DNA from: Mayamaea pseudoterrestris
Taxonomy: Eukaryota
Length of the DNA stretch: 64,000 bases
Assembly: GCA_027923505.1 (NCBI GenBank)
Contig: BROI01000031.1
Coordinates: 186,001 to 250,000 of the forward strand
Direction of reading: 5' to 3'
Within the stretch, counting starts at the first letter, position 1; each line of letters begins with the position of its first letter. Below the pieces are notes generated by a model. It did no database searches and had not been told where the DNA came from. It worked only from the letters and a program-made list of their open reading frames with translations. Both the position numbers and the translations under genes were made by a program. This document shows positions 1-64,000 of this stretch, piece by piece.

Positions 1-363
1 ACGGCACAAGTGTTGGGCGAGGATGCTACAGGCGAAATGTACATACAAATGTTTGGAGCCGACAAAAATGTCTTGGTACAAAGCGTTCGAGAGCACGAAC
101 TGTCGCAGCACATGCATGTCCCGGTGGCGCTTGATACATCAGATCTCATTATGAGCCCAATGCCTGGAACATTAATCAGTTACGCAGTTCAAGCTGGCGA
201 TCACGTTGAGGCTGGCCAGGAGCTCTGCATAGTGGAAGCCATGAAGATGCAAAACATCATTCGCAGTCCCAAGACGGGAAAGATTGCCTTGTGCAAAGCG
301 GATGTTGGTTCCTCGTTGAAACGCGACGAGGTTATTCTGGAATTTGACAAAGAAGTAAAGTAG
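1..363 (+). CDS. PCCA: C-terminal biotinyl domain of a biotin carboxylase, most likely propionyl-CoA carboxylase alpha (5' partial)
   Basis: SPMPG...GQELCIVEAMKMQN biotin-attachment motif at the C-terminus; frame open from the window start. Confidence 0.75.
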   Translation, partial: TAQVLGEDATGEMYIQMFGADKNVLVQSVREHELSQHMHVPVALDTSDLIMSPMPGTLISYAVQAGDHVEAGQELCIVEAMKMQNIIRSPKTGKIALCKADVGSSLKRDEVILEFDKEVK

Positions 364-616
364 GTATGTAACAAGACGATAGACATGATGCACTGTAGAT
401 CTTAAAGTTATGTAGCTTTGAAGTCGGCGGATACCCTCCTTCCGTCGCAGCAGCTTTCGCACAGCTCGCTCGCCCACGATCCAAAGTCAGTCGTCGCCAA
501 TCTCCCACGGTCCACCGGCGTGGATGACGAAGTAAACAACAACACTCTCATTGCGCATACGACGTTCATATATTTTAATAGCATATATTGCGTATACAGC
601 GTTGGGAATCCAGAAA

Positions 617-1618
617 ATGGTCAACCAGATATTTAATATGGAAGCAAGTTTGGAGGCACTCTTGCATTCAGTTTTCATTCGAATTAAACACGAATCATTC
701 GCCTCCCACGCTGTGAAGATGGTCCTCTACTTTACAAACTTTCCCATCGCTGTCTATGGTTTATTCGCATTCGACCTATTTGCTTGGTTTCACCACAGCC
801 GCTGCTTTCGTCGCATGAAACGCAATTTGCGCAATTACCTTCTACGCCGAAACGGTCTCATCGCAGAAAGCGAGCCGCACCAAAGCCCAATGTGCCACGA
901 CGCAATCAACATTTTACAACAAGTTTACACCACTTGGCTTTGCTGCAACCGTGTGCTGCAGACAGGAGGCGTTTCTCATTCTATTCTGAGCTACTGTGAC
1001 TTACGGGATGGTGTTCTGCACCGTTTGAATGCACTTGATTATGACTGGGAGCTCGATGATCCTCCATTCCCTGAGAGCCGACTTCAGGAAATGGTATACT
1101 ATATGTCGCGCTACCTTGGCGACAAGGAACTTTACCAAAGAGCCCTTGGCATCTTGATCAAAGATGCGTTGACATTGAGCACAAGCAGTCGTTTATGTGC
1201 CTTCTTTGACGCGACCATTGATGTGATCATGACCGGGAGCCTGTTACACCGAGACAAAGATACGCGTGCCGCTGTTCTATTCTTCCTGTCGGTTAGTTCG
1301 CTGGTTCTGGATTTGGACGTGCACGTTGATACTGCCAATAGACATTCAACAATCAGCGTCTAGTTTACGACTGTCGTTGATCGGATACTTACACTTCGTG
1401 GTGACGATGTGCTCATCGATGATGCACCACCTTCACGCAATTTCACTTTAGTTGAAGTGTTAGGAGTGACGGATGTACAAGCCCGGGAAGACATTATGGA
1501 AATATATCTTCAGACATTCGTGATCCGTCTTATGCTTTCCAATTTGCAGGAGCGGCGAATGCGTAACGACGTCATTGATAGACTTTCCGCCATCACGTTC
1601 ACCTTAACACTTGAGTGA
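617..1618 (+). pseudogene. Hypothetical protein, tandem paralog 1, with in-frame TAG at 1361-1363
   Basis: ORFs 551-1363 and 1409-1618 share a frame, separated only by one TAG; motifs LCCNRVLQ, EMVYYM, FDATIDVIMTGSLL are shared with the next gene. Confidence 0.55.
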
Positions 1619-1889
1619 GCATTATATAATGTTATAGTGTGGTCGGACAATACAGTGGTTTTTTACATTATTTTAGCTAACTGTAAACATGTTTACAAAT
1701 CAGTGCCCTATCGTTAATTATGCAAGTGTTTTCAATAACGCTTTGTAATTGAGAAACGGATCGCCGAAAAACGTCCACGACCGGCGAACGAAACAGTCGT
1801 CGAACCTTACTATGAACACCATTCTCTGGGGTCAAATGGCAATTCTTGCATTGTGTGTGTCATAGACGGTTTTCACCGACAAGCTGGAA

Positions 1890-2785
1890 ATGCTCTCTTT
1901 ATTTGGCGTGAGACGAATGACCTGGATGAAGTACACGACTGGGTGTGACCGATCCAGCGTGAGCTCATGCTCCTCTTTCAGCCATCCACTCGGCTCCTGG
2001 ACGATTGCAACTGCTTGCGTGCTCCTTGGCGCAGTCGCTGTGGATTACATTGGCAGCAGTGCCATTCATCGCAAGATTCATACCGTTTGCAGGCACGTTT
2101 TTCGTCGATTCACGACGGCGCCCCAGCGGGTCCAAATGCGGGATCACCTTCGATTGACCTTACTTTGCTGCCACCGCACTTTGCAGGTGGACGATGTGTC
2201 TCGCGTGATTGCCAGCTTCCACAAGGATTTGCTGCGAAACAATGTGCTGCAGCGATTGGAGACACTGCGTCATGACCTACTTGACGAAGCGGATGACGAT
2301 GAACATTCATCGTCGCTGCACTATTGCACAAGCGAGCTCGTGCACTACATGACTTTCTACGCGCGCGACGAACAAGTCTATATAGTTTGCCTGGCCATGC
2401 TAGTTTCCGTTGCGAAAAAAACTGCCGGGAGTCATCTTACAGAACTCTTTGACGCAACGATTGACACCATTGTCAAGGGTGGCTTGCTGCAACCAACCAT
2501 GGTTAATCGCAGACTCTTTGGGCAGTTTCTGTTTTATATATTGGAGAAGGAGGCTTGCACGCCGACGCACGTGTTGGATCGCTACGATCCTGCCATTGGA
2601 CTTTACAGGCGGATTGGCGCGAGGCAATTGGCTATCGCATCATGGCGCTTGGCGGAGCAAAACTCTTGTTTGGACAAATGAAACGTCTTCTCATGAAAAA
2701 ACAATGCGTTGATGCTCGCACGACAGTCTTTCGTGCGCGAGCGAAGATCATGGCGGAACTTGATTTGCGCGAGGAGTATGATTGA
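1890..2785 (+). pseudogene. Hypothetical protein, tandem paralog 2, probable frameshift near 2610-2640
   Basis: LCCHRTLQ, ELVHYM, FDATIDTIVKGGLL match paralog 1; similarity continues in another frame (YRIMALGGAKLL vs DRILTLRGDDVL; ARAKIM vs AREDIM). Confidence 0.5.
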
Positions 2786-3213
2786 CAGCACTCGGCTACT
2801 CTCTCCCGCGTTTGGACCAAGAATCGACATTTTACTGATGGGGATACAGCAAGGTGTTGCGAACATTAGTATCTAACTCATAGGTCAACCACTAGCGGTC
2901 AGCTTGCTATCGAAGGTATGTATGATTGATATAATATAGCGGCAATGCTCGATGGCGTGCCGCGTTGCCGCCTTGCCAAACAAACACGACTGCCAAGTTT
3001 GACAAGCCATGCTTGCGCGCGCGCCGAGCGTGACAACATGGCGCGGTCGGAAACGACACGACGACGTCGGCCAATGCGATGCATGCACCTTGCGCATTTG
3101 AATCCACTGCTGTCAAGCGACAAAAAGTCTCCAAGCACAAGTGAGTGAGGCGAGTGCAGCTAATCATCAATCAATCAAGCTTTCTCTATATAACATTATT
3201 ATAATAAACAGGC

Positions 3214-5826
3214 ATGAAACGAGGACGAAGCAGAAGCCGCAGCAAGGCTCGTCGTCGGGCCGCCGATGTGCAACAGCTTTTCGACAGCCATGTTCAAACT
3301 AAGAGCAGCAGCGGCAGCATGTACGATCCTCCAACGACTACTACTGCTGCTTTTCATGCTTCATTGGAGACTACTCCTGCTGTCGCTGCGACTCCAGTGA
3401 CTCCAGATCAGCAGCAGCAGCAGCAGGATTCAAGCCGCTCCATGAGCCTCTACACGTCGACTCCTTCGTCAAGGTCGGTCGACGAAAACGAGCAGCAATA
3501 TATAGACTTGGGAGTCTCGTCGTCCAACGATAATAGCAGCAATAGCAGCAATAGCAGCAACGACGACAATGACTCTAGTACCGACGCATCAAACGAGGCT
3601 CGCTACTTGGCACTGCTGCAGGCGGCGGAGCGTCCGCACGGTCCCCACTATCCAGCCTACTTGGCGCGGCAGCAACGAGACGCGGAATGTACGCTGAACG
3701 TTTCGCGCGACTATTCCTTGCCGAGTGCGGCTCCCTTTGACGAGTTGGAGCATTTGCAGTTGCGGAGTAGTAATAATGATAACCATGGCCGCTGCAGTGA
3801 GCAGCAGCAAACGCAGCAATCGCGCAAGGTGCGTTCACTCAGTCGCGCCTTTTTTGACAATGACGAACCAAATTATGTCAATAACGACAATTACAACAAT
3901 AACAATTATAGCGATGACGACGAAGAACCCTTTGACATGCTGGCGCAGGAGCAACTGTCGCTCGACCTGCATCGCCGCTTGGAGCGCAACTCGTCCGGCT
4001 CGAACCAGTCATCGCCACACAGTCACAACAATTCTCATGACAGCAGCCATAAAGAGGACGAAACAGAAACTTTACCGCAAACTCCTCTCGTGGACTTGAA
4101 CGAAACGACAGCGTCAAACGCCATTCTAAACCTATCGCCCATTCTGCGAACGCAGCAGCAGCAAGTGGTTGACTTGACGCACATGCTGGCGCTTCCGTCG
4201 CTACATCGAGTCCATGCAGGTCGCGAGAGTCTCAGTGATCATGACGACCATCAGCAATATGACAATCAGCGAAACCATTCGCCCGCTCGCTCCAATACAT
4301 CGTCGCTTTCCAATGATGCCACGTTTCATTGGCATGCTGCGGCTGAAGCAGAACTTGATGTTAAAGACATGAATGCACCGCCAGCCATTTTTACCAAGCG
4401 CTCGTCGAAAAGCAACAACACGTTTGCGACAGCCAATACGCCTAGTACGCAAGCGGATGGACCATCATTGTACGATGGATCGCCGCGATGTATCAATGAC
4501 AATGACGTGGAAGCCAATATAAACAGCGGAAGCAAGCAGCATGCACCGCCAAATGACGCATCTTGCTGCTGCAACGCAAGCCACTCGCGCGGCGTGTGGA
4601 TCATGTTTGGCATTGGCGTTTTGTTGCTGCTGACGGCCATTGCCATGGCGATTGGTTTCGTCGTGGTGGATGGACGCGACAACAACTTGCGACAAAATGA
4701 TGCAGCAGCCATGACGAGTAGCAGCAGCATGAATCATGAGGAGCTGGAAGGCGCTTCCATTGACATGCCTACCGCTAGTCCGAGTTATCTCAATCCCACT
4801 GCCTTGATGACATCCTTTCCGGCGGCTGCGCCAAGTGTTGCGGCGGCTGAGGAATTGCCTCCGGCGCCGCACGACCATGCGTTTCATTCGTCACCGCCTC
4901 TGTTAAAACCGCACCAACCAGCATCACCAGAGGCCAAGCCATTGATTATTATTGAGCCGCCGCCGGAGAACGCATCGCAGTCGCCATTTGCAATGATGCA
5001 GCGGTATGCGAGCGCGCTCCGTCCGTATACGTTTGACAATGGCACGTTGATGCAACAGCCTGGATCTGCGCAGCACCAAGCCCTCCAGTGGCTTGCATCC
5101 AATCCAGAAAATGATACTAGTTTTAACGTGGAAGCTCTGGTGCAAAAGTATGCCATGGCAACCATTTACTTTGGTACAAACAGAAACGAGTCCTGGACGA
5201 ATACGCGGGGCTGGCTGTCGAACGAGAGTGAGTGCACTTGGTGGGCACGCACGATGAACCATACCAATGACGACGACGACATACTGTCAAGTTCCGTTGT
5301 AAACTCGTGCAACAGCGACGGCCGAATTACAAAACTAAGCTTGTCGGGTAACAGTTTGCAAGGTTCACTGCCGCCAGAGATTGGCATGCTTACGTCACTC
5401 GAGCTATTGGACTTGTCGTTCAATGAGCTTGCTGGGACGCTGCCTTTACAGATCGGATACTTGACGAATCTTGAGTATGTCTTGCTGCACTCCAACAAAT
5501 TTATTGGTGATATTCCAGATTCGTGGGCCAATTTGACAAAGATGCAGTTGCTGCGAGTGGATGATAACGACTTGAGCGGCTTGCTGATTCGGCCAGCTGT
5601 TTGTAGTTCCATGTTTGGCGACAAGCCAAATTTGTATGCCGACTGCGGTGGGTCCAATCCGGAGGTGACTTGCCCCGATGGCGCTTGTTGCACGTATTGC
5701 TGCACTGATACAGATGCGCCGCAAGATGGGACCGGGCAGTCAACGACCACTGGCGAAGGGCTATTTGCGCGAGGGACATGCCAGTGCGCCTTTCGCAACA
5801 CTTCCTCGGAGAAGAACTACTGTTAG
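3214..5826 (+). CDS. Single-pass membrane leucine-rich-repeat protein (870 aa)
   Basis: Long low-complexity N-terminus, TM helix (VWIMFGIGVLLLLTAIAMAIGFVVV), N-cap (ALQWL...QKYAMATIYF...WL..ECTW), plant-type LRRs (LSGNSLQGSLPPEIGMLTSLELLDLSFNELAGTLP), Cys-rich tail. Confidence 0.9.
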   Translation: MKRGRSRSRSKARRRAADVQQLFDSHVQTKSSSGSMYDPPTTTTAAFHASLETTPAVAATPVTPDQQQQQQDSSRSMSLYTSTPSSRSVDENEQQYIDLGVSSSNDNSSNSSNSSNDDNDSSTDASNEARYLALLQAAERPHGPHYPAYLARQQRDAECTLNVSRDYSLPSAAPFDELEHLQLRSSNNDNHGRCSEQQQTQQSRKVRSLSRAFFDNDEPNYVNNDNYNNNNYSDDDEEPFDMLAQEQLSLDLHRRLERNSSGSNQSSPHSHNNSHDSSHKEDETETLPQTPLVDLNETTASNAILNLSPILRTQQQQVVDLTHMLALPSLHRVHAGRESLSDHDDHQQYDNQRNHSPARSNTSSLSNDATFHWHAAAEAELDVKDMNAPPAIFTKRSSKSNNTFATANTPSTQADGPSLYDGSPRCINDNDVEANINSGSKQHAPPNDASCCCNASHSRGVWIMFGIGVLLLLTAIAMAIGFVVVDGRDNNLRQNDAAAMTSSSSMNHEELEGASIDMPTASPSYLNPTALMTSFPAAAPSVAAAEELPPAPHDHAFHSSPPLLKPHQPASPEAKPLIIIEPPPENASQSPFAMMQRYASALRPYTFDNGTLMQQPGSAQHQALQWLASNPENDTSFNVEALVQKYAMATIYFGTNRNESWTNTRGWLSNESECTWWARTMNHTNDDDDILSSSVVNSCNSDGRITKLSLSGNSLQGSLPPEIGMLTSLELLDLSFNELAGTLPLQIGYLTNLEYVLLHSNKFIGDIPDSWANLTKMQLLRVDDNDLSGLLIRPAVCSSMFGDKPNLYADCGGSNPEVTCPDGACCTYCCTDTDAPQDGTGQSTTTGEGLFARGTCQCAFRNTSSEKNYC

Positions 5827-6026
5827 GCAAGCTTAGAGCGGTATACTTGAAGCACTAGCAAGCAAAGAAGTCCCCAATTTCTATACGAACGTCTAGCATA
5901 TACAATTAAGACTACAAATTTGCATACATCATTGTTTTGTACATAGCATCTTACGCGTCACCGACATCATTCTTTAGGAACACGGAACAATCTCCTGCCA
6001 GTGCACCACCACCTGGACTGGAGCGC

Positions 6027-7531
6027 TCATTGGATGGCTTTGACGCGTACTGAATCGTCACATGGATCCATCTCCCACTTCTTTACTATGGCTTCAAAGT
6101 GCTTGCGGTTGCTGACAAACGCCTGTGGACTTGATAAAAAGTATTTTCGAATCCAGGTGCTAGCTCGCTTGCCAATCTCCAGCAGCTCCGCCCGCAACGG
6201 AGTGTATCGAACCTCGCAGATATCCATCTTGCGCTTCTTCTTGACAGTGTGCGTCTTTTTAGCCACTTCGGAGTCGTCGGGAAGTGGTGTCTTGAGGCCC
6301 ATGAAAGCCTGCAAGTCTGCTTTGAATAACGACAAGTTTGCTGGGTCTTTGTCATACAGCTGCTCCATGTCATATAAAAAGACGGGAGTCTTGATGATAC
6401 GCATGCCGTAGTACTTTTCAGGGAGCTGTACTAGGTTCTGTTCATCGGGGTCACTCAGATTAGTCTTTCCAAACATGGCCAAGTGTGCATGAAAGTTGGC
6501 ATGCTCCAGGCATACGCCCTGCATGTCTTTGGAGCATGCTCGTCCCACCATGCTTGCCGCATCTGGCAAGTCACCGTAGCCAGCCTTGTTGTGGCGCCAT
6601 CGGAAGTTGTAGTACGACTCGAACCATCTCACTACGAGTAAGGCAAACAAATGAAAAAACCGAGGTGAGATGCCAGCGAATCCAGGTCGTTCGAACCCAT
6701 CGCATCATTTTGAATGTAATTACCTGGATGTCTCACTCCAACAATGACTTTGGCATTCGAAAAATAGTCTCGAAAGTAGCGTAAACTTGTCCTGGACAGT
6801 CGCCCTGGACATTTGAATCCACGCTGGTACGTCACGTTGGCCGCATTGGGAGGCAGCTCCGTGTGCAGCTTTCTCACCAAGTCGGCCGGTCTAAGTTCCA
6901 CAAGGTCACACACCTCATCGTTCCATATTTGCATTTCTGGATGTGTATGGAACCATTTTGCAAGGTATGAGGTTGCCGTCTTGGCATGTCCAAGTATGGC
7001 AAAGTCAAGCATTTGCCGAACGTCGCCAATAATGAGGTGCTCATCCGATGCGAATGGCGTCGGCTTGCGAGGGAATTTGTCGCTAGTAGCATTGACTGGT
7101 AAGACCAAGGATTCTAGCGGTGGAAACTCGTAGTCTCGGGTGTATGCTAGCGCATCTGCCGCCGCTGAATCTTTTGGTACAGCTCTTGTACTGCGCGACA
7201 ATGCATCAGAAGGTATCGAATGGCTACTACCAGGATTTCGCAAAGAAAAAGGTCTTTCAACTCCTGTTTTCCGTTTCTGCTTCTTGTCTTTGGACATTAC
7301 TCTGTCATCGGCAACATGAATATTAATTTTTGGATTTGTAAAGGTATCCGACGTTTTGGATGTAGTGGCAATTTCTCGCTGAATCCGTGTCGTTTGTTCA
7401 AGTCGAAAGGCTGACTGACAAAGCAAGCAAAAGCTCATGAGCGCCACCGTCAAGAGCCCATAGAATCTTTGCTGTTGCTGCAGCAAGTGTTGCGGTTGCA
7501 CCGTTGGTGACGCTGATTGCTGTGGCTTCAT
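6027..7531 (-). CDS. Type II membrane sulfotransferase-like protein, 2 exons (intron 6632-6723)
   Basis: N-terminal TM; PAPS-loop-like ILGHAKTATSYL; splicing the GT-AG intron restores the 3'PB-like motif VRHPVRWFESYYNFR. Confidence 0.75.
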
Positions 7532-8012
7532 TCTATGGCGTTGAAGGGAAACTTAAAGGAACGATTGAATGTTTCGCTCGACAGCTCGCTGTGCGCAGTG
7601 GATTCTTGACTCAAATGTTATGCTGCAACACTCGAACGCATTCAGATTGAATTGGAAGTCGACATGTGTTTCATTCGTCTGCGCGAATCTGTCGCAATGT
7701 TCCGCCATAGCTCGTTGCGGTGTCCTTGTCGAGCTACGGTAGGGAAGCTTCATGCATCGCTTCGCTGTCACGCTTTCGTCGAAGAAGATTCGCGCAAAGT
7801 ACAGCCGCCTATTTCAACCTCGTTCAAATTTTTGTGTGACCGCCGCGCGCGCCGAGCTCATTTTCTCACGAATTAGCCGTTCATCAATCGTGTCTAACCA
7901 CTGAGTGTCACACTCTTTAGATCGCTGTCGACCGCAAAATCGAGTGCAAGTCATGCGACCCAAAGTCACTCATCTAAGCTTTCCTTCATGTGAACATACA
8001 TGCGAAAGATCC

Positions 8013-9581
8013 ATGGCAAGATCGTTGTCGAGATCGCAGCAGCTTGTTATTCTGCTTCCGTTTGCGTGTTTTGGTTTTGTGCTCCATAATGATCTCAATT
8101 ACGCGACACTTGATCAGCGACGCCATTCTCGAGTTATTTCCTGCAGCAAACAGCTGCAGCTGTATAGTCAACGCGAAGATGATCTCAGAATGGTGGACGA
8201 GCTTATAGCAAAACATTGTATTGAAGTCGGGAAAGGAGTCGCTGACAGGAATGCCGACTACCTTCGCCGCGTTGATTCCCTTCACGCGTCTGATGTTTCT
8301 ACTGCCAGACAATCAATCCTCGCAATGGAAACGTTACAAACCGTCCCCTCATTAACAGCTACCAACAATTACTGTTTTGAATGGATGGATGATTCATCTA
8401 TTGCAATTCAATCGCTTGAGCCTGTACTGTCGAACGCTGCCATTCACAAGATTCGCACGGCCGCCAACACCTTGTTCCAGCTGTCGCAGTCGACCACGTC
8501 GCGGTTCACGTACCAGTTCAATACCAATGCCGAAGCCCACGTTGCGGACTTGCTGGATGCATTAGCCATTGCAGCAATCAATGACGCGCTTGCAACGAAA
8601 ATATATCCAATGGTTCGAGCAGCATTCATGAGCGAATCACCAAGGAACGATACGTCGAATGAATCGAACACTGACAACCCACTCTTCGTTTACGATGCGC
8701 TCTTTATTCGTTACAATGCAACTAGTGGCGCCACGGCTGGTCAACCGTTTCATCGTGACTTGGGACTAGTGTCGGTGAACATCATGCTGAACGAAGAGTT
8801 TGACGGCGGCGGCACTTACTTTGAGAATCAAATGCAGGAAACACCACTACAACCAAGTGGAGGCGTTGGCCATTGCATTGCCCACTACTCCAACGAGCGC
8901 CATGCTGGTGCATCCACAGTCGCGGGTATCCGCGACATTTTAGTCCTGTTTCTTTCGACGGTCAAGCCCGAGCCCGTGATTCGCAACGCCCGCTTGAAGC
9001 AGTGTCGGAGCTACTGCGAAACAACAAATAAACGCGCAGCGCTGTGGTGCCGCATTGTTCACCAGCGACTCGCCATTAGCATGTCGCCAAGCGATGGAGA
9101 AGCCTATCAGTATCTTGGCACGGCGCTCATGGAGCTGGCGAGACTTGATTGTTCTGGCTCAAGTCCAAATGACAAAGAGAGTCGTAGAATCGCTGACGGC
9201 CAAAATTATCTTCATGCCGCCATCGTGTGCTTGCAGATTGCTCGAACGCTGACGCCGAATGATGCGCGCGTGTACAATAATCTTGGCCTCGCCACAGGGC
9301 GGGCGCTAGCAGGTGAAGCATCTGCAACGCAACATGCAGTTGCCAATGTCGACGAGATTTACGAAAAATGCCTGCAATTGCTACTGCAACAATCAGAATG
9401 CGGCTGCAACGTTCAACATGACTTGTTTTCTCTTTCTCTCAACTACGGATTGCACTTGGCCAACCAGGATCGTTTCAGCGAAGCTGCCAAAGTGTTACGG
9501 CACGCTGCTTATACTTCAATCGATAGCCGCACCCGGGATGACGCCAATCGACTGCTTCAGTTCTGTTTGCGGCAGTGTTGA
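8013..9581 (+). CDS. 2OG-Fe(II) oxygenase (prolyl-hydroxylase-like) with C-terminal TPR-like repeats
   Basis: FIRY...QPFHRD...NIMLN..FDGGGTYF...HAG...RDILVLF (HxD...H...R); TPR-like PSDGEAYQYLG and PNDARVYNNLG; hydrophobic N-terminus. Start uncertain (ATG 7953 is also in frame). Confidence 0.8.
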   Translation: MARSLSRSQQLVILLPFACFGFVLHNDLNYATLDQRRHSRVISCSKQLQLYSQREDDLRMVDELIAKHCIEVGKGVADRNADYLRRVDSLHASDVSTARQSILAMETLQTVPSLTATNNYCFEWMDDSSIAIQSLEPVLSNAAIHKIRTAANTLFQLSQSTTSRFTYQFNTNAEAHVADLLDALAIAAINDALATKIYPMVRAAFMSESPRNDTSNESNTDNPLFVYDALFIRYNATSGATAGQPFHRDLGLVSVNIMLNEEFDGGGTYFENQMQETPLQPSGGVGHCIAHYSNERHAGASTVAGIRDILVLFLSTVKPEPVIRNARLKQCRSYCETTNKRAALWCRIVHQRLAISMSPSDGEAYQYLGTALMELARLDCSGSSPNDKESRRIADGQNYLHAAIVCLQIARTLTPNDARVYNNLGLATGRALAGEASATQHAVANVDEIYEKCLQLLLQQSECGCNVQHDLFSLSLNYGLHLANQDRFSEAAKVLRHAAYTSIDSRTRDDANRLLQFCLRQC

Positions 9582-9632
9582 ATGGCAACTGACTCGGCTA
9601 TGCAGCAGTGTTGAATGGCAACTGACTTGGCT
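9568..9632. repeat. 33-bp tandem duplication spanning the stop codon of the oxygenase gene
   Basis: GCAGTGTTGAATGGCAACTGACT(C/T)GGCT occurs at 9572 and 9605. Confidence 0.85.
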
Positions 9633-10099
9633 GATGTGAGACCATAATCGTTTCGCGGACGAATCGATGATATCCGCGGCGTTCTTTAGACTGTCAAAAT
9701 CAATGCCCCTTTGAAAGATATTAACAACACGCCCCAGACGTTTTTTGTTAGAAAGCAGGATTCCGACGGCAGGAGCATTGTTGTGGATCACCTACCACGA
9801 CGAAATCACCTTTCAGCGTCCGAATCATCCATGAGTAGGATGAACGTCCGTTTCTCCCAGGAATCTTTGAGAGAGAAAGCGGACAACCAAATATTTGCAT
9901 ATACATTACCACTAGAACACGGATAGGCTTGAGAGCTGTGCAGAATCTAATACTGGTACGGTAGGCAGCTACTATTTGCAAATCTTTCCCGCTCTCAACC
10001 AGTCGAGTACCGAAGCGATGAGATCGAAAAGTGCTGCGACACTCGCGTCCAACGTGTTCCATCGTCCACTTTCACCATGGCGCAGTTTCGTGTTGCACC

Positions 10100-11164
10100 A
10101 TGACGAAGACAAGAATACTACTACATTTCCTCTTTCTGACACTTTCACAATCAGTCACTTTGACTCATGGGTTCTCCATTGCAGGACTCGTTTCGTCTTG
10201 GACAGCAGCAACCGCAACAACGAGAGACTCAAATACCATTACACCTCCATCCAACGTTCGTCTCCTCATTCTTCCCGGATTCGGCAACGACTCCAACGAC
10301 TATTATCTTCCAGAACAATTGAACGGATCACTAATACATAGTTTGAAGAAGCGTGGCTGGACCGACGAGCAACTATGCGTCCTGCCGGTCCAACGAGTCG
10401 ACTGGTTGCAAGTCTTTTACAAGGGCATCTTGGATGTTAAATTTTGGCGAGGAACCATGCCTCCGACGCGACCGTCTTTTGCTTGGTACTTGGAGCGCAT
10501 TGCGCAACAAATTGAAGACTTGTGTTATAATGATAACGTCAAGGTCGTCTTACTATGCCATTCTGCTGGAGGCTGGCTTGCAAGAGCAGCCTTGGGCTTT
10601 GGCAATCCATGCTCGAACAACGAATCGGCCGAGCTGCAACGACAGCAGTCAACCACCTTTACCATCAACCTCGAAAACGTCTTGGGCATGGTCACGCTGG
10701 GCAGTCCGCATCTAGCGCCGCCGGAACACGTCATGGACATGACGAGGGGCGCCCTTGCCACGACGGACGCCAACTTTCCCGGTGCCTATCATTCCGACTT
10801 GTTCTACCTGTCCGTCATTGGCGCCGCCGTCCAAGGCGTCCAGAGGGAGCGACGTCTATTGTTGTCAACGAAGTCGACCGTTTCCAACTTTGCCTACGAC
10901 TCGTACTTCGCCGTGTGCGGCAACGGCGCCACCATGGGCGACGGCGTGGTGCCAGTGTGTGCGGCGCATTTGAATGGCGCCGCCAAGCGACTCACGCTAC
11001 CAAGCGTGTACCACAGCATCAATGCACCAAATCAGTGGTATGGGAGTGATGCGATTATTGACTTTTGGCATGCGGACATGCTTCAAGAGATTGGCAAGAA
11101 AATGAGAACGAAAAACAGTGTAGCGCAACCAGAAAATGCGCTACAACAATTGTTTAACAGGTGA
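10100..11164 (+). CDS. Alpha/beta hydrolase, PGAP1/lipase-like, with signal peptide
   Basis: ILPGFGN oxyanion loop, CHSAGGW nucleophile elbow, TLGSPH, GDGVVP and late His; signal peptide ending THG-F. Confidence 0.8.
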   Translation: MTKTRILLHFLFLTLSQSVTLTHGFSIAGLVSSWTAATATTRDSNTITPPSNVRLLILPGFGNDSNDYYLPEQLNGSLIHSLKKRGWTDEQLCVLPVQRVDWLQVFYKGILDVKFWRGTMPPTRPSFAWYLERIAQQIEDLCYNDNVKVVLLCHSAGGWLARAALGFGNPCSNNESAELQRQQSTTFTINLENVLGMVTLGSPHLAPPEHVMDMTRGALATTDANFPGAYHSDLFYLSVIGAAVQGVQRERRLLLSTKSTVSNFAYDSYFAVCGNGATMGDGVVPVCAAHLNGAAKRLTLPSVYHSINAPNQWYGSDAIIDFWHADMLQEIGKKMRTKNSVAQPENALQQLFNR

Positions 11165-13267
11165 TTGGAAGAATTCTATATGTTATCATTAGTGTAAACG
11201 CATCTGTGCTTGTTGTGGTTTGTCATTATAGGCGTTCGTGGTTGACTGTCATTCGTCGGTTGCCAGAGCAAGTAGCTGTTCGTAAATGATTGCTCTCATA
11301 ACCGGGTGACATCTCGCCCAAAGACGTAGCTCTTGATCCAGTCAAAGGTTACAAGCACGCGGTTTCTGGTCGCAACCTGCTTTACTAGATAGACACTCCG
11401 CCAAAGAAGGAATGAAATGCTTCCCGCATAGCTCAAAATTGGAACGTCACCAATTTCAATCTGACTCAATGCTTCGCTGCCTCCGACATAGGCAAGGAGC
11501 CCAAGATTCAAAAAGTCAAACTCTGCAGCTTGTTCGAGACCCCGAAGTCGCAACCAGTTTGCCATTATAGTTGTATCATTCTTGGGAATGGTCGGCGGTG
11601 TCGTCGTCATGTCGTAACCACGATCGAGCAAGCGAGCCGCAAAGGCACCCTGTTGACCAGCGACTTGAGCCGTTTGTGGCAAGTATTTTCCGTTGTCGTC
11701 AGCGTCAAACGCGGCAGCATCGCCCAAAACTAGTACACTACCAGTCTCGGCAGTCGGTGGGACGGGGCAGCGCATCCACTTGTCGACAAAGACTCTGCCG
11801 TTTGGTCCGCGAGCTTCATCGGGCAGCATGTCGAGCAGCTTGGCCACGAACGGACTCGGCCCGACACCAGCGGCCCAAACAGTCAGACCATTCAGCAATA
11901 GTTCCTGCTTTCCAGTATACTTGTCCTTGAGCTTAATGTAGCCGTCGCCACATTCCTCAACGTAAGTATCAAGCCTCACGTCAACCCCTTGTTTACGCAA
12001 GGACTTTAACGCATGCGTTCGCAGGTTTGGGTCAAACTGCTGCACCAGCTCGTTTCCACCGTGTATCAACACAATGCGAATGTCGTCGCGTAGCTTGGAA
12101 AAGACTCCAACCCTTGGTTTCGTCGTATCACGAAAAAAGTCCGACAACTCGCCGGCCAATTCACAACCCGTTGGTCCTCCTCCAACAATGCAAAAGGTCA
12201 CTCGACGCCTTCGCTCCTGCTGTCGCTCACGTCGCTCCGTTTCACTGAAACGCCGCCCCGTCAGCGAATCCTCGTCGCAACATACATCCGGCCGACTGGC
12301 ATACTCCAACGACTCGCCAATGGCGTTGCGCAGCTTCTTGGCGTCGTCGCACGTTTTGAGGCGCAAACAGTATTGAGCGGCGCCCTTGACGACGGCGTCA
12401 TTCACCCTGCTGCCCACCGCCACGACGAGCTTGTCGTAGCGAATCGATATTGGCAACGGTGCACCATTCCGCGTCGACGTTAGTAGCGACTGCAGCTGCA
12501 CTGTCACAGTTTGCTGCTCCAAATTGACGCCAACGGCCGTGCCTTCGATATATTGATGCAGCAGCGGATTCGCGGCACGAATGGCTTCCGTCATGCTGCG
12601 GTACTCCACCGTGCCGACGCAGGCGGAACTGAGCATGGGCGTAAAGACAAAGTGGTTGGTCGGCGATACGACAATGATGCGCAGCTTGGTCGTGTCGGCC
12701 ACCTTCAAGAGTGCGTGCGCCGCCCAGCCACTGCCGAGAATCAACACGGTTGGTCGAGTGTCGGATGATAACGTTTCGTTACCAGAGAGCAAGTTCTCTG
12801 GAACCCATCCGAAATTGTATGGCAGTCGCTTCAAATGAGCCACGGCATCTGTCAAGATTGAAAGGCGAAGGATGAAATTCAAAATATGATTGTCGATTCA
12901 ATATCTTTGGCTTTGGCTCCAGCATTGATTTGAAACGGCATCAAATCAAGCAATACATACCTTCCGCTGTATCAATGACTCTTCCTGAAATGGTTGCCAG
13001 AGGAAGTTTTGGTTTGATAGCTGGTGGTATTGGCTCGTCGTGATGATTGGCGCCTTGCGTCGAATTCTTCATTGCAATATCGTTTTTGGTCGTTTTCTCC
13101 GTCGTGGACGAGCTCATTGACAAGCCAGTCTCCTTGGCAAACGACAAGAAACGCTTTCGAAACGCTGGTAGCGCGGTTGCGGCTCCGTTTCGTCCTTGAC
13201 GAAGGAATGAAGATGACGGAATGGATGTCACGCTCCATGCGCGAGCCAAGGGAAGCAAGGCGATGCT

Positions 13268-13478
13268 TGTTGGATCTAGAATATATCTTGCGCGCCCTTG
13301 AAGCGACACTAATGATTAAGCAGAACAGAGTCAATAAAACCACTTTACTTATTTTCTCCAAGAAGTGATCGTCCTCGATCCACTCCTTCGGTTGCCGCTT
13401 ACCGCGCTTACTTAAATGTGACCGTCTTCGTGACGTCACCGCTGCCGCTTCGGTTTGGGTTCTCATCCATGCTCAACA
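13268..13478 (-). repeat. 3' LTR of family A copy 1 (211 bp)
   Basis: TGTTGG...CTCAACA; reads identical to 39579-39789. Confidence 0.95.
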
Positions 13479-16400
13479 CACTCCTTTGGGCCGAGTAGTA
13501 CTTACTGCTCGAGGCCAGATTCATAACCAGGTTGCGGAGCTTGCCAAACTGGGCTCCCTGCAATGGTTTCGTGAAGAAATCCGCGACCATGTCTCCGGTC
13601 GGACAATGCTCAATGTTGACTTCACCAGCTGCCACGCGATCTTTCACAAAGAAGTACCGAACATTCATGTGTCGCGTGCGCTTTGTACTTGAGCTTCTGC
13701 CATTCTTTTCCAACAGCATTGAACTCATATTGTCTTGATACAATTTCGTGTCTTTGACCCCGAAACCTTGCGCCTTCAGAAAATATCCTGTCCACAGCAA
13801 CTGCGGTAGCACATCATGAACTCCCACAACTTCGCTCTCCGTCGAGCTTCTTGTTACCAACTTCTGTTTAGCCGACGTACTGTACACTGATCCTTGGCCA
13901 AGTGTCATTGTTCCACCAGTGTGACCCTTCATGTCTGGGTGCACCGCGTACGACGCATCCACCCACCACTGGACTATCCCGGACTGGTCCGCCTTCAGCG
14001 TCAACACCATGTCCACGCTTCCGCGTAAATATTTAATCACTCTTGCAGCCTTCTTATAGTCGTCTTCGTCAGGCTGCTGCAGCCTCGTGCTCAAGAAAGA
14101 AATCGCTGTGCGAATATCCGGTCGCGCTCGCTGACTCAGATACAGACACTGCATCACAATCGTCACAAAAATCTGCTTCTTCGCTTCGCTCAACATGACA
14201 GGATTTTCCGATATCTGAAACAAGTGACTGGCTGCCGGAGTAGCTGCCGTTCCATCCATGTCGTCTGGCGCATGATGCAGGATGTTCTTCACATAGTCAA
14301 CCATGTTGATTGCTACTTCTCCAGGCTTAGTATAGTCCAATACCATGCCGAGGTAGTCGTGCACTTTTCCGCGTGACTTATTCATTGGAGTCTCCTTGCC
14401 AAACTCCTCATCCATCTGCGCGATGAACTCATCCACTACGCTCACGTCGACGTGCGAAATCTTCAAATCGTCCACGTGCCATCCCACGGTGATTTGCTTC
14501 CCATTGACAATCTTGTTGCACACACACGGATCGTACGGGTTCTTCTCGAAGCCCCACTCAAGCAATTTTGCGGACAACTTCTCCCAGAATAGTCGCGCTG
14601 CTCGAAGCGTACCATAAAGCGCCATGAGTAATTCAACATACATGACTTTCTCGCCATTCTCCATTGTGACGCAAGGCTCGTACATCTCGCGATCAATTTC
14701 CAACAGTAGCTCCACCATCTTCCCAGTGAAACGAACGTGCACCAACTCATCCATTTCCGCTTGCATGAAAGCACCCGGTACATCAACCACAGCAACCTCG
14801 CGCCCTTCCATAGCGTCAATGATAGCTGTCAGAAAGATGGCCTCTGTCGCTATCGTTGGAGATGCTGCGTCTTCCTTTGCAGTGTATGCTCGTTGCTTGC
14901 GTCCATCCGCGCATCCGCGTCCCTTCACAGTCCCGCATCTCTTGCGCTTGAGAAACATCAAATACGCCAGAGCGTCCTTGCGCTGCTGCGGAGTCAGAGT
15001 GCATTGGGGGACTGCCTTCATGACGTGCCTGTCGTGTAGCTGCTGCATTTCCTTGCGCACTGCCTCCACTCCAGCATCGCCAAAAGCCTTTAAACCTTGT
15101 CGCATATTCATCTGTGCCGTGACGAGTGGCTCCGACACTTCCTCTGCAGCGTCGAGCGTGAACAAATGAGCGAACGAGCGAGGTTTGCGCGCACGCAGGC
15201 CATACCGACCAGTGCGTGGGCCATAGCGCGCATCGAAATCCTCTTCGTCTGCAGCAGCTGGCACTCCTTCAATTTCGCCTTCATCGGGCACTCCTTCAAT
15301 TTCGCCATCATCCACGGCTGGCGCGTCGTCAAGTTCGCCGTCAATGGCCTCACCATCCTCGTCGTTCGGCACTCCTTCGATTGCGCCGTCAGCACCATCG
15401 TCGTCGTCGTCGTCGTCATCGGTCGCATTCACTCCTTCGCTTCCGCCGGCAGAGTCGTCGTCACCGCGAGAAGCGTCGTCATCATAATCAGAGTCATCAT
15501 CATCCTCGGCGTCATCTTCGTGCCACATGACTGGCTCAGCAGCCTCCGCAACACGGTGGCGGTCCATGAACACGATGCCCGGATTGGCCTTCTGTTGACG
15601 AGCGAGACGATGCACGCGCTCAATGACATCATCAGGCATGGGCAAAGGCGTAGCGTGCCCACGATTCAGAACTTTGCCCGAAGACAAACTGAGGAAATAA
15701 AACCCACCCTGCACATTACCAGTCGGGCGCAGAGCCAGCGCACCGATCGTGCGCGCCTGCATGTCATTGCTGTGCGACTCATGCGTTTGCACATACTGAC
15801 CAAATTCATACTTGCAATGCCGATTAAAGTCAACTGTCTGACCAGTCACAATAGTGCGTGGACTGAGATCCTTCGAAATGCCACGCTCGTTCGAAACGCA
15901 TTCAACCAAAACACGGCAGACTTCGTCATTTCGATAACCAAGCGTGCCGGCACGTGCTTAAATGGCAACGTGTTGTATGTCGCGCGCACCCGTTCTTTCA
16001 CGACACGGATAAAACGTTCAATTTCGCCAACGTGTTCATCCTCAGATGTCGCATTGAGCGCCACTCCGAGATCAGCCAACGCGCCAAGCATTGGAGCGAA
16101 CTCCCCATCCATCAGAGCCGCGACGACACGGAACCCACCGCGTGCGTAAATCTTCAACACAGACTCGATTGCCTTCAACATAACCGGAAGCGTACGGTTT
16201 TGAATCACCTCAACCGTAGCAAAACGAATGCTGCGGGAGAACGTCACCAACATAGGGACTTTGTTGATATACATGATGTCAGCACAAAGAGTAACGTCTC
16301 GATAGCGACTCATGATAGCCGGTGGAAGCTGCTCAACAATCGCAGGCTTCACCAGATGCGACGCGCGACGCGTCGTCTTTCCTTTTAACGAGCCAACATC

Positions 16401-18202
16401 TGGTCCAAAGATGTGCTCAGCAGCCAGGATGTCGGCCTTCGTCACAGGACAGTTCGGCAACTGATTGCTAGTAACGATGCGCAGGTAATCCTTGAGGCTT
16501 GGCCGTCCAATTTTGATTTGCAGTTCCCTAGCTCTAACAGCGCGTAAATAGTCATCATTGGTGTAGTTAGTACGGTTATCGCCTCTACCGTAGTCAACAT
16601 CGCCACTCCATCCTTGACATCGCTGCGCTTGCCCTTCGAAAAGCTCTCGCAAACATACAGCCCAGAGTCAGTCTCGACAAACTCTCGCTGCTTACCATCC
16701 GGCTTCTCCACAACGAACATTGGACGATCCACGCCGTGCATGAGATACTCCACGGTAAACTTCTTGCGGACTTGCGCCAAACTCAAAATGTTCGCCAGTC
16801 CCTGCGGATACCACCACACCGGACCATAGCCCTCCAGGTCGCCCATCATGTTCGTCCTTACTGTACCAGCGTTGCACTTGATCACCATCCACGTTGGCAC
16901 CGGGCGAATGTTCGTCAGCATCTTGGCGTTGCAGAACAGATCCACTGTCGACTGATTGTCCAAGAGCACAGCCTTCTTCGAGATGTTCACCTTCGGCGGC
17001 TGCGCGAACATGTATCCGACCTCATCGTCGTCATCGCTTTCTTCCTCGCTACCCAGCGTGAAGTGCTGCGCCCCACTAGCCTCTGCAGCCGGCGCACTCT
17101 CCGTAGACTCCGTTCTCGTAGGACAGTCTCGCTGCACATGACCAACCTGTTGACAGGTCCAGCATCTGGGAGGGTCACGCGCTGTACCAGTCGTGTGAAA
17201 CGCCACGCCCTCGTTCGTTGGCAACGTGGCTTCTCCATCCGCATGCTCACGACGCTGCATGATGTTGTATGCATCGTGGATCGTCAACGGGAAGTTGTCG
17301 TGCCCGTCGAGGTAGCAGTTGCGCAAGTGCTTGCAATACCCAGCGTATTCGCCCGTTGCGCCACGCACGAAAAGCATCGCAAGCTCGAGCTCTTCGGCGG
17401 CCTTGATATCCTCCTTGTTCGCCTTGTTACGATTGTCATCCTTGGCAATGTTCAACGCCACAATCTCGTTGTGCATCGTGACGCCAACCGCCTTCGCCAC
17501 GTCTGCCAGCGTGACCATGCTTTCGTAATATTTCTGCAGGCTTTCGCGCGCTCCTTGAGTACGTCCGAACAACTCAGCTTGAATGTCCACGACTTGATCC
17601 ACAAGTTTGCAGCGCCCTTCGTACGTATGCGAGATCTCCTTGATAATCGCCAGCAACTTAATTCCGTCCGTGTCCTCCTCGGCGTCTCGGAACTTGGCGT
17701 GCGACTTGACACGATCCTTCATACGCTCCGTGCATTGTCCATGCAACACGGCGTAGAGACCAGCGAGGAAGTCGGAGTATACACGCACGCGCTCGACATG
17801 CTCTTTCTTGTCGGCCTTGTATTCCTCGAGCATTATGGACCAGTCCGAGTCCGTCGTGTCGGCATCCTTCGTTGGACGTGCAGGCTCGTCAGGAATCTCC
17901 AGTTCCACGTTGCGCATGCCCTTGAGCAGCTCCTTGGTATATTTCTTGTAGGAGCGCCCGACGAAAGTGATGATCTCGTTCGTCGTACGGATGAATCCAT
18001 CGGGATCGCGCGAACCGTTATAGTCGTAGATGAATCCAGCGAGCGTCGGCTCGCTTCCTTGGAAATTTCCACTCGGCGCACGACTCGGTCCGTTGAGTCT
18101 GTTACCATTGCCTTGATTCCCGGAACGATTCCCAGCACGATTCCCACGACGATAATGACGGTTGCGTCGGTTTCCTTCGCTTGCTGGCGGAGCGGGAGGT
18201 GC
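13408..18202 (-). pseudogene. gag-pol of family A copy 1: start codon deleted, frameshifts near 16585 and 15893
   Basis: Three overlapping ORFs (16442-17917, 15846-16652, 13408-15909); both breaks read through at the equivalent sites of copy 2. Confidence 0.85.
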
Positions 18203-18393
18203 ACTCTGTTCTGCTTAATCATTAGTGTCGCTTCAAGGGCGCGCAAGATATATTCTAGATCCAACATTTTCTCCAAGAAGTGATCGTCCTCGATCCACTC
18301 CTTCGGTTGCCGCTTACCGCGCTTACTTAAATGTGACCGTCTTCGTGACGTCACCGCTGCCGCTTCGGTTTGGGTTCTCATCCATGCTCAACA
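18203..18393 (-). repeat. Rearranged 5' LTR of family A copy 1 (64 bp inverted)
   Basis: 18203-18266 is the reverse complement of 13268-13331; 18266-18393 matches 13351-13478 directly. Confidence 0.9.
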
Positions 18394-18803
18394 ATGCTGC
18401 TGATGCTGCTGTCACGGAAGCAGTCAAGCGTCGCCGTCAACAAGACAAGGCAACATACTCGAATCTGGTACTGCATGATAGAATGGTTCCAATAGTTCAT
18501 TCAAGTGTTGTGCTTTGCAAATTCGTCGAAGGCAAATCTTTCGTTTTTAGCAGCGCGGCGGAAAAGCGAAGAACTCCATCAGTCGCGGATCGGTTAGTCA
18601 CGTGACGGTTGTCGTAGCACGACTCACACGTGACGCAAAATCTATCTACAAACCGCGACGATCCTTCGTTGACTGCATAAAACGACGATGCGATACTCAT
18701 GCAGACGCAATGTGAAACTTACCCTTGGAGCCTGCATTAGACGTCTCATGGATTCGTTCACTTCATGATTCCACACTATTAAACAAAATATAGTAACTTT
18801 ATC

Positions 18804-21485
18804 ATGAACATCATTGGTCCGCACCTTCTCGGTAGTCGTGGCGGCAATCGGTTTCAGCGATGTTGCGTGATTGAAACGGACAACGACCGGTCGGCAATCG
18901 AAACGACACGATTGCCATCAATGCTGATCACACTCTTGCTGCCGCTGCTTTATTCATTCACTTTATACGGCGACTACAACATGTTTACGAGACGCAGACG
19001 CAGCGTCATGCTGCTGCTCATTGCCGTGATTGCTTCGCTGGCAGTTTCCATGGCGGCGGCATCGGCTCGTTTTGATTCGACGCCAGCGGCGTTTGAAGTG
19101 AATTGCTCGAGCAGCAGCAGCAACGAGCAGTGCGCTCCAGTCGCACGTTTGAACAATGGCGCGGCTGCTGCATCGTTTGCCGGCAAGTACGAGTCATGCT
19201 GCGAAACAGTTCATCACGACTCTTCCTCTTCCGCTAGCCATTGCCGCGACCAAGTCGACCAGCCGTCTACGATCACGCTGCAAGCAACCAAAACCAAGAA
19301 GCAGCGCCGCCCCAAGACGACGAGCTTGTTTCGTCGCCTCGTTGCGTTCATTGGCAAGCTTTTCAAGGCATTACTCAAGCGCGTCGTTTTGATGCAGCTG
19401 CTTCAAATGATCATGACGAAAGTCAAGTCTTTCTTGCTTGCGCTCACTAATCTGACGCGCGGCGTGTATAATCGCGTCAAGCGCGCGACACGCACCATGT
19501 TACGCGACTGGCGCATGCACCAGGAGCATGGCTCGTTTCCGCCCAGTCCCGAGCGACTCGAGGAGATTTCAAACAACTGGATCGAGTTGCGCCACCATGG
19601 TTACCAAGTGCGGAGCAAGGGAAAGGTTTCGTACGTGGCAAACGGTCGCGTCAATGCGCATGGCAACGTGTTTCAAATGCAAAAGCAGCAGCAGTCGCTA
19701 TGGCGACGATTACTGATCAAGTTGAATGCACGTTTATCACGAACGCCGCTCGAGGAAACGAACAACTCTACGCCACCAGCTGAAGACCCAGTGCAGCCGC
19801 CAACCTTGGTACCAACGACCCGCAACGAACCAAACGACAGTGTGTCTGATATTGACGACTCATTGCCAATGACAATCTTGCCGCTCGAGGAAAGTGACGA
19901 AACGTCAGACAATGCGTCGTTGCCGACGATGGTTGATGCGACGCCTGAAATAGTGCCAGTGATGGACATGCTCTTGACTTGCGATCTGCACGAGCCAATG
20001 GCGACACCGAGTGTGGAGCAGGTGGAGCAAACCATGACAGACGCTAATTTGATACAGGACGAGCCCTTGTCGGATAGGTTCGTTGAAACAAGCTCAACTT
20101 TCAAAGACGAGGCATTTCATGAATTTCAGATCATGTCAATAAACGAGTCATTGCCGAAAGCTGCGCTCGAGCGCGAGGAAACGCGAGTGACTGACAGTGA
20201 ATCACCATTGCCGATGGCGCGTGACGCATCAAGCATCATGGTCACAGCAGTGGAGCATGTCATGGCGAAAACAATGGACGCGGAACCTATTCACATGCCA
20301 GCGGCGAAAAACTTGTCGCGCAAGTTACCGATTGAGTCAAGTATCAACTTGAGCAGCGAGTCATCGTCGTTGAACCGTATATTGGCATCAACTTTGGCGG
20401 AGGAGGCAAGCCGCTTGTTGCCGACGATTTGTTGTGAGGAACCGAGCCTTTTGCTAGTCGCTCCGCGCATGGAGTCGACAATGTTGATGGAGCCTACTAG
20501 GAACAGAAGTGTGGCGTCATTGCCGGTAATCCAGCCGTTTGATATCGAACGCACGTCTGTGACAGAGTCATCACTACTACGTCATGAGACATTACCAACA
20601 ATCCGCACGGAGGAACCAGAAGGTTTGCCCGACGTTTGGTGGGCGAAGCTAAAGCGTCCATACCGCGTCAAGCCACAATCTTTGACATCGCTCCAGCTGG
20701 CTGAAGTAAAGGATCGAATCAGTTGTATACTCATGTCCAAGCTGACAATGATCGAGACTGGCCAGATCGGTCACATCCAATTAAAAGCATCAATTGAAAG
20801 TAAACCGATTGTTTTGTCCGAAAGCGACGTACCGACCGAGCTAATGACGGAGAGTGAAGCCGACAATGACGATGAAGAGTTTTTGTCAGAGTTTTACAAG
20901 ACCACGAAAAGGCGCCGTCGCAGGCGCAAGAGTGCAACGCAGCAGATTGGATATGCTACCCGCGTTGTTATTGGAGAGTGTCATGCTTCCAAGGATCATA
21001 CTTCTATAACAAGTATCGAGCCGCTGCCGTTGCAAGAAAACATTCCAGTTCCTTTTCGCGACGATGAGCTTTCTCGTGAGATCTTCGAAAGTGATTGGCA
21101 ATGCATCGTCCAAGAAGAGTGCGTTTTGGTACCATCAGCTGCAAAAGAAACTATGGCTTTGCCGGTCGACTTGCCGACGATAACAACAACTACCCGCCCT
21201 TGCAGTGCCAGGCCCGAGTATTTGTCGTCGCGCACGTGGTCTTTCGTGGATCCGTGGCTCAACAATACATGTGCCGGTACAGCCGATGGCACGGAAACTC
21301 AGCATGGATCTCCACTGCCTTTCGCCAACCAATGGCTTGATTTTGAGCTTACAGTTTTATCAGTCGTTGCGTCTGTGCTTACTGACGACTGCACATCGGT
21401 GGACAAGGCATTGCTGCTCACTCGACCAAAGCGTCGTCGTGGCCGCCGAGGACGTAGGTGTAATTCAAGTGCACAACGGCGCTAG
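18804..21485 (+). CDS. Hypothetical protein (893 aa), hydrophobic N-terminal segments and long acidic/Ser-Thr-rich region
   Basis: 2.7-kb uninterrupted ORF; no domain recognised; true start may be a downstream ATG. Confidence 0.65.
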   Translation: MNIIGPHLLGSRGGNRFQRCCVIETDNDRSAIETTRLPSMLITLLLPLLYSFTLYGDYNMFTRRRRSVMLLLIAVIASLAVSMAAASARFDSTPAAFEVNCSSSSSNEQCAPVARLNNGAAAASFAGKYESCCETVHHDSSSSASHCRDQVDQPSTITLQATKTKKQRRPKTTSLFRRLVAFIGKLFKALLKRVVLMQLLQMIMTKVKSFLLALTNLTRGVYNRVKRATRTMLRDWRMHQEHGSFPPSPERLEEISNNWIELRHHGYQVRSKGKVSYVANGRVNAHGNVFQMQKQQQSLWRRLLIKLNARLSRTPLEETNNSTPPAEDPVQPPTLVPTTRNEPNDSVSDIDDSLPMTILPLEESDETSDNASLPTMVDATPEIVPVMDMLLTCDLHEPMATPSVEQVEQTMTDANLIQDEPLSDRFVETSSTFKDEAFHEFQIMSINESLPKAALEREETRVTDSESPLPMARDASSIMVTAVEHVMAKTMDAEPIHMPAAKNLSRKLPIESSINLSSESSSLNRILASTLAEEASRLLPTICCEEPSLLLVAPRMESTMLMEPTRNRSVASLPVIQPFDIERTSVTESSLLRHETLPTIRTEEPEGLPDVWWAKLKRPYRVKPQSLTSLQLAEVKDRISCILMSKLTMIETGQIGHIQLKASIESKPIVLSESDVPTELMTESEADNDDEEFLSEFYKTTKRRRRRRKSATQQIGYATRVVIGECHASKDHTSITSIEPLPLQENIPVPFRDDELSREIFESDWQCIVQEECVLVPSAAKETMALPVDLPTITTTTRPCSARPEYLSSRTWSFVDPWLNNTCAGTADGTETQHGSPLPFANQWLDFELTVLSVVASVLTDDCTSVDKALLLTRPKRRRGRRGRRCNSSAQRR

Positions 21486-21807
21486 CTTACGAATCTGAGC
21501 TCTAAAGCAAACTTCAAAAATAATTTACACTTGTAAAGAGACTTGTGCTACGACGTACAATACCTTACTCGTCCAAGTAGCTATACGGTACGTGTACTCG
21601 TACGCGCACTTCCATCGCGCCATTCCGGTTCAGTACTACATTCTACGTACTACGACGTGTACGTCGAACGGTACATCGTTCACGAGGAATGCAAGTGCCG
21701 GTCAGTCGTGGCAATTTGATTGACAGTGATCGAATAAAATTCGATGTGGTCGTCGACAAACGACGAGCGAACACTTGCCTCGTATATTTGAGAAACGAAA
21801 TCGTACA

Positions 21808-22897
21808 ATGACTGGCTTCATACGTTATATTGTCGCAGTGCTTGCTGTTTCGCTGGCCTCGCCCTTCATGAAAGCTGCTGATGGCTTCGTACTGCAGCCT
21901 CTTTCCGACGCGAAACTTCGATCTGATTTGTCGTTCACAAAAGCAACAGCATCCGTCCATTCGAGCGGCAGCGCGCTTAGCAGCACAGGAAGCAACAGCC
22001 TCGTAGTCCAATTGACGGAAGAAATTTCTCAGGCAGCTTCGGTTTTTAATGAGATGCCAATGGAGGCCAAGAGCGAAGTATTCGTGGGTATTTGCGACTC
22101 CTTGATATCCGGGCGCGCTTGGAGCGTGCCAAAACCCATGCTTCCTTTACTGGATGCACGGCCAGGGACTAGGGACGATTATCTCGCTGAATACATTATG
22201 GATACCGTTTGTACTGGAGCAAGTCCTGCGCGAAATGCAGTTGGAGCCGGGCAGCTGGTTGGATGACGCGAAGAACGGCATGCTAACCTTACTGGAACGC
22301 CTTGGTGAGCCGGTGGTAAAGGGTGAGGACCCGAAGACTGGATGCGACACTTTGTTGGGTATAATACTCATGGCAAGAGGCGTGGCTGGTTTGCCGGATG
22401 ATTTGTTCTTGTCGGGCCTCTTGGGGAGGCCTTCAGATTTGCCACACGTCAAACTGAATCCTTTTTTGTCAAATGAGACGTCGCTGAACTTTAAAGTATG
22501 GAGTGATTTGGAGAATGACTTGGATCTTGGGTCGGAAACGACATTCTCGCTTCTGTGCCCTCCAAGCCACGGGCCTAAGTTACTTGGTGTGTATGATCTC
22601 ATCGTCATTCTTTCTAAAAATGGCAAAAGTATCGCTCGTCGTGGATTTCATGTTACGCTTGATGCAGAGGTTCAACTCAAGCCGGCATTTATACCTAATG
22701 GAACAATGCCTTATACTCATAACTTTTTGCTCAGTGCTGTTCCTCCAGATACATTTATTGAAGACTTGGATGGGTGGATTGTTGCAGGCGGACAAGATAT
22801 TGATGCTTTTTATGGACCTGCATCGGGAGCCAGGTGGACGCCGCAGAAATGGAAGCTCTTAGTTGAATCAATGCCACAACCAAACGCGGAATTGTGA
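21808..22897 (+). CDS. Hypothetical protein with bipartite-like presequence, broken by a frameshift near 22145
   Basis: MTGFIRYIVAVLAVSLASPFMKAADG-F signal; ORF 21775-22266 overlaps ORF 22154-22897; no GT-AG intron seen at the switch. Confidence 0.55.
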
Positions 22898-24231
22898 TGT
22901 TTGGCATTTCAACAGTTTGCGGGCAAATTAGGGAAACGATCAAACTTTAAGGTAACGTCTTTTGCTTCTGGCACCTCTGAGCCTTCTTTCAACTGAAACT
23001 CATGCGCTTCCTTTATCTCTCCATCTTCGCAATATGAAGTAAAGTGAAAGCGTCGAGTGGATTGCCCAACAGCTGCTCGTCCTATGCAGCCATTGCCTCT
23101 TATTTTCTTGCAAATTAAGATCCTTGTCTCCTGATTAACTATTCTTATACAGCAGTCCAGGAAGCTGGCCAAAACGGACAATCTGGCGTGGAGTTCCTAG
23201 ATTGCGATCAAGCTTGCGGATCGCCAGATTTAGGCTGTAGACGTATGGCAGCAGCTGCAACTTGACAGTCTGTGTCATGCATCCTTCATAAGTAGTAACC
23301 TTCGAAATGGTGCGCAGGGAAAATATCAAGAATCGATTTTGCAGCGTGACGAATGTGGTTTTCAAAAACTCGCCATATTTTGCAACTTGTGAATAATCTG
23401 TCTTCTGGTCCATCAACATATCCGCATCATCTATATTAAGTATAACCGAGCTGTTGCCAAGCCACTCCTTGATCTCCCATGGATCAAAGATGTAACCTTG
23501 CTCATAAAAGGTTTCAAAAGCTTGTTGCCGGTTGTTGCATTGGCCCGGATCAATGCTTGCTTCAAATGCAATTCGCCGGCAAAGTGCTTGCAATGGATTA
23601 GACTTTTCTTCGTCTCGCACAAACGAGTGCTCACTATAACTGATATAGAGTACAGAGACCGGCATATGTGGAAGGTTGATGCCACGATTAATTTTGTTCG
23701 CAATTTCTTTCAAACTTCTTGACTTTCCACCGCCTGTGCATCGTACAACTGCCATTGTGCGTGCTTCATCATAATATTTTGTTAGTTCCTTCCTTATCGT
23801 CGCAGTGATGTTGCTCATCCAATCAGGCTCACAAACGAAGTTGGCAGGTTCGGTTTCGTTTATAACGGGCGGAAGTATAAGCTCCACATTTTGTAGTGAG
23901 CTGTAGTCAAATGTTTTGCCTTGTTCAGCTGTTGCATGATTCGTCGTCTCTGGATGCTCGTCAATCATTGAGTAAACATGTCTGCTCGTCAGCCTGCGAA
24001 AGTTATTTATGCCGACAACATCTTTGGTGTCTTTGTCACGCAAACAAGCCAGCGCATTTATTGCTAAGAACCTCTGTAATGATTTGGTGCTTGTCATGTT
24101 CACATCGACAATTGTTCCATTGCTGGCTTGGCATGTTATCGATTTGGTTTCGAAACTGCTTTGAACGTTGTTCCAAATTGCGAGAGGGAATAACAAAGCC
24201 TCGCGCATATTCAGCACAAACTAAGAGTGTA

Positions 24232-24415
24232 TGTCGTAAGTCAAATATACTGTGCTCCACACTGTAGGTAAAATATGGAATGCCACGGAATCGAACCATG
24301 GATAACCGGTTATACTACTCCTAATCATCCCACCCTACCTAGGATGCACCCCGTATATGACTACTGACCACAGACACTTGAGACGTTGAGTACCACGGGA
24401 TATCATATTCCGACA
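24232..24415 (-). repeat. 3' LTR of TRIM-like element (184 bp)
   Basis: Matches 37891-38074 except one C/T difference. Confidence 0.92.
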
Positions 24416-24511
24416 CCCTCCTTACTCCACGATCTCACAGTGAAATGACTTCTGTAGCTACCCGCTACTCACAAGTCAAAGTTCGGCGCTGCCTGCGACT
24501 CGAACCCTGGC

Positions 24512-24708
24512 TGATCGATCCAGTAATGGAGATGCTATTATGCTTATTGTGACTATGATATTACAGCCGAGAAAGATCCATTCTCGGGATTGCGGGATCT
24601 CAAGAGTCTCTTGGAGGATTCGCATAGGTAGATCCGGGATCAGCTATCCCTTCTCATTGCGCTTCTTGTTGAAGTCGCAGTCGTGTCGCATAGAGTCTCG
24701 ATACGACA
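24512..24708 (-). repeat. 3' LTR of gypsy element (197 bp)
   Basis: Reads identical to 37664-37860. Confidence 0.92.
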
Positions 24709-24881
24709 CTCTCCCCAACTGGTGGAGACGTTTACGTCTCTTCTTGACAATCTTTGTTGTTGCTTCTACAATATAACATCGCGACAGCCATCGTCTTGAG
24801 AGGGCCTTATTTAAATGACTCTTCAATGCGCGAGCCTTAGGGAAATTTGCTCAAACCCGTTGCTTCTTGCAATTTTGCTCG

Positions 24882-27800
24882 TCAAGCTCGATATGGTTTC
24901 AATTTCCGTATGTTTACTCGGTTGGTTACCATCGGCGTCAACTGAAGGGTAACTGTGCCATTGGTATGGACTTGTGTAATGGTGTAAGGGCCGATCCATC
25001 GCTCTTTAAGCTTGTCGGGATCGGGAATCTTCATCAAGACTTGGTCTCCTTGCTTGTAATCGTACGTCAAACGTCGTCGATTTGCTTTAATCAATGCTTC
25101 ATTGATCGCTGCTTCTCGCTTGTTTGTTATGGCCATTATATCCGCTATCAACGGAATGTCGAGATACATGTCTCTTTGGAATACGACAGCGCCTGGTGAT
25201 AGATTGTTGAGCGCCTTGCTCGCTGCTGCTCGAGTCGCATGCATCGCAGTTGCAAACGCTTGTTCCACAAGCTCTGTTACGTCCATTATCGCCTGCGGCG
25301 GGTGAGCGTGCATTAAGGTACGTATCACGTTGGCAATGGTTTGGTGTACTCGCTCGCAAATTGCGTTTGCTGTTGGATTCTTTACAGAAGTTGGACGCGC
25401 AACGATTCCATTGGCGTCAAGTAAACGACGAAACTCGCCGCGAAACTCGTTCCCTCTATCATGGATGACTCGCATTGGCCGTGGATAGCGTGCAAGCCAA
25501 TTGTTTTCAAAGAGCTGCGCTATTCTAGCAGCAGTGCGTCGATCGTAACGTACAATCTCAACGAGGTTGGTTACGGGGTCAATCATGGTCAACGCTTGGA
25601 AGGAATACTTGATTCCTTGTAACTTAATTTTCCACGGTCCTATTAGATCTATTTGTACTTCGTACCATGGTGCTTCTCGCACATCTCTTTGTGGTAGTTT
25701 TGTCCGTAATGCTGTCCTCCAGCTTTGTACCTTTGGCATGCGTCGCATTTGCCGACGATCGCCTCAATCGTTCGCCTCAATTGAGGATGATGAAAGTGTT
25801 GATTTATTGTAGCATCGAGCCTTGTCATCCCTGTGTGCGACAGAGACGTATGATACCATTGTATCAAAGGTTCAAGCATATTGGTTGGTATACAGATGCG
25901 CCAGGCAACTGGATTGTCGGGTGGTTCATATACAATCAATTGAACGTCATCAAACGCTCGCCATTTGACTGCCACAATTTGCTCATTCTGAACAGCTTCT
26001 CTAAGCTCCAAGTCTTCGTCTTGGTACGCGCGTATTGTGTTATATGATAATGGATGATTTCCTTCGTCGTCAAACGATGGATGGAGCAAAAAGCAATCTG
26101 CAAGCTCGTCGTCTTCAAGTAGACTCGTAGCGGCATCGTCGCTCGTTGTTGTTGTTCCATTAAGCTCTAATGGATTAAGACTCGTGCTTGTATTCTCCCC
26201 AACTGGAGAGGATGTACGGTTCGTTGGTGTTCTAGACAAAGCGTCGGCGACGGTATTGTCTTCTCCTTTACAATAGAAGAATTGCGGACCGTATTCCTCC
26301 AAATACAGTCTCCATCGCAGGACGCGCTGCGTTTGGTAAGTGGTTAACTCGTGAGTTAAGTTTTTATGGTCTGTATGTATCTGTATTACTGCTCCGAGGA
26401 GCATCGACCGGAACGTTTTCAACGTTTCAACAATGGAGAGGATCTCCTTTTCAATCGTTGTATAATTGCGTTGCGCAGTCGTCAACTTGCGCGAGTAGTA
26501 AGCAACTGGCACGCCGCCTTGCTTTATTACCGCTCCCAGCTGGTAATCAGAGGCATCTGTCTCTATTACAAAGGGTAAATTGTGTCGCTTGCCACCATCG
26601 CTTTCATTTGCTCAAACGCCTGTTGATGCTCGTCGTTCCAAACGAACGTTTTCGCTCCAGTTAAATTCGTTAACGGAGCAAGTATATGCGAGCGCTTCGG
26701 CCACATTGTTCTGTAGTAAGTTACCAGTCCGATAAAGGATCGCAGCTGCGATATGTTCTTTGGTGCGTCCATATCAAGGATCGCTTGAATCTTCTTGCGC
26801 CATGGTTTCAATCCAACTGGAGTGAGCCAATAACCCAACCAGTCGGTCTCCTTGACCGCCCATTCACACTTGAGTGGATTGATTGTAAAACCAGCCTCCT
26901 CGAGGCGAGTTAACACTTGCTCAAGCAGGGCAAGATGGTCGTTCCAATTGTCGCTAAAGCAACCGACGTCGTCAAGGTACTTTTCAACAGCTTCAATTCC
27001 TTTCAATACTCGTTCCATTATCTCTTGCGATACGTCAGTCGCTTGTTTAACGCCCATCGGCATTCGTTTATAACGATACAAGCCAAACGGCGTTGCAATC
27101 GTGCAGAGCTTGCTGCTCTCTTCGTCCAGCTCGAACGTGTAGTATTGCATGCTTATATCAAGCTTCGTGAAGAACTCATATCCTTTGCGCTTCGCTAGGA
27201 TATCTTGTATCCTCGGCAGAGGATATACCTTGCGCTTGATTACTTTATTAAGCGCTCGAAAGTCGGAAACAAAACGTACGGTACCGTCCTTCTTGGGGAT
27301 TATAAATGTGGGCGCCGCCCACTCGCTGCGTCCGCATGGTTCAAGGACTCCAATCTTTACGAGTCGATCCAGTTCAGCTTTAAACGTTTTCTCATGTACC
27401 TTCGGCACCGGATAGTGTCGTTTGTGTACAGGGACGGCGTCCTTGTCAACTTCCAAATGAACTTGTTCGTTGGGGTAATGGCCAAGCTTGCCAGAAAATA
27501 GATCAGGAAACTTATTGAGTAGCTCCAACAAGTCTTGTCGTTGCTCGTCAGTCAAGTGAGTAGCCTTGGCGACAACTTCATCGATATTCGCCTTGTCGTA
27601 CTTGGCTGCTTGTATTTCTGTTGCAAACGCCTCTTCGTCTGCATCCTCGCTCAAGCCGAGCAAGTATCTATTGAGCAGCGCATCGCGCACTTGTTTAGGG
27701 CGTCGACCCATTTGATTGAGCTCTTCGGCTCGCATCATTGGAGCGACATCGTCGTCCCACTTGATAACGTTGTCATTAAAGTCAATGATGAATTTCAATT

Positions 27801-28272
27801 CCTGTAATAAACCTCGACCGATGATCATGTCGTATGAGACATCCTTTTCAAACACGTGTGCTTTAAAGTCGCCAATCCGTTTCGATTGCGATAAATCGGG
27901 CATCGCCGCACTTGTTATGGTAACGATTCGAGAGCTTTCTAGCCTTCCTGCCAGTGTGTCGGATATCGTACGTCCTGTACTGGTCGTGCTCACTGCCGGC
28001 GGGAGAAGTCGCTGATTGATCCAAGAAGAAGTGGAACCTGAATCAAGGAGCGCAGTTAAATGTCGTTTAACTGGATGCCCGTTAACCTTGCCTACAACGA
28101 GTAGTACAACAGGCACGTAGTCATCAACGTTCTCGTTATTGTTATTATTGCTATCCTCAGCGTTCATCTGGTCGTCGCCAGTGCTATTAGACGCGATCTC
28201 GTCATCCTCAATACCGAAATCACCGATATAATGGTTGTCGTCCTCCTTCTTCTCCTCCTCGTGCTCGCCGAC
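24882..28272 (-). pseudogene. Gypsy pol (PR-RT-RNaseH-INT), frameshifts near 26580 and 25700
   Basis: SEWAAPTFIIPKKDG, DFRALN, RMPMG, YLDD, PVAYYSRKL, QIDLIGP, HDRGNEF, NAICERVH. The 26580 break looks like a short deletion in the RT-RNaseH junction. Confidence 0.9.
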
Positions 28273-28661
28273 AGTGAAGAATGCTTGATGCAATCTACTT
28301 GAGTACGATGAAAGGAGATGCTTTGTGAAATGCAACTGTTGCTTTATAGTGTTATGGACCAACCAGACTATCAGATTGTGAGCGAGATTTGAGCGAACAA
28401 GTTGCAAAACCATCGCCCGAGGCGTTGGGCGAAAACTACAGTTATGCATGCCAAACGGATTGCCTCAACTGATTCCCTATGTAATAATAGACCGTTTGAC
28501 AGTGTAACCATGCTTGCGAGAGGTTGGGGCATGCCTTTACTAGCAAGGCGTTGCCATGGTGAAGCAAGCAACATGAAGAACATTCCGACCACACATGATG
28601 GGTGTCGAAACGGACCCGGAGTACCGGAGAGATATGAACCCGATCCGAAGATACCTTAACT
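28273..28661 (-). repeat. 3' LTR of copia family B (389 bp)
   Basis: Reads identical to 36200-36588. Confidence 0.93.
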
Positions 28662-28757
28662 CGCCCTTGCGCTTGAATGCAGGCAAATAGGAACGGGAAT
28701 GTAAAATGTAGTTATTTGAATGTAGAGGTGTAGTGATGTAGAAGAAGCAGCAGGAGC

Positions 28758-31700
28758 TTAATTGTGTTGGACGCTTCTGCGGTTCTTGAGGAACACATCC
28801 TTGGAGAGACCCTTGGTGAGGTAGTCTGCCAGCTGATCGGCTGACTTAACCATGCAGATAGAGAATTCGCCTTGCTCATGGTGGCGCCAAAACCAATGGA
28901 ACTTGACCAACATGTGCTTGGTGCGGTTGGTGAGGCGCTTATTGACGGCAAGGTAGAAGGCGCCTTGGTTATCCTGGTAGGCACGAGCGCTCACGCAAGT
29001 TGCTGTAGGACTGGGAAGGCGGAGGGTCTGAAGGACTTCCATAAGGATGCGCTTGAGAGGGAGAAGGGCTTTAAGACCAAGGGAGAGTGCACAGTACTCG
29101 GCTTCCAGAGTTGAAAGGGCAATCTCGGTCTGTAGCTGGGATTTCCAAACAAGCGGGCAGCTACCGAGAAGAATGATGTAGCCTGTACGAGAGCGGACTG
29201 CTGTTGCAGAATGGTCGGGTTCCTGTTTATACAAACCAGCATAGTCGGCATCTGTATATAGATCAAGATTGAAGGAACCATTTGGCTTCATGACGGTGCC
29301 AATGGTGCGGGATCCCTTGAGGTAACGGACAATCGTTTTAACAGCTCTCGCATGAGTCTGCTTGGGACCGTGGTTGAAACGTGCCACTTGACTGACGGCG
29401 TAGGCAATGTCCGGGCGGGTATTGATGGCAAGATAGAGGAGCATGCCAACAACAGAAGGGTAGGACCAGCTTTCTTGCATGTAGGCTCCGTCGGGGTCGG
29501 TGCCAAGGGCAAGCTGGGTAGCAGGGACACTGTTGGGGTTGGACTCGGCAAGGCCAGTGGCAGTGATAATCTTGTCAATCAATCCTTGTTGGGTGAGAGT
29601 GTAGGTCCCTTTAGCATCATCACGTACAAGCTTGATGCCAAGGTACTCGCAAAGGGAGTCTTCCTGAGTGAGTTCAAGACCAAGGGACCGGAGCTTTGCA
29701 ACAAAGTCGTTGACAACCTTAGGAGTCTTGCCAATGATAGCTAAATCGTCCACATAGCACCCACACACTAGACCAAGGCCAAAGAACAAGCATTGGTCAA
29801 AGGAGCTTTGTATGAGACCAAGGCTTTTCAAGGCGCTGCACAGGTGTTGAAACCAGAGTCGGGGTGCAACGGACAAGCCGTAGAGGCTCTTCTTGAGGCG
29901 CAGGCAGTGGTTGGGGCCTTTGGTTGAGTTGAAACCTCGAGGAATGTGAATCCAAACTGGCTTATCCAACTCAGCTTGGACAAAGGCACTTGCAAAGTCG
30001 ACGGTGCAGGCATGCCAGTCAAGGGTCAGGGCAAACACTAGGAGGAGGCGAATGGTAGACCAGGCCACAACCGGGGCAAAGGTGTCAAATGAGCCTTCCT
30101 CAAGGTCACCACGGACACAGAAGCGAGCTTTGTATTTCTTGATTGTGCCATCGGGTGAACGCTTGCGGCGGAAGACCCAGGTGCCGGGGATGATCCTGCT
30201 CTTGGCCTCAGACTTGGGGACTTCAATCCATGTGCCTTTTGACTGTAGGGATGTGATTTCTCCTTCTGCAGCCTTGAGCCAGTGATCTCGGTGAGATACA
30301 TCGCACATTGCCTCATCCCAGGAAAGGGTATCAGGGTCAGAGGCAGCAGCTTTGTAAATGGCTGGCGCTGGGATGCGGAAGGCGGAATACAGGGAGGCAA
30401 AATGGGCATACTCAGCCACTTTTTCAGTGTAGGCGAACATGGCTGGAAGGCCAAGGCGCGGGTAGGTAAGTCGATCGGGTTGAACGCCAAAATTGGAGCG
30501 ACTAGAGCGTCTTGGTTCATGCTGTGTAGCTGGAGCCGGCGGAGGTGCAGGTGACGACGGAGGTGCGGATTCGTTCGCCCTTGGGTCGTGCAAAATGGGA
30601 GAGGGCGCCCTTGTTGGAGGCGGACTAGGCGCCCTTGCAGGAGGAGGACTAGGCGCCCTTGGAGGAGGCGAACTTGGCGCCCTTGTAGGAGGAGGACTGG
30701 GCGCTCTTGGTACCGCTAGCGTAGCTGGCGCCGGTGCTGGCGGGAGCTGTGCCCAGGTTGGCTCAGGAGGAGGAGGAATGGGAAGGACGCGAGGGGGACT
30801 GTTGCGTTCGAAGGCATTCTGTACCCTGTCGATCCTTTGACTTGCAGCTTCAGTAATGGGAGGTGTAGCATCATCCGGTGTTGCAGGCAGAGACTCGGGT
30901 TCGTCGGTTGGAATGTACTGGTAGGCGCTTTCGCCAAACATCTTGTCCCAGGCTGGGGTGTTGAAGTCAGGCAAACTGGACGGTTCCGAGGTAACTGTAG
31001 CAAACCAGTCATCAAAGACAACATGGAACTGTGGCGTAATAGCTCCTGTTGCAGGATTTAGGACCAAAGGGACAGAGCTGGCGTGACTGTCGCTCATACC
31101 CATGAAGATGCAGCGCTTGGAGCGGGGTGACCACCTTGGAAGCTTCTGGCCATCAGAAAGGCGCTTTTCAAGGACATACACTGGGCATCCCCATACATGG
31201 AGGTCATGGAACTTGGCTTGAGGCCAGCGAGTCCTGGTAAAGAGGTCATGGGGACTCACACCGCTTTGCAGGTCTGGCATCTTGTTCCAAAGGAAGACGG
31301 CGTAGCTGCAGGCCATGGGCCACAGATTAGGATCAGAGACTTCACTCCAGTGGATGGAGGCATGCAGCATCATAGCACGCGAGATGCTCATGATTGTTTG
31401 GATACTGCGCTCTGCAATGCCATTGTGATGGTGGGCTCCAGTGCCAGCAAACCTGCTAACTTGAGCAAAGGTGGACAAATGCTGCGCAAATGCTTGGGAG
31501 GTAAAGGCTCTTCCATTGTCTGAAAGATACTCTTGAGGAAGGACTCCAAAGTCACGGCATTTGAGCTCAAAGGCCTCCTTGGCTGCAAGCGTTTCGTCAG
31601 AATTGAGGTGCTTCTGGAACTCAATGTGGACAAAGCCAGTAGCATGATCCACAAAGATGCAACCACCACTGAAGAGCTCAGTTTCTTGAGACTTGCCTCT

Positions 31701-34700
31701 AGAGTTGAATAGGCGGCCTTTTGTAGAGCAAATGAAGTGGTCCACACTGACGCGCTGCCCTGGAAACAGATTGTCGCGCCGTAGGACACCCGCTCGGTCT
31801 TTAACTGCTTGAGACTGAATGCCTGGGGTTGCGCGGACCTTTTGCTTGGCATATTGACAGGCAGCACACATTGGAGGGTGAATGATGCGGGAGCTAAGGG
31901 CATGGAGCCTGCGCTGGGCCTCTGAATGGGAGAGGGTGCCACTGCGCATCAGGAACTGGATCCGGTTGAAGGCGAGATGGCCAAGGCGGAAATGCCATCT
32001 AAGGAGCTCCTTTTCAGACTCACTGAGGTTCTTGTTGATGTTTGAAAGGACGGAAGGAGCTGGGGTGACTGCAAGGCAATATGGAGAGCCTGGGGCACTT
32101 GGCGCGCCAGATGGTGGAGAAGAAGGCGGATCATGGTCTCGAGGGCCTTGTGGAGAACCAGGAGATGAGCCACTTGAGCCTCCTTCGCCTTGTGATTGGT
32201 CAGAAGGTGAGCTTGGCGCTGGACCAGGTGGAGGGCCAGGTGTTCCAGGATCGATGTAAAAGGCATTTGGGCCAGAATCATTGTCAATGGCGTAGGCAGT
32301 GGGCAAGTTTGAATCAGGATCCACCAAGACTTCAATCCCATTGTTGGTAATGGATCCATCCTCATGCGTGGTAGACTTGGTTCCACTTAGGTAGATAGCA
32401 TGCTCATCTCCATATATGAATTCCTCTGGGTATTGCTGCAGCAAGTTGGAGGTACTGAGCAACCGAACCTTTCCAGTAGGAACGTAATATGCAGGGAGTT
32501 TGAGGGTGCGCCGCATGCCTCCATTGTCAAGGAAGGTCCAGGCAACACATCCCCTGCCTGCAATGCGACCAGGTTGAAACAATCCATTGATAAATGCTCC
32601 CTCAGGAGGCGTTTCAATTGGACCAACAAAGTCAGAGCGGCATGGAGAAAGGGAGATGCTGGCGCCTGAATCCCAAATCACTTTGAACTGCTCTTCTTTA
32701 GCCTTGGGCTTAGAGTCAATGAAGTTAGGATTGCGGCGGATGGCTGCCAATGTCTGACGGATCCAGTCGGGCAATGCCTCTCGCTCAGAGGAGGAAAGGC
32801 TCAAGACGTAGGCAGAAGCAAGATAGCTAATGGGAGGGACGTGAACGGCGTCTGGTGATGGACTTGGCAGATGGCTTGGTCTCGTGCTGGGTTGACAAGT
32901 ATTCCCCCGTTTAGGATCACGGGAGGGGCTGCGAGACTGGTCTCTTCCAAGGGACTTGCCTTTACGGGAACGGCCTCGGCCTCGGCCTCGGCGGCCTCGA
33001 CGGCGGGATTTAGGGACTTGAGGGACTGGAAGAGGCGGCGGAGGAGGAGGAGCCACAGCAACACAGCGGTCGCACTTGTTGCGGCGCTGGCGGCGGCGGC
33101 GCTTGTTGCGGGGAGAGGCAGGTACATACCGAGGATATTGAGGATCCACATGGCCAATCATTGCATTTGGATCCAGGAGTGCCCGTTGAAGGTGTAAAGG
33201 GACAGTCGCAGGCCTCGCATGGCATCTTCCCCCGTTGGCAGGCCAGTAGGAGAGCCAGTAGGCAAAGTGCCGAGCAAACCACCGTGTGAGGCGCCGGTCA
33301 AAATGATCCATCAAAAGGAAGGCTTCCCACCAGACAGACCTTTGAATACCTCGCCAGGCAGTGCGACTCAAGGCGCGGTAGGCACGGTAAGGCAGGAGGA
33401 GGCGCCGCAAGTATGGGGCAGGTTGGCATCCAAGTAGGCCTCGACGAAGGCGGCGGTAGGCGGCGCGGTACCAGCAGCCGAGGAGAACCAATCCAGCAAG
33501 GAGGAACCACAAAATGAAAGGTTCAATGAGCTCCCAGTGCATCCAGTAGAAGAAGAGGGTGGCATGCACAAGGGAGAGGCTGGAGCTGGCGAGCTCAAGG
33601 AGCGAGGAGGCCAGAAGGGTGACGGCAGGCACAGGCACACCAATGGCTTCCTTAAACCGAGAGGCAGTCTCCTGAAGGTGAATGGTGGCGGTAGGCAAGG
33701 CAGGCTCAGGAACTGGGGTGAACACGGGCGGAAACCACTCATAAACTTGGCTGAGTGTAGGGCTTGGAGCTGGGGTCACAGCAGGGCGGAGAGCGACAAA
33801 CGGGGCAAATGCATCAGCCTTGGGAGCACACAGGCTCAAAAGGAGCAAGGTACCAACAGCAATCTTGGCAGACTTGGGGAACCGAGAGGGACTGCTGTGG
33901 GACCGAGCAGGGCGCTTTGCCTTGTTGGTGCTGGGAACGGTGGAGGCACTGTGAGTGGAGGCACTGTGACCGGATTCACTGTCAGATCCCCCGTCAAGGG
34001 TCAAATCCACAACCGTTTCAGTTAAATCAATGACAGTAGGAGCTGCAGCCACGGGAGGAGGAACTGTAGGAGGGCCATCAGGAATGATGCGAGGAGGCGC
34101 CACCCAACGGTTCACAAGTGGGGCAGCAACTGGGACAGTGGCAGGATCAGGCGACGGGGCAGACCAGCGCTTTTGGAACTCAACTTGCGCCAGGTTAACA
34201 TAAGGGACCACCCACTCATTGGGATCATGCACATTTGCAAGGTTTGCCTGATGAGTAGGAGGCTCCTTGGGTGGGTTCTTCATGGTGCGCGTGTCCTTGT
34301 GCTCCTTGGTGCAATGGGTGCCATACCGAGTGCAATAGCCACACCAGAGCTTGGAGTCCTGGTTGGAGGAGGAACGGCCCTTTTTGCCGTTGGAGGAGCG
34401 GTTGTTGTTGCCTTTGTTGCCCTTGCCATTATTGTTCTGACGGGAGGAGTTGCCTTTGCCTTGGTTGCCTTGATTGCCTCGACCAGAACCAGAATGGGAG
34501 GGCTTGCTGGGTCCACCGGAGCCACCACCGTTGGAACCACCATCCTTCTTCGGGTTGAAATGCTCATCCTTTTTGGGGCAGTCGGCAATTTGGTGCGCCA
34601 TGGAACCGCATACAAAACAGCCGCGCTGGGCAAGGGTGGAGCGGGAGGAGCTCTGGGACTTGGTATTGAGCTCGAGGAGATTGGCTTGGGGAACCCGCGA

Positions 34701-36068
34701 ATCCGTGCGGTTGCGGGCAGGCTGCCACAATTGCTTGGAGCAGAGGACGTCATAGGAGGCAATGGCATCAGCAAACAGGTCTTCAGGCAGGCACCGCTGT
34801 TCCGCCATGTAGAAATGCCGTTCACTTTCACGCATGGGGCGGAGCTCTAGGCGGGCCTTATAGTAACGCTTTTTGAAGGGGTAAAGCGCCTCACGGAAGG
34901 CCAGCTCACCAGGGTTTTCCTTCAAACACTCGCCTCCTGCGGTGTTTAGGGCCATGATGAGCTCCTCGGTGGTATCATGATTGTAGGTGCAGGCATTGAA
35001 GAGAGGCTTGAGCTTGTCCAGTACAGCGGTCGCATAAGCAGTGATGTTTTGGCCTGCAAAAGCTTGGGGACGGATGGCCACCGCCTCCCGTTCAATGCGG
35101 TGGTGAACCTCGCGGTTGTGCTGGCGCATCATTGACATGACACGGGAAAAGGTGATGACAAAGGGCTCCTTCTTGCCACCGGGCGTCTGGTACATGAGGC
35201 GCTTGAGCAACTCGGAATCAATGGAATTGCGAAGGAATGTGGTGGCTTCATCATCATTGGCCTCATCATAAGGGTCCCAGGTCTTCTTGGGTCCCTCGAG
35301 ATGACGGATGACCTCGTCGGTGGTCAAGAAAAGCCCACTGTGCTTGATAATGGAGACGGTTTGCTTGTCATCCAAAGGGTGATCAAGGTGCACAATGGTG
35401 TCCATTCCATGGGTGACGAGATGCTCCTCAACCTGCATTTCCCAAGCGAGCAGGTCGCCCTTTAAGGACAGCTTTTGCGACAGTCCTTTGGTACGGGCAT
35501 TCCAACCGGTGAGCTTGGCATCATCAAACCGGAGGCGAGCCAATGGAGACGGACGGATGGTGTAGGCCGGCTGAGGGAACTCGGCAAAGTCACGGGCCGG
35601 CTCACCGCCAGTGTAGGGGATGTACTTCTTTTCCAATTTGCAAAGTGCACCGTGCACTGGTTTAGGGGGGCGATCCGCATCCACGGCTGCCGCCAAGGCG
35701 CCTGGATCTTCAGGCGGCTCGTCTGCCGGCGGGGCAGGAGGAGCAGGCGGGGCAGGAGGCGCTGGAGCTGGAGGAGCTGGAGGCGCCGGAGGGGCTGGAG
35801 GAGCAGGAGCAGGCGGCGGGACGGGCGCCGGAGCTGGAGCGGGAGCGGGAGCAGGAGCTGGAGCGGGAGCGGGAGCGCGGGGAGGTGTAGGCCATGGCTT
35901 GCCTCCAACCTTTGGAGACGGCGTCGGGGGTTCCTCTCCATCCTTTGGAGCAGGGACTGGACCCTCTCCATCCTTTGGAGCAGGGTTGCGCTTTTTCTTG
36001 GGGAGGACGGGCTGAAACGGATCCTCGGCCGGTTCAGTGTCTTGGGGAGCAGTAGTAGGTGTCGACAT
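28758..36068 (-). CDS. Copia family B Gag-Pol polyprotein (2436 aa, single ORF)
   Basis: Pro/Ala-rich N-terminus; CFVCGSMAHQIADC knuckle; hydrophobic insert; VIWDSGAS protease; WHFRLGH...CAAC; integrase VSVD/SDNG/NGIAER; RT KYKARFCVRG, LYGL, YVDD; RNaseH YTDAD/STLEAEY/QDNQG/LADYLTK. Confidence 0.96.
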   Translation of the reverse strand: MSTPTTAPQDTEPAEDPFQPVLPKKKRNPAPKDGEGPVPAPKDGEEPPTPSPKVGGKPWPTPPRAPAPAPAPAPAPAPAPAPVPPPAPAPPAPPAPPAPPAPAPPAPPAPPAPPADEPPEDPGALAAAVDADRPPKPVHGALCKLEKKYIPYTGGEPARDFAEFPQPAYTIRPSPLARLRFDDAKLTGWNARTKGLSQKLSLKGDLLAWEMQVEEHLVTHGMDTIVHLDHPLDDKQTVSIIKHSGLFLTTDEVIRHLEGPKKTWDPYDEANDDEATTFLRNSIDSELLKRLMYQTPGGKKEPFVITFSRVMSMMRQHNREVHHRIEREAVAIRPQAFAGQNITAYATAVLDKLKPLFNACTYNHDTTEELIMALNTAGGECLKENPGELAFREALYPFKKRYYKARLELRPMRESERHFYMAEQRCLPEDLFADAIASYDVLCSKQLWQPARNRTDSRVPQANLLELNTKSQSSSRSTLAQRGCFVCGSMAHQIADCPKKDEHFNPKKDGGSNGGGSGGPSKPSHSGSGRGNQGNQGKGNSSRQNNNGKGNKGNNNRSSNGKKGRSSSNQDSKLWCGYCTRYGTHCTKEHKDTRTMKNPPKEPPTHQANLANVHDPNEWVVPYVNLAQVEFQKRWSAPSPDPATVPVAAPLVNRWVAPPRIIPDGPPTVPPPVAAAPTVIDLTETVVDLTLDGGSDSESGHSASTHSASTVPSTNKAKRPARSHSSPSRFPKSAKIAVGTLLLLSLCAPKADAFAPFVALRPAVTPAPSPTLSQVYEWFPPVFTPVPEPALPTATIHLQETASRFKEAIGVPVPAVTLLASSLLELASSSLSLVHATLFFYWMHWELIEPFILWFLLAGLVLLGCWYRAAYRRLRRGLLGCQPAPYLRRLLLPYRAYRALSRTAWRGIQRSVWWEAFLLMDHFDRRLTRWFARHFAYWLSYWPANGGRCHARPATVPLHLQRALLDPNAMIGHVDPQYPRYVPASPRNKRRRRQRRNKCDRCVAVAPPPPPPLPVPQVPKSRRRGRRGRGRGRSRKGKSLGRDQSRSPSRDPKRGNTCQPSTRPSHLPSPSPDAVHVPPISYLASAYVLSLSSSEREALPDWIRQTLAAIRRNPNFIDSKPKAKEEQFKVIWDSGASISLSPCRSDFVGPIETPPEGAFINGLFQPGRIAGRGCVAWTFLDNGGMRRTLKLPAYYVPTGKVRLLSTSNLLQQYPEEFIYGDEHAIYLSGTKSTTHEDGSITNNGIEVLVDPDSNLPTAYAIDNDSGPNAFYIDPGTPGPPPGPAPSSPSDQSQGEGGSSGSSPGSPQGPRDHDPPSSPPSGAPSAPGSPYCLAVTPAPSVLSNINKNLSESEKELLRWHFRLGHLAFNRIQFLMRSGTLSHSEAQRRLHALSSRIIHPPMCAACQYAKQKVRATPGIQSQAVKDRAGVLRRDNLFPGQRVSVDHFICSTKGRLFNSRGKSQETELFSGGCIFVDHATGFVHIEFQKHLNSDETLAAKEAFELKCRDFGVLPQEYLSDNGRAFTSQAFAQHLSTFAQVSRFAGTGAHHHNGIAERSIQTIMSISRAMMLHASIHWSEVSDPNLWPMACSYAVFLWNKMPDLQSGVSPHDLFTRTRWPQAKFHDLHVWGCPVYVLEKRLSDGQKLPRWSPRSKRCIFMGMSDSHASSVPLVLNPATGAITPQFHVVFDDWFATVTSEPSSLPDFNTPAWDKMFGESAYQYIPTDEPESLPATPDDATPPITEAASQRIDRVQNAFERNSPPRVLPIPPPPEPTWAQLPPAPAPATLAVPRAPSPPPTRAPSSPPPRAPSPPPARAPSPPPTRAPSPILHDPRANESAPPSSPAPPPAPATQHEPRRSSRSNFGVQPDRLTYPRLGLPAMFAYTEKVAEYAHFASLYSAFRIPAPAIYKAAASDPDTLSWDEAMCDVSHRDHWLKAAEGEITSLQSKGTWIEVPKSEAKSRIIPGTWVFRRKRSPDGTIKKYKARFCVRGDLEEGSFDTFAPVVAWSTIRLLLVFALTLDWHACTVDFASAFVQAELDKPVWIHIPRGFNSTKGPNHCLRLKKSLYGLSVAPRLWFQHLCSALKSLGLIQSSFDQCLFFGLGLVCGCYVDDLAIIGKTPKVVNDFVAKLRSLGLELTQEDSLCEYLGIKLVRDDAKGTYTLTQQGLIDKIITATGLAESNPNSVPATQLALGTDPDGAYMQESWSYPSVVGMLLYLAINTRPDIAYAVSQVARFNHGPKQTHARAVKTIVRYLKGSRTIGTVMKPNGSFNLDLYTDADYAGLYKQEPDHSATAVRSRTGYIILLGSCPLVWKSQLQTEIALSTLEAEYCALSLGLKALLPLKRILMEVLQTLRLPSPTATCVSARAYQDNQGAFYLAVNKRLTNRTKHMLVKFHWFWRHHEQGEFSICMVKSADQLADYLTKGLSKDVFLKNRRSVQHN

Positions 36069-36185
36069 GCTTCTTGCAGGGTATGGAGCTTGATATCAAA
36101 GGCTTGTTGGCTTGTTTAAACGGCGGCGTCCCGACGTAAAAGGAATCGTTTGCTTGAGGGAAACGTTGGCGTGTAAGGCTTTAAC

Positions 36186-36199
36186 TTGGGCTCGTAACC
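36186..36199 (-). other. PBS of copia family B, complementary to the anticodon arm of initiator tRNA-Met (half-tRNA type)
   Basis: GGTTACGAGCCCAA abuts the LTR and resembles the GGTTATGGGCCCAG PBS of Drosophila copia. Confidence 0.7.
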
Positions 36200-36588
36200 A
36201 GTGAAGAATGCTTGATGCAATCTACTTGAGTACGATGAAAGGAGATGCTTTGTGAAATGCAACTGTTGCTTTATAGTGTTATGGACCAACCAGACTATCA
36301 GATTGTGAGCGAGATTTGAGCGAACAAGTTGCAAAACCATCGCCCGAGGCGTTGGGCGAAAACTACAGTTATGCATGCCAAACGGATTGCCTCAACTGAT
36401 TCCCTATGTAATAATAGACCGTTTGACAGTGTAACCATGCTTGCGAGAGGTTGGGGCATGCCTTTACTAGCAAGGCGTTGCCATGGTGAAGCAAGCAACA
36501 TGAAGAACATTCCGACCACACATGATGGGTGTCGAAACGGACCCGGAGTACCGGAGAGATATGAACCCGATCCGAAGATACCTTAACT
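36200..36588 (-). repeat. 5' LTR of copia family B (389 bp)
   Basis: Direct repeat of 28273-28661. Confidence 0.93.
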
Positions 36589-36593
36589 CCGAC

Positions 36594-37628
36594 AAGGATT
36601 TCTTCGAGCTCTTCAAGCTCATCAATCATGTTTTGGTCTTGACGATTGTTTCCACCGCCTCGCGGCGTCCAACGGCTCTTCTTTTGCTGCTGCTGCGGCT
36701 GCTGTTGCGGCTGTCCGACGGAGCTCTTGCGTTTAAATGGATTGTCATCGCAATCCTTCCACAAATGCGCTTGGACGCCTGGTCCGTGGTCTCTATTACA
36801 CCAGTTGTTATTGCCTCGGCCGCCGCCTCGGCCTCCCAAGCGACCACGTCCTCGTCCTCCTCTTCCGCCGCCACGGAATCCATTGTTGTTGCGAGTTGCT
36901 TCCTTCGTTGCTGTAGTAGCCGTCGTCGACGGGCGTTTCTTTCCTTGTTCTTTTGCCTCTTCTACTCGAAGGCGATTGAAGTATTCGCACAACTGTGACG
37001 TCGTCATCTCGGTATACACTTTGCCAGCATCGCTGAGCTTCTTTTGAAATGCCTCGGGTTGCTTCTTGTACAACATGAAACGAATCTCGTCCGTTGTGAA
37101 GACTGATTTATTCTGTCGATCCTCGACAGGAGGCTCGCGAGGAAACCATCCAAGCAGTTTGCTGATAATCATCAGCCTCATATACAACCACGTTGTATCC
37201 TTTCCAAAGGGTTTCTTTACCGTCAAAATGTACTCTTTCTCTCGTTCGTAACCCGTATTGACTGGGATGAACAGAGCAAGCCACATTCGCTGGGCAAGTT
37301 TGATTGCTGCGACACTCGTCACATTGATCTCGTGCTCTACAATCACGTTGTCAAAGCTGTCGCGCAGCTCCTCGTTCAACATTTCTCTGAACGTTTGCAA
37401 CTGCTCGGTTGCTTTGTCTTTCATATCCAATGAATCCACCAACGCCTCGTGGTGAGTAATCGTTTTGATGAGAAGCTCCACTTCAGGAGAGTTGCATTCT
37501 CGCGCCTCGCGCTTGCGATTACGACCCTGCGAGTCGGTTACATTCAATGTTACCTTCGGCAACGTATCGTACTCGATCCTGGGGATCAGAGGAATGGGGA
37601 CGTCTGTCAACGTTGAATTTGTTGCCAT
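36594..37628 (-). pseudogene. Gypsy gag, cut off from pol by the copia B insertion
   Basis: ORF from ATG 37628; RG-rich basic region and C-H-H-C motif (WCNRDH...HLWKDCDDNP); in frame with pol once the insertion is removed. Confidence 0.85.
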
Positions 37629-37663
37629 CAATACTTACAGATCTTCGTCTTCTGAATTCAGAG

Positions 37664-37860
37664 TGATCGATCCAGTAATGGAGATGCTATTATGCTTATT
37701 GTGACTATGATATTACAGCCGAGAAAGATCCATTCTCGGGATTGCGGGATCTCAAGAGTCTCTTGGAGGATTCGCATAGGTAGATCCGGGATCAGCTATC
37801 CCTTCTCATTGCGCTTCTTGTTGAAGTCGCAGTCGTGTCGCATAGAGTCTCGATACGACA
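37664..37860 (-). repeat. 5' LTR of gypsy element (197 bp)
   Basis: Direct repeat of 24512-24708. Confidence 0.92.
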
Positions 37861-37890
37861 CTGGCCCTCCTTCCCGTAGGCTTTCCACCA

Positions 37891-38074
37891 TGTCGTAAGT
37901 CAAATATACTGTGCTCCACACTGTAGGTAAAATATGGAATGCCACGGAATTGAACCATGGATAACCGGTTATACTACTCCTAATCATCCCACCCTACCTA
38001 GGATGCACCCCGTATATGACTACTGACCACAGACACTTGAGACGTTGAGTACCACGGGATATCATATTCCGACA
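37891..38074 (-). repeat. 5' LTR of TRIM-like element (184 bp)
   Basis: Direct repeat of 24232-24415; followed on the minus strand by a TGG-starting PBS. Confidence 0.92.
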
Positions 38075-38953
38075 AGTGTAATTAAACAGTGCTGGATCAT
38101 TGCAATCACTTGCTTAATGAGTCCTTTGATCATTTAATGCTTTAGCGACAGATTCGTTGTTGCTTCCATGGATGAGCACCATCTTCGATCGTCGCTCGTC
38201 GCTCGTCGCTCACGATGCCTCGCCGATCATTACCTATGCGACGTCAAGGGGACTGACGCGCCGCACGGCGTCGCAAGACTACTACAACCTGCAAATTGTC
38301 GACCCGCTGTTCCATGCAAGCTTCATTCCTCTTGTTCACACTCATTGACTATGTGCAATGAACAATGTGCTATCAAATGATGTTGTCTCCTTTCTCCTTC
38401 CCCTATGCCTACATGCATTTCCACTAGCATACTACGGCTCAACAATGTCCCACTAACCAATTTTGTACACTCCATGATTCACGGCCAATGGAGCTTGACG
38501 GACTCTTCAATGGAGTAACTCACAGTAGCCCAGCAATCCAGTGGACCCACAAGTTGAGGGCCCTCTCAGCCACCTATTAACATGGCTTCCGGAATGGTGA
38601 CTTGTTTGTGTGAAGCACTTGGAACAAGCTGCGTTTGACGAGCTGAAAATCATGGTGACGAACGTAGCGAGCCTCAGCGAAAAGGGAACGATGACACGAT
38701 CATGATTATTATTTGGCACGAATTAAATTGTGCCTCCCGGTATGTCATTGATATTTAATTTACTATTGCCTTGACGCTAGGCGCGCACCGCGACCTCACA
38801 GTCAACAAGATAACAATGTCGTATCGGTTGTCGCTTGAAACCGGAACGACATTCTTCGTGTCCTCCAATGATGATGATGAGTCGAATCGCTTGGTTGACC
38901 ATGGCTTCCACATCTTCCTCATCAGATTCGCATACATTTACTAGAAATAGACA

Positions 38954-39578
38954 ATGAAGGAAGACTTGATGGAAATGTCTCGCCGCGAGCGCGTCATGCA
39001 GCTGCATGAGAGTCCCTTGTTCATGTCGAATGAATGGGCTATTCAAACAGTCCTTGCAGGAGTCGCCATCACCATCATTGGTTTGCTCATCCTCTACTCG
39101 ACCTTTTCGGCTCTGGTAGAACGCACGACTGTATCAAGCACTCCAGTATTGACCAAGCGTCGATTGGCTTATCAAGCGACGAATCTACTGGTGAATTGCT
39201 TCCTCGGCTTGTCGGGAATATACTGCGAGTTCTTTGTCAAGCCAAGCGACACGCAGCTCCAAGTCGAGCAAGTCATTACAAACTACAATCACTTTCAATT
39301 CTTTGGAAACTTTCAACTCGGATATCAACTTTGGGCCATTCCAGTCGGAATTTGGTGGGTCTCAGAGTCTACTCCCATGCTCATTCATCATTGTGCTACC
39401 ATTCTAGTGGCCACCATGAGCTCCTTCTGCACCAATGGCTTTCGCTACCATGCATCGTTCTTCTACGGACTCATTGAGATTACCAGCGTTCCACTTTCAG
39501 TCATGAACACTTTCAAGGACCATCCGACTTGGATTGAGAAACATCCGCTGGTATACTTGGCTGTGCGATTGGTATTTG
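38954..39578 (+). pseudogene. TLC (TRAM/LAG1/CLN8) domain membrane protein, 3'-truncated by family A copy 2
   Basis: Several TM segments; GYQLW, MLIHH and FFYGLIEITSVPL motifs; ORF runs into the LTR at 39579 and no continuation is visible beyond the element. Confidence 0.8.
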
Positions 39579-42500
39579 TGTTGGATCTAGAATATATCTT
39601 GCGCGCCCTTGAAGCGACACTAATGATTAAGCAGAACAGAGTCAATAAAACCACTTTACTTATTTTCTCCAAGAAGTGATCGTCCTCGATCCACTCCTTC
39701 GGTTGCCGCTTACCGCGCTTACTTAAATGTGACCGTCTTCGTGACGTCACCGCTGCCGCTTCGGTTTGGGTTCTCATCCATGCTCAACACACTCCTTTGG
39801 GCCGAGTAGTACTTACTGCTCGAGGCCAGATTCATAACCAGGTTGCGGAGCTTGCCAAACTGGGCTCCCTGCAATGGTTTCGTGAAGAAATCCGCGACCA
39901 TGTCTCCGGTCGGACAATGCTCAATGTTGACTTCACCAGCTGCCACGCGATCTTTCACAAAGAAGTACCGAACATTCATGTGTCGCGTGCGCTTTGTACT
40001 TGAGCTTCTGCCATTCTTTTCCAACAGCATTGAACTCATATTGTCTTGATACAATTTCGTGTCTTTGACCCCGAAACCTTGCGCCTTCAGAAAATATCCT
40101 GTCCACAGCAACTGCGGTAGCCATCACGAACTCCACAACTTCGCTCTCCGTCGAGCTTCTTGTTACCAACTTCTGTTTAGCCGACGTACTGTACACTGAT
40201 CCTTGGCCAAGTGTCATTGTTCCACCAGTGTGACCCTTCATGTCTGGGTGCACCGCGTACGACGCATCCACCCACCACTGGACTATCCCGGACTGGTCCG
40301 CCTTCAGCGTCAACACCATGTCCACGCTTCCGCGTAAATATTTAATCACTCTTGCAGCCTTCTTATAGTCGTCTTCGTCAGGCTGCTGCAGCCTCGTGCT
40401 CAAGAAAGAAATCGCTGTGCGAATATCCGGTCGCGCTCGCTGACTCAGATACAGACACTGCATCACAATCGTCACAAAAATCTGCTTCTTCGCTTCGCTC
40501 AACATGACAGGATTTTCCGATATCTGAAACAAGTGACTGGCTGCCGGGTAGCTGCCGTTCCATCCATGTCGTCTGGCGCATGATGCAGGATGTTCTTCAC
40601 ATAGTCAACCATGTTGATTGCTACTTCTCCAGGCTTAGTATGGTCAATACCATGCCGAGGTAGTCGTGCACTTTTCCGCGTGACTTATTCATTGGAGTCT
40701 CCTTGCCAAACTCCTCATCCATCTGCGCGATGAACTCATCCACTACGCTCACGTCGACGTGCGAAATCTTCAAATCGTCCACGTGCCATCCCACGGTGAT
40801 TTGCTTCCCATTGACAATCTTGTTGCACACACACGGATCGTACGGGTTCTTCTCGAAGCCCCACTCAAGCAATTTTGCGGACAACTTCTCCCAGAATAGT
40901 CGCGCTGCTCGAAGCGTACCATAAAGCGCCATGAGTAATTCAACATACATGACTTTCTCGCCATTCTCCATTGTGACGCAAGGCTCGTACATCTCGCGAT
41001 CAATTTCCAACAGTAGCTCCACCATCTTCCCAGTGAAACGAACGTGCACCAACTCATCCATTTCCGCTTGCATGAAAGCACCCGGTACATCAACCACAGC
41101 AACCTCGCGCCCTTCCATAGCGTCAATGATGGCTGTCAGAAAGATGGCCTCTGTCGCTATCGTTGGAGATGCTGCGTCTTCCTTTGCAGTGTATGCTCGT
41201 TGCTTGCGTCCATCCGCGCATCCGCGTCCCTTCACAGTCCCGCATCTCTTGCGCTTGAGAAACATCAAATACGCCAGAGCGTCCTTGCGCTGCTGCGGAG
41301 TCAGAGTGCATTGGGGGACTGCCTTCATGACGTGCCTGTCGTGTAGCTGCTGCATTTCCTTGCGCACTGCCTCCACTCCAGCATCGCCAAAAGCCTTTAA
41401 ACCTTGTCGCATATTCATCTGTGCCGTGACGAGTGGCTCCGACACTTCCTCTGCAGCGTCGAGCGTGAACAAATGAGCGAACGAGCGAGGTTTGCGCGCA
41501 CGCAGGCCATACCGACCAGTGCGTGGGCCATAGCGCGCATCGAAATCCTCTTCGTCTGCAGCAGCTGGCACTCCTTCAATTTCGCCTTCATCGGGCACTC
41601 CTTCAATTTCGCCATCATCCACGGCTGGCGCGTCGTCAAGTTCGCCGTCAATGGCCTCACCATCCTCGTCGTTCGGCACTCCTTCGATTGCGCCGTCAGC
41701 ACCATCGTCGTCGTCGTCGTCGTCATCGGTCGCATTCACTCCTTCGCTTCCGCCGGCAGAGTCGTCGTCACCGCGAGAAGCGTCGTCATCATAATCAGAG
41801 TCATCATCATCCTCGGCGTCATCTTCGTGCCACATGACTGGCTCAGCAGCCTCCGCAACACGGTGGCGGTCCACGACCACGATGCCCCGATTGGCCTTCT
41901 GTTGACGAGCGAGACGATGCACGCGCTCAATGACATCATCAGGCATGGGCAAAGGCGTCGCGTGCCCACGATTCAGAACTTTGCCCGAAGACAAACTGAG
42001 AAATAAAACCCACCCTGCACATTACCAGTCGGGCGCAGAGCCAGCGCACCGATCGTGCGCGCCTGCATGTCATTGCTGTGCGACTCATGCGTTTGCACAT
42101 ACTGACCAAATTCATACTTGCAATGCCGATTAAAGTCAACTGTCTGACCAGTCACAATAGTGCGTGGACTGAGATCCTTCGAAATGCCACGCTCGTTCGG
42201 AAACGCATTCAGCAAAACACGGCAGACTTCGTCATTTCGATAACCAAGCGTGCCGGCACGTGCTTAAATGGCAACGTGTTGTATGTCGCGCGCACCCGTT
42301 CTTTCACGACACGGATAAAACGTTCAATTTCGCCAACGTGTTCATCCTCAGATGTCGCATTGAGCGCCACTCCGAGATCAGCCAACGCGCCAAGCATTGG
42401 AGCGAACTCCCCATCCATCAGAGCCGCGACGACACGGAACCCACCGCGTGCGTAAATCTTCAACACAGACTCGATTGCCTTCAACATAACCGGAAGCGTA

Positions 42501-44683
42501 CGGTTTTGAATCACCTCAACCGTAGCAAAACGAATGCTGCGGGAGAACGTCACCAACATAGGGACTTTGTTGATATACATGATGTCAGCACAAAGAGTAA
42601 CGTCTCGATAGCGACTCATGATAGCCGGTGGAAGCTGCTCAACAATCGCAGGCTTCACCAGATGCGACGCGCGACGCGTCGTCTTTCCTTTTAACGAGCC
42701 AACATCTGGTCCAAAGATGTGCTCAGCAGCCAGGATGTCGGCCTTCGTCACAGGACAGTTCGGCAACTGATTGCTAGTAACGATGCGCAGGTAATCCTTG
42801 AGGCTTGGCCGTCAACTCTTCACTTGCAGTTCCCTAGCTCTAACAGCGCGTAAATAGTCATCATTGGTGTAGTTAGTACGGTTATCGTCTACCGTAGTCA
42901 ACATCGCCACTCCATCCTTGACATCGCTGCGCTTGCCCTTCGAAAAGCTCTCGCAAACATACAGCCCAGAGTCAGTCTCGACAAACTCTCGCTGCTTACC
43001 ATCCGGCTTCTCCACAACGAACATTGGACGATCCACGCCGTGCATGAGATACTCCACGGTAAACTTCTTGCGGACTTGCGCCAAACTCAAAATGTTCGCC
43101 AGTCCCTGCGGATACCACCACACCGGACCATAGCCCTCCAGGTCGCCCATCATGTTCGTCCTTACTGTACCAGCGTTGCGCCAGTCACCATCCACGTTGG
43201 CACCGGGCGAATGTTCGTCAGCATCTTGGCGTTGCAGAACAGATCCACTGTCGACTGATTGTCCAAGAGCACAGCCTTCTTCGAGATGTTCACCTTCGGC
43301 GGCTGCGCGAACATGTATCCGACCTCATCGTCGTCATCGCTTTCTTCCTCGCTACCCAGCGTGAAGTGCTGCGCCCCACTAGCCTCTGCAGCCGGCGCAC
43401 TCTCCGTAGACTCCGTTCTCGTAGGACAGTCTCGCTGCACATGACCAACCTGTTGACAGGTCCAGCATCTGGGAGGGTCACGCGCTGTACCAGTCGTGTG
43501 AAACGCCACGCCCTCGTTCGTTGGCAACGTGGCTTCTCCATCCGCATGCTCACGACGCTGCATGATGTTGTATGCATCGTGGATCGTCAACGGGAAGTTG
43601 TCGTGCCCGTCGAGGTAGCAGTTGCGCAAGTGCTTGCAATACCCAGCGTATTCGCCCGTTGCGCCACGCACGAAAAGCATCGCAAGCTCGAGCTCTTCGG
43701 CGGCCTTGATATCCTCCTTGTTCGCCTTGTTACGATTGTCATCCTTGGCAATGTTCAACGCCACAATCTCGTTGTGCATCGTGACGCCAACCGCCTTCGC
43801 CACGTCTGCCAGCGTGACCATGCTTTCGTAATATTTCTGCAGGCTTTCGCGCGCTCCTTGAGTACGTCCGAACAACTCAGCTTGAATGTCCACGACTTGA
43901 TCCACAAGTTTGCAGCGCCCTTCGTACGTATGCGAGATCTCCTTGATAATCGCCAGCAACTTAATTCCGTCCGTGTCCTCCTCGGCGTCTCGGAACTTGG
44001 CGTGCGACTTGACACGATCCTTCATACGCTCCGTGCATTGTCCATGCAACACGGCGTAGAGACCAGCGAGGAAGTCGGGTATACACGCACGCGCTCGACA
44101 TGCTCTTTCTTGTCGGCCTTGTATTCCTCGAGCATTATGGACCAGTCCGAGTCCGTCGTGTCGGCATCCTTCGTTGGACGTGCAGGCTCGTCAGGAATCT
44201 CCAGTTCCACGTTGCGCATGCCCTTGAGCAGCTCCTTGGTATATTTCTTGTAGGAGCGCCCGACGAAAGTGATGATCTCGTTCGTCGTACGGATGAATCC
44301 ATCGGGATCGCGCGAACCGTTATAGTCGTAGATGAATCCAGCGAGCGTCGGCTCGCTTCCTTGGAAATTTCCACTCGGCGCACGACTCGGTCCGTTGAGT
44401 CTGTTACCATTGCCTTGATTCCCGGAACGATTCCCAGCACGATTCCCACGACGATAATGACGGTTGCGTCGGTTTCCTTCGCTTGCTGGCGGAGCGGGAG
44501 GTGCACCTCCACCGCTCGACGCCGCTCCTGTCGTCGGAGTATTGCTCGTCGAAGACATGTCTTTTCACTCGCTTCTTGGAGAAAATGTTGGATCTAGAAT
44601 ATATCTTGCGCGCCCTTGAAGCGACACTAATGATTAAGCAGAACAGAGTCAATAAAACCACTTTGCTTATTTTCTCCCAGAAG
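39579..44683 (-). mobile_element. Ty1/copia family A copy 2: full 3' LTR 39579-39789, 5' LTR reduced to 98 bp (44586-44683), no TSD
   Basis: Near-identical to 13268-18393; gag ATG at 44558; several frameshifting indels; left flank ATTTG is not repeated on the right. Confidence 0.93.
44572..44586 (-). other. Putative self-priming PBS of family A
   Basis: Minus-strand ATTTTCTCCAAGAAG is the perfect reverse complement of CTTCTTGGAGAAAAT in the full LTR (13351-13365); no TGG tRNA-type PBS. Confidence 0.7.
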
Positions 44684-44740
44684 CTAGTAATGTAGTACTA
44701 GCATAAGATTGGTTCTGTGTATCAAAGTCGGCAATGACAT

Positions 44741-45035
44741 CTACTTCGCCTCTCGATCAGCCGTCTCCAACCTTTTCTGAGCGTTCCACTGCTTTTGCTC
44801 CGACTTGGAGAAAACCTTTCCATTGTTTTGATTCTCCATGTAGATCCAGACTCCCTGATTCAATAAGTGTGAGTGCGGACGAGCGACGATTGGACGGTGC
44901 GAATGCGTGGACCCAGTTCCTCATTGCCAAATGATAAACGAATGTACTTACAGCACCAACGACAGCGACTGCCCACGCGGCGAGCCTTCCGCCTTTACCT
45001 AGCCCTGCGCTAAATACATTGTTCACCGGGCTCAT
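44741..45035 (-). CDS. Small 65-aa single-TM protein, 2 exons (intron 44855-44951)
   Basis: GTAAGT...CAG intron in phase 0; product MSPVNNVFSAGLGKGGRLAAWAVAVVGAGVWIYMENQNNGKVFSKSEQKQWNAQKRLETADREAK. Confidence 0.75.
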
Positions 45036-45359
45036 TTTGGATCAACGGCGAGTGGAAAACGGATGATGGATAATGGAACGAAAACGAACGAGGCGCAGCG
45101 CGAGCGGGCGCGGGTCGAAGGTTAGATGAGTGACGTTGCGACAGAATTTGATTCGTTAGCCTACTACTAGCAGGCTTGATGGCAGCACCAGCAAGGCATC
45201 CCATCTTGTAGAGCAGCCTATATATGGATGTTGCCACTCTCCCGGGGGCTCTGAGAATGGGATGTTATAAGTGATGGCTGCTGCTGAGAGATAAGCCACC
45301 TGCACGCAACGAGTCTAAGCTTTCAATTTTATATAATATATAGGGAACTTAACTGGTAC

Positions 45360-46796
45360 CTATAGCCTGCTACGAATTACAAGGCGCCGTGTACAGAGTG
45401 GTTCCTTGCCGCTTTGAAGTGGTTGATGGCCAGCGTGACGGCTTGCATCAGCAGCAACGTTTCGTATCCCCAATCCATCCAACAGGCGAATCCAATGTAG
45501 GACTGCAAGACGCGTTGGGCCTCCCAGCATGAGTTGCACTATTGTGTCGGAATGGTTAGCGCCGGCAATATAAACTTCGTCTATTCGGCCACCACCATTA
45601 AATCCGTCACAACTGCGCAAAATTCGGGCTGCTTCTGCCGTTGCAGTGAACGGAACCGTTGCATCTTCCATGCCATGGAGAAGCATTACATATTTTGGTA
45701 GCTTTGCTGTAACAACAGACTCCGTCATGTCAAGTGAAAGCATACTTTGTAATCTTTGCGCTGGTGAATTGGCCGCAAACGCCTGTCGAGTATATCCATT
45801 GACAGGTTTCATGGGTGAAATTTCTTCCACTCCTCGGGCAGCTTCATAATCAAAATGATGTCCAATATCGTACGGACCCGAGAGTCCAATATATGAGTCA
45901 AATGATTGGAGTGAACACTGCGAATCACATGCGTGGTCGTTGGTGATCAACGCTAGTAGTGCAAGGTGCGCGCCAGATGAATGCCCCATGATTGTTTTGC
46001 GATATTTCTCGTCGGGAAAAAGTTGATTGAGACACCACGTTGCTGCATTAACATCATCAAGTTGCTCCTGTATGGTTCCATCTGGATATACTCTATAGTT
46101 CGGAATCGCAACGACGTATCCCTGTTCCAAAAATGACTGCGCAACGAGCCGATACATCCATGCACATCCACTTCCCCAGGCGCCGCCATGCCAAAATACG
46201 ATAAGTCGCTTGCCTTTGTTAAGACATTCGTTTTTTGGGTGATATATATCCATGTTTTGTCGAGCATGATGGCCGTAGGAAACCGATTGTGCGCAACGAG
46301 TCAGCTGGAGGAACTCCCAGGCCGCACGAGGCGAAACCACTGCTAACGAAGGGGCCGAAAGAGTCACTAAACTGTCTGACAGTGTCCGAAACCCGCCACA
46401 ATCCCGAAAGCGATGCTGCCACTTTAATGGAAGCAAAAGGCTCAAGAGGCGAGTGCTTGCGTCTCCTAAGTTTGGAGCATGTATTAAATGAGGATGCGGA
46501 AGACGACTCCAATGTTTTGAGTGAGTCTGCATTATTCGATCAATGAGTCTTTCCTGCAGCGTCTCGTGCAAATAGTGACTGTGAGCTGCGTTGTTTGTAT
46601 CTTGTTCAGAATGATGTAGTAAATGCCGATCATGGCGTCGATGCCTGTTCGAAAGGGAAGAATTTCTAGTCAACAAGGCATGCTGCAGGGAATCGAAGGG
46701 CGACACTCGCGGAGGAGTCAGTGACAAAGCCAAGGCTTGCTTTGTGGTTAGGCTGGACGTGGAACAATGGCTAGACAAGTAGCGAATGTCCGCCAT
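45360..46796 (-). CDS. Isoprenylcysteine methylesterase-like alpha/beta hydrolase
   Basis: FWHGGAWGSG, PNYRVYP, MGHSSGAH, LSGPYDI, LLHGMEDATVP, late His. Confidence 0.85.
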   Translation of the reverse strand: MADIRYLSSHCSTSSLTTKQALALSLTPPRVSPFDSLQHALLTRNSSLSNRHRRHDRHLLHHSEQDTNNAAHSHYLHETLQERLIDRIMQTHSKHWSRLPHPHLIHAPNLGDASTRLLSLLLPLKWQHRFRDCGGFRTLSDSLVTLSAPSLAVVSPRAAWEFLQLTRCAQSVSYGHHARQNMDIYHPKNECLNKGKRLIVFWHGGAWGSGCAWMYRLVAQSFLEQGYVVAIPNYRVYPDGTIQEQLDDVNAATWCLNQLFPDEKYRKTIMGHSSGAHLALLALITNDHACDSQCSLQSFDSYIGLSGPYDIGHHFDYEAARGVEEISPMKPVNGYTRQAFAANSPAQRLQSMLSLDMTESVVTAKLPKYVMLLHGMEDATVPFTATAEAARILRSCDGFNGGGRIDEVYIAGANHSDTIVQLMLGGPTRLAVLHWIRLLDGLGIRNVAADASRHAGHQPLQSGKEPLCTRRLVIRSRL

Positions 46797-47321
46797 GATT
46801 AACAGTAAGTATGATAATCTGATGATGACGAGGCAGCAGCAAGCATCGAGGACTTTTGGTCTTAGCGGCACTGGAATAACGTGTCATAGCGGTAATGGCG
46901 TGAATGGCGAACAAAAAACACATTCGCGGAGCGGGGAGGTGGTAGGATCAATGCTTTTTAGGGAGCAGTGGCATTCGCGCGCTTCGCGCGCGCAAACACT
47001 GCCAAACCATGGACAAAAGTAAAATTAATACTGGCCTCATATCAATTTGCATATTTGTAGCCAGAATCTAGATGGGTAGATGCCAACAATCTTGTCTTTA
47101 TGGAACAAAAGGAAAAACTATAGATTGCTTAGATCAAACAGTAATCAATGGCTCTTTTGAGAAACTACTCCTAAAGTAAAGCCCAATGTTACTTGGCATA
47201 GCTAACAGGGTCATTGCGAGGGGTCATTGCATGCGCCGAAAGCTTGACGTCATATCTGTCGCAGTGGCAGCGCACCAATTAATGTCGTGAAGCATGTTCG
47301 GATAGATCCTACCACAATGAG

Positions 47322-48490
47322 ATGCTTTATTTTGCTCGTCGCGCTTGCCCAATAAGCTGCCGTTCAATGCATGTCTTTACAAAACGTCAACTCGTGTTGG
47401 TAATATTTGGATTGTCGCGTAAATCAAGCGGCTTGGCTGGTGCTTGTGGAAGAATGGGTTACAATTCTTCACACATTTGCACCGAGCAACGACACGACGC
47501 CATGACTAACGGCTTGTTCGAAACAAGGCAAGCTGCAAGCTGCTACTGGCTGGGATGCGAGAAGCGACAAGATATGGGCGATGCCATGGCCATAGTGACA
47601 TCATCTATCAAAAAATTGATACCTACACGACGAGTCGAAAGTCAAAAGAATTGCAGTTATTGGTCTCTTTCAAGTCGAAGGATTGCGGCATGCGGCAGGC
47701 TATCTGCATGACATGCAATGCAAGCGACAAGCACCAATCCCCAAGCAAACTCGACGACGGAATGATCATTCACTGAACGCATTGCTGGTACTCGCTCTTC
47801 TATGCTTGACTTTACAAACGAAACGGATCGCTTGTACCGGTAAAATACAATATGGCAGAGCAACCAACATGTAAATATTCGCTAAGGAGGAATTGTGAAG
47901 AACCGACTGTACGTACGACATTTCCGTTCGCCTTCGATTGATGCTCCATCTATTTGACGCAAGTTGGATCGCTCGTGGCGCTGCTGCTACATGAGACTCT
48001 TTGTCAGAGCCAGCAGGCTCGCGACTCACCACAGTGTGACGGAAACGCAACAGGAGTATGACATACCGTATATGCACCGGTTCTGGAATGGATCGACGAG
48101 CTTGAACTCGTTAACGAAAATGCTGCACTTGAGTCAGCACGAGATAGGCTTTGACGCTTGGAAGGCCGCATGTAGCCGTGAGCTCCTCGTGGTAGATACT
48201 CGCACATGTCGACGAATGTAGCAAATTCTGCCATTCATATACTCGACAATGGCAAAACTCATTACTATTATTGGCGCGCAACAGCGACTGGATGACTTTT
48301 TTGATTGTGCGCCGGAGCACCGATGGAAACGTTCATGAAGCTTGCAAATGAAGTCGTCACTTGTATTCACCATGACAAAGCCAAGGTCGACTTCACTTGC
48401 AGTTGTGGGCTTGCGATGGCGACATGCAGGCATCTATCATACAATATACTGCACGTCTGCGGAATTAATATTGACATTATTGTTAACTAG
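47322..48490 (+). pseudogene. Possible decayed MULE/SWIM transposase remnant
   Basis: Fragmented short ORFs; the last contains FTCSCG...TCRHL (SWIM-like CxC...CxH). No TIRs seen. Confidence 0.3.
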
Positions 48491-48504
48491 ATAATTATGC
48501 CATG

Positions 48505-50436
48505 TCACTTTGAGTGCACTCTCTCGCCATCAACCCCTGCCAGCGATTCGTATAACTGTCGCTTGGCCAATCTATCGCTCCGTCGGCGCAGAATGGTGTA
48601 TAGGGCAAGCGCGAGGCAGCATAGCGAAATGCAAACAAAGCAAATTTGATCCCAAGCGACTTCGTCTGCACCTGATAAGCTTGTCATCGGACGAGGAGCG
48701 TGTCGCCATGGCATGGTGTTAATTTCATAAAGCATGGCTCCAAGCGCCCACGAAATCTTGTGCCCGTTGATCACCTTGGTCGCCCGAATAGTATCGTTCA
48801 TTCCAAATCCGTACCCACTGTGCAACAGTTGGAAGGCATACGCTGACCGAAAGCAGTATGATTCAATGTTTTCATATTGGATTCGACCGTCAGTAAACTC
48901 AAGCAACTCGTCACGCGACATTTCGCATGCGCGCTTCGTCGCGTCGTGCAACTGATGCAGCGTTGCATACTCGGGCAAGTCTAGAAACTTCCAAACATGA
49001 TAGTAGTTGGAAAACCCAACGAATGATCCCACTGTTTCCGACTGCGTAGGTAACTTTGGTTGGTAAATGCCGGCGAAGCTACAGTCGCCTTGATGGGCAA
49101 ACTCGCACCAGTCATTCTTTTCAAGGTGCAGCAAGTCCTTGGTCAACCTCATGCAACGTTCAAAGTCACCCTTGACAAACTTATTTTTCAGCATGGCTTG
49201 GTAGTATCCATTACCGGATGGGTATACTTGCGTGTAGTTCCAAGATTCCATACCCGTCGGTGTAACGTGAATGTTGGATCGGACCTGTGATGTTGCGCCT
49301 CCAGGGAGACATGGGTCATGAACACCTTCAATCAGTCGCTCATCGCTGGACTTGTCGGCCACTAGTCGAGCTTGGTATCGATGAATTGCCTCGTTCATGC
49401 CGTAGTAAAGGTAACTGTGCGAGTAAACGTTCCAGTGCTTGGCTTGTCCTATTTGCAGCTTGAACAGATTGGCCATTATATCCTCCTCCGGTTCAAAGAA
49501 GGAAATCTGCGTCGATGCCCCACCCAGATCGAGCGCTCCCACCGTTTGCTTTGGGTTTACAACCGTACCGGCTCCCTGCGACTGCTCAAGCAAGTCGCCC
49601 AAGACAAAGTTGACACCTGTCCAGTCAAAGATTGCCTCCTCCTCTCCGCTCAACGTTCGCGCTTGTTCATTGGTAAAGGCAAAGGGGCAGTAGGATTCAT
49701 TGTGAAACAGTCTGCGAACAGCATTCAAGACTCGCGTTCGATCGTTTTGCGATAGAATGCGCATGCCAGCCGTAGCTCGAAGAAATATTGGAAAGTCTCC
49801 AAAATGTTCCTCCTTCTCATGGAGAATCGTCTTTGCAAATTCCAGCAATGGCTGCAAATATTCTGCAATGGCCGTTTGTAGTTCCAAGCCATTTCCAATA
49901 CTAGCAAAGGACGCCAATCCAGGTTCCAGTCGATCCGTCCATCTCGAATCAGTTCCGGGAAAGGAAAGCTTTGATCCGGAAACAGCGTTCGAAACGTCCT
50001 CGTCGGTCTCCAGCAATCTCGGCTCCCATTCATAAACATGCATGCGACTCCCCGTAGATCCAGCGTCAATCATGAGACCATGCACAGTGGCGCGATCAAT
50101 GCCAGGGTCGCTCCAAAGTTGTTTCAGGAGCTTGGAATGCGATTTCTTTGACTTTAGCGCCTGCGATTCAGCGAGTCGTTGGAGTCGCAGATTCTCGTGC
50201 TGATACTTTTTCTCTAGCTTATTCTCCAACTTCCAAGCGTTCTTGGCAGAATTATCATGTTTCTGATGATGACGATGATGTTTGAGTTGACGATGATGTT
50301 TATCATGGTCTTTCGAGCGGTCTTGTCGAAGCTGCCGACGACGCTGATGACCGTTCCACGAATCAACATCTTCCACGGAAAGAGAATCGTCGCTCCTTTC
50401 ATTGCTGCTGCTAATCATCATGGCTTGATAATCCAA
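48505..50436 (-). CDS. GDA1/CD39 family apyrase (NTPDase) with C-terminal TM; 5' end uncertain
   Basis: Apyrase conserved regions MIDAGSTGSR, RATAGMR, SGEEEA, ALDLGGASTQ, SWALGA. An upstream exon is possible (GTAAGT near 50625). Confidence 0.92.
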   Translation of the reverse strand: MDYQAMMISSSNERSDDSLSVEDVDSWNGHQRRRQLRQDRSKDHDKHHRQLKHHRHHQKHDNSAKNAWKLENKLEKKYQHENLRLQRLAESQALKSKKSHSKLLKQLWSDPGIDRATVHGLMIDAGSTGSRMHVYEWEPRLLETDEDVSNAVSGSKLSFPGTDSRWTDRLEPGLASFASIGNGLELQTAIAEYLQPLLEFAKTILHEKEEHFGDFPIFLRATAGMRILSQNDRTRVLNAVRRLFHNESYCPFAFTNEQARTLSGEEEAIFDWTGVNFVLGDLLEQSQGAGTVVNPKQTVGALDLGGASTQISFFEPEEDIMANLFKLQIGQAKHWNVYSHSYLYYGMNEAIHRYQARLVADKSSDERLIEGVHDPCLPGGATSQVRSNIHVTPTGMESWNYTQVYPSGNGYYQAMLKNKFVKGDFERCMRLTKDLLHLEKNDWCEFAHQGDCSFAGIYQPKLPTQSETVGSFVGFSNYYHVWKFLDLPEYATLHQLHDATKRACEMSRDELLEFTDGRIQYENIESYCFRSAYAFQLLHSGYGFGMNDTIRATKVINGHKISWALGAMLYEINTMPWRHAPRPMTSLSGADEVAWDQICFVCISLCCLALALYTILRRRSDRLAKRQLYESLAGVDGERVHSK

Positions 50437-51058
50437 ACAATCTACTCCTTCTTCCGCCTCAAGTAACTTGGCAGTCTCTGCAAGACCTCAACGACAAGCA
50501 TTGCTGGCCAGTTTCGTCGGCCATCAAAGAGGGGCGGTGCTCCACGATGACGAAGATTCAAATCGAGTGACGCCCGCGCTGGAGAAGATTCCTCAACACT
50601 CCTCTGCAGTCGCGTTTTGGACTTACTTGGCAGTACAACTGACTACCGGTAGTCACACATGAGTCATCAAATGTCACGGATTGAAAAGAGTGACGAAGGT
50701 GGATGAAGCCTCAAAATGGCGCTTCGTTTGGCACGATTCCTCGAAACGTGCGTCAGCTGTTTCGTCCCACTTACTGTTTCGTGAATACACGCTCGCAGCT
50801 GGATCATGTGCCATTCATTTACGTTAGTAATGTGCGATCATTTTGACTGTTAACTCGGCATTGCCCATGAACAACGCATTGGAGCTACATAGTTATGTAT
50901 ATATTTATTTTGACATTCACTTCAGATAGCGCTTGTTCAGTGCGCAAGACATCGTCGCGCCTGCCGTTTGCTACTCGACACTCGTGTGCAAATTGTAGCA
51001 ACAAGCAATCTCCAATCATGCAGACGCCCGCGCTTGTTCTGCGTGAGACATGTGTGTT

Positions 51059-51261
51059 ACAAATAGGCAGTCGTCACGGAAACCATATGACGGTCCAAGT
51101 ACAAACTGACTGCACCAAATTTCCATGCCTGGCACGGCCAGTTGCAGAGCTTGCCGGATCACAAATAGAAAGTCGTCACGGAAAACCATTTGACAATCCA
51201 AGTACAAACTGACTGCACCATATTTCCATGCCTGGCACGGCCAGTTGCAGAGCTTGCCGGA
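51059..51261. repeat. ~102-bp tandem duplication (2 copies)
   Basis: ACAAATAG...AGTCGTCACGGAAA...CCAAGTACAAACTGACTGCACCA...GCAGAGCTTGCCGGA starts at 51059 and 51161. Confidence 0.9.
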
Positions 51262-51408
51262 GCGAACAACGAATACTCCTTTGACTTTGAACGTCCGAGG
51301 CAATTAGCGCAGATCAAACAAGGTGTTGTTCACCAATTTATCTGAATAAAGCTTTTCTTCTGGCTCAACTCTCGCTCGGGTAACGAATGTGCGCATGCAT
51401 GCACGCCG

Positions 51409-53070
51409 TTACCTTCTCAAAGTCAAACGCTCGAAACGCTGCTGCTGACGTTGCCGCTTCTGCTCTTCCAGTCGCCCTAGCTTTGCCTTTGCCCTTGCTG
51501 CTACACGAATGGCTTGTTCCATATTAAATCCAGCCGCAGGATCTTTTTGATTTGGTAGGATACACATGTGAACGTCTACTGTCACGTTGCCTCTACCGCC
51601 CCATTGCTCCATTCGCTGATCGAAGACGATTAGCTCTCGCATCATGTCAGAGGACGATCGACTCATGGCGATAAAGGCCGATCGCGCTGCCGATACAACC
51701 GCCATGTCGACGAAAAAGGCAGAACCAGCGTACGGTCCATGCTCGGCTCTCTTGTCGGGACTTTCTTCCTCATGCGTGGCAGTCACGACGCTTACGTTCA
51801 TCCCCTCCATCCCTTCTAGGTACGTTGTCAAGTTTTGTATTGTGCAAGTTCGGTCCGACATGAGACCAACCTTGACTGGAAGCGATTGGTCTTCGCGAGA
51901 CAAAGAAATCTCTTGAATACATTTGATCTCTCGACTAATATCGCATCCGTCAAGAGCAGCGTATCGATGACGCGAGTGTATTCCAATGGTAAAGTATCTT
52001 TTGCCATCGCCAAGCATCGGTGTCGGTGCCAGCATTGGTACCTTGGCTTGTAGCAAGTCGGCCAATTGGAAGGTGTATCGGTGCAGCATGCCATACAAAA
52101 AGTCTGGTCCAAGATGAAAAAGTTGTTTGACCGTCTCTCGTCCGAAGTTGGTCATTAGCACTGTTTCTTGCAATTCCGCTTCGCCTAGCGAACTAAACTT
52201 GGAATAACATTCTGGAAAAACGACAACTTTGTACGGATACTTTTGGAGCAGGTCGACTCCATAGTTTTGCTCATAGTTGTCTGGAACAGGAAACCGAGGT
52301 TCATCTCTGGCCCGTCCCATAGTGGCGTGGTATGGTATCATAAAGGGTTCATTTTGGTCGTCCTTGTCGTTGTTGAGCAATCGTTTCCACTCATCGTAGG
52401 AAGCAATCCATGGCGCTCGAGTCAGTACTTTGGCGCAATCGCTCTCGGTGTTTGCACTTTTGCAAATGTGGTCAAAAGCGTTCATGTTGTATTTCAAGCA
52501 GGTTTCCTTGTCCCAGTACTTGTAAAGAACGGTTCGATTCGTGAGAATGGACCATAGTATGCCGTTCCAAAAAATGTGCGCATGGTTTCCAGCCTGCATT
52601 GAAACGTCACGACATTGTGGGTATCAAGATAAGATAGAACGTGATGTATGCAAGTTAAGAACAATTTGGCTTACCTGCAACGGACACTGGTAAAAAGCAA
52701 TTGCAAATAGTCGGTTCTCTGGATGAGGATCCTTGCGGAGAGCGTCGACCGAGTGCTGCTCAATGTATTTCTCCATGACTTGAATCGGAATGGGCGCGCC
52801 ACGTTGGTAGATTGTCGACTTGTCAATTGGGTAGTGAAAGACTGATTCTGCTAGAGTCTTATTGATTATGGAGGAATTTCGATTGCTGTAAACCACGTCC
52901 TTTATCACGATTGTAGTAGCTCTCTCGCCGAGACTGCTATGATTACTCTTGTATCGCAGTCCAAGCTGAAACGTTGTTCGCAACGTCCATGTCGTTAAAA
53001 ATAGCAAGAGTAGCGCTAGTGTCGCGACGGCAATGAAGAATTGTTTTGTAGACTTTGGAAACAAAGCCAT
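51409..53070 (-). CDS. Type II membrane glycosyltransferase, fucosyltransferase-like; 2 exons (intron 52594-52674)
   Basis: N-terminal TM; spliced CPLQ-AGN; IGIHSRH, LMSDR, DMAVVS and SSS motifs resembling fucosyltransferase motifs I-III. Confidence 0.7.
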
Positions 53071-53581
53071 GCTGCTGATGAATGCCGACTGTATCTGTGA
53101 AAGCTTCCGTCGTCCTCCTCTCAATCGTTGAGAATTTGATCTTGCCTGCTTTCAAGTTTCTTCCTTTCTATACTCGTGCTCTCGCTCAAGCCTTTCCTCT
53201 ACCGATAGTATAAATTCAATTAGCAACTCGAGTGACACAGGAGAGCAAGAAAGCAAGATGATGGCGCCGTCGCCAAAAGGTCTGGCGAGGAGTTTTTGGG
53301 TGGCAAGTCAAGAACCGGTCCGACGTACGGTAGTTGTTTTGAACTATGATATTGTTGTTGACATGTTACTTGGAACAGGAAGTGTGTAGTACTTTCAGTT
53401 GCAAAGCATTCACAAGACAGTGGAACTATCATAGGTGAGTGAACGCTTTGTTTTCACCCTGCATTGGTTCCGACTTTACACCGGTACAGTAGCTTATATT
53501 CTTCTCGTTCAGAAAGGATAGCTAAAGTTGTGAAGCGCACGCACCAAATCTTGCGTCCGTGTCTCTACGGTGGCGCGCACC

Positions 53582-55117
53582 ATGGCGATGGTGCGGCGGT
53601 TTCCGTCGTCGTCATCTGCGACTCGTTCCATTGCTTCCCTCTGTAAATTTTTGGTCATGAGGAATCGTTCAGCCTCAATATCAAAACCAACGTATATTAT
53701 TGTCGTCTCTTCGTCCGTCTGCTTGGTAGCATGGCGAATACTAGTATGGCGAGCAAGAAAACGCGTCAAGAAATCGGTGGATCGGATCGAAAGCATGCTT
53801 GCCGAAGGCGGTCCTTTGGTAAGAAAAAGGGATGAAAAAATGAACGATTCATGCCTGGATTGACTAATACAATCATATTTACTCTTGTATTGAATAACGC
53901 AGGTTGACATTAGCGATTATCCAGTCCGCGAGCGAATCCTTCAAAGAGCCTTCAAGCGAGCAAGTAAATGGATGTCGCTGACTAAAGACAACGATGCGAC
54001 TCCCATGGTCGGCCAAGTCGGCGGCAGAGCCGACCACAAGAAACCTGTACTTACATTTGGAACGGAATATGTTCTGAAGCCACTAGTCGCTGATCATCGA
54101 GGCATTCGCGAGGTTTGCTTTTACGAGGCGCTGGAAGCGGTGTCGCAGTCGGTTGGTGCTTCCATTTACAGTCAGTTTCTCAATGGCAAGGAGACCAAAC
54201 GAAACGCCATCATGCAACATTCTGGACAAGTCTTTGATACGATTGCAGTAGCCTTTGCCATGATGATTAAGGATCCCGTTGTCATTCAGTCAGAGCAGGA
54301 CTTGCAGCTGGCATGGCGCAAGGTGCGGAGGGAAGCCGAAGGCTTGCACAAGCTGAATCGGCATGTTCCTCGATACTATGGCGTCGTTGGACAGGACTGC
54401 ATGTCAGCTTCGTATGCAGCGCCTTTTGGAATCACTGAAGATGCATACTTGCTGCTGCATTCATTGACCATGACCTTCTCGAAACCATGCGTCATGGATG
54501 TTAAAATGGGAACGCAAACCTTCGAGCCAGATGCACCAACAGAGAAGCGACTACGAGAGTTTGGCAAGTATCCAAAGCAACCAGAGTATGGCTTTCGGAT
54601 TGTGGGAATGCGCGTTTACGATCCGAGCCATGAGAATGCAGATGAAAAAGGATATAGATTGTATGACAAGCATTACGGGCGATCGCTGACGACGAGAGCG
54701 CAACTTCTCGAGGCTTTTCGAATATTTTTTTCTGCTGGAGTCTTCAAGAATGATAACGGCGATGGTAACAATAGCAGCAGCAACAACAACAACAACAATA
54801 AAAGCAGCAGCAATGGCGATAACGAACGCGTTCGACTCCGCAGCATGTCCAACATTTTGCAAAACGTTCGACCGCTTCGAAAATGGTTTGATGACAATAT
54901 CTCCCTCGAGTTTCGCGCCAGCTCACTTTTGTTAATCTACGAGGGTGACCCAATCAAGGGAAATGGAGATGCAACCTTGGTGAGAATGATAGATTTTGGA
55001 CACGTGAGGCGGAATGCGGGTGGCGATCCTGGGTACATTATTGGGTTGAAAACAATTAAGTCTCTTTTGACAGAGATTGTCGAAACGGAGACGGAGCATG
55101 TGAGAGACTCCACATAG
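53582..55117 (+). CDS. Inositol polyphosphate kinase (IPK/IPMK family); 2 exons (intron 53819-53902)
   Basis: PCVMDVKMG, GFRIVGM, SSLLLIYEG, MIDFGH; a phase-0 GTAAG...CAG intron joins an upstream exon in frame. Confidence 0.88.
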
Positions 55118-55457
55118 CATGCAGTGATTAATTAATGTAGATGCGTCTTTATGTTATAGTTAAAACGTCTACTACCGGTAGAGTATGTTTGATGTTTGCC
55201 GCGTTGCCGTCAATTTATATGTTTCAGCGGCTCATCGTGGCGTTTAGGTCCAAACCCTTCACTCAATCCACCACGAGCTCGCCGTTCAGTAAGAAATTGC
55301 AGGCTGCCTCATACTTGCGTGTCGTCAGCGGCAAATGTGAGATTTGTACTTGCGCGCGTATTGACTGCGAGCGGCTCGCTTGCTCGTGTGTTTCAACCGT
55401 TGAAATCGCAAAGTCTTTGGTCTCTGCGGCACTTTGTGAGCGGCTCAACTTCTTCGT

Positions 55458-57293
55458 TCATTGGTCAGTTGCTCCCTTCCAGTTATCATCTGCGCGTCCG
55501 CTAAACGACGCGTGGTGTATATTGTTGGCATTGTCCTTTAAAGGATCGTCCACCGAATACGCAAGTTTGTACCAAAGGCCAAAAGCACCTGGACGAATGT
55601 TTAGAACGCTAAGATGCGCAGAAGATAGTTCTTCGTCAAGCCAGTCCCAGGCCCTCGTGGGCGTCTTGCATAATTCGACTACAACGGATTGCTTGTTTGT
55701 TGCGCTTACTTTTCGCGTGAGAGGTTGGCTCCCTAAGTACTCACCCGAGCGAAACGACCATATTCCAAATCGGGGTTGCATATTTGTGTTGACAAAAGGT
55801 GAAATAACAACATTGTTACAGGGATCAATCGTGACGCCGTTACATTTTTGAGTCAAGTGTTCGTGGACAAGCTTCGAAGGAACCGCATATTCCTTGACAA
55901 CCTTTCTCGGCAAGCGTAAATCCAAAAGACGGCAGGAACCACTCGCGCCACCGCGTGCCAAGACTTGGTTGGGGAGAAAACAATTCAACGCAAGAACGTT
56001 GCCAAAGCAATTATCGGCGTGCTTAACGATAGAGGAATGGCTGCATCGCTTGTCAAATAAAGTCACGGAACCATCGCGATGGCCAAAAATACAAGTGTGA
56101 ATCGATCTGTCTGTACGGCTCTCTGGTTCAGCTGTATCCACGCAGATGGCGTCAGAGCTAGTAGAGTTTCTCTGAGAACCAGTCAACTCACCGGAGCCGA
56201 TGTTTATCGACAAGAAAAATTCGTTGGTGCTGTTGCCACGAGTCCGATCGAAAGCGAAGACAATGGTGTCCGAGTCCAACATCAAAAAGTCATTTGCTTG
56301 ATACCCTACAATCTCCCATGATGCCTCGCGAAGAGTACTGAGAATCTGAAACGTTTGCGTGGCTCCTCGACGTGACGAAAGTACGCCATACGGCAAGCTT
56401 TGGTCAATCCCAGCATTTAATACCCCAGGATAACAGAAGCGAACACTGCTAATGGCTTGGTTCGAAAGTTTTGTATAACTCCAAGTCTTGTCCAAAGTAT
56501 CCAAATAGCGAACTGAGTCTTCCTCGATAACGGAAGCAAAGTTTGGGAGACGTCGATGACCTTGGCAGTGCGGCGCGACATCAAACGTCCTCGACCAAGG
56601 CGGTAAAAGCATCTTGCACTCCGAGTTTCCTGCCCTAGCTTCTCTCTCGTTGAGTCCAAACAGCAAGTAGTAACGTTTTGTGGTTGTCTTACCGACGCGA
56701 CATTGAGCAATTGGTGGCGTCAGATGAAAGCTTTTTAAAATGGATTGCTCGGCTAGACAAGCCGCCAAACGGGCTCGTTGGCGAGCGTCGCAAGATGCTG
56801 CTCTATGCAAGAATGCCACGTCAGTTGATAATCGCTGCCCAGTACGGTTGCTATACTCACAGTCAATAGCATTGTTTGTGAGCCGCAAGTACGGAAATGT
56901 TCGAAATCGTGCTGGCACACAGCAAGTCAGTGCGCAATCCAATCCATTAGCTGAGTCTTTCTCTTCCTGACGTGGTATAAACCCTTTCGGAAAGTAGGTT
57001 TGCCGTTCCCTGTCGTACAAATAATTTCCCAAAGCTATTGGATGATGCGAGTGTGAAACTGGCGTGTGGTTCCGTTCGGTCGACTCTACTAGCGATTGGT
57101 CCTTTTCTTCGTTTACCTTCTTCTGCTTGAGTCGCTGGCGGCGTAGCTGATCTTCAATTTCATCTCTTTCTTGTTTGCTGACAGCTTTCTTGTCTCGTGG
57201 TCGTCTCCCTCTCGTCGCTTTGTTCCATGCATCATTGTGCAATCGTTCCTCGTTACCTTTTCGTCGCTTGTTTCCTCCTCGATGTCGAGGCAT
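55458..57293 (-). CDS. WD40-repeat protein, DCAF4/WDR21-like
   Basis: Basic N-terminus; GNYLYDRERQTYFP; GHRDGSVTLFDKR and CRLLDLR (DxR-type motifs). Confidence 0.65.
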   Translation of the reverse strand: MPRHRGGNKRRKGNEERLHNDAWNKATRGRRPRDKKAVSKQERDEIEDQLRRQRLKQKKVNEEKDQSLVESTERNHTPVSHSHHPIALGNYLYDRERQTYFPKGFIPRQEEKDSANGLDCALTCCVPARFRTFPYLRLTNNAIDCEYSNRTGQRLSTDVAFLHRAASCDARQRARLAACLAEQSILKSFHLTPPIAQCRVGKTTTKRYYLLFGLNEREARAGNSECKMLLPPWSRTFDVAPHCQGHRRLPNFASVIEEDSVRYLDTLDKTWSYTKLSNQAISSVRFCYPGVLNAGIDQSLPYGVLSSRRGATQTFQILSTLREASWEIVGYQANDFLMLDSDTIVFAFDRTRGNSTNEFFLSINIGSGELTGSQRNSTSSDAICVDTAEPESRTDRSIHTCIFGHRDGSVTLFDKRCSHSSIVKHADNCFGNVLALNCFLPNQVLARGGASGSCRLLDLRLPRKVVKEYAVPSKLVHEHLTQKCNGVTIDPCNNVVISPFVNTNMQPRFGIWSFRSGEYLGSQPLTRKVSATNKQSVVVELCKTPTRAWDWLDEELSSAHLSVLNIRPGAFGLWYKLAYSVDDPLKDNANNIHHASFSGRADDNWKGATDQ

Positions 57294-57718
57294 GACTGCA
57301 AGGCGGCGACGAAAACAACAAACTCGTCAATTCGAGGTTGAATACAGAACAGCCAGTAGTAGGTTTGTATGTATACGATAATATGTGATGGAGCGACCGA
57401 CGCATTCTATGAGCAAGCAGTTATGCAGCAGCGTTTCTCTTGCTACTCATCCGGTCCAGATTACTATACATGAATACTCCTATAGTCACTCGAGGGTGAA
57501 TTGTCATATGGCGGTTAGAATGCAATAGATTTATGGTGCCTATCATTTGAATCGCATCTGATTTGTCCTCATCATGGTCGCGAACGACGGAAGAAATGTG
57601 GCTGTCACACGCTGTCGCTTCGGGAATGGAATAGCGCTACCGGACAAGTCGGAATGATAGCGGCAGTTTATAGTACAGTACTCGATACTCGAAGGTTCAT
57701 TCATACCAACAAGAATAA

Positions 57719-59549
<1,831 letters not shown>

Positions 59550-59882
59550 GGTGGAACGAAGGGAAGTAAGCAGCAGATGTTGTGAGCCTCGGCCGCGCGA
59601 ACGCAATCTGAACTTGTCACACTGGTTCTTCGTCGTCGCACTGGGACTGCAGGTGTGACGTCATGAAAGATCCGCATCGACGCTCATCGACGGCCTCCAA
59701 GCACCATGTTCCACAATGGAGCTTTTGATCGTCGAAGCTGCAGCAGCAACAATCCATTAGATACCGATTCTCTCTACTTGCAGTCTCGCTTGCCGTAATA
59801 TTGTCACTTTGCAAGTCATTCAATTAGCTGCGTGCGGAGAAAAAGCCGTCGATTTACATTTCAAGCCGCATCACTCGAGCCC

Positions 59883-62800
59883 ATGATGACTCTATCGTCT
59901 ACAGTAACTGGCCCTACTGGTACTCCATTAGCTGTTACTACAAGTACAGCGTCCGGATTCATTGCGCTTTTGGACGAGCCAAGCGTCGAGCTGCAGACGC
60001 ATGCGCTACAAGAGCTTTTGGCGTGCGTTGACGTTCTTTGGCATGAAGTGGCGGAATGCTTGCCAAAGCTAGAAGCCTTGGCGGATGAGCCATCCTGCGA
60101 TCAAAATGTACGAGAGATTGCAGCCGCTGTTGCTTCGAGAGTCTTGTTTCACTTGGAGGAGCCAAATGCTGCTTTGAACATGGCTCTGCAAGCTGGACAC
60201 AAATACTTTGACTGGAAGGCGGCAGCAGTGGAACGAGAACAGCAGCGTAGTCCCTACGTGGAACGACTCGTTGCTGCTGCCTTGGATGCCTACCGCGCGG
60301 CGCGTGCCACGGAAACTGGAGCTACTGCTTTACTTCCACCTGCCAAGACTGAAGAGGCGACGGAAACACTGCTTTCGACGGAACAGTTGCTTCCCATGAT
60401 TCACACTTTGCTACAAGGATCATGCGCGGCTGGCTACCAGGAACATGCCCTCGGCATGGCCATTGAAGGACAAGAGACGGAACAAGTAAAACTCATGCTA
60501 CAAGCTGCGGTGTCAAACTCGACGATGAAGCAAACGGCTCCATTGATCAAATATGCCTTAAAAGCATGCATGACGGCGGTATCAAGCAAATCATTTCGCA
60601 ATCAAACGCTTCAAGTTATTGCAGATTGCCTTCAGAGGCAGCTGCAGAATGGCGTCACGGCTGCCGCCTACGATTTGGTAGTCACGCATCAATTGCTGAA
60701 TCAAGCGAATCTGGTCGCTCTAGTCTTTGCCCAGTTGCTGCGTGGAAGCGAGCAAGACTACTTATTGGCGTTGCAGCTTGCATTTGACGTCATGGATAGT
60801 GGTGATCAAGCCTTTGTCAAACTTGTTGCTCAAGATTTGCAAAAGTCGTCAGACTTTTCTGCTGCGGAACAATCGAGACATGAACAGTTGAACCGCATCC
60901 TCGTTGGCGGCTTTTCAAGCGAACTCGCCCTGAGCTTTTTGCACAAGCATAGCAAGGCAGACAAGTTAATCATGGATATGCTCAAGAAGACGCTCGATGA
61001 GCGCGCCAGTGGAAGTCGCTCGAGCATTTTGCATCATGCGGCCATTCTCACACATGGGTACTTGAATGCCGGCACGACGAATGATTCCTTCCTCCGTGAG
61101 AACTTGGACTGGATGAAAAAGGCTTCCAACTGGTGAGTGCTATATAAATATTCGCCCATCACTTTCCTTGACTAAATCTCACCTTGCAAGCAACGTTATA
61201 TTTCTTGGTGGGCAGGGCCAAATTTTCGGCGACGGCCACGATTGGAGTCATTCATTCGATGCATATCACGGAAGCCATGTCGCTTCTCCAACCGTATTTG
61301 CCACAGGACCCATCAGAAGACGATGCTGGAGCAGTTACTACGACCGGTGGATACGCCGAAGGAGGTTCTCTCTACGCGTTGGGATTGGTACATGGCTCGC
61401 AGGCTGGATCAGCGGCGGACAAGCGCCAAGAGGCTACTGACTTTATACGCAAGCACCTGCGGGCTTCGCACGCCAATGAAGTCATTAGTCACGGAGCGGC
61501 TCTAGGAGTGGGACTGACAGCCATGGGGTCGGCCGACTTGGCCATTGTCAATGAACTTAAGGAGCTTCTTGACACTGATTCGGCCGTTGCGGGTGAAGCG
61601 GCTGGCATGGCGATTGGAATGGTCTTGGTAGGAACTGGAGCGGGCAATATCGAAAACTCATTGCCGACGAATCACAAGGAGGAGGTTGCCGAGATTGTTG
61701 TCGAGCTCAAGAATTATGCGCGGGAAACACAACACGAAAAGATTATTCGTGGTCTAGCCCTGGGGTTGGCGCTCATGAACTATGGACAGGAAGAAAATGC
61801 AGATGCCAGCATTGAAGAGATGCGAACCGACCGAGATCCCGTCATGCGATATGGTGCCATGTACTCGTTGGCTTTGGCATATTGCGGAACTGGGTCAAAT
61901 AAGGCAATTCGCATTTTGCTGCACACTGCCGTTAGTGACGTGAGCGACGACGTGCGCATGGCTGCGGTGATTGCCTTGGCTTTCGTTTTGTTCAAGACAC
62001 CCGAGCGTGTCCCTCAGCTTGTCAAGTTGTTGCTTGAGAGCTTTAATCCCCATGTACGCTACGGCAGCTGCATGGCGGTGGGCATTGCCATGGCAGGAAC
62101 TGGCGATGCTGAGAGTATTGCGTTGCTAGAGCCGATGCTAGACGACATGACGGATTATGTCCGCCAGGGCGCTTTGATTGGAACTGCTATGATTTACATG
62201 CAGCAAAGCGACTCTTGCAACAACCGTAAGATTCGCTCGTTTCGCGAAAGGATCATGAATCAAGTAGCCGAAAAGCATCAAAGTACCATGTCCAAGATGG
62301 GCGCTATTTTGGCGACAGGTATTATCGATGCGGGTGGGCGCAACTGCTCGTTGATTCTTGGTTCGCGTAATGGATTCACCAAGATGTCGAGCGCCGTCGG
62401 CATGGTCATGTGGCTGCAGCACTGGCACTGGTTTCCCATGATGCACATGTTTAGCCTGGCGCTCACGCCAACCTTTACCATTGGACTCAATAAAGATTTC
62501 AGATACCCAAAGAACTTCGAGATTCAATGCAACGCCAAGCCTAGCCAGTTTGCTGTTCCCAAGAAACTGGAGGAGAAGAAGGAAGAAAGGAAGAAGCGGG
62601 TCGAGACGGTGACGCTTTCGACAACGGCCAAGGAGAAGGCTCGCCTAGCACGCAAGCGCGTTAAGGCTGGCGGTCATGACTCTGCTGCCATGGACATTGA
62701 CAAAGAGGAAAAGGTCGACTCGAAGGATGTTGTAACATTTGAAAACAAGGAGGGTGACGATGACAAAACTGACGCAATGGAAGTTGACAAGGCGGTCGAA

Positions 62801-63151
62801 GAGGAGGATAAACCCAAGAAGAAGCGCGAGCCCGAACCGAAGTCCTTCCGCGTTCAGAATCCGTCGCGCATGACCAAGGCACAGGCACTCGTCTGCGAGT
62901 TCGATATGGATCAACGTTATCGGCCGATTCGGCCAGAGGAACAGCCTATTGGTGTCATTATCCTAACGGATAGTCGACCTAACGAAGAAGAAGAGCTGCA
63001 GACGGTCAGAACGCCGTCGTTGGAGCCAGAAGGCGAGCTGCCTCCTCCTGAGCCGTTCCATTGGAGCCCTCCAGTTCCGCCACCTGTGGTGTCTTCCCCC
63101 GTCGCAGAAACGAGCGCTGCGTCGGATATGAACGCAGGAAGCGGTTCGTAA
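59883..63151 (+). CDS. RPN2: 26S proteasome regulatory subunit RPN2/PSMD1; intron 61133-61215
   Basis: FLRENLDWMKKASNW-AKFSATA, AVSDVSDDVR, ESFNPHVRYG, DAGGRN, LSTTAK, PPEPF. Confidence 0.96.
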
Positions 63152-63589
63152 CGACTTTGATAGCGTAACAGCTCAGATTTATTCTATTAACGGAAGAGAA
63201 GTAGCTATAGGCTGTGCGTATGCGTAGACTTTCTCAGCAATAGCGCATTGGCGACAACGTGAAACCAATCCTAGAGGACGAGTAAACATTCGATAGCTTC
63301 GCCTGTGGCGCTCATTCTGGCAACATTCTCAATATGGTAATAATGTGAACGGTGACCGAAGAACATTCAATAGTTTAAACGACATATGGTCTTCCTCACA
63401 AAAGTTTTTGAACAGTGATTGGGTACCTAATGGAGACTAGTCATCGAGGCAATAATACGATTGTGTTGTCGCTATCTGTATAGTACAAAGTGTACTGAAA
63501 ACTGCAGCATTTATATTGCCCGAAAAGCAGCTGTTTCGAGCAGCTTCTGCCTTCTCTTGCGCCATTCTTTCCAACCTCCAACCCCCATC

Positions 63590-64000
63590 ATGTCAAAGCG
63601 CAAGAGAGAGACGGACTGCGGAATTGCCAAAGGAAAAGTTGTTTCCTTCGGACTCTTACTCTACAAATGTGATTCAGACCAAAATATTGCATCCTCGTCG
63701 TCGGTTGCCTCCAGCAAGACCAAGCTTGACATTCGCTTCCTCGTTGGTCTAATTCCGCAGCGCAACTGGTGGACCGTCTTCAAAGGCTTGCCAGAAGGAA
63801 GCGAGACTCCGTATGAAACAGCGATGCGGGAGTTTAAAGAAGAGACGGGAATACTTGATGCTTCCATTATCAGTAGATTGTCTGCGTCGCTGGAGCAACA
63901 AAAATCTACAACGCTTCACGCCAAGGTTGGATCCTCCAAGGATTTGCACATTTTTTTAGTCGATGGAGCGTTTGTCGCGGAATCCAATTTTGACAGCTCA
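63590..64000 (+). CDS. Nudix hydrolase (3' partial; absent from the ORF track)
   Basis: Open frame from ATG 63590 to the window end with a perfect Nudix box GLPEGSETPYETAMREFKEETGI. Confidence 0.9.
   Translation, partial: MSKRKRETDCGIAKGKVVSFGLLLYKCDSDQNIASSSSVASSKTKLDIRFLVGLIPQRNWWTVFKGLPEGSETPYETAMREFKEETGILDASIISRLSASLEQQKSTTLHAKVGSSKDLHIFLVDGAFVAESNFDSS

Follow-up and report, generated by a model that had tools for sequence, protein, structure and literature searches.

The polyprotein of Ty1/copia retrotransposons is described as a soluble chain of capsid, NC, PR, IN and RT. In the stretch of Mayamaea pseudoterrestris DNA analyzed here (64,000 nucleotides, hereafter the window), one copia polyprotein carries a long additional region between its zinc fingers and its protease, and the question raised by this locus is what that region is and what it could do. 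The first-pass annotation had read it as an internal signal peptide with a plastid-import-like ADAFAP string, followed by transmembrane segments that might anchor Gag-Pol on a membrane or release an envelope-like peptide; a captured host presequence was the other possibility named.

The polyprotein is encoded by a complete Ty1/copia LTR retrotransposon of 8316 bp that lies on the minus strand (28273..36588), as do all of its features described below. The 5' LTR (36200..36588; 389 bp, ends AGT...ACT) and the 3' LTR (28273..28661; 389 bp) agree at 389/389 bases, and the element is flanked by a 5-bp TSD, GTCGG (36589-36593 and 28268-28272). When the element and one copy of the TSD were excised in silico, the open frame of the surrounding gypsy-like element was restored. 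A single Gag-Pol ORF of 2436 aa plus stop (28758..36068) was taken from the ORF list, and it matches the Pfam families gag_pre-integrs, rve, SH3_retrovirus and RVT_2. Since the LTRs are identical, the TSD is present and the coding region is one open frame, we conclude that the window element is an intact, recently inserted Ty1/copia (Pseudoviridae-type) retrotransposon. Near-identical copies were found in contigs of four sequencing runs (three samples, two studies). The 37 coding differences listed between these copies and the window element comprise 30 synonymous and 7 non-synonymous changes, in-frame length variants occur (for example, a GGA insertion at 33039), and in one X3 contig of low depth a base is missing at 34156, a loss that would disrupt the reading frame.

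The ORF has the PR - IN - RT - RNase H order of Ty1/copia elements together with a copia-type RT. A retropepsin-type protease is predicted at aa 1129-1260 (32289..32684), with the motif VIWDSGAS at aa 1130-1137 (D1133-S-G) and an AlphaFold2 (AF2) beta barrel modeled at pLDDT >90; a Foldseek search of the PDB with the model of a typical relative, L007, gave weak matches to the XMRV and M-PMV proteases and to Ddi1 (best E = 3.5e-3). The integrase (31008..32033) is covered by gag_pre-integrs (aa 1346-1409), rve (aa 1466-1534) and SH3_retrovirus (aa 1619-1687), and the reverse transcriptase by RVT_2 (aa 1954-2183, 29520..30209; E = 4e-40). The RNase H region (aa ~2200-2436, 28761..29471), with TDADYAG at aa 2272, was delimited from conserved alignment columns; no RNase H family is among the Pfam matches reported for this ORF. 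At the other end of the chain, Gag can be aligned with relatives by blastp over aa 68-630 (34179..35867), with E = 1e-44 to relative P0002 and 1e-25 to 1e-41 to many others, and this region includes both zinc fingers and the ANL..DP.W motif. The first zinc knuckle, CX2CX4HX4C (aa 484-497, 34578..34619), has its C, C, H and C invariant in three family alignments; the query knuckle is not matched by Pfam zf-CCHC at E <= 0.01, and zf-CCHC is precomputed for many relatives. A second finger of the form WCxxC...H....H is aligned at aa ~575-590 (34299..34343; family consensus WCxKCxRWTTTHxTxxH) and is modeled by AF2 as a small beta unit (pLDDT 84-88). It is followed by the conserved motif QANLANVHDPNEW (aa 607-619, 34212..34247; family ANLxxxDPSAW), which was identified by alignments and a profile. 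In the query, recognizable similarity to the family ends with this motif, which is also the only segment matched by a profile built with the query left out (5.2 bits).

Given these positions of the knuckle, the second finger and the protease, about 490 aa (aa 591-1080) lie between the second finger and the pre-protease helices, so that the extra region of roughly 450 aa noticed earlier is real. It contains a Pro-rich, low-complexity expansion (aa 620-735, 33864..34211) that is absent from the aligned relatives. The first hydrophobic segment, H1 (aa 736-754, 33807..33863), consists of a 13-residue hydrophobic core, IAVGTLLLLSLCA, followed by PKADA|F; together with its surroundings it forms the stretch KIAVGTLLLLSLCAPKADAFAP (aa 735-756, window 33866-33801). 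Its last residues are the ASAFAP-like string ADAFAP (aa 751-756, 33801..33818), which a motif scan found not to be conserved in relatives. A Pro/Thr-rich stretch, legible in the translation at aa 757-807, leads to H2 (aa 808-834, 33567..33647), a Ser-rich and moderately hydrophobic helix, and then to H3 (aa 845-869, 33462..33536), which contains FILWFLLAGLVLLGCWY (aa 851-867, window 33518-33468). Downstream lies an Arg/Trp-rich and polybasic region (aa 870-1079, 32832..33461) with AF2 helices at aa 894-940 and 986-1002 and a net charge of +11 over the 40 aa after the last hydrophobic segment; both this region and the Pro/Thr-rich spacer can be read in the translation as first reported. The module is closed by helices just before the protease (aa 1080-1118, 32715..32831; family AL..P..F), which are again alignable with relatives and are modeled at pLDDT 77-92.

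We assessed the three segments by Kyte-Doolittle (KD) hydropathy in 19-residue windows, and membrane-helix calls combine these windows with a second hydrophobicity scale and with AF2 helices. The KD peaks are 1.54 for H1, 1.69 for H2 (aa 808-827) and 2.26 for H3 (aa 847-865), the last being the highest of the whole protein, and the hydrophobic segments of the earlier description are therefore real. The H3 value was reached by 0/200 shuffles of the spacer (shuffle mean 1.17, maximum 2.14). Buried core segments of the RT in the same protein reach KD 1.85-1.87, and thus KD >= 1.6 alone is not proof of a membrane helix. On the second scale only H3 is clearly membrane-like (0.58), with H2 at 3.99 and H1 above 4. 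AF2 placed helices over H1 (aa 732-746, pLDDT about 70), H2 and H3 (pLDDT up to 94 over H3), and drew H2 and H3 as one continuous 67-residue helix with no hairpin. Over aa 630-1100 the two alternative frames of this strand are interrupted by 9 and 20 stops, which means that composition does not account for the open frame. An origin by hairpin duplication was also considered and dropped, because no internal repeat links H1 to H2/H3 at the protein or DNA level.

To see whether this layout belongs to one copy or to a lineage, we turned to the relatives. A whole-protein search gave 229 relatives, and the counts below are drawn from the 120 of these 229 matches that were listed; spacer scans cover the 96 listed relatives with a recognizable knuckle and protease. 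The five named relatives among the matches listed are diatom proteins (Mayamaea, Fragilaria). Relatives are ~2000 aa long, and 76 of the 96 scanned have 316-455 aa between knuckle and protease, which indicates that a long spacer is a family trait and not special to the window copy; it is the module that makes these polyproteins about 2000 rather than about 1400 aa long. In an alignment of 82 sequences the parts occur in a fixed order: two zinc fingers, ANL..DPSAW, a first helix, a second helix with AP..W, a strongly basic stretch, YPxxLR, helices and then the protease. Position and order are the same throughout these 82 relatives and a further 23. The median distance from the DPSAW motif to the start of the first helix is 20 aa, and a loop with a median length of 31 aa separates this helix from the second.

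Hydrophobic segments recur at this place across the family. A 19-mer of KD >= 1.6 is present in the spacers of 86/96 relatives, and at least one segment of KD >= 1.5 in 90/93 polyproteins and in 26/26 metagenome copies. Their number varies: the spacers of 93 polyproteins have none (3), one (35), two (43), three (11) or four (1), and in the independent set of 26 metagenome ORFs two are present in 18, one in 4 and three in 4. KD reaches 1.6 in the first helix of 70/82 relatives and in the second helix of 31/82 (1.2 or above in 61/82); the second-helix Trp is present in 80/82. These features exceed what composition would give. The hydropathy peak of 92 spacers averaged 2.10 as observed versus 1.02 after shuffling, and in 62 of the 92 the observed peak was reached by at most 1 of 200 shuffles. 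AP..W occurs in 56/93 proteins versus 3.1 expected from shuffles and in 19/26 metagenome copies versus 0.6, and YP.{1,3}L in 48/82 relatives versus 3.1. Only 2/92 of the N-terminal Gag parts reach KD 1.6, and another copia lineage, represented elsewhere in the window, has ~66 aa from knuckle to protease with no segment of KD >= 1.5. Charge is distributed asymmetrically: the 40 aa after the last segment have a median net charge of +6 in proteins (positive in 66/90) and +8.5 in metagenome loci (positive in 25/26), and the flank before the first segment has a median of -1 or -2, acidic rather than basic. AF2 models the typical member L007 with three separate helices in the module, followed by a basic helix. 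Judged by these sequence comparisons, the stretch from nucleocapsid to protease is a conserved module in this lineage and not a loose linker.

The window copy can be placed in this scheme with different degrees of confidence for its parts. H3 is, by alignment, the clear counterpart of the second family helix: its W854 falls on the near-invariant Trp, and the place of AP..W is taken by EPFILW. The first family helix could correspond either to H1, where MAFFT puts it, or to H2, where weak BLAST pairs put it instead. Farther on, P957 aligns with a Pro found in 100% of the 82 relatives, and VPLHL stands at the place of YPxxL. The query module, with its three hydrophobic segments, is stretched by Pro-rich low-complexity insertions.

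We then asked how the module evolves. In the subfamily of metagenome copies L007/L009/L020/L008, module pN is 0.20-0.37 versus pS of 0.66-0.86, and dN/dS is 0.13-0.21 where computable, values that are rough because synonymous sites are saturated. In a close pair, L002/L050, the part after the helices has a dN/dS of 0.74, based on few changes. The module thus appears to be under purifying selection in relatives. At the level of sequence, the spacer evolves fast. An exhaustive phmmer search with query aa 590-1120 against 1.84 billion representatives gave 0 matches at E <= 0.001, a word-indexed search with aa 600-1110 likewise gave 0 matches, and the query spacer scored no higher than 500 shuffles against a family HMM built without the query. 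BLAST of aa 630-1100 against the family returned only collinear pairs at E = 1.6-2.8, and homology of this part of the query to the family is therefore not significant at the sequence level. The same is seen with a typical member, P0017, whose spacer (aa 440-700) matches only 3 proteins, itself included. An ESM Atlas search gave no usable match, and the helices of the L007 model had no Foldseek match in the PDB.

We propose that the module is a conserved, membrane-anchoring helical hairpin that keeps both Gag and Pol in the cytosol, and we assign this reading a probability of roughly 55%. The two helices, on leaving the ribosome, would insert as a hairpin into an endomembrane, most simply the ER. 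Gag on the N-terminal side and PR-IN-RT on the C-terminal side, the latter next to the basic flank, would then both be cytosolic and tethered to the membrane, and tethering would gather Gag-Pol together with its RNA in one place, where particles could assemble and the protease dimerize. The family pattern fits such a hairpin; in the query, only H3 is clearly transmembrane-like by hydropathy. With an odd number of segments Pol would end up on the wrong side, unless not all of them cross the membrane. The general idea of a membrane-associated Gag-Pol, as put forward in the first-pass annotation, gains weight from the relatives through the frequency of the segments, their fixed place and the positive flank, but the signal-peptide form in which it was cast does not.

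That form would make KIAVGTLLLLSLCAPKADA|FAP a working internal signal peptide with an ASAFAP-type motif, cleaved by signal peptidase and sending what follows it to the chloroplast ER or plastid; alternatively, it would be a captured host presequence. Read by eye, the segment has a basic n-region (K) ahead of an h-region of 13 residues, Pro occupies position -5, Ala both -3 and -1, and the residue at +1 is Phe. If H1 spanned the membrane N-in/C-out and H3 spanned it back, Pol would return to the cytosol. However, 3 of the 96 scanned spacers contain [AS].AF.P, and the query alone has it at this position; in relative P0029 the string SLAFAP falls inside the second helix. The motif is expected by chance in 4% of mid-region shuffles and in 18% of whole-protein shuffles, and the segment, which spans aa 735-756 of 2436 and so is not N-terminal, belongs to the Pro-rich expansion missing from relatives. 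Moreover, the region has no homologue among host-type proteins, the mid region having found nothing in either of the large searches, and the plastid import of a reverse-transcription machine would have no rationale. We consider this explanation very unlikely, and ADAFAP is most likely a chance feature of the insertion in this copy. Composition could also be invoked for the module as a whole, in that the spacer might be an unconstrained, fast-drifting linker with fortuitous hydrophobic runs. The failure to find a significant match for aa 630-1100, the low-complexity Pro-, Arg- and Gly-rich runs and the length variants among copies would all agree with drift. This idea is nevertheless largely refuted, and we regard it as highly improbable, because the shuffle controls for hydropathy, AP..W and YP.{1,3}L speak against it, as do the fixed order of parts in relatives, the excess of pS over pN, the frame that has stayed open and the lack of such segments in the other copia lineage of the window.

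Helices that do not cross a membrane are a more serious alternative, possible though somewhat doubtful: they could serve in self-association or condensation, or regulate protease activation, for example by pairing Gag-Pol chains for protease dimerization. In the query AF2 draws long helices in which no hairpin is obvious, many relatives have a second helix of only moderate hydrophobicity, the number of segments ranges from 0 to 4, and the assembly foci of Ty1 Gag depend on a prion-like domain, according to a preprint (10.1101/2023.02.27.530227). On the other hand, the first helix has KD 2.0-2.7 over 19 uncharged residues, as is typical of membrane helices, and the second helix, which begins with an interfacial Trp and Pro and is followed by a strong positive flank, is membrane-helix-like in these respects too. 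A buried globular core is unlikely because the sequence around the helices is modeled at low confidence or as disordered in both the query and L007. Two further readings build on the YPxxL motif, which lies ~60 aa downstream of the hairpin in this lineage and resembles ALIX-binding late domains; a retroviral late domain of the ALIX type would be a YPXnL motif within a flexible segment of Gag or Gag-Pol that faces the cytosol. In one of them, the module is excised by the element protease or by signal peptidase to give a small membrane protein, viroporin-like (as HCV p7) or FAST/sORF2-like, which could cooperate with YPxxL in budding or transfer. The hairpin with its polybasic stretch behind it and the retention of YPxxL far above expectation would suit this idea, and in Drosophila MDG1-group elements a short transmembrane protein with a polybasic tail moves capsids between cells, as stated in 10.1101/2025.03.14.642691. 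It is unlikely all the same, since no cleavage sites are known, the query lacks the Tyr of the motif, sORF2 is a separate ORF with one transmembrane helix and an N-myristoylation motif, and there is no evidence for an extracellular or intercellular phase of diatom elements. In the other, Gag-Pol stays anchored, YPxxL recruits ESCRT/ALIX-type machinery, and particles bud into a lumen or vesicle without an env gene. This scenario we hold to be quite improbable, and VPLHL in the query does not conform to a YPXnL late domain. The envelope-like peptide release suggested earlier is speculative. If budding did occur, it would imply an enveloped or vesicle-borne stage of Pseudoviridae and possible transfer between cells (for instance gametes) or species.

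How does a membrane hairpin inside Gag-Pol, the reading that we prefer, compare with known systems? In RNA-virus polyproteins, hydrophobic helices downstream of the nucleic-acid-binding capsid set topology, as in the capsid anchor of flaviviruses and p7 of HCV and pestiviruses, and glycoproteins are threaded into the lumen and cut by signal peptidase. The lineage described here is alike in having its helices within one long chain after the capsid part, but differs in that no cleavage is known and no lumenal domain of any size is conserved, the interhelix loop being too short. Among Pseudoviridae, the env-like ORFs of sireviruses and other plant elements are the only membrane-related feature recognized (PMC8515867). 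As described there, the env-like gene of sireviruses is a separate third ORF after pol, whereas the helices of the window element lie inside gag-pol; the stop (28758) and the 3' LTR (28661) are only 96 bp apart, so that the element has no third ORF with transmembrane segments after pol. In the sORF2 protein of the Drosophila MDG1 group, a polybasic patch and amphipathic helices come immediately after a transmembrane helix (10.1101/2025.03.14.642691). By description, it would share with our module a membrane helix encoded by an LTR retrotransposon and a polybasic patch behind it; unlike the module, it is the product of a short separate ORF of a Ty3/gypsy element, with a single helix and N-myristoylation.

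A functional parallel is offered by Ty1 of yeast, a Pseudovirus of the same superfamily. SRP-coupled translation of Ty1 RNA at the ER, with targeting of the nascent Gag, nucleates the sites of particle assembly (Doh et al. 2014, PMC3945221), and Ty1 Gag is reported to enter the ER lumen and return. Targeting to the ER as the seed of an assembly site is the role that we propose for the hairpin, although Ty1 itself is not known to have a hydrophobic hairpin between NC and PR, whereas in the lineage of the window the tether would be built into the chain after NC. If this is true, the module would be a built-in answer to the question of how assembly sites are tied to the ER, which has been worked out genetically in yeast. 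A conserved, selected helix pair inside Gag-Pol would also be a new domain for the parts list of retrotransposons, one common to hundreds of elements in a major algal group. We found no description in print of a membrane-helix module between nucleocapsid and protease.

The nearest described diatom elements are the CoDi Ty1/copia elements, and the words "transmembrane" and "hydrophobic" are absent both from the paper on them (Maumus et al. 2009, PMC2806351) and from a 2025 preprint on diatom TEs. Among the transposons of diatom genomes, copia elements predominate and are activated by stress (PMC2806351), so that a distinct step in their life cycle would bear on the evolution of these genomes. 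CoDi elements measure 5.2-8.1 kb, encode a single long polyprotein and have inserted recently, with closely matching LTR pairs, and the window element, set beside them by description, resembles them in its long single ORF, similar LTRs and recent insertion. Some CoDi families are also stated there to have LTR ends other than TG/CA, as does the window element with its AGT...ACT termini.

The copia element (window 28273..36588, minus strand) has a single Gag-Pol ORF of 2436 aa by ORF translation (36068..28758, minus strand), whose Pfam domains gag_pre-integrs, rve, SH3_retrovirus and RVT_2 are arranged in copia order. The ORF lies between two 389-bp LTRs with 100% identity (36200-36588 and 28273-28661), and a 5-bp target duplication, GTCGG, bounds the element. 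The identical LTRs and the duplication indicate an intact, very recent Ty1/copia insertion of 8316 bp, and the element is an ordinary copia superfamily member by every structural test applied. The insertion interrupts a Ty3/gypsy-like element in its gag-pol frame, where a gag-like ORF is followed by Asp_protease_2 and RVT_1 (26566-28272 and 36589-37631, minus strand). In silico excision of the copia element and one GTCGG copy gave a continuous gypsy-like frame (...EELEEILVGEHEEEKKEDD...), and therefore this host element was probably intact when copia hit. The copia LTRs have AGT...ACT termini instead of the usual TG...CA, and the sequence following the 5' LTR (GGTTACGAGCCC...) is unlike the usual initiator-tRNA primer site. 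Maumus 2009 (PMC2806351) reports that TG/CA ends are absent from CoDi3.2, 4.2 and 4.3.

The first-pass annotation had described an extra region after the zinc fingers, and about 490 aa do separate the second finger (aa 576-590) from the pre-protease helices (aa 1080 on). The strings it quoted were found in place (aa 735-756, 33866-33801; aa 851-867, 33518-33468). We located three hydrophobic segments on this minus-strand frame using 19-residue Kyte-Doolittle (KD) windows: H1 (aa 736-754, KD 1.54), whose hydrophobic core is just 13 residues, H2 (aa 808-834, KD 1.69) and H3 (aa 845-869), whose KD of 2.26 is the protein's highest peak and was matched by none of 200 spacer shuffles. On a separate hydrophobicity scale, H3 scores 0.58, H2 3.99 and H1 above 4, and only H3 is clearly membrane-like. 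Net charge is +11 over the 40 residues C-terminal to H3. Because the other two frames of the same strand contain 9 and 20 stops over aa 630-1100, the open frame there is not a by-product of composition.

Searches with the query's mid region returned no matches, either with a word index or against 1.84 billion representatives. A whole-protein search found 229 relatives, which are mostly about 2000 aa among the 120 matches listed; the five named ones in that list are from the diatoms Mayamaea pseudoterrestris and Fragilaria crotonensis. We scanned the 96 listed relatives with a recognisable zinc knuckle and protease motif. The spacer between these two landmarks is 316-455 aa in 76 relatives, longer in 14 and shorter in 6, and at least one spacer 19-mer reaches KD 1.6 or more in 86 of the 96. 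Thus, a long spacer with hydrophobic segments is a lineage trait. Some relatives (P0048, P0035, P0065 and their cluster members) are 2600-2900 aa with spacers of about 1000 aa, and many full-length copies of them lie on contigs of megabase size; in several sublineages the spacer seems liable to large expansion.

In shuffle controls, the observed peak was reached by at most 1 in 200 shuffles in 62 of 92 spacers (mean 2.10, versus 1.02 when shuffled), and KD 1.6 was reached in only 2 of 92 stretches from the Gag N-terminus to the knuckle. A second, unrelated copia lineage in the window served as a control (gag 16442-17917, pol 13408-15909). It has about 66 aa from knuckle to protease, with no segment of KD 1.5 or more in that interval. 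This lineage is present as two minus-strand copies with near-identical RT regions (13408-17917 and 39719-41994), and has an acidic Asp/Glu-rich linker ahead of RT.

Alignment of 82 sequences, two further alignments and an independent set of 23 metagenome copies plus the query all recovered the same order of parts: the CCHC knuckle (aa 484-497 in the query), WKxxPP, a second finger (WCxKCxRWTTTHxTxxH), ANLxxxDPSAW, a first hydrophobic helix, a second helix with AP..W at its start, PxP, RxxRR, H..YPxxLR, further Pro, Gly and Tyr positions, AL..P..F helices, and the protease. In the 82-sequence alignment, the first helix begins a median of 20 aa past the DPSAW Trp and reaches KD 1.6 or more in 70 sequences. 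After a loop of median 31 aa, the second helix does so in 31, and attains at least 1.2 in 61; its Trp is kept in 80. AP..W occurs in 56 of 93 proteins (3.1 expected) and 19 of 26 loci (0.6 expected), and YP.{1,3}L in 48 of 82 relatives (3.1 expected), the Pro of YPxxL being present in 100% of aligned sequences. The YPxxLR motif, which we take to resemble retroviral YPXnL late domains, lies about 60 aa past the second helix; the query equivalent is VPLHL (33189-33203). Net charge over the 40 aa following the helices has a median of +6 in proteins (positive in 66 of 90) and +8.5 in loci (positive in 25 of 26), and the flank ahead of the first helix has a median charge of -1 or -2.

BLAST aligns Gag aa 68-630 to relatives with E values down to 1e-44, but past aa 630 finds only weak collinear pairs (E 1.6-2.8), in which query H2 and H3 fall on the relatives' two helices. 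Query aa 595-1100 did not score above shuffles against a relatives-only profile, its sole match being QANLA.V.DP..W, and a typical member's spacer matched only three proteins, itself included. The module therefore drifts fast, and it is conserved in pattern and not in sequence: the helices keep their place and their hydrophobicity, the second one still begins with Pro/Trp, and the basic flank is retained along with a few point motifs. W854 is aligned in all of the alignments, which identifies H3 as the counterpart of the family's second helix. MAFFT places H1 on the first helix, whereas the BLAST hints place H2 there. With 633 aa from knuckle to protease, including Pro-rich additions of about 95 residues ahead of H1 and about 70 past it, the query spacer is an enlarged version of the lineage spacer. 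P0002, the closest long relative, also has three hydrophobic segments, and six metagenome loci have additional ones between the two helices.

A metagenome scan yielded 62 loci, with 509 of 633 candidate stretches confirmed as relatives. The metagenome ORFs have the same layout as the protein relatives, and in a subfamily of four loci (L007, L009, L020 and L008; 71-75% nucleotide identity) pN is 0.20-0.37 in the helix module against a saturated pS of 0.64-0.86. The saturation makes dN/dS ratios rough; where computable, they are 0.13-0.21 for the module, 0.12-0.24 for the post-helix part (pN 0.16-0.35), 0.08-0.13 for Gag (pN 0.16-0.32) and 0.03-0.05 for Pol (pN 0.09-0.18). In a close pair, L002 and L050, the module has 5 synonymous and 5 non-synonymous changes (dN/dS 0.28, few changes) and the post-helix part a dN/dS of 0.74 (very few changes).

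AlphaFold2 was run on query aa 470-1260 with 52 relatives (mean pLDDT 60.6). It predicts helices at aa 732-746 (pLDDT about 70) and 795-809, a single long helix at aa 813-879 (pLDDT up to 94), more helices at aa 894-940 and 986-1002, and confident helices at aa 1080-1118 followed by the protease barrel (pLDDT above 90). For L007, a typical member, three separate module helices are predicted (fragment residues 113-135, 139-157 and 162-178; pLDDT 58-78), along with one basic and one conserved amphipathic helix. Foldseek returned only weak retropepsin matches.

In this lineage two hydrophobic helices are conserved and under constraint, and the flank C-terminal to them is positively charged; the module's most likely role is membrane anchoring. 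We favor, with a probability of roughly 0.55, a helical hairpin that would hold Gag and PR-IN-RT in the cytosol. The helices would insert into the ER or another endomembrane while emerging from the ribosome, leaving Gag and PR-IN-RT cytosolic yet membrane-tethered, and the tether could concentrate protein and RNA for assembly and protease dimerisation. The positive C-terminal flank agrees with a cytosolic Pol under the positive-inside rule. Against the hairpin, helix number varies from 0 to 4 among 93 relatives (none in 3, one in 35, two in 43, three in 11 and four in 1), and the second helix is just moderately hydrophobic in many members. The first-pass annotation had noted the hydrophobic segments, which are confirmed, and had proposed a membrane-threaded polyprotein, an interpretation that is partly supported. 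It read KIAVGTLLLLSLCAPKADA followed by FAP as an internal signal peptide with an ASAFAP-type plastid-import motif. By eye the string does match the textbook n-h-c layout: Ala occupies positions -3 and -1, and Phe follows at +1. We nevertheless consider that reading very improbable, as the string is internal (aa 735) and sits in the expansion missing from relatives. No other spacer among the 96 has [AS].AF.P at this place, and its two further occurrences lie elsewhere, one within a second helix. Shuffling produces the motif by chance in 4% of cases for the mid region and in 18% for the whole protein, and neither the word-indexed search nor the 1.84 billion representatives gave a host-type homologue of the region.

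The layout of a hairpin anchor has RNA-virus analogues in the flavivirus capsid anchor and HCV p7. Yeast Ty1, of the same virus family, offers a precedent for ER-linked assembly: SRP-coupled translation of its RNA at the ER nucleates assembly sites (PMC3945221). The ICTV Pseudoviridae profile lists CP, NC, PR, INT and RT-RH, and the sole TM-bearing feature it gives is an env-like product that sireviruses encode in a separate ORF (PMC8515867); the query element has no room for such an ORF. Transmembrane or hydrophobic segments are mentioned neither in the founding paper on diatom CoDi elements (PMC2806351) nor in a 2025 preprint on diatom TEs. Full-text searches of open literature on copia and LTR retrotransposons gave no description of helices inside copia Gag-Pol, and the module of the query and its lineage is apparently undescribed. 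Among retrotransposons, the nearest functional parallel comes from Drosophila MDG1-group elements, whose sORF2/FAST-like protein has a short ORF of its own and combines one TM helix with a polybasic tail (10.1101/2025.03.14.642691).

Near-identical copies of the query element occur on contigs of four sequencing runs (X1-X4) from three samples and two studies. The contigs are labelled as three organisms, and the copies, about 99.5% identical over window 28000-36800, may represent strains, sister species or recent spread. Among the 40 of 73 differences listed, 3 are in the LTRs and 37 are coding (30 synonymous, 7 non-synonymous); only two of these 40, both synonymous (aa 880 and 884), fall in aa 630-1100, too few for a regional estimate. 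An in-frame GGA insertion lies at 33039. Speaking against constraint on the region, the low-depth X3 contigs have six single-base losses, one at 34156 within aa 630-1100, which are either assembly errors or decayed copies. In the Gag N-terminus, (AP)n and (PPA)n units form a long run (about 35694-35873, aa about 66-125); there the X1 copy has a 12-base deletion at 35854, an in-frame length variant. The integrase-RT linker repeats RAPSPPP(T/R/A) units (about 30580-30780, aa about 1765-1830); copies from three runs have several substitutions there, as well as a 6-base insertion at 30725, so repeat length differs among copies. The transposon cluster is surrounded by ordinary host genes (11296-12882, 45360-46871, 48505-50436 and 61184-63151): an NDH2-type oxidoreductase, an alpha/beta hydrolase, a GDA1/CD39 nucleoside phosphatase and the proteasome subunit RPN2.

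Follow-up and report, generated by a model that had tools for sequence, protein, structure and literature searches.

A Ty1/copia retrotransposon whose primer-binding site covaries with its own LTR: a candidate case of Tf1-like self-priming

To our knowledge, bench proof that a retrotransposon primes reverse transcription with its own RNA exists only for gypsy elements of the Tf1 type: self-priming is established for Tf1 and Tf2, and is predicted for the Tf1/sushi group of Ty3/gypsy chromoviruses. In Tf1, the 11 bases at the start of the RNA are described as pairing with the primer-binding site (PBS), after which RNase H cleaves the RNA between positions 11 and 12 (PMC7175516). Tf1 is also reported to make insertions that are independent of integrase, often truncated, and guided by homology to the primer (PMC11042837). 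Among Ty1/copia elements, the PBS of copia, Ty5 and Osser is reported to match a segment from within the initiator tRNA-Met (PMC6317226). Self-priming as a concept is not new for copia, as it has been predicted from sequence for the plant TAR lineage, including Houba and Osr-1 (PMC6317226); the original prediction for the element described here, which knew of no copia precedent, was outdated in this respect. The TAR study treats green plants only, and the words 'diatom', 'Phaeodactylum' and 'stramenopile' occur 0 times in its text (PMC6317226). The fungal GalEa copia elements are described as lacking a tRNA-type PBS and carrying a 'Conserved Hairpin Site' at its position; the site is a short local palindrome, for which the authors found no complementary LTR sequence (PMC5445492). 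Finally, the CoDi copia elements of diatoms (Blackbeard, Surcouf, PtC34) come from a paper that does not discuss priming: its text contains neither 'tRNA' nor 'priming', and the one 'PBS' in it is a buffer (PMC2806351).

The window, by which we mean the whole stretch of 64,000 nucleotides analysed, holds two Ty1/copia LTR retrotransposon copies of one element, A and B, both on the minus strand. Aligned over 4,938 bp, the two share 99.45% identity and differ by 16 mismatches and 10 gap openings; each has a broken reading frame. On the element strand the LTR measures 211 bp and runs TGTTG…CAACA. Complete 3' LTRs are present in copy A (13268–13478) and copy B (39579–39789), and one public sequencing run yields a contig of exactly 211 nt that covers 39579–39789 and ends at branch points. 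Copy A as a whole spans 13268–18393 and is flanked by AGCAT on both sides (13263–13267 at its 3' side, 18394–18398 at the other), the 5-bp duplication expected from integrase. A purine-rich tract, AAAGGAGTG (13479–13487), which is probably the polypurine tract, adjoins its 3' LTR, and the junction between internal region and 3' LTR, AGGAGTG followed by TGTTG, is kept in relatives. Copy B carries an internal region (39790–44571) with a leader, a gag with a zinc knuckle, and a pol with an RVT_2 domain, in a frame interrupted by single-base gaps; its gag ATG (44559–44557) lies 12 nt after the PBS position.

These features place the element in Ty1/copia (Pseudoviridae). The reverse transcriptase (RT) of its ORFs is RVT_2 (E 8.5e-17), the gag zinc knuckle lies upstream, and RVT_2 was also found in all three intact relatives examined. 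The TG...CA ends of the LTR and the 5-bp target duplication of copy A are likewise features of Ty1/copia. We considered membership in Tf1/sushi, which would entail RVT_1 and an integrase after the RT–RNase H region, and rejected it, as the RT is RVT_2 and the polyprotein stops just past RNase H. No Pfam match to an integrase (rve) domain was obtained in the element or in the relatives tested; a PDB sequence search for integrase gave 0 matches, and hhalign against the integrase region of the window's other copia element returned a probability of only 0.2. Some 700 residues between the zinc knuckle and the RT have no domain assignment, and no space is left after RNase H.

The sequence that follows the 5' LTR finds its partner within the LTR itself. 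On the element strand, a 15-nt word, CTTCTTGGAGAAAAT, stands between …GATCA and AAGT…, directly after TCA, at LTR positions 114–128, with its first base 98 nt from the LTR end. The PBS position of copy B, ATTTTCTCCAAGAAG, read from 44586 down to 44572 on the minus strand and beginning with the last A of the 5' LTR, is its exact complement (15/15). The word occurs exactly at 13351–13365, 18266–18280 and 39662–39676 on the minus strand and at 44572–44586 on the plus strand; the TCA before it lies at 13366–13368 in the 3' LTR of copy A and at 39677–39679 in that of copy B. A further occurrence, at 44669–44683 on the minus strand, has one mismatch and lies in the truncated 5' LTR of copy B. The original prediction had listed the two occurrences in the 3' LTRs, with the exact complement 98 nt from the LTR end after TCA and the single mismatch in the truncated LTR, and all its coordinates were confirmed. 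It had also described both copies as rearranged at the motif, and this holds as well: copy A has undergone an inversion and a deletion there, and the 5' LTR of copy B is cut at the word. An intact 5' LTR–PBS unit is absent from both copies. Copy B's own 5' word has one mismatch to the copy B PBS, and its 5' LTR has a second mismatch 8–9 nt beyond.

Such a repeat might be the work of chance, or an artefact of rearrangement or assembly without function. Both window copies are indeed rearranged at it, and copy B differs from short-read contigs by nine single-base gaps. However, the word or its complement is matched 5 times in the window where 0.19 matches are expected, and 0 of 100 shuffles reach 5. 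In addition, a contig from one run spans gag, PBS and U5 into the word just as copy B does, and the same architecture recurs in 30 independent metagenome loci and in none of their shuffles (below). Taken together, these results leave chance or an artefact with next to no probability.

Relatives were gathered by a protein search with the pol ORF, which gave 987 at E ≤ 1e-10 among 8,000 candidates scored. One of them (P0043) is named for Nitzschia sp., and the second of the Atlas clusters is labelled Bacillariophyta, a phylum recorded for 3 of its members only. For a gene flanking the element, the Atlas offered just 'Eukaryota' and bacterial hydrolase clusters. In having such relatives, the element resembles the diatom CoDi elements, and its lineage is probably a Ty1/copia type found in diatom-like sequences; the five published primers for Blackbeard, Surcouf and PtC34 (PMC2806351) have 0 matches in the window at up to 3 mismatches. 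A scan of metagenome contigs, built on an alignment of 24 sequences, then provided 66 loci of 39–71% amino-acid identity. All 66 (275 kb) were searched in an unbiased manner for inverted repeats with exact arms of at least 13 nt and loops of 30–350 nt. This search found 35 repeats. In 28 of them, one per locus, the second arm starts on the final A of '…CAACA' or directly behind it. When the 66 loci were dinucleotide-shuffled twenty times, each round held 0–3 repeats, and none with that placement at the LTR end. Two positives were added to the 28: L039, whose arms lie at opposite contig ends, and L038, with 17-nt arms and a 27-nt loop.

Thus 30 of the 66 loci hold an LTR end beside their own leader, and all 30 pair perfectly, at 40–64% amino-acid identity to the window's pol. 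The 36 loci outside this count comprise 34 that stop short of the leader by their match coordinates, one (L040) in which the junction of LTR end and leader is present but the contig stops before the expected LTR word, and one (L044) with a degenerate 5' region. In 23 loci the start of a 3' LTR is followed by other sequence, and there no repeat placed at the LTR end was found with 2 mismatches in 15 allowed, as expected where a 3' LTR abuts host DNA; these loci serve as an internal negative control. Terminal poly(A) or initial poly(T) was found in no locus among the metagenome relatives.

With the window's element included, perfect pairing over 14–17 bp is seen in 31 of 31 testable elements; as metagenome contigs often fuse the 3' LTR to the leader through assembly collapse, the two arms in each belong to one family, though maybe not to one copy. 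These 31 elements carry 26 distinct word pairs, and when a word is set in register against a PBS that is not its own, the mean is 6.3 matches of 14, versus 14 of 14 for cognate pairs. In 27 elements the final A of CAACA is the first base of the second arm, and in the other 4 the arm begins directly after that A; the loops range from 27 to 205 nt. From an unfitted MAFFT alignment of 21 elements, RNAalifold predicts the terminal helix, with 12 of its 12 pairs changed on both sides. The broken cells of that alignment are mostly gaps. Single-sequence folds close the helix in 10 of 10 elements, with z-scores of -2.2 to -6.1. A conserved second hairpin 3' of the primer, comparable to the U5-IR of Tf1, was also considered and dropped, as small hairpins proved inconsistent among 28 folded elements.

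Judged by these comparisons, the complementarity between LTR and PBS is not due to chance. The original prediction had expected compensatory LTR and PBS changes in related families, and the 26 pairs and the RNAalifold helix provide them; its reading of the element as tRNA-independent and Tf1-like is supported by the same perfect pairing across all testable elements. We consider self-priming by the 5' end of the element's own RNA, in the manner of Tf1, to be the best explanation and a probable one. The covariation strongly supports this reading, within which the RNA start and the RNase H cut are presumed parts.

Other primers deserve consideration. The window also contains a second, distant copia element, 24% identical over RT-RH, and the word after its LTR resembles a half-tRNA PBS. 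Because of this likeness, both priming styles seem to coexist in one genome, and a host tRNA or tRNA half could in principle prime the present element too, in the manner of copia, Ty5 and Osser, with the LTR match being secondary. Half-tRNA priming is described as common in Ty1/copia (PMC6317226), and the element shares with copia, Ty5 and Osser both its superfamily and a PBS directly after the LTR. Unlike in those elements, however, the PBS words here vary between families and match their own LTR. A conserved host tRNA cannot explain this pattern, because it could not have followed 26 PBS words, each with its own LTR match; tRNAs are far too conserved. Moreover, the PBS does not begin with TGG, ARAGORN found 0 tRNA genes within the window, and Rfam gave no match in the PBS/LTR region. 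On comparative grounds, a matching tRNA fragment is probably absent from the host, and priming by tRNA is very unlikely.

The helix could instead be a structural RNA element that closes R-U5, with a role in packaging, dimerisation or translation control, while another primer binds nearby. Retroviruses are known to enclose the PBS with closing stems, the GalEa paper mentions a stem-loop of Rous sarcoma virus (PMC5445492), and our folds do display a closed R-U5 domain. Yet the second arm sits at the sole position that defines the LTR end, at its last A or right after it in all 31 elements (27 and 4, respectively). The sequence 3' of that arm is not conserved and has no TGG-type site, so a separate primer site is not visible. 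A purely structural helix is therefore unlikely, and we return to self-priming in what follows.

For the word to act as a primer in the Tf1 manner, the RNA would have to start at or near it. In the elements compared (n = 31), TCA, or at a minimum CA, stands before the word, with CCA, GCA or TTA in place of TCA in 6 of them. An initiator-like consensus, TCAH+1W, has been proposed for Phaeodactylum, with the +1 at the base after TCA (PMC4686930). It is present in 25 of the 31 elements with its +1 no more than 1 nt from the start of the word; the host here is a presumed diatom. The motif is also loose, being reported in 67.9% of P. tricornutum upstream regions (PMC4686930). A second line of evidence comes from copy B, in which homology to the 5' LTR stops exactly at the first base of the word. 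We infer that the first transcribed base is the one that follows TCA in the LTR.

A scheme of self-priming can then be proposed. The first 15 nt of the RNA, CUUCUUGGAGAAAAU, would fold back over an R-U5 loop of 83 nt and, as complementarity and covariation indicate, form a duplex with the 15-nt stretch whose first base is the final base of the 5' LTR. If the element works as Tf1 does, its RNase H would cleave the RNA where this duplex ends, and reverse transcriptase would extend the 3' end so released across U5 and R. DNA synthesis would next transfer to the 3' R, where the word is still present. The pattern among relatives further suggests that plus-strand synthesis renews the PBS as a copy of the primer word. 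Such copying back would explain why the two arms are never mismatched while families diverge.

The element thus resembles Tf1 and Tf2 of S. pombe in having a PBS beside the 5' LTR that is complementary to the presumed start of its own RNA. It differs from Tf1 in its RVT_2 rather than RVT_1 reverse transcriptase, in a duplex of 14–17 bp instead of 11, and in a pairing, known here from sequence comparison, that takes in the last base of the LTR in 27 of the 31 elements. With TAR, Houba and Osr-1, alongside which we set it by their published description, it shares membership of copia and a self-priming mechanism predicted from sequence. Unlike the local palindrome of GalEa, its PBS is matched by a word farther away in the LTR, where the RNA presumably starts.

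Our literature search, outside which lay most subscription journals and the Repbase reports, found no account of self-priming in copia elements of diatoms or other stramenopiles, and within the literature searched the present lineage appears undescribed. Elsewhere in copia, self-priming has been predicted from sequence for a single plant lineage; another copia lineage, in an unrelated host and with unusually clean covariation over 26 pairs, strengthens the case for repeated origin or spread. Public runs cover the family at high read depth, and intact single ORFs occur in related metagenome loci. A broader possibility, which we put forward tentatively and regard as rather doubtful, is that a whole, still active copia lineage of diatom-like algae has swapped tRNA for Tf1-style priming, independently of Tf1/sushi and of TAR. 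PBS finders based on tRNAs will mis-annotate such abundant algal elements, and self-priming explains why. Should the host prove to be a transformable diatom, self-priming in copia could also be tested with this family.

We regard the two copies in the window as defective by-products; were this broader view correct, both would be natural fossils of the mechanism. Copy A reads, in order, U3, the word, the last 63 nt of U5 reverse-complemented, and gag from about codon 18. Its 5' LTR portion (18266–18393; family D9) consists of U3 (18281–18393) and the word (18266–18280), followed by the inverted piece (18203–18265). The interval 18280–18203 equals 44572–44649 of copy B on the opposite strand at 100%, and the leader, the gag ATG and a PBS in sense orientation are absent. 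Read from its sequence, copy A is an inversion with the 15-nt inverted repeat as breakpoint, plus a deletion of the leader and gag ATG. It could have arisen either through reverse transcriptase switching templates at the inverted repeat, the origin it would have on the broader view, or through later DNA recombination. These rearranged copies suggest that the primer/PBS inverted repeat may itself give rise to aberrant cDNAs.

Copy A also bears on whether the priming word acts in cis. In a trans version, the PBS would pair with the word of a second RNA packaged alongside, or with that of the 3' R copy. The word is present in both R copies, and the order of copy A (U3, word, antisense U5) is the one expected if a word still joined to U3 had been extended on a PBS. 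DNA-level recombination between the inverted repeats explains copy A equally well, however, and while cis and trans priming are inseparable by sequence, the short loops (27–205 nt) favour fold-back. We consider trans priming improbable and self-priming in cis the preferred reading.

Copy B has a different history. Its truncated 5' LTR (44586–44683; family D11, 98% identity) is a 98-nt stretch that probably corresponds to R-U5; U3 is missing, and the LTR begins at the word. The copy has no target duplication. We compared it with contigs from four public runs, and in two runs of one study a contig links 39582 to 44685 through 293 other letters, with the element absent. Copy B is therefore a polymorphic insertion that replaced host sequence. 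At its right junction the host match and the LTR end share 4 nt (39579–39582); at the left, the host match restarts at 44685, and a single extra base, 44684, which is G when read on the element strand, precedes the LTR. This G could be a cap-templated base, an assumption we make from the general behaviour of reverse transcriptases.

The same runs indicate which arrangement is typical of the family. A 3,534-nt contig from one run covers pol, gag, PBS and U5 and continues into the word in the orientation of copy B, from which it follows that copy B's order of U5 and PBS, and not copy A's, is the family norm. Element depth far exceeds flank depth, at about 1,180 versus 40 in one run (X2), figures that are not copy numbers. 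Relative to copy B, the contigs have one extra base at nine places. Eight of the nine are found in all four runs; in the ninth the extra base is at 42210, except in one run (X3), where it is at 42212. The frameshifts of copy B are thus private to it or assembly errors.

A minus strand that ran to the 5' end of an uncut RNA, without a second strand transfer, would have the order R-U5-PBS…U3-R-U5, which is that of copy B. Copy B accordingly has the appearance of a cDNA that was inserted without integrase and whose left end corresponds to the 5' end of the RNA. On the broader view above, it would be a captured cDNA that had run to the capped 5' end of the RNA, with the extra G at its left, a 4-nt microhomology at its right junction and 293 bp of host DNA replaced. 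Like the integrase-independent insertions of Tf1, it is truncated and without a target duplication; unlike those guided by the primer, it has no PBS homology in its downstream flank. A separate observation concerns the other side of the insertion, where an exact 11-nt PBS-like word occurs in host DNA at 44804–44814 on the minus strand, 121 nt upstream of copy B, against 0.02 expected per window.

The gag-pol frame of copy B, the proposed self-priming Ty1/copia element on the minus strand at 39579-44683, is broken because copy B lacks a single base at each of nine places between 40121 and 44078 when set against short-read contigs. The extra base is present in all four runs at eight of these places; at the ninth, its position in public run X3 differs by 2 nt. 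The nine gaps stem either from private mutations of copy B or from assembly errors in the window. Among these runs, X3 and X4 are small, with 14-16 million letters of contigs, and were compared over window positions 39400-44900. The summed depth of the element in X3 and X4 runs to thousands, against about 6.5 for the X4 flank contigs, and these depths are not to be read as copy numbers.

On one side of copy B, host DNA and the LTR end overlap by 4 nt (39579-39582), and on the other (44684-44685) one extra base, a G on the element strand, stands between the host and the first base of the LTR. In one contig from each of two runs, the element is replaced by 293 other letters. The junctions of copy B look integrase-independent. 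The surrounding host DNA also holds an exact 11-nt PBS-like word, TTTTCTCCAAG, on the minus strand at 44804-44814. This word is oriented like the element's own PBS and lies upstream of the truncated LTR of copy B, at a distance of 121 nt. Only 0.02 matches to such a word are expected per window; its presence may be due to chance or may be tied to the mode by which copy B was captured.

In the putatively self-priming lineage more broadly, the pol frame continues past the start of the 3' LTR for about 70 nt (13408-13487 in the window, minus strand). The junction AGGAGTG/TGTTG, which consists of a short purine tract and the LTR start, is itself coding (…RSVL…) and is kept across relatives; the metagenome loci for both features are L001, L021, L023, L029, L035, L040, L052 and L063. 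At another related locus, L038 (1914-1976), the gap from the primer word within the LTR to the PBS is only 27 nt, so that R plus U5 amounts to about 44 nt, an extremely small length among LTR elements.

The window also carries a second copia element (28272-36589, minus strand), with a 2,436-aa ORF and identical repeats of 391 bp. Domain matches in this ORF are gag_pre-integrs, SH3_retrovirus and RVT_2, and by reading of the sequence the LTR ends are AGT…ACT and the target duplication is GTCGG. Its 5' LTR is followed by GGTTACGAGCCC, which we take to resemble, with one base different, the half-tRNA type of PBS known from copia, Ty5 and Osser. Across RT-RH, the second copia and the self-priming element share only 24% identity. 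Two repeat blocks, at 24231-24715 and 37664-38074, flank both this element and a gypsy-type ORF with an RVT_1 match (26566-28449, minus strand). The order of the two blocks is swapped between these positions, an arrangement that points to a putative nested or rearranged gypsy element.
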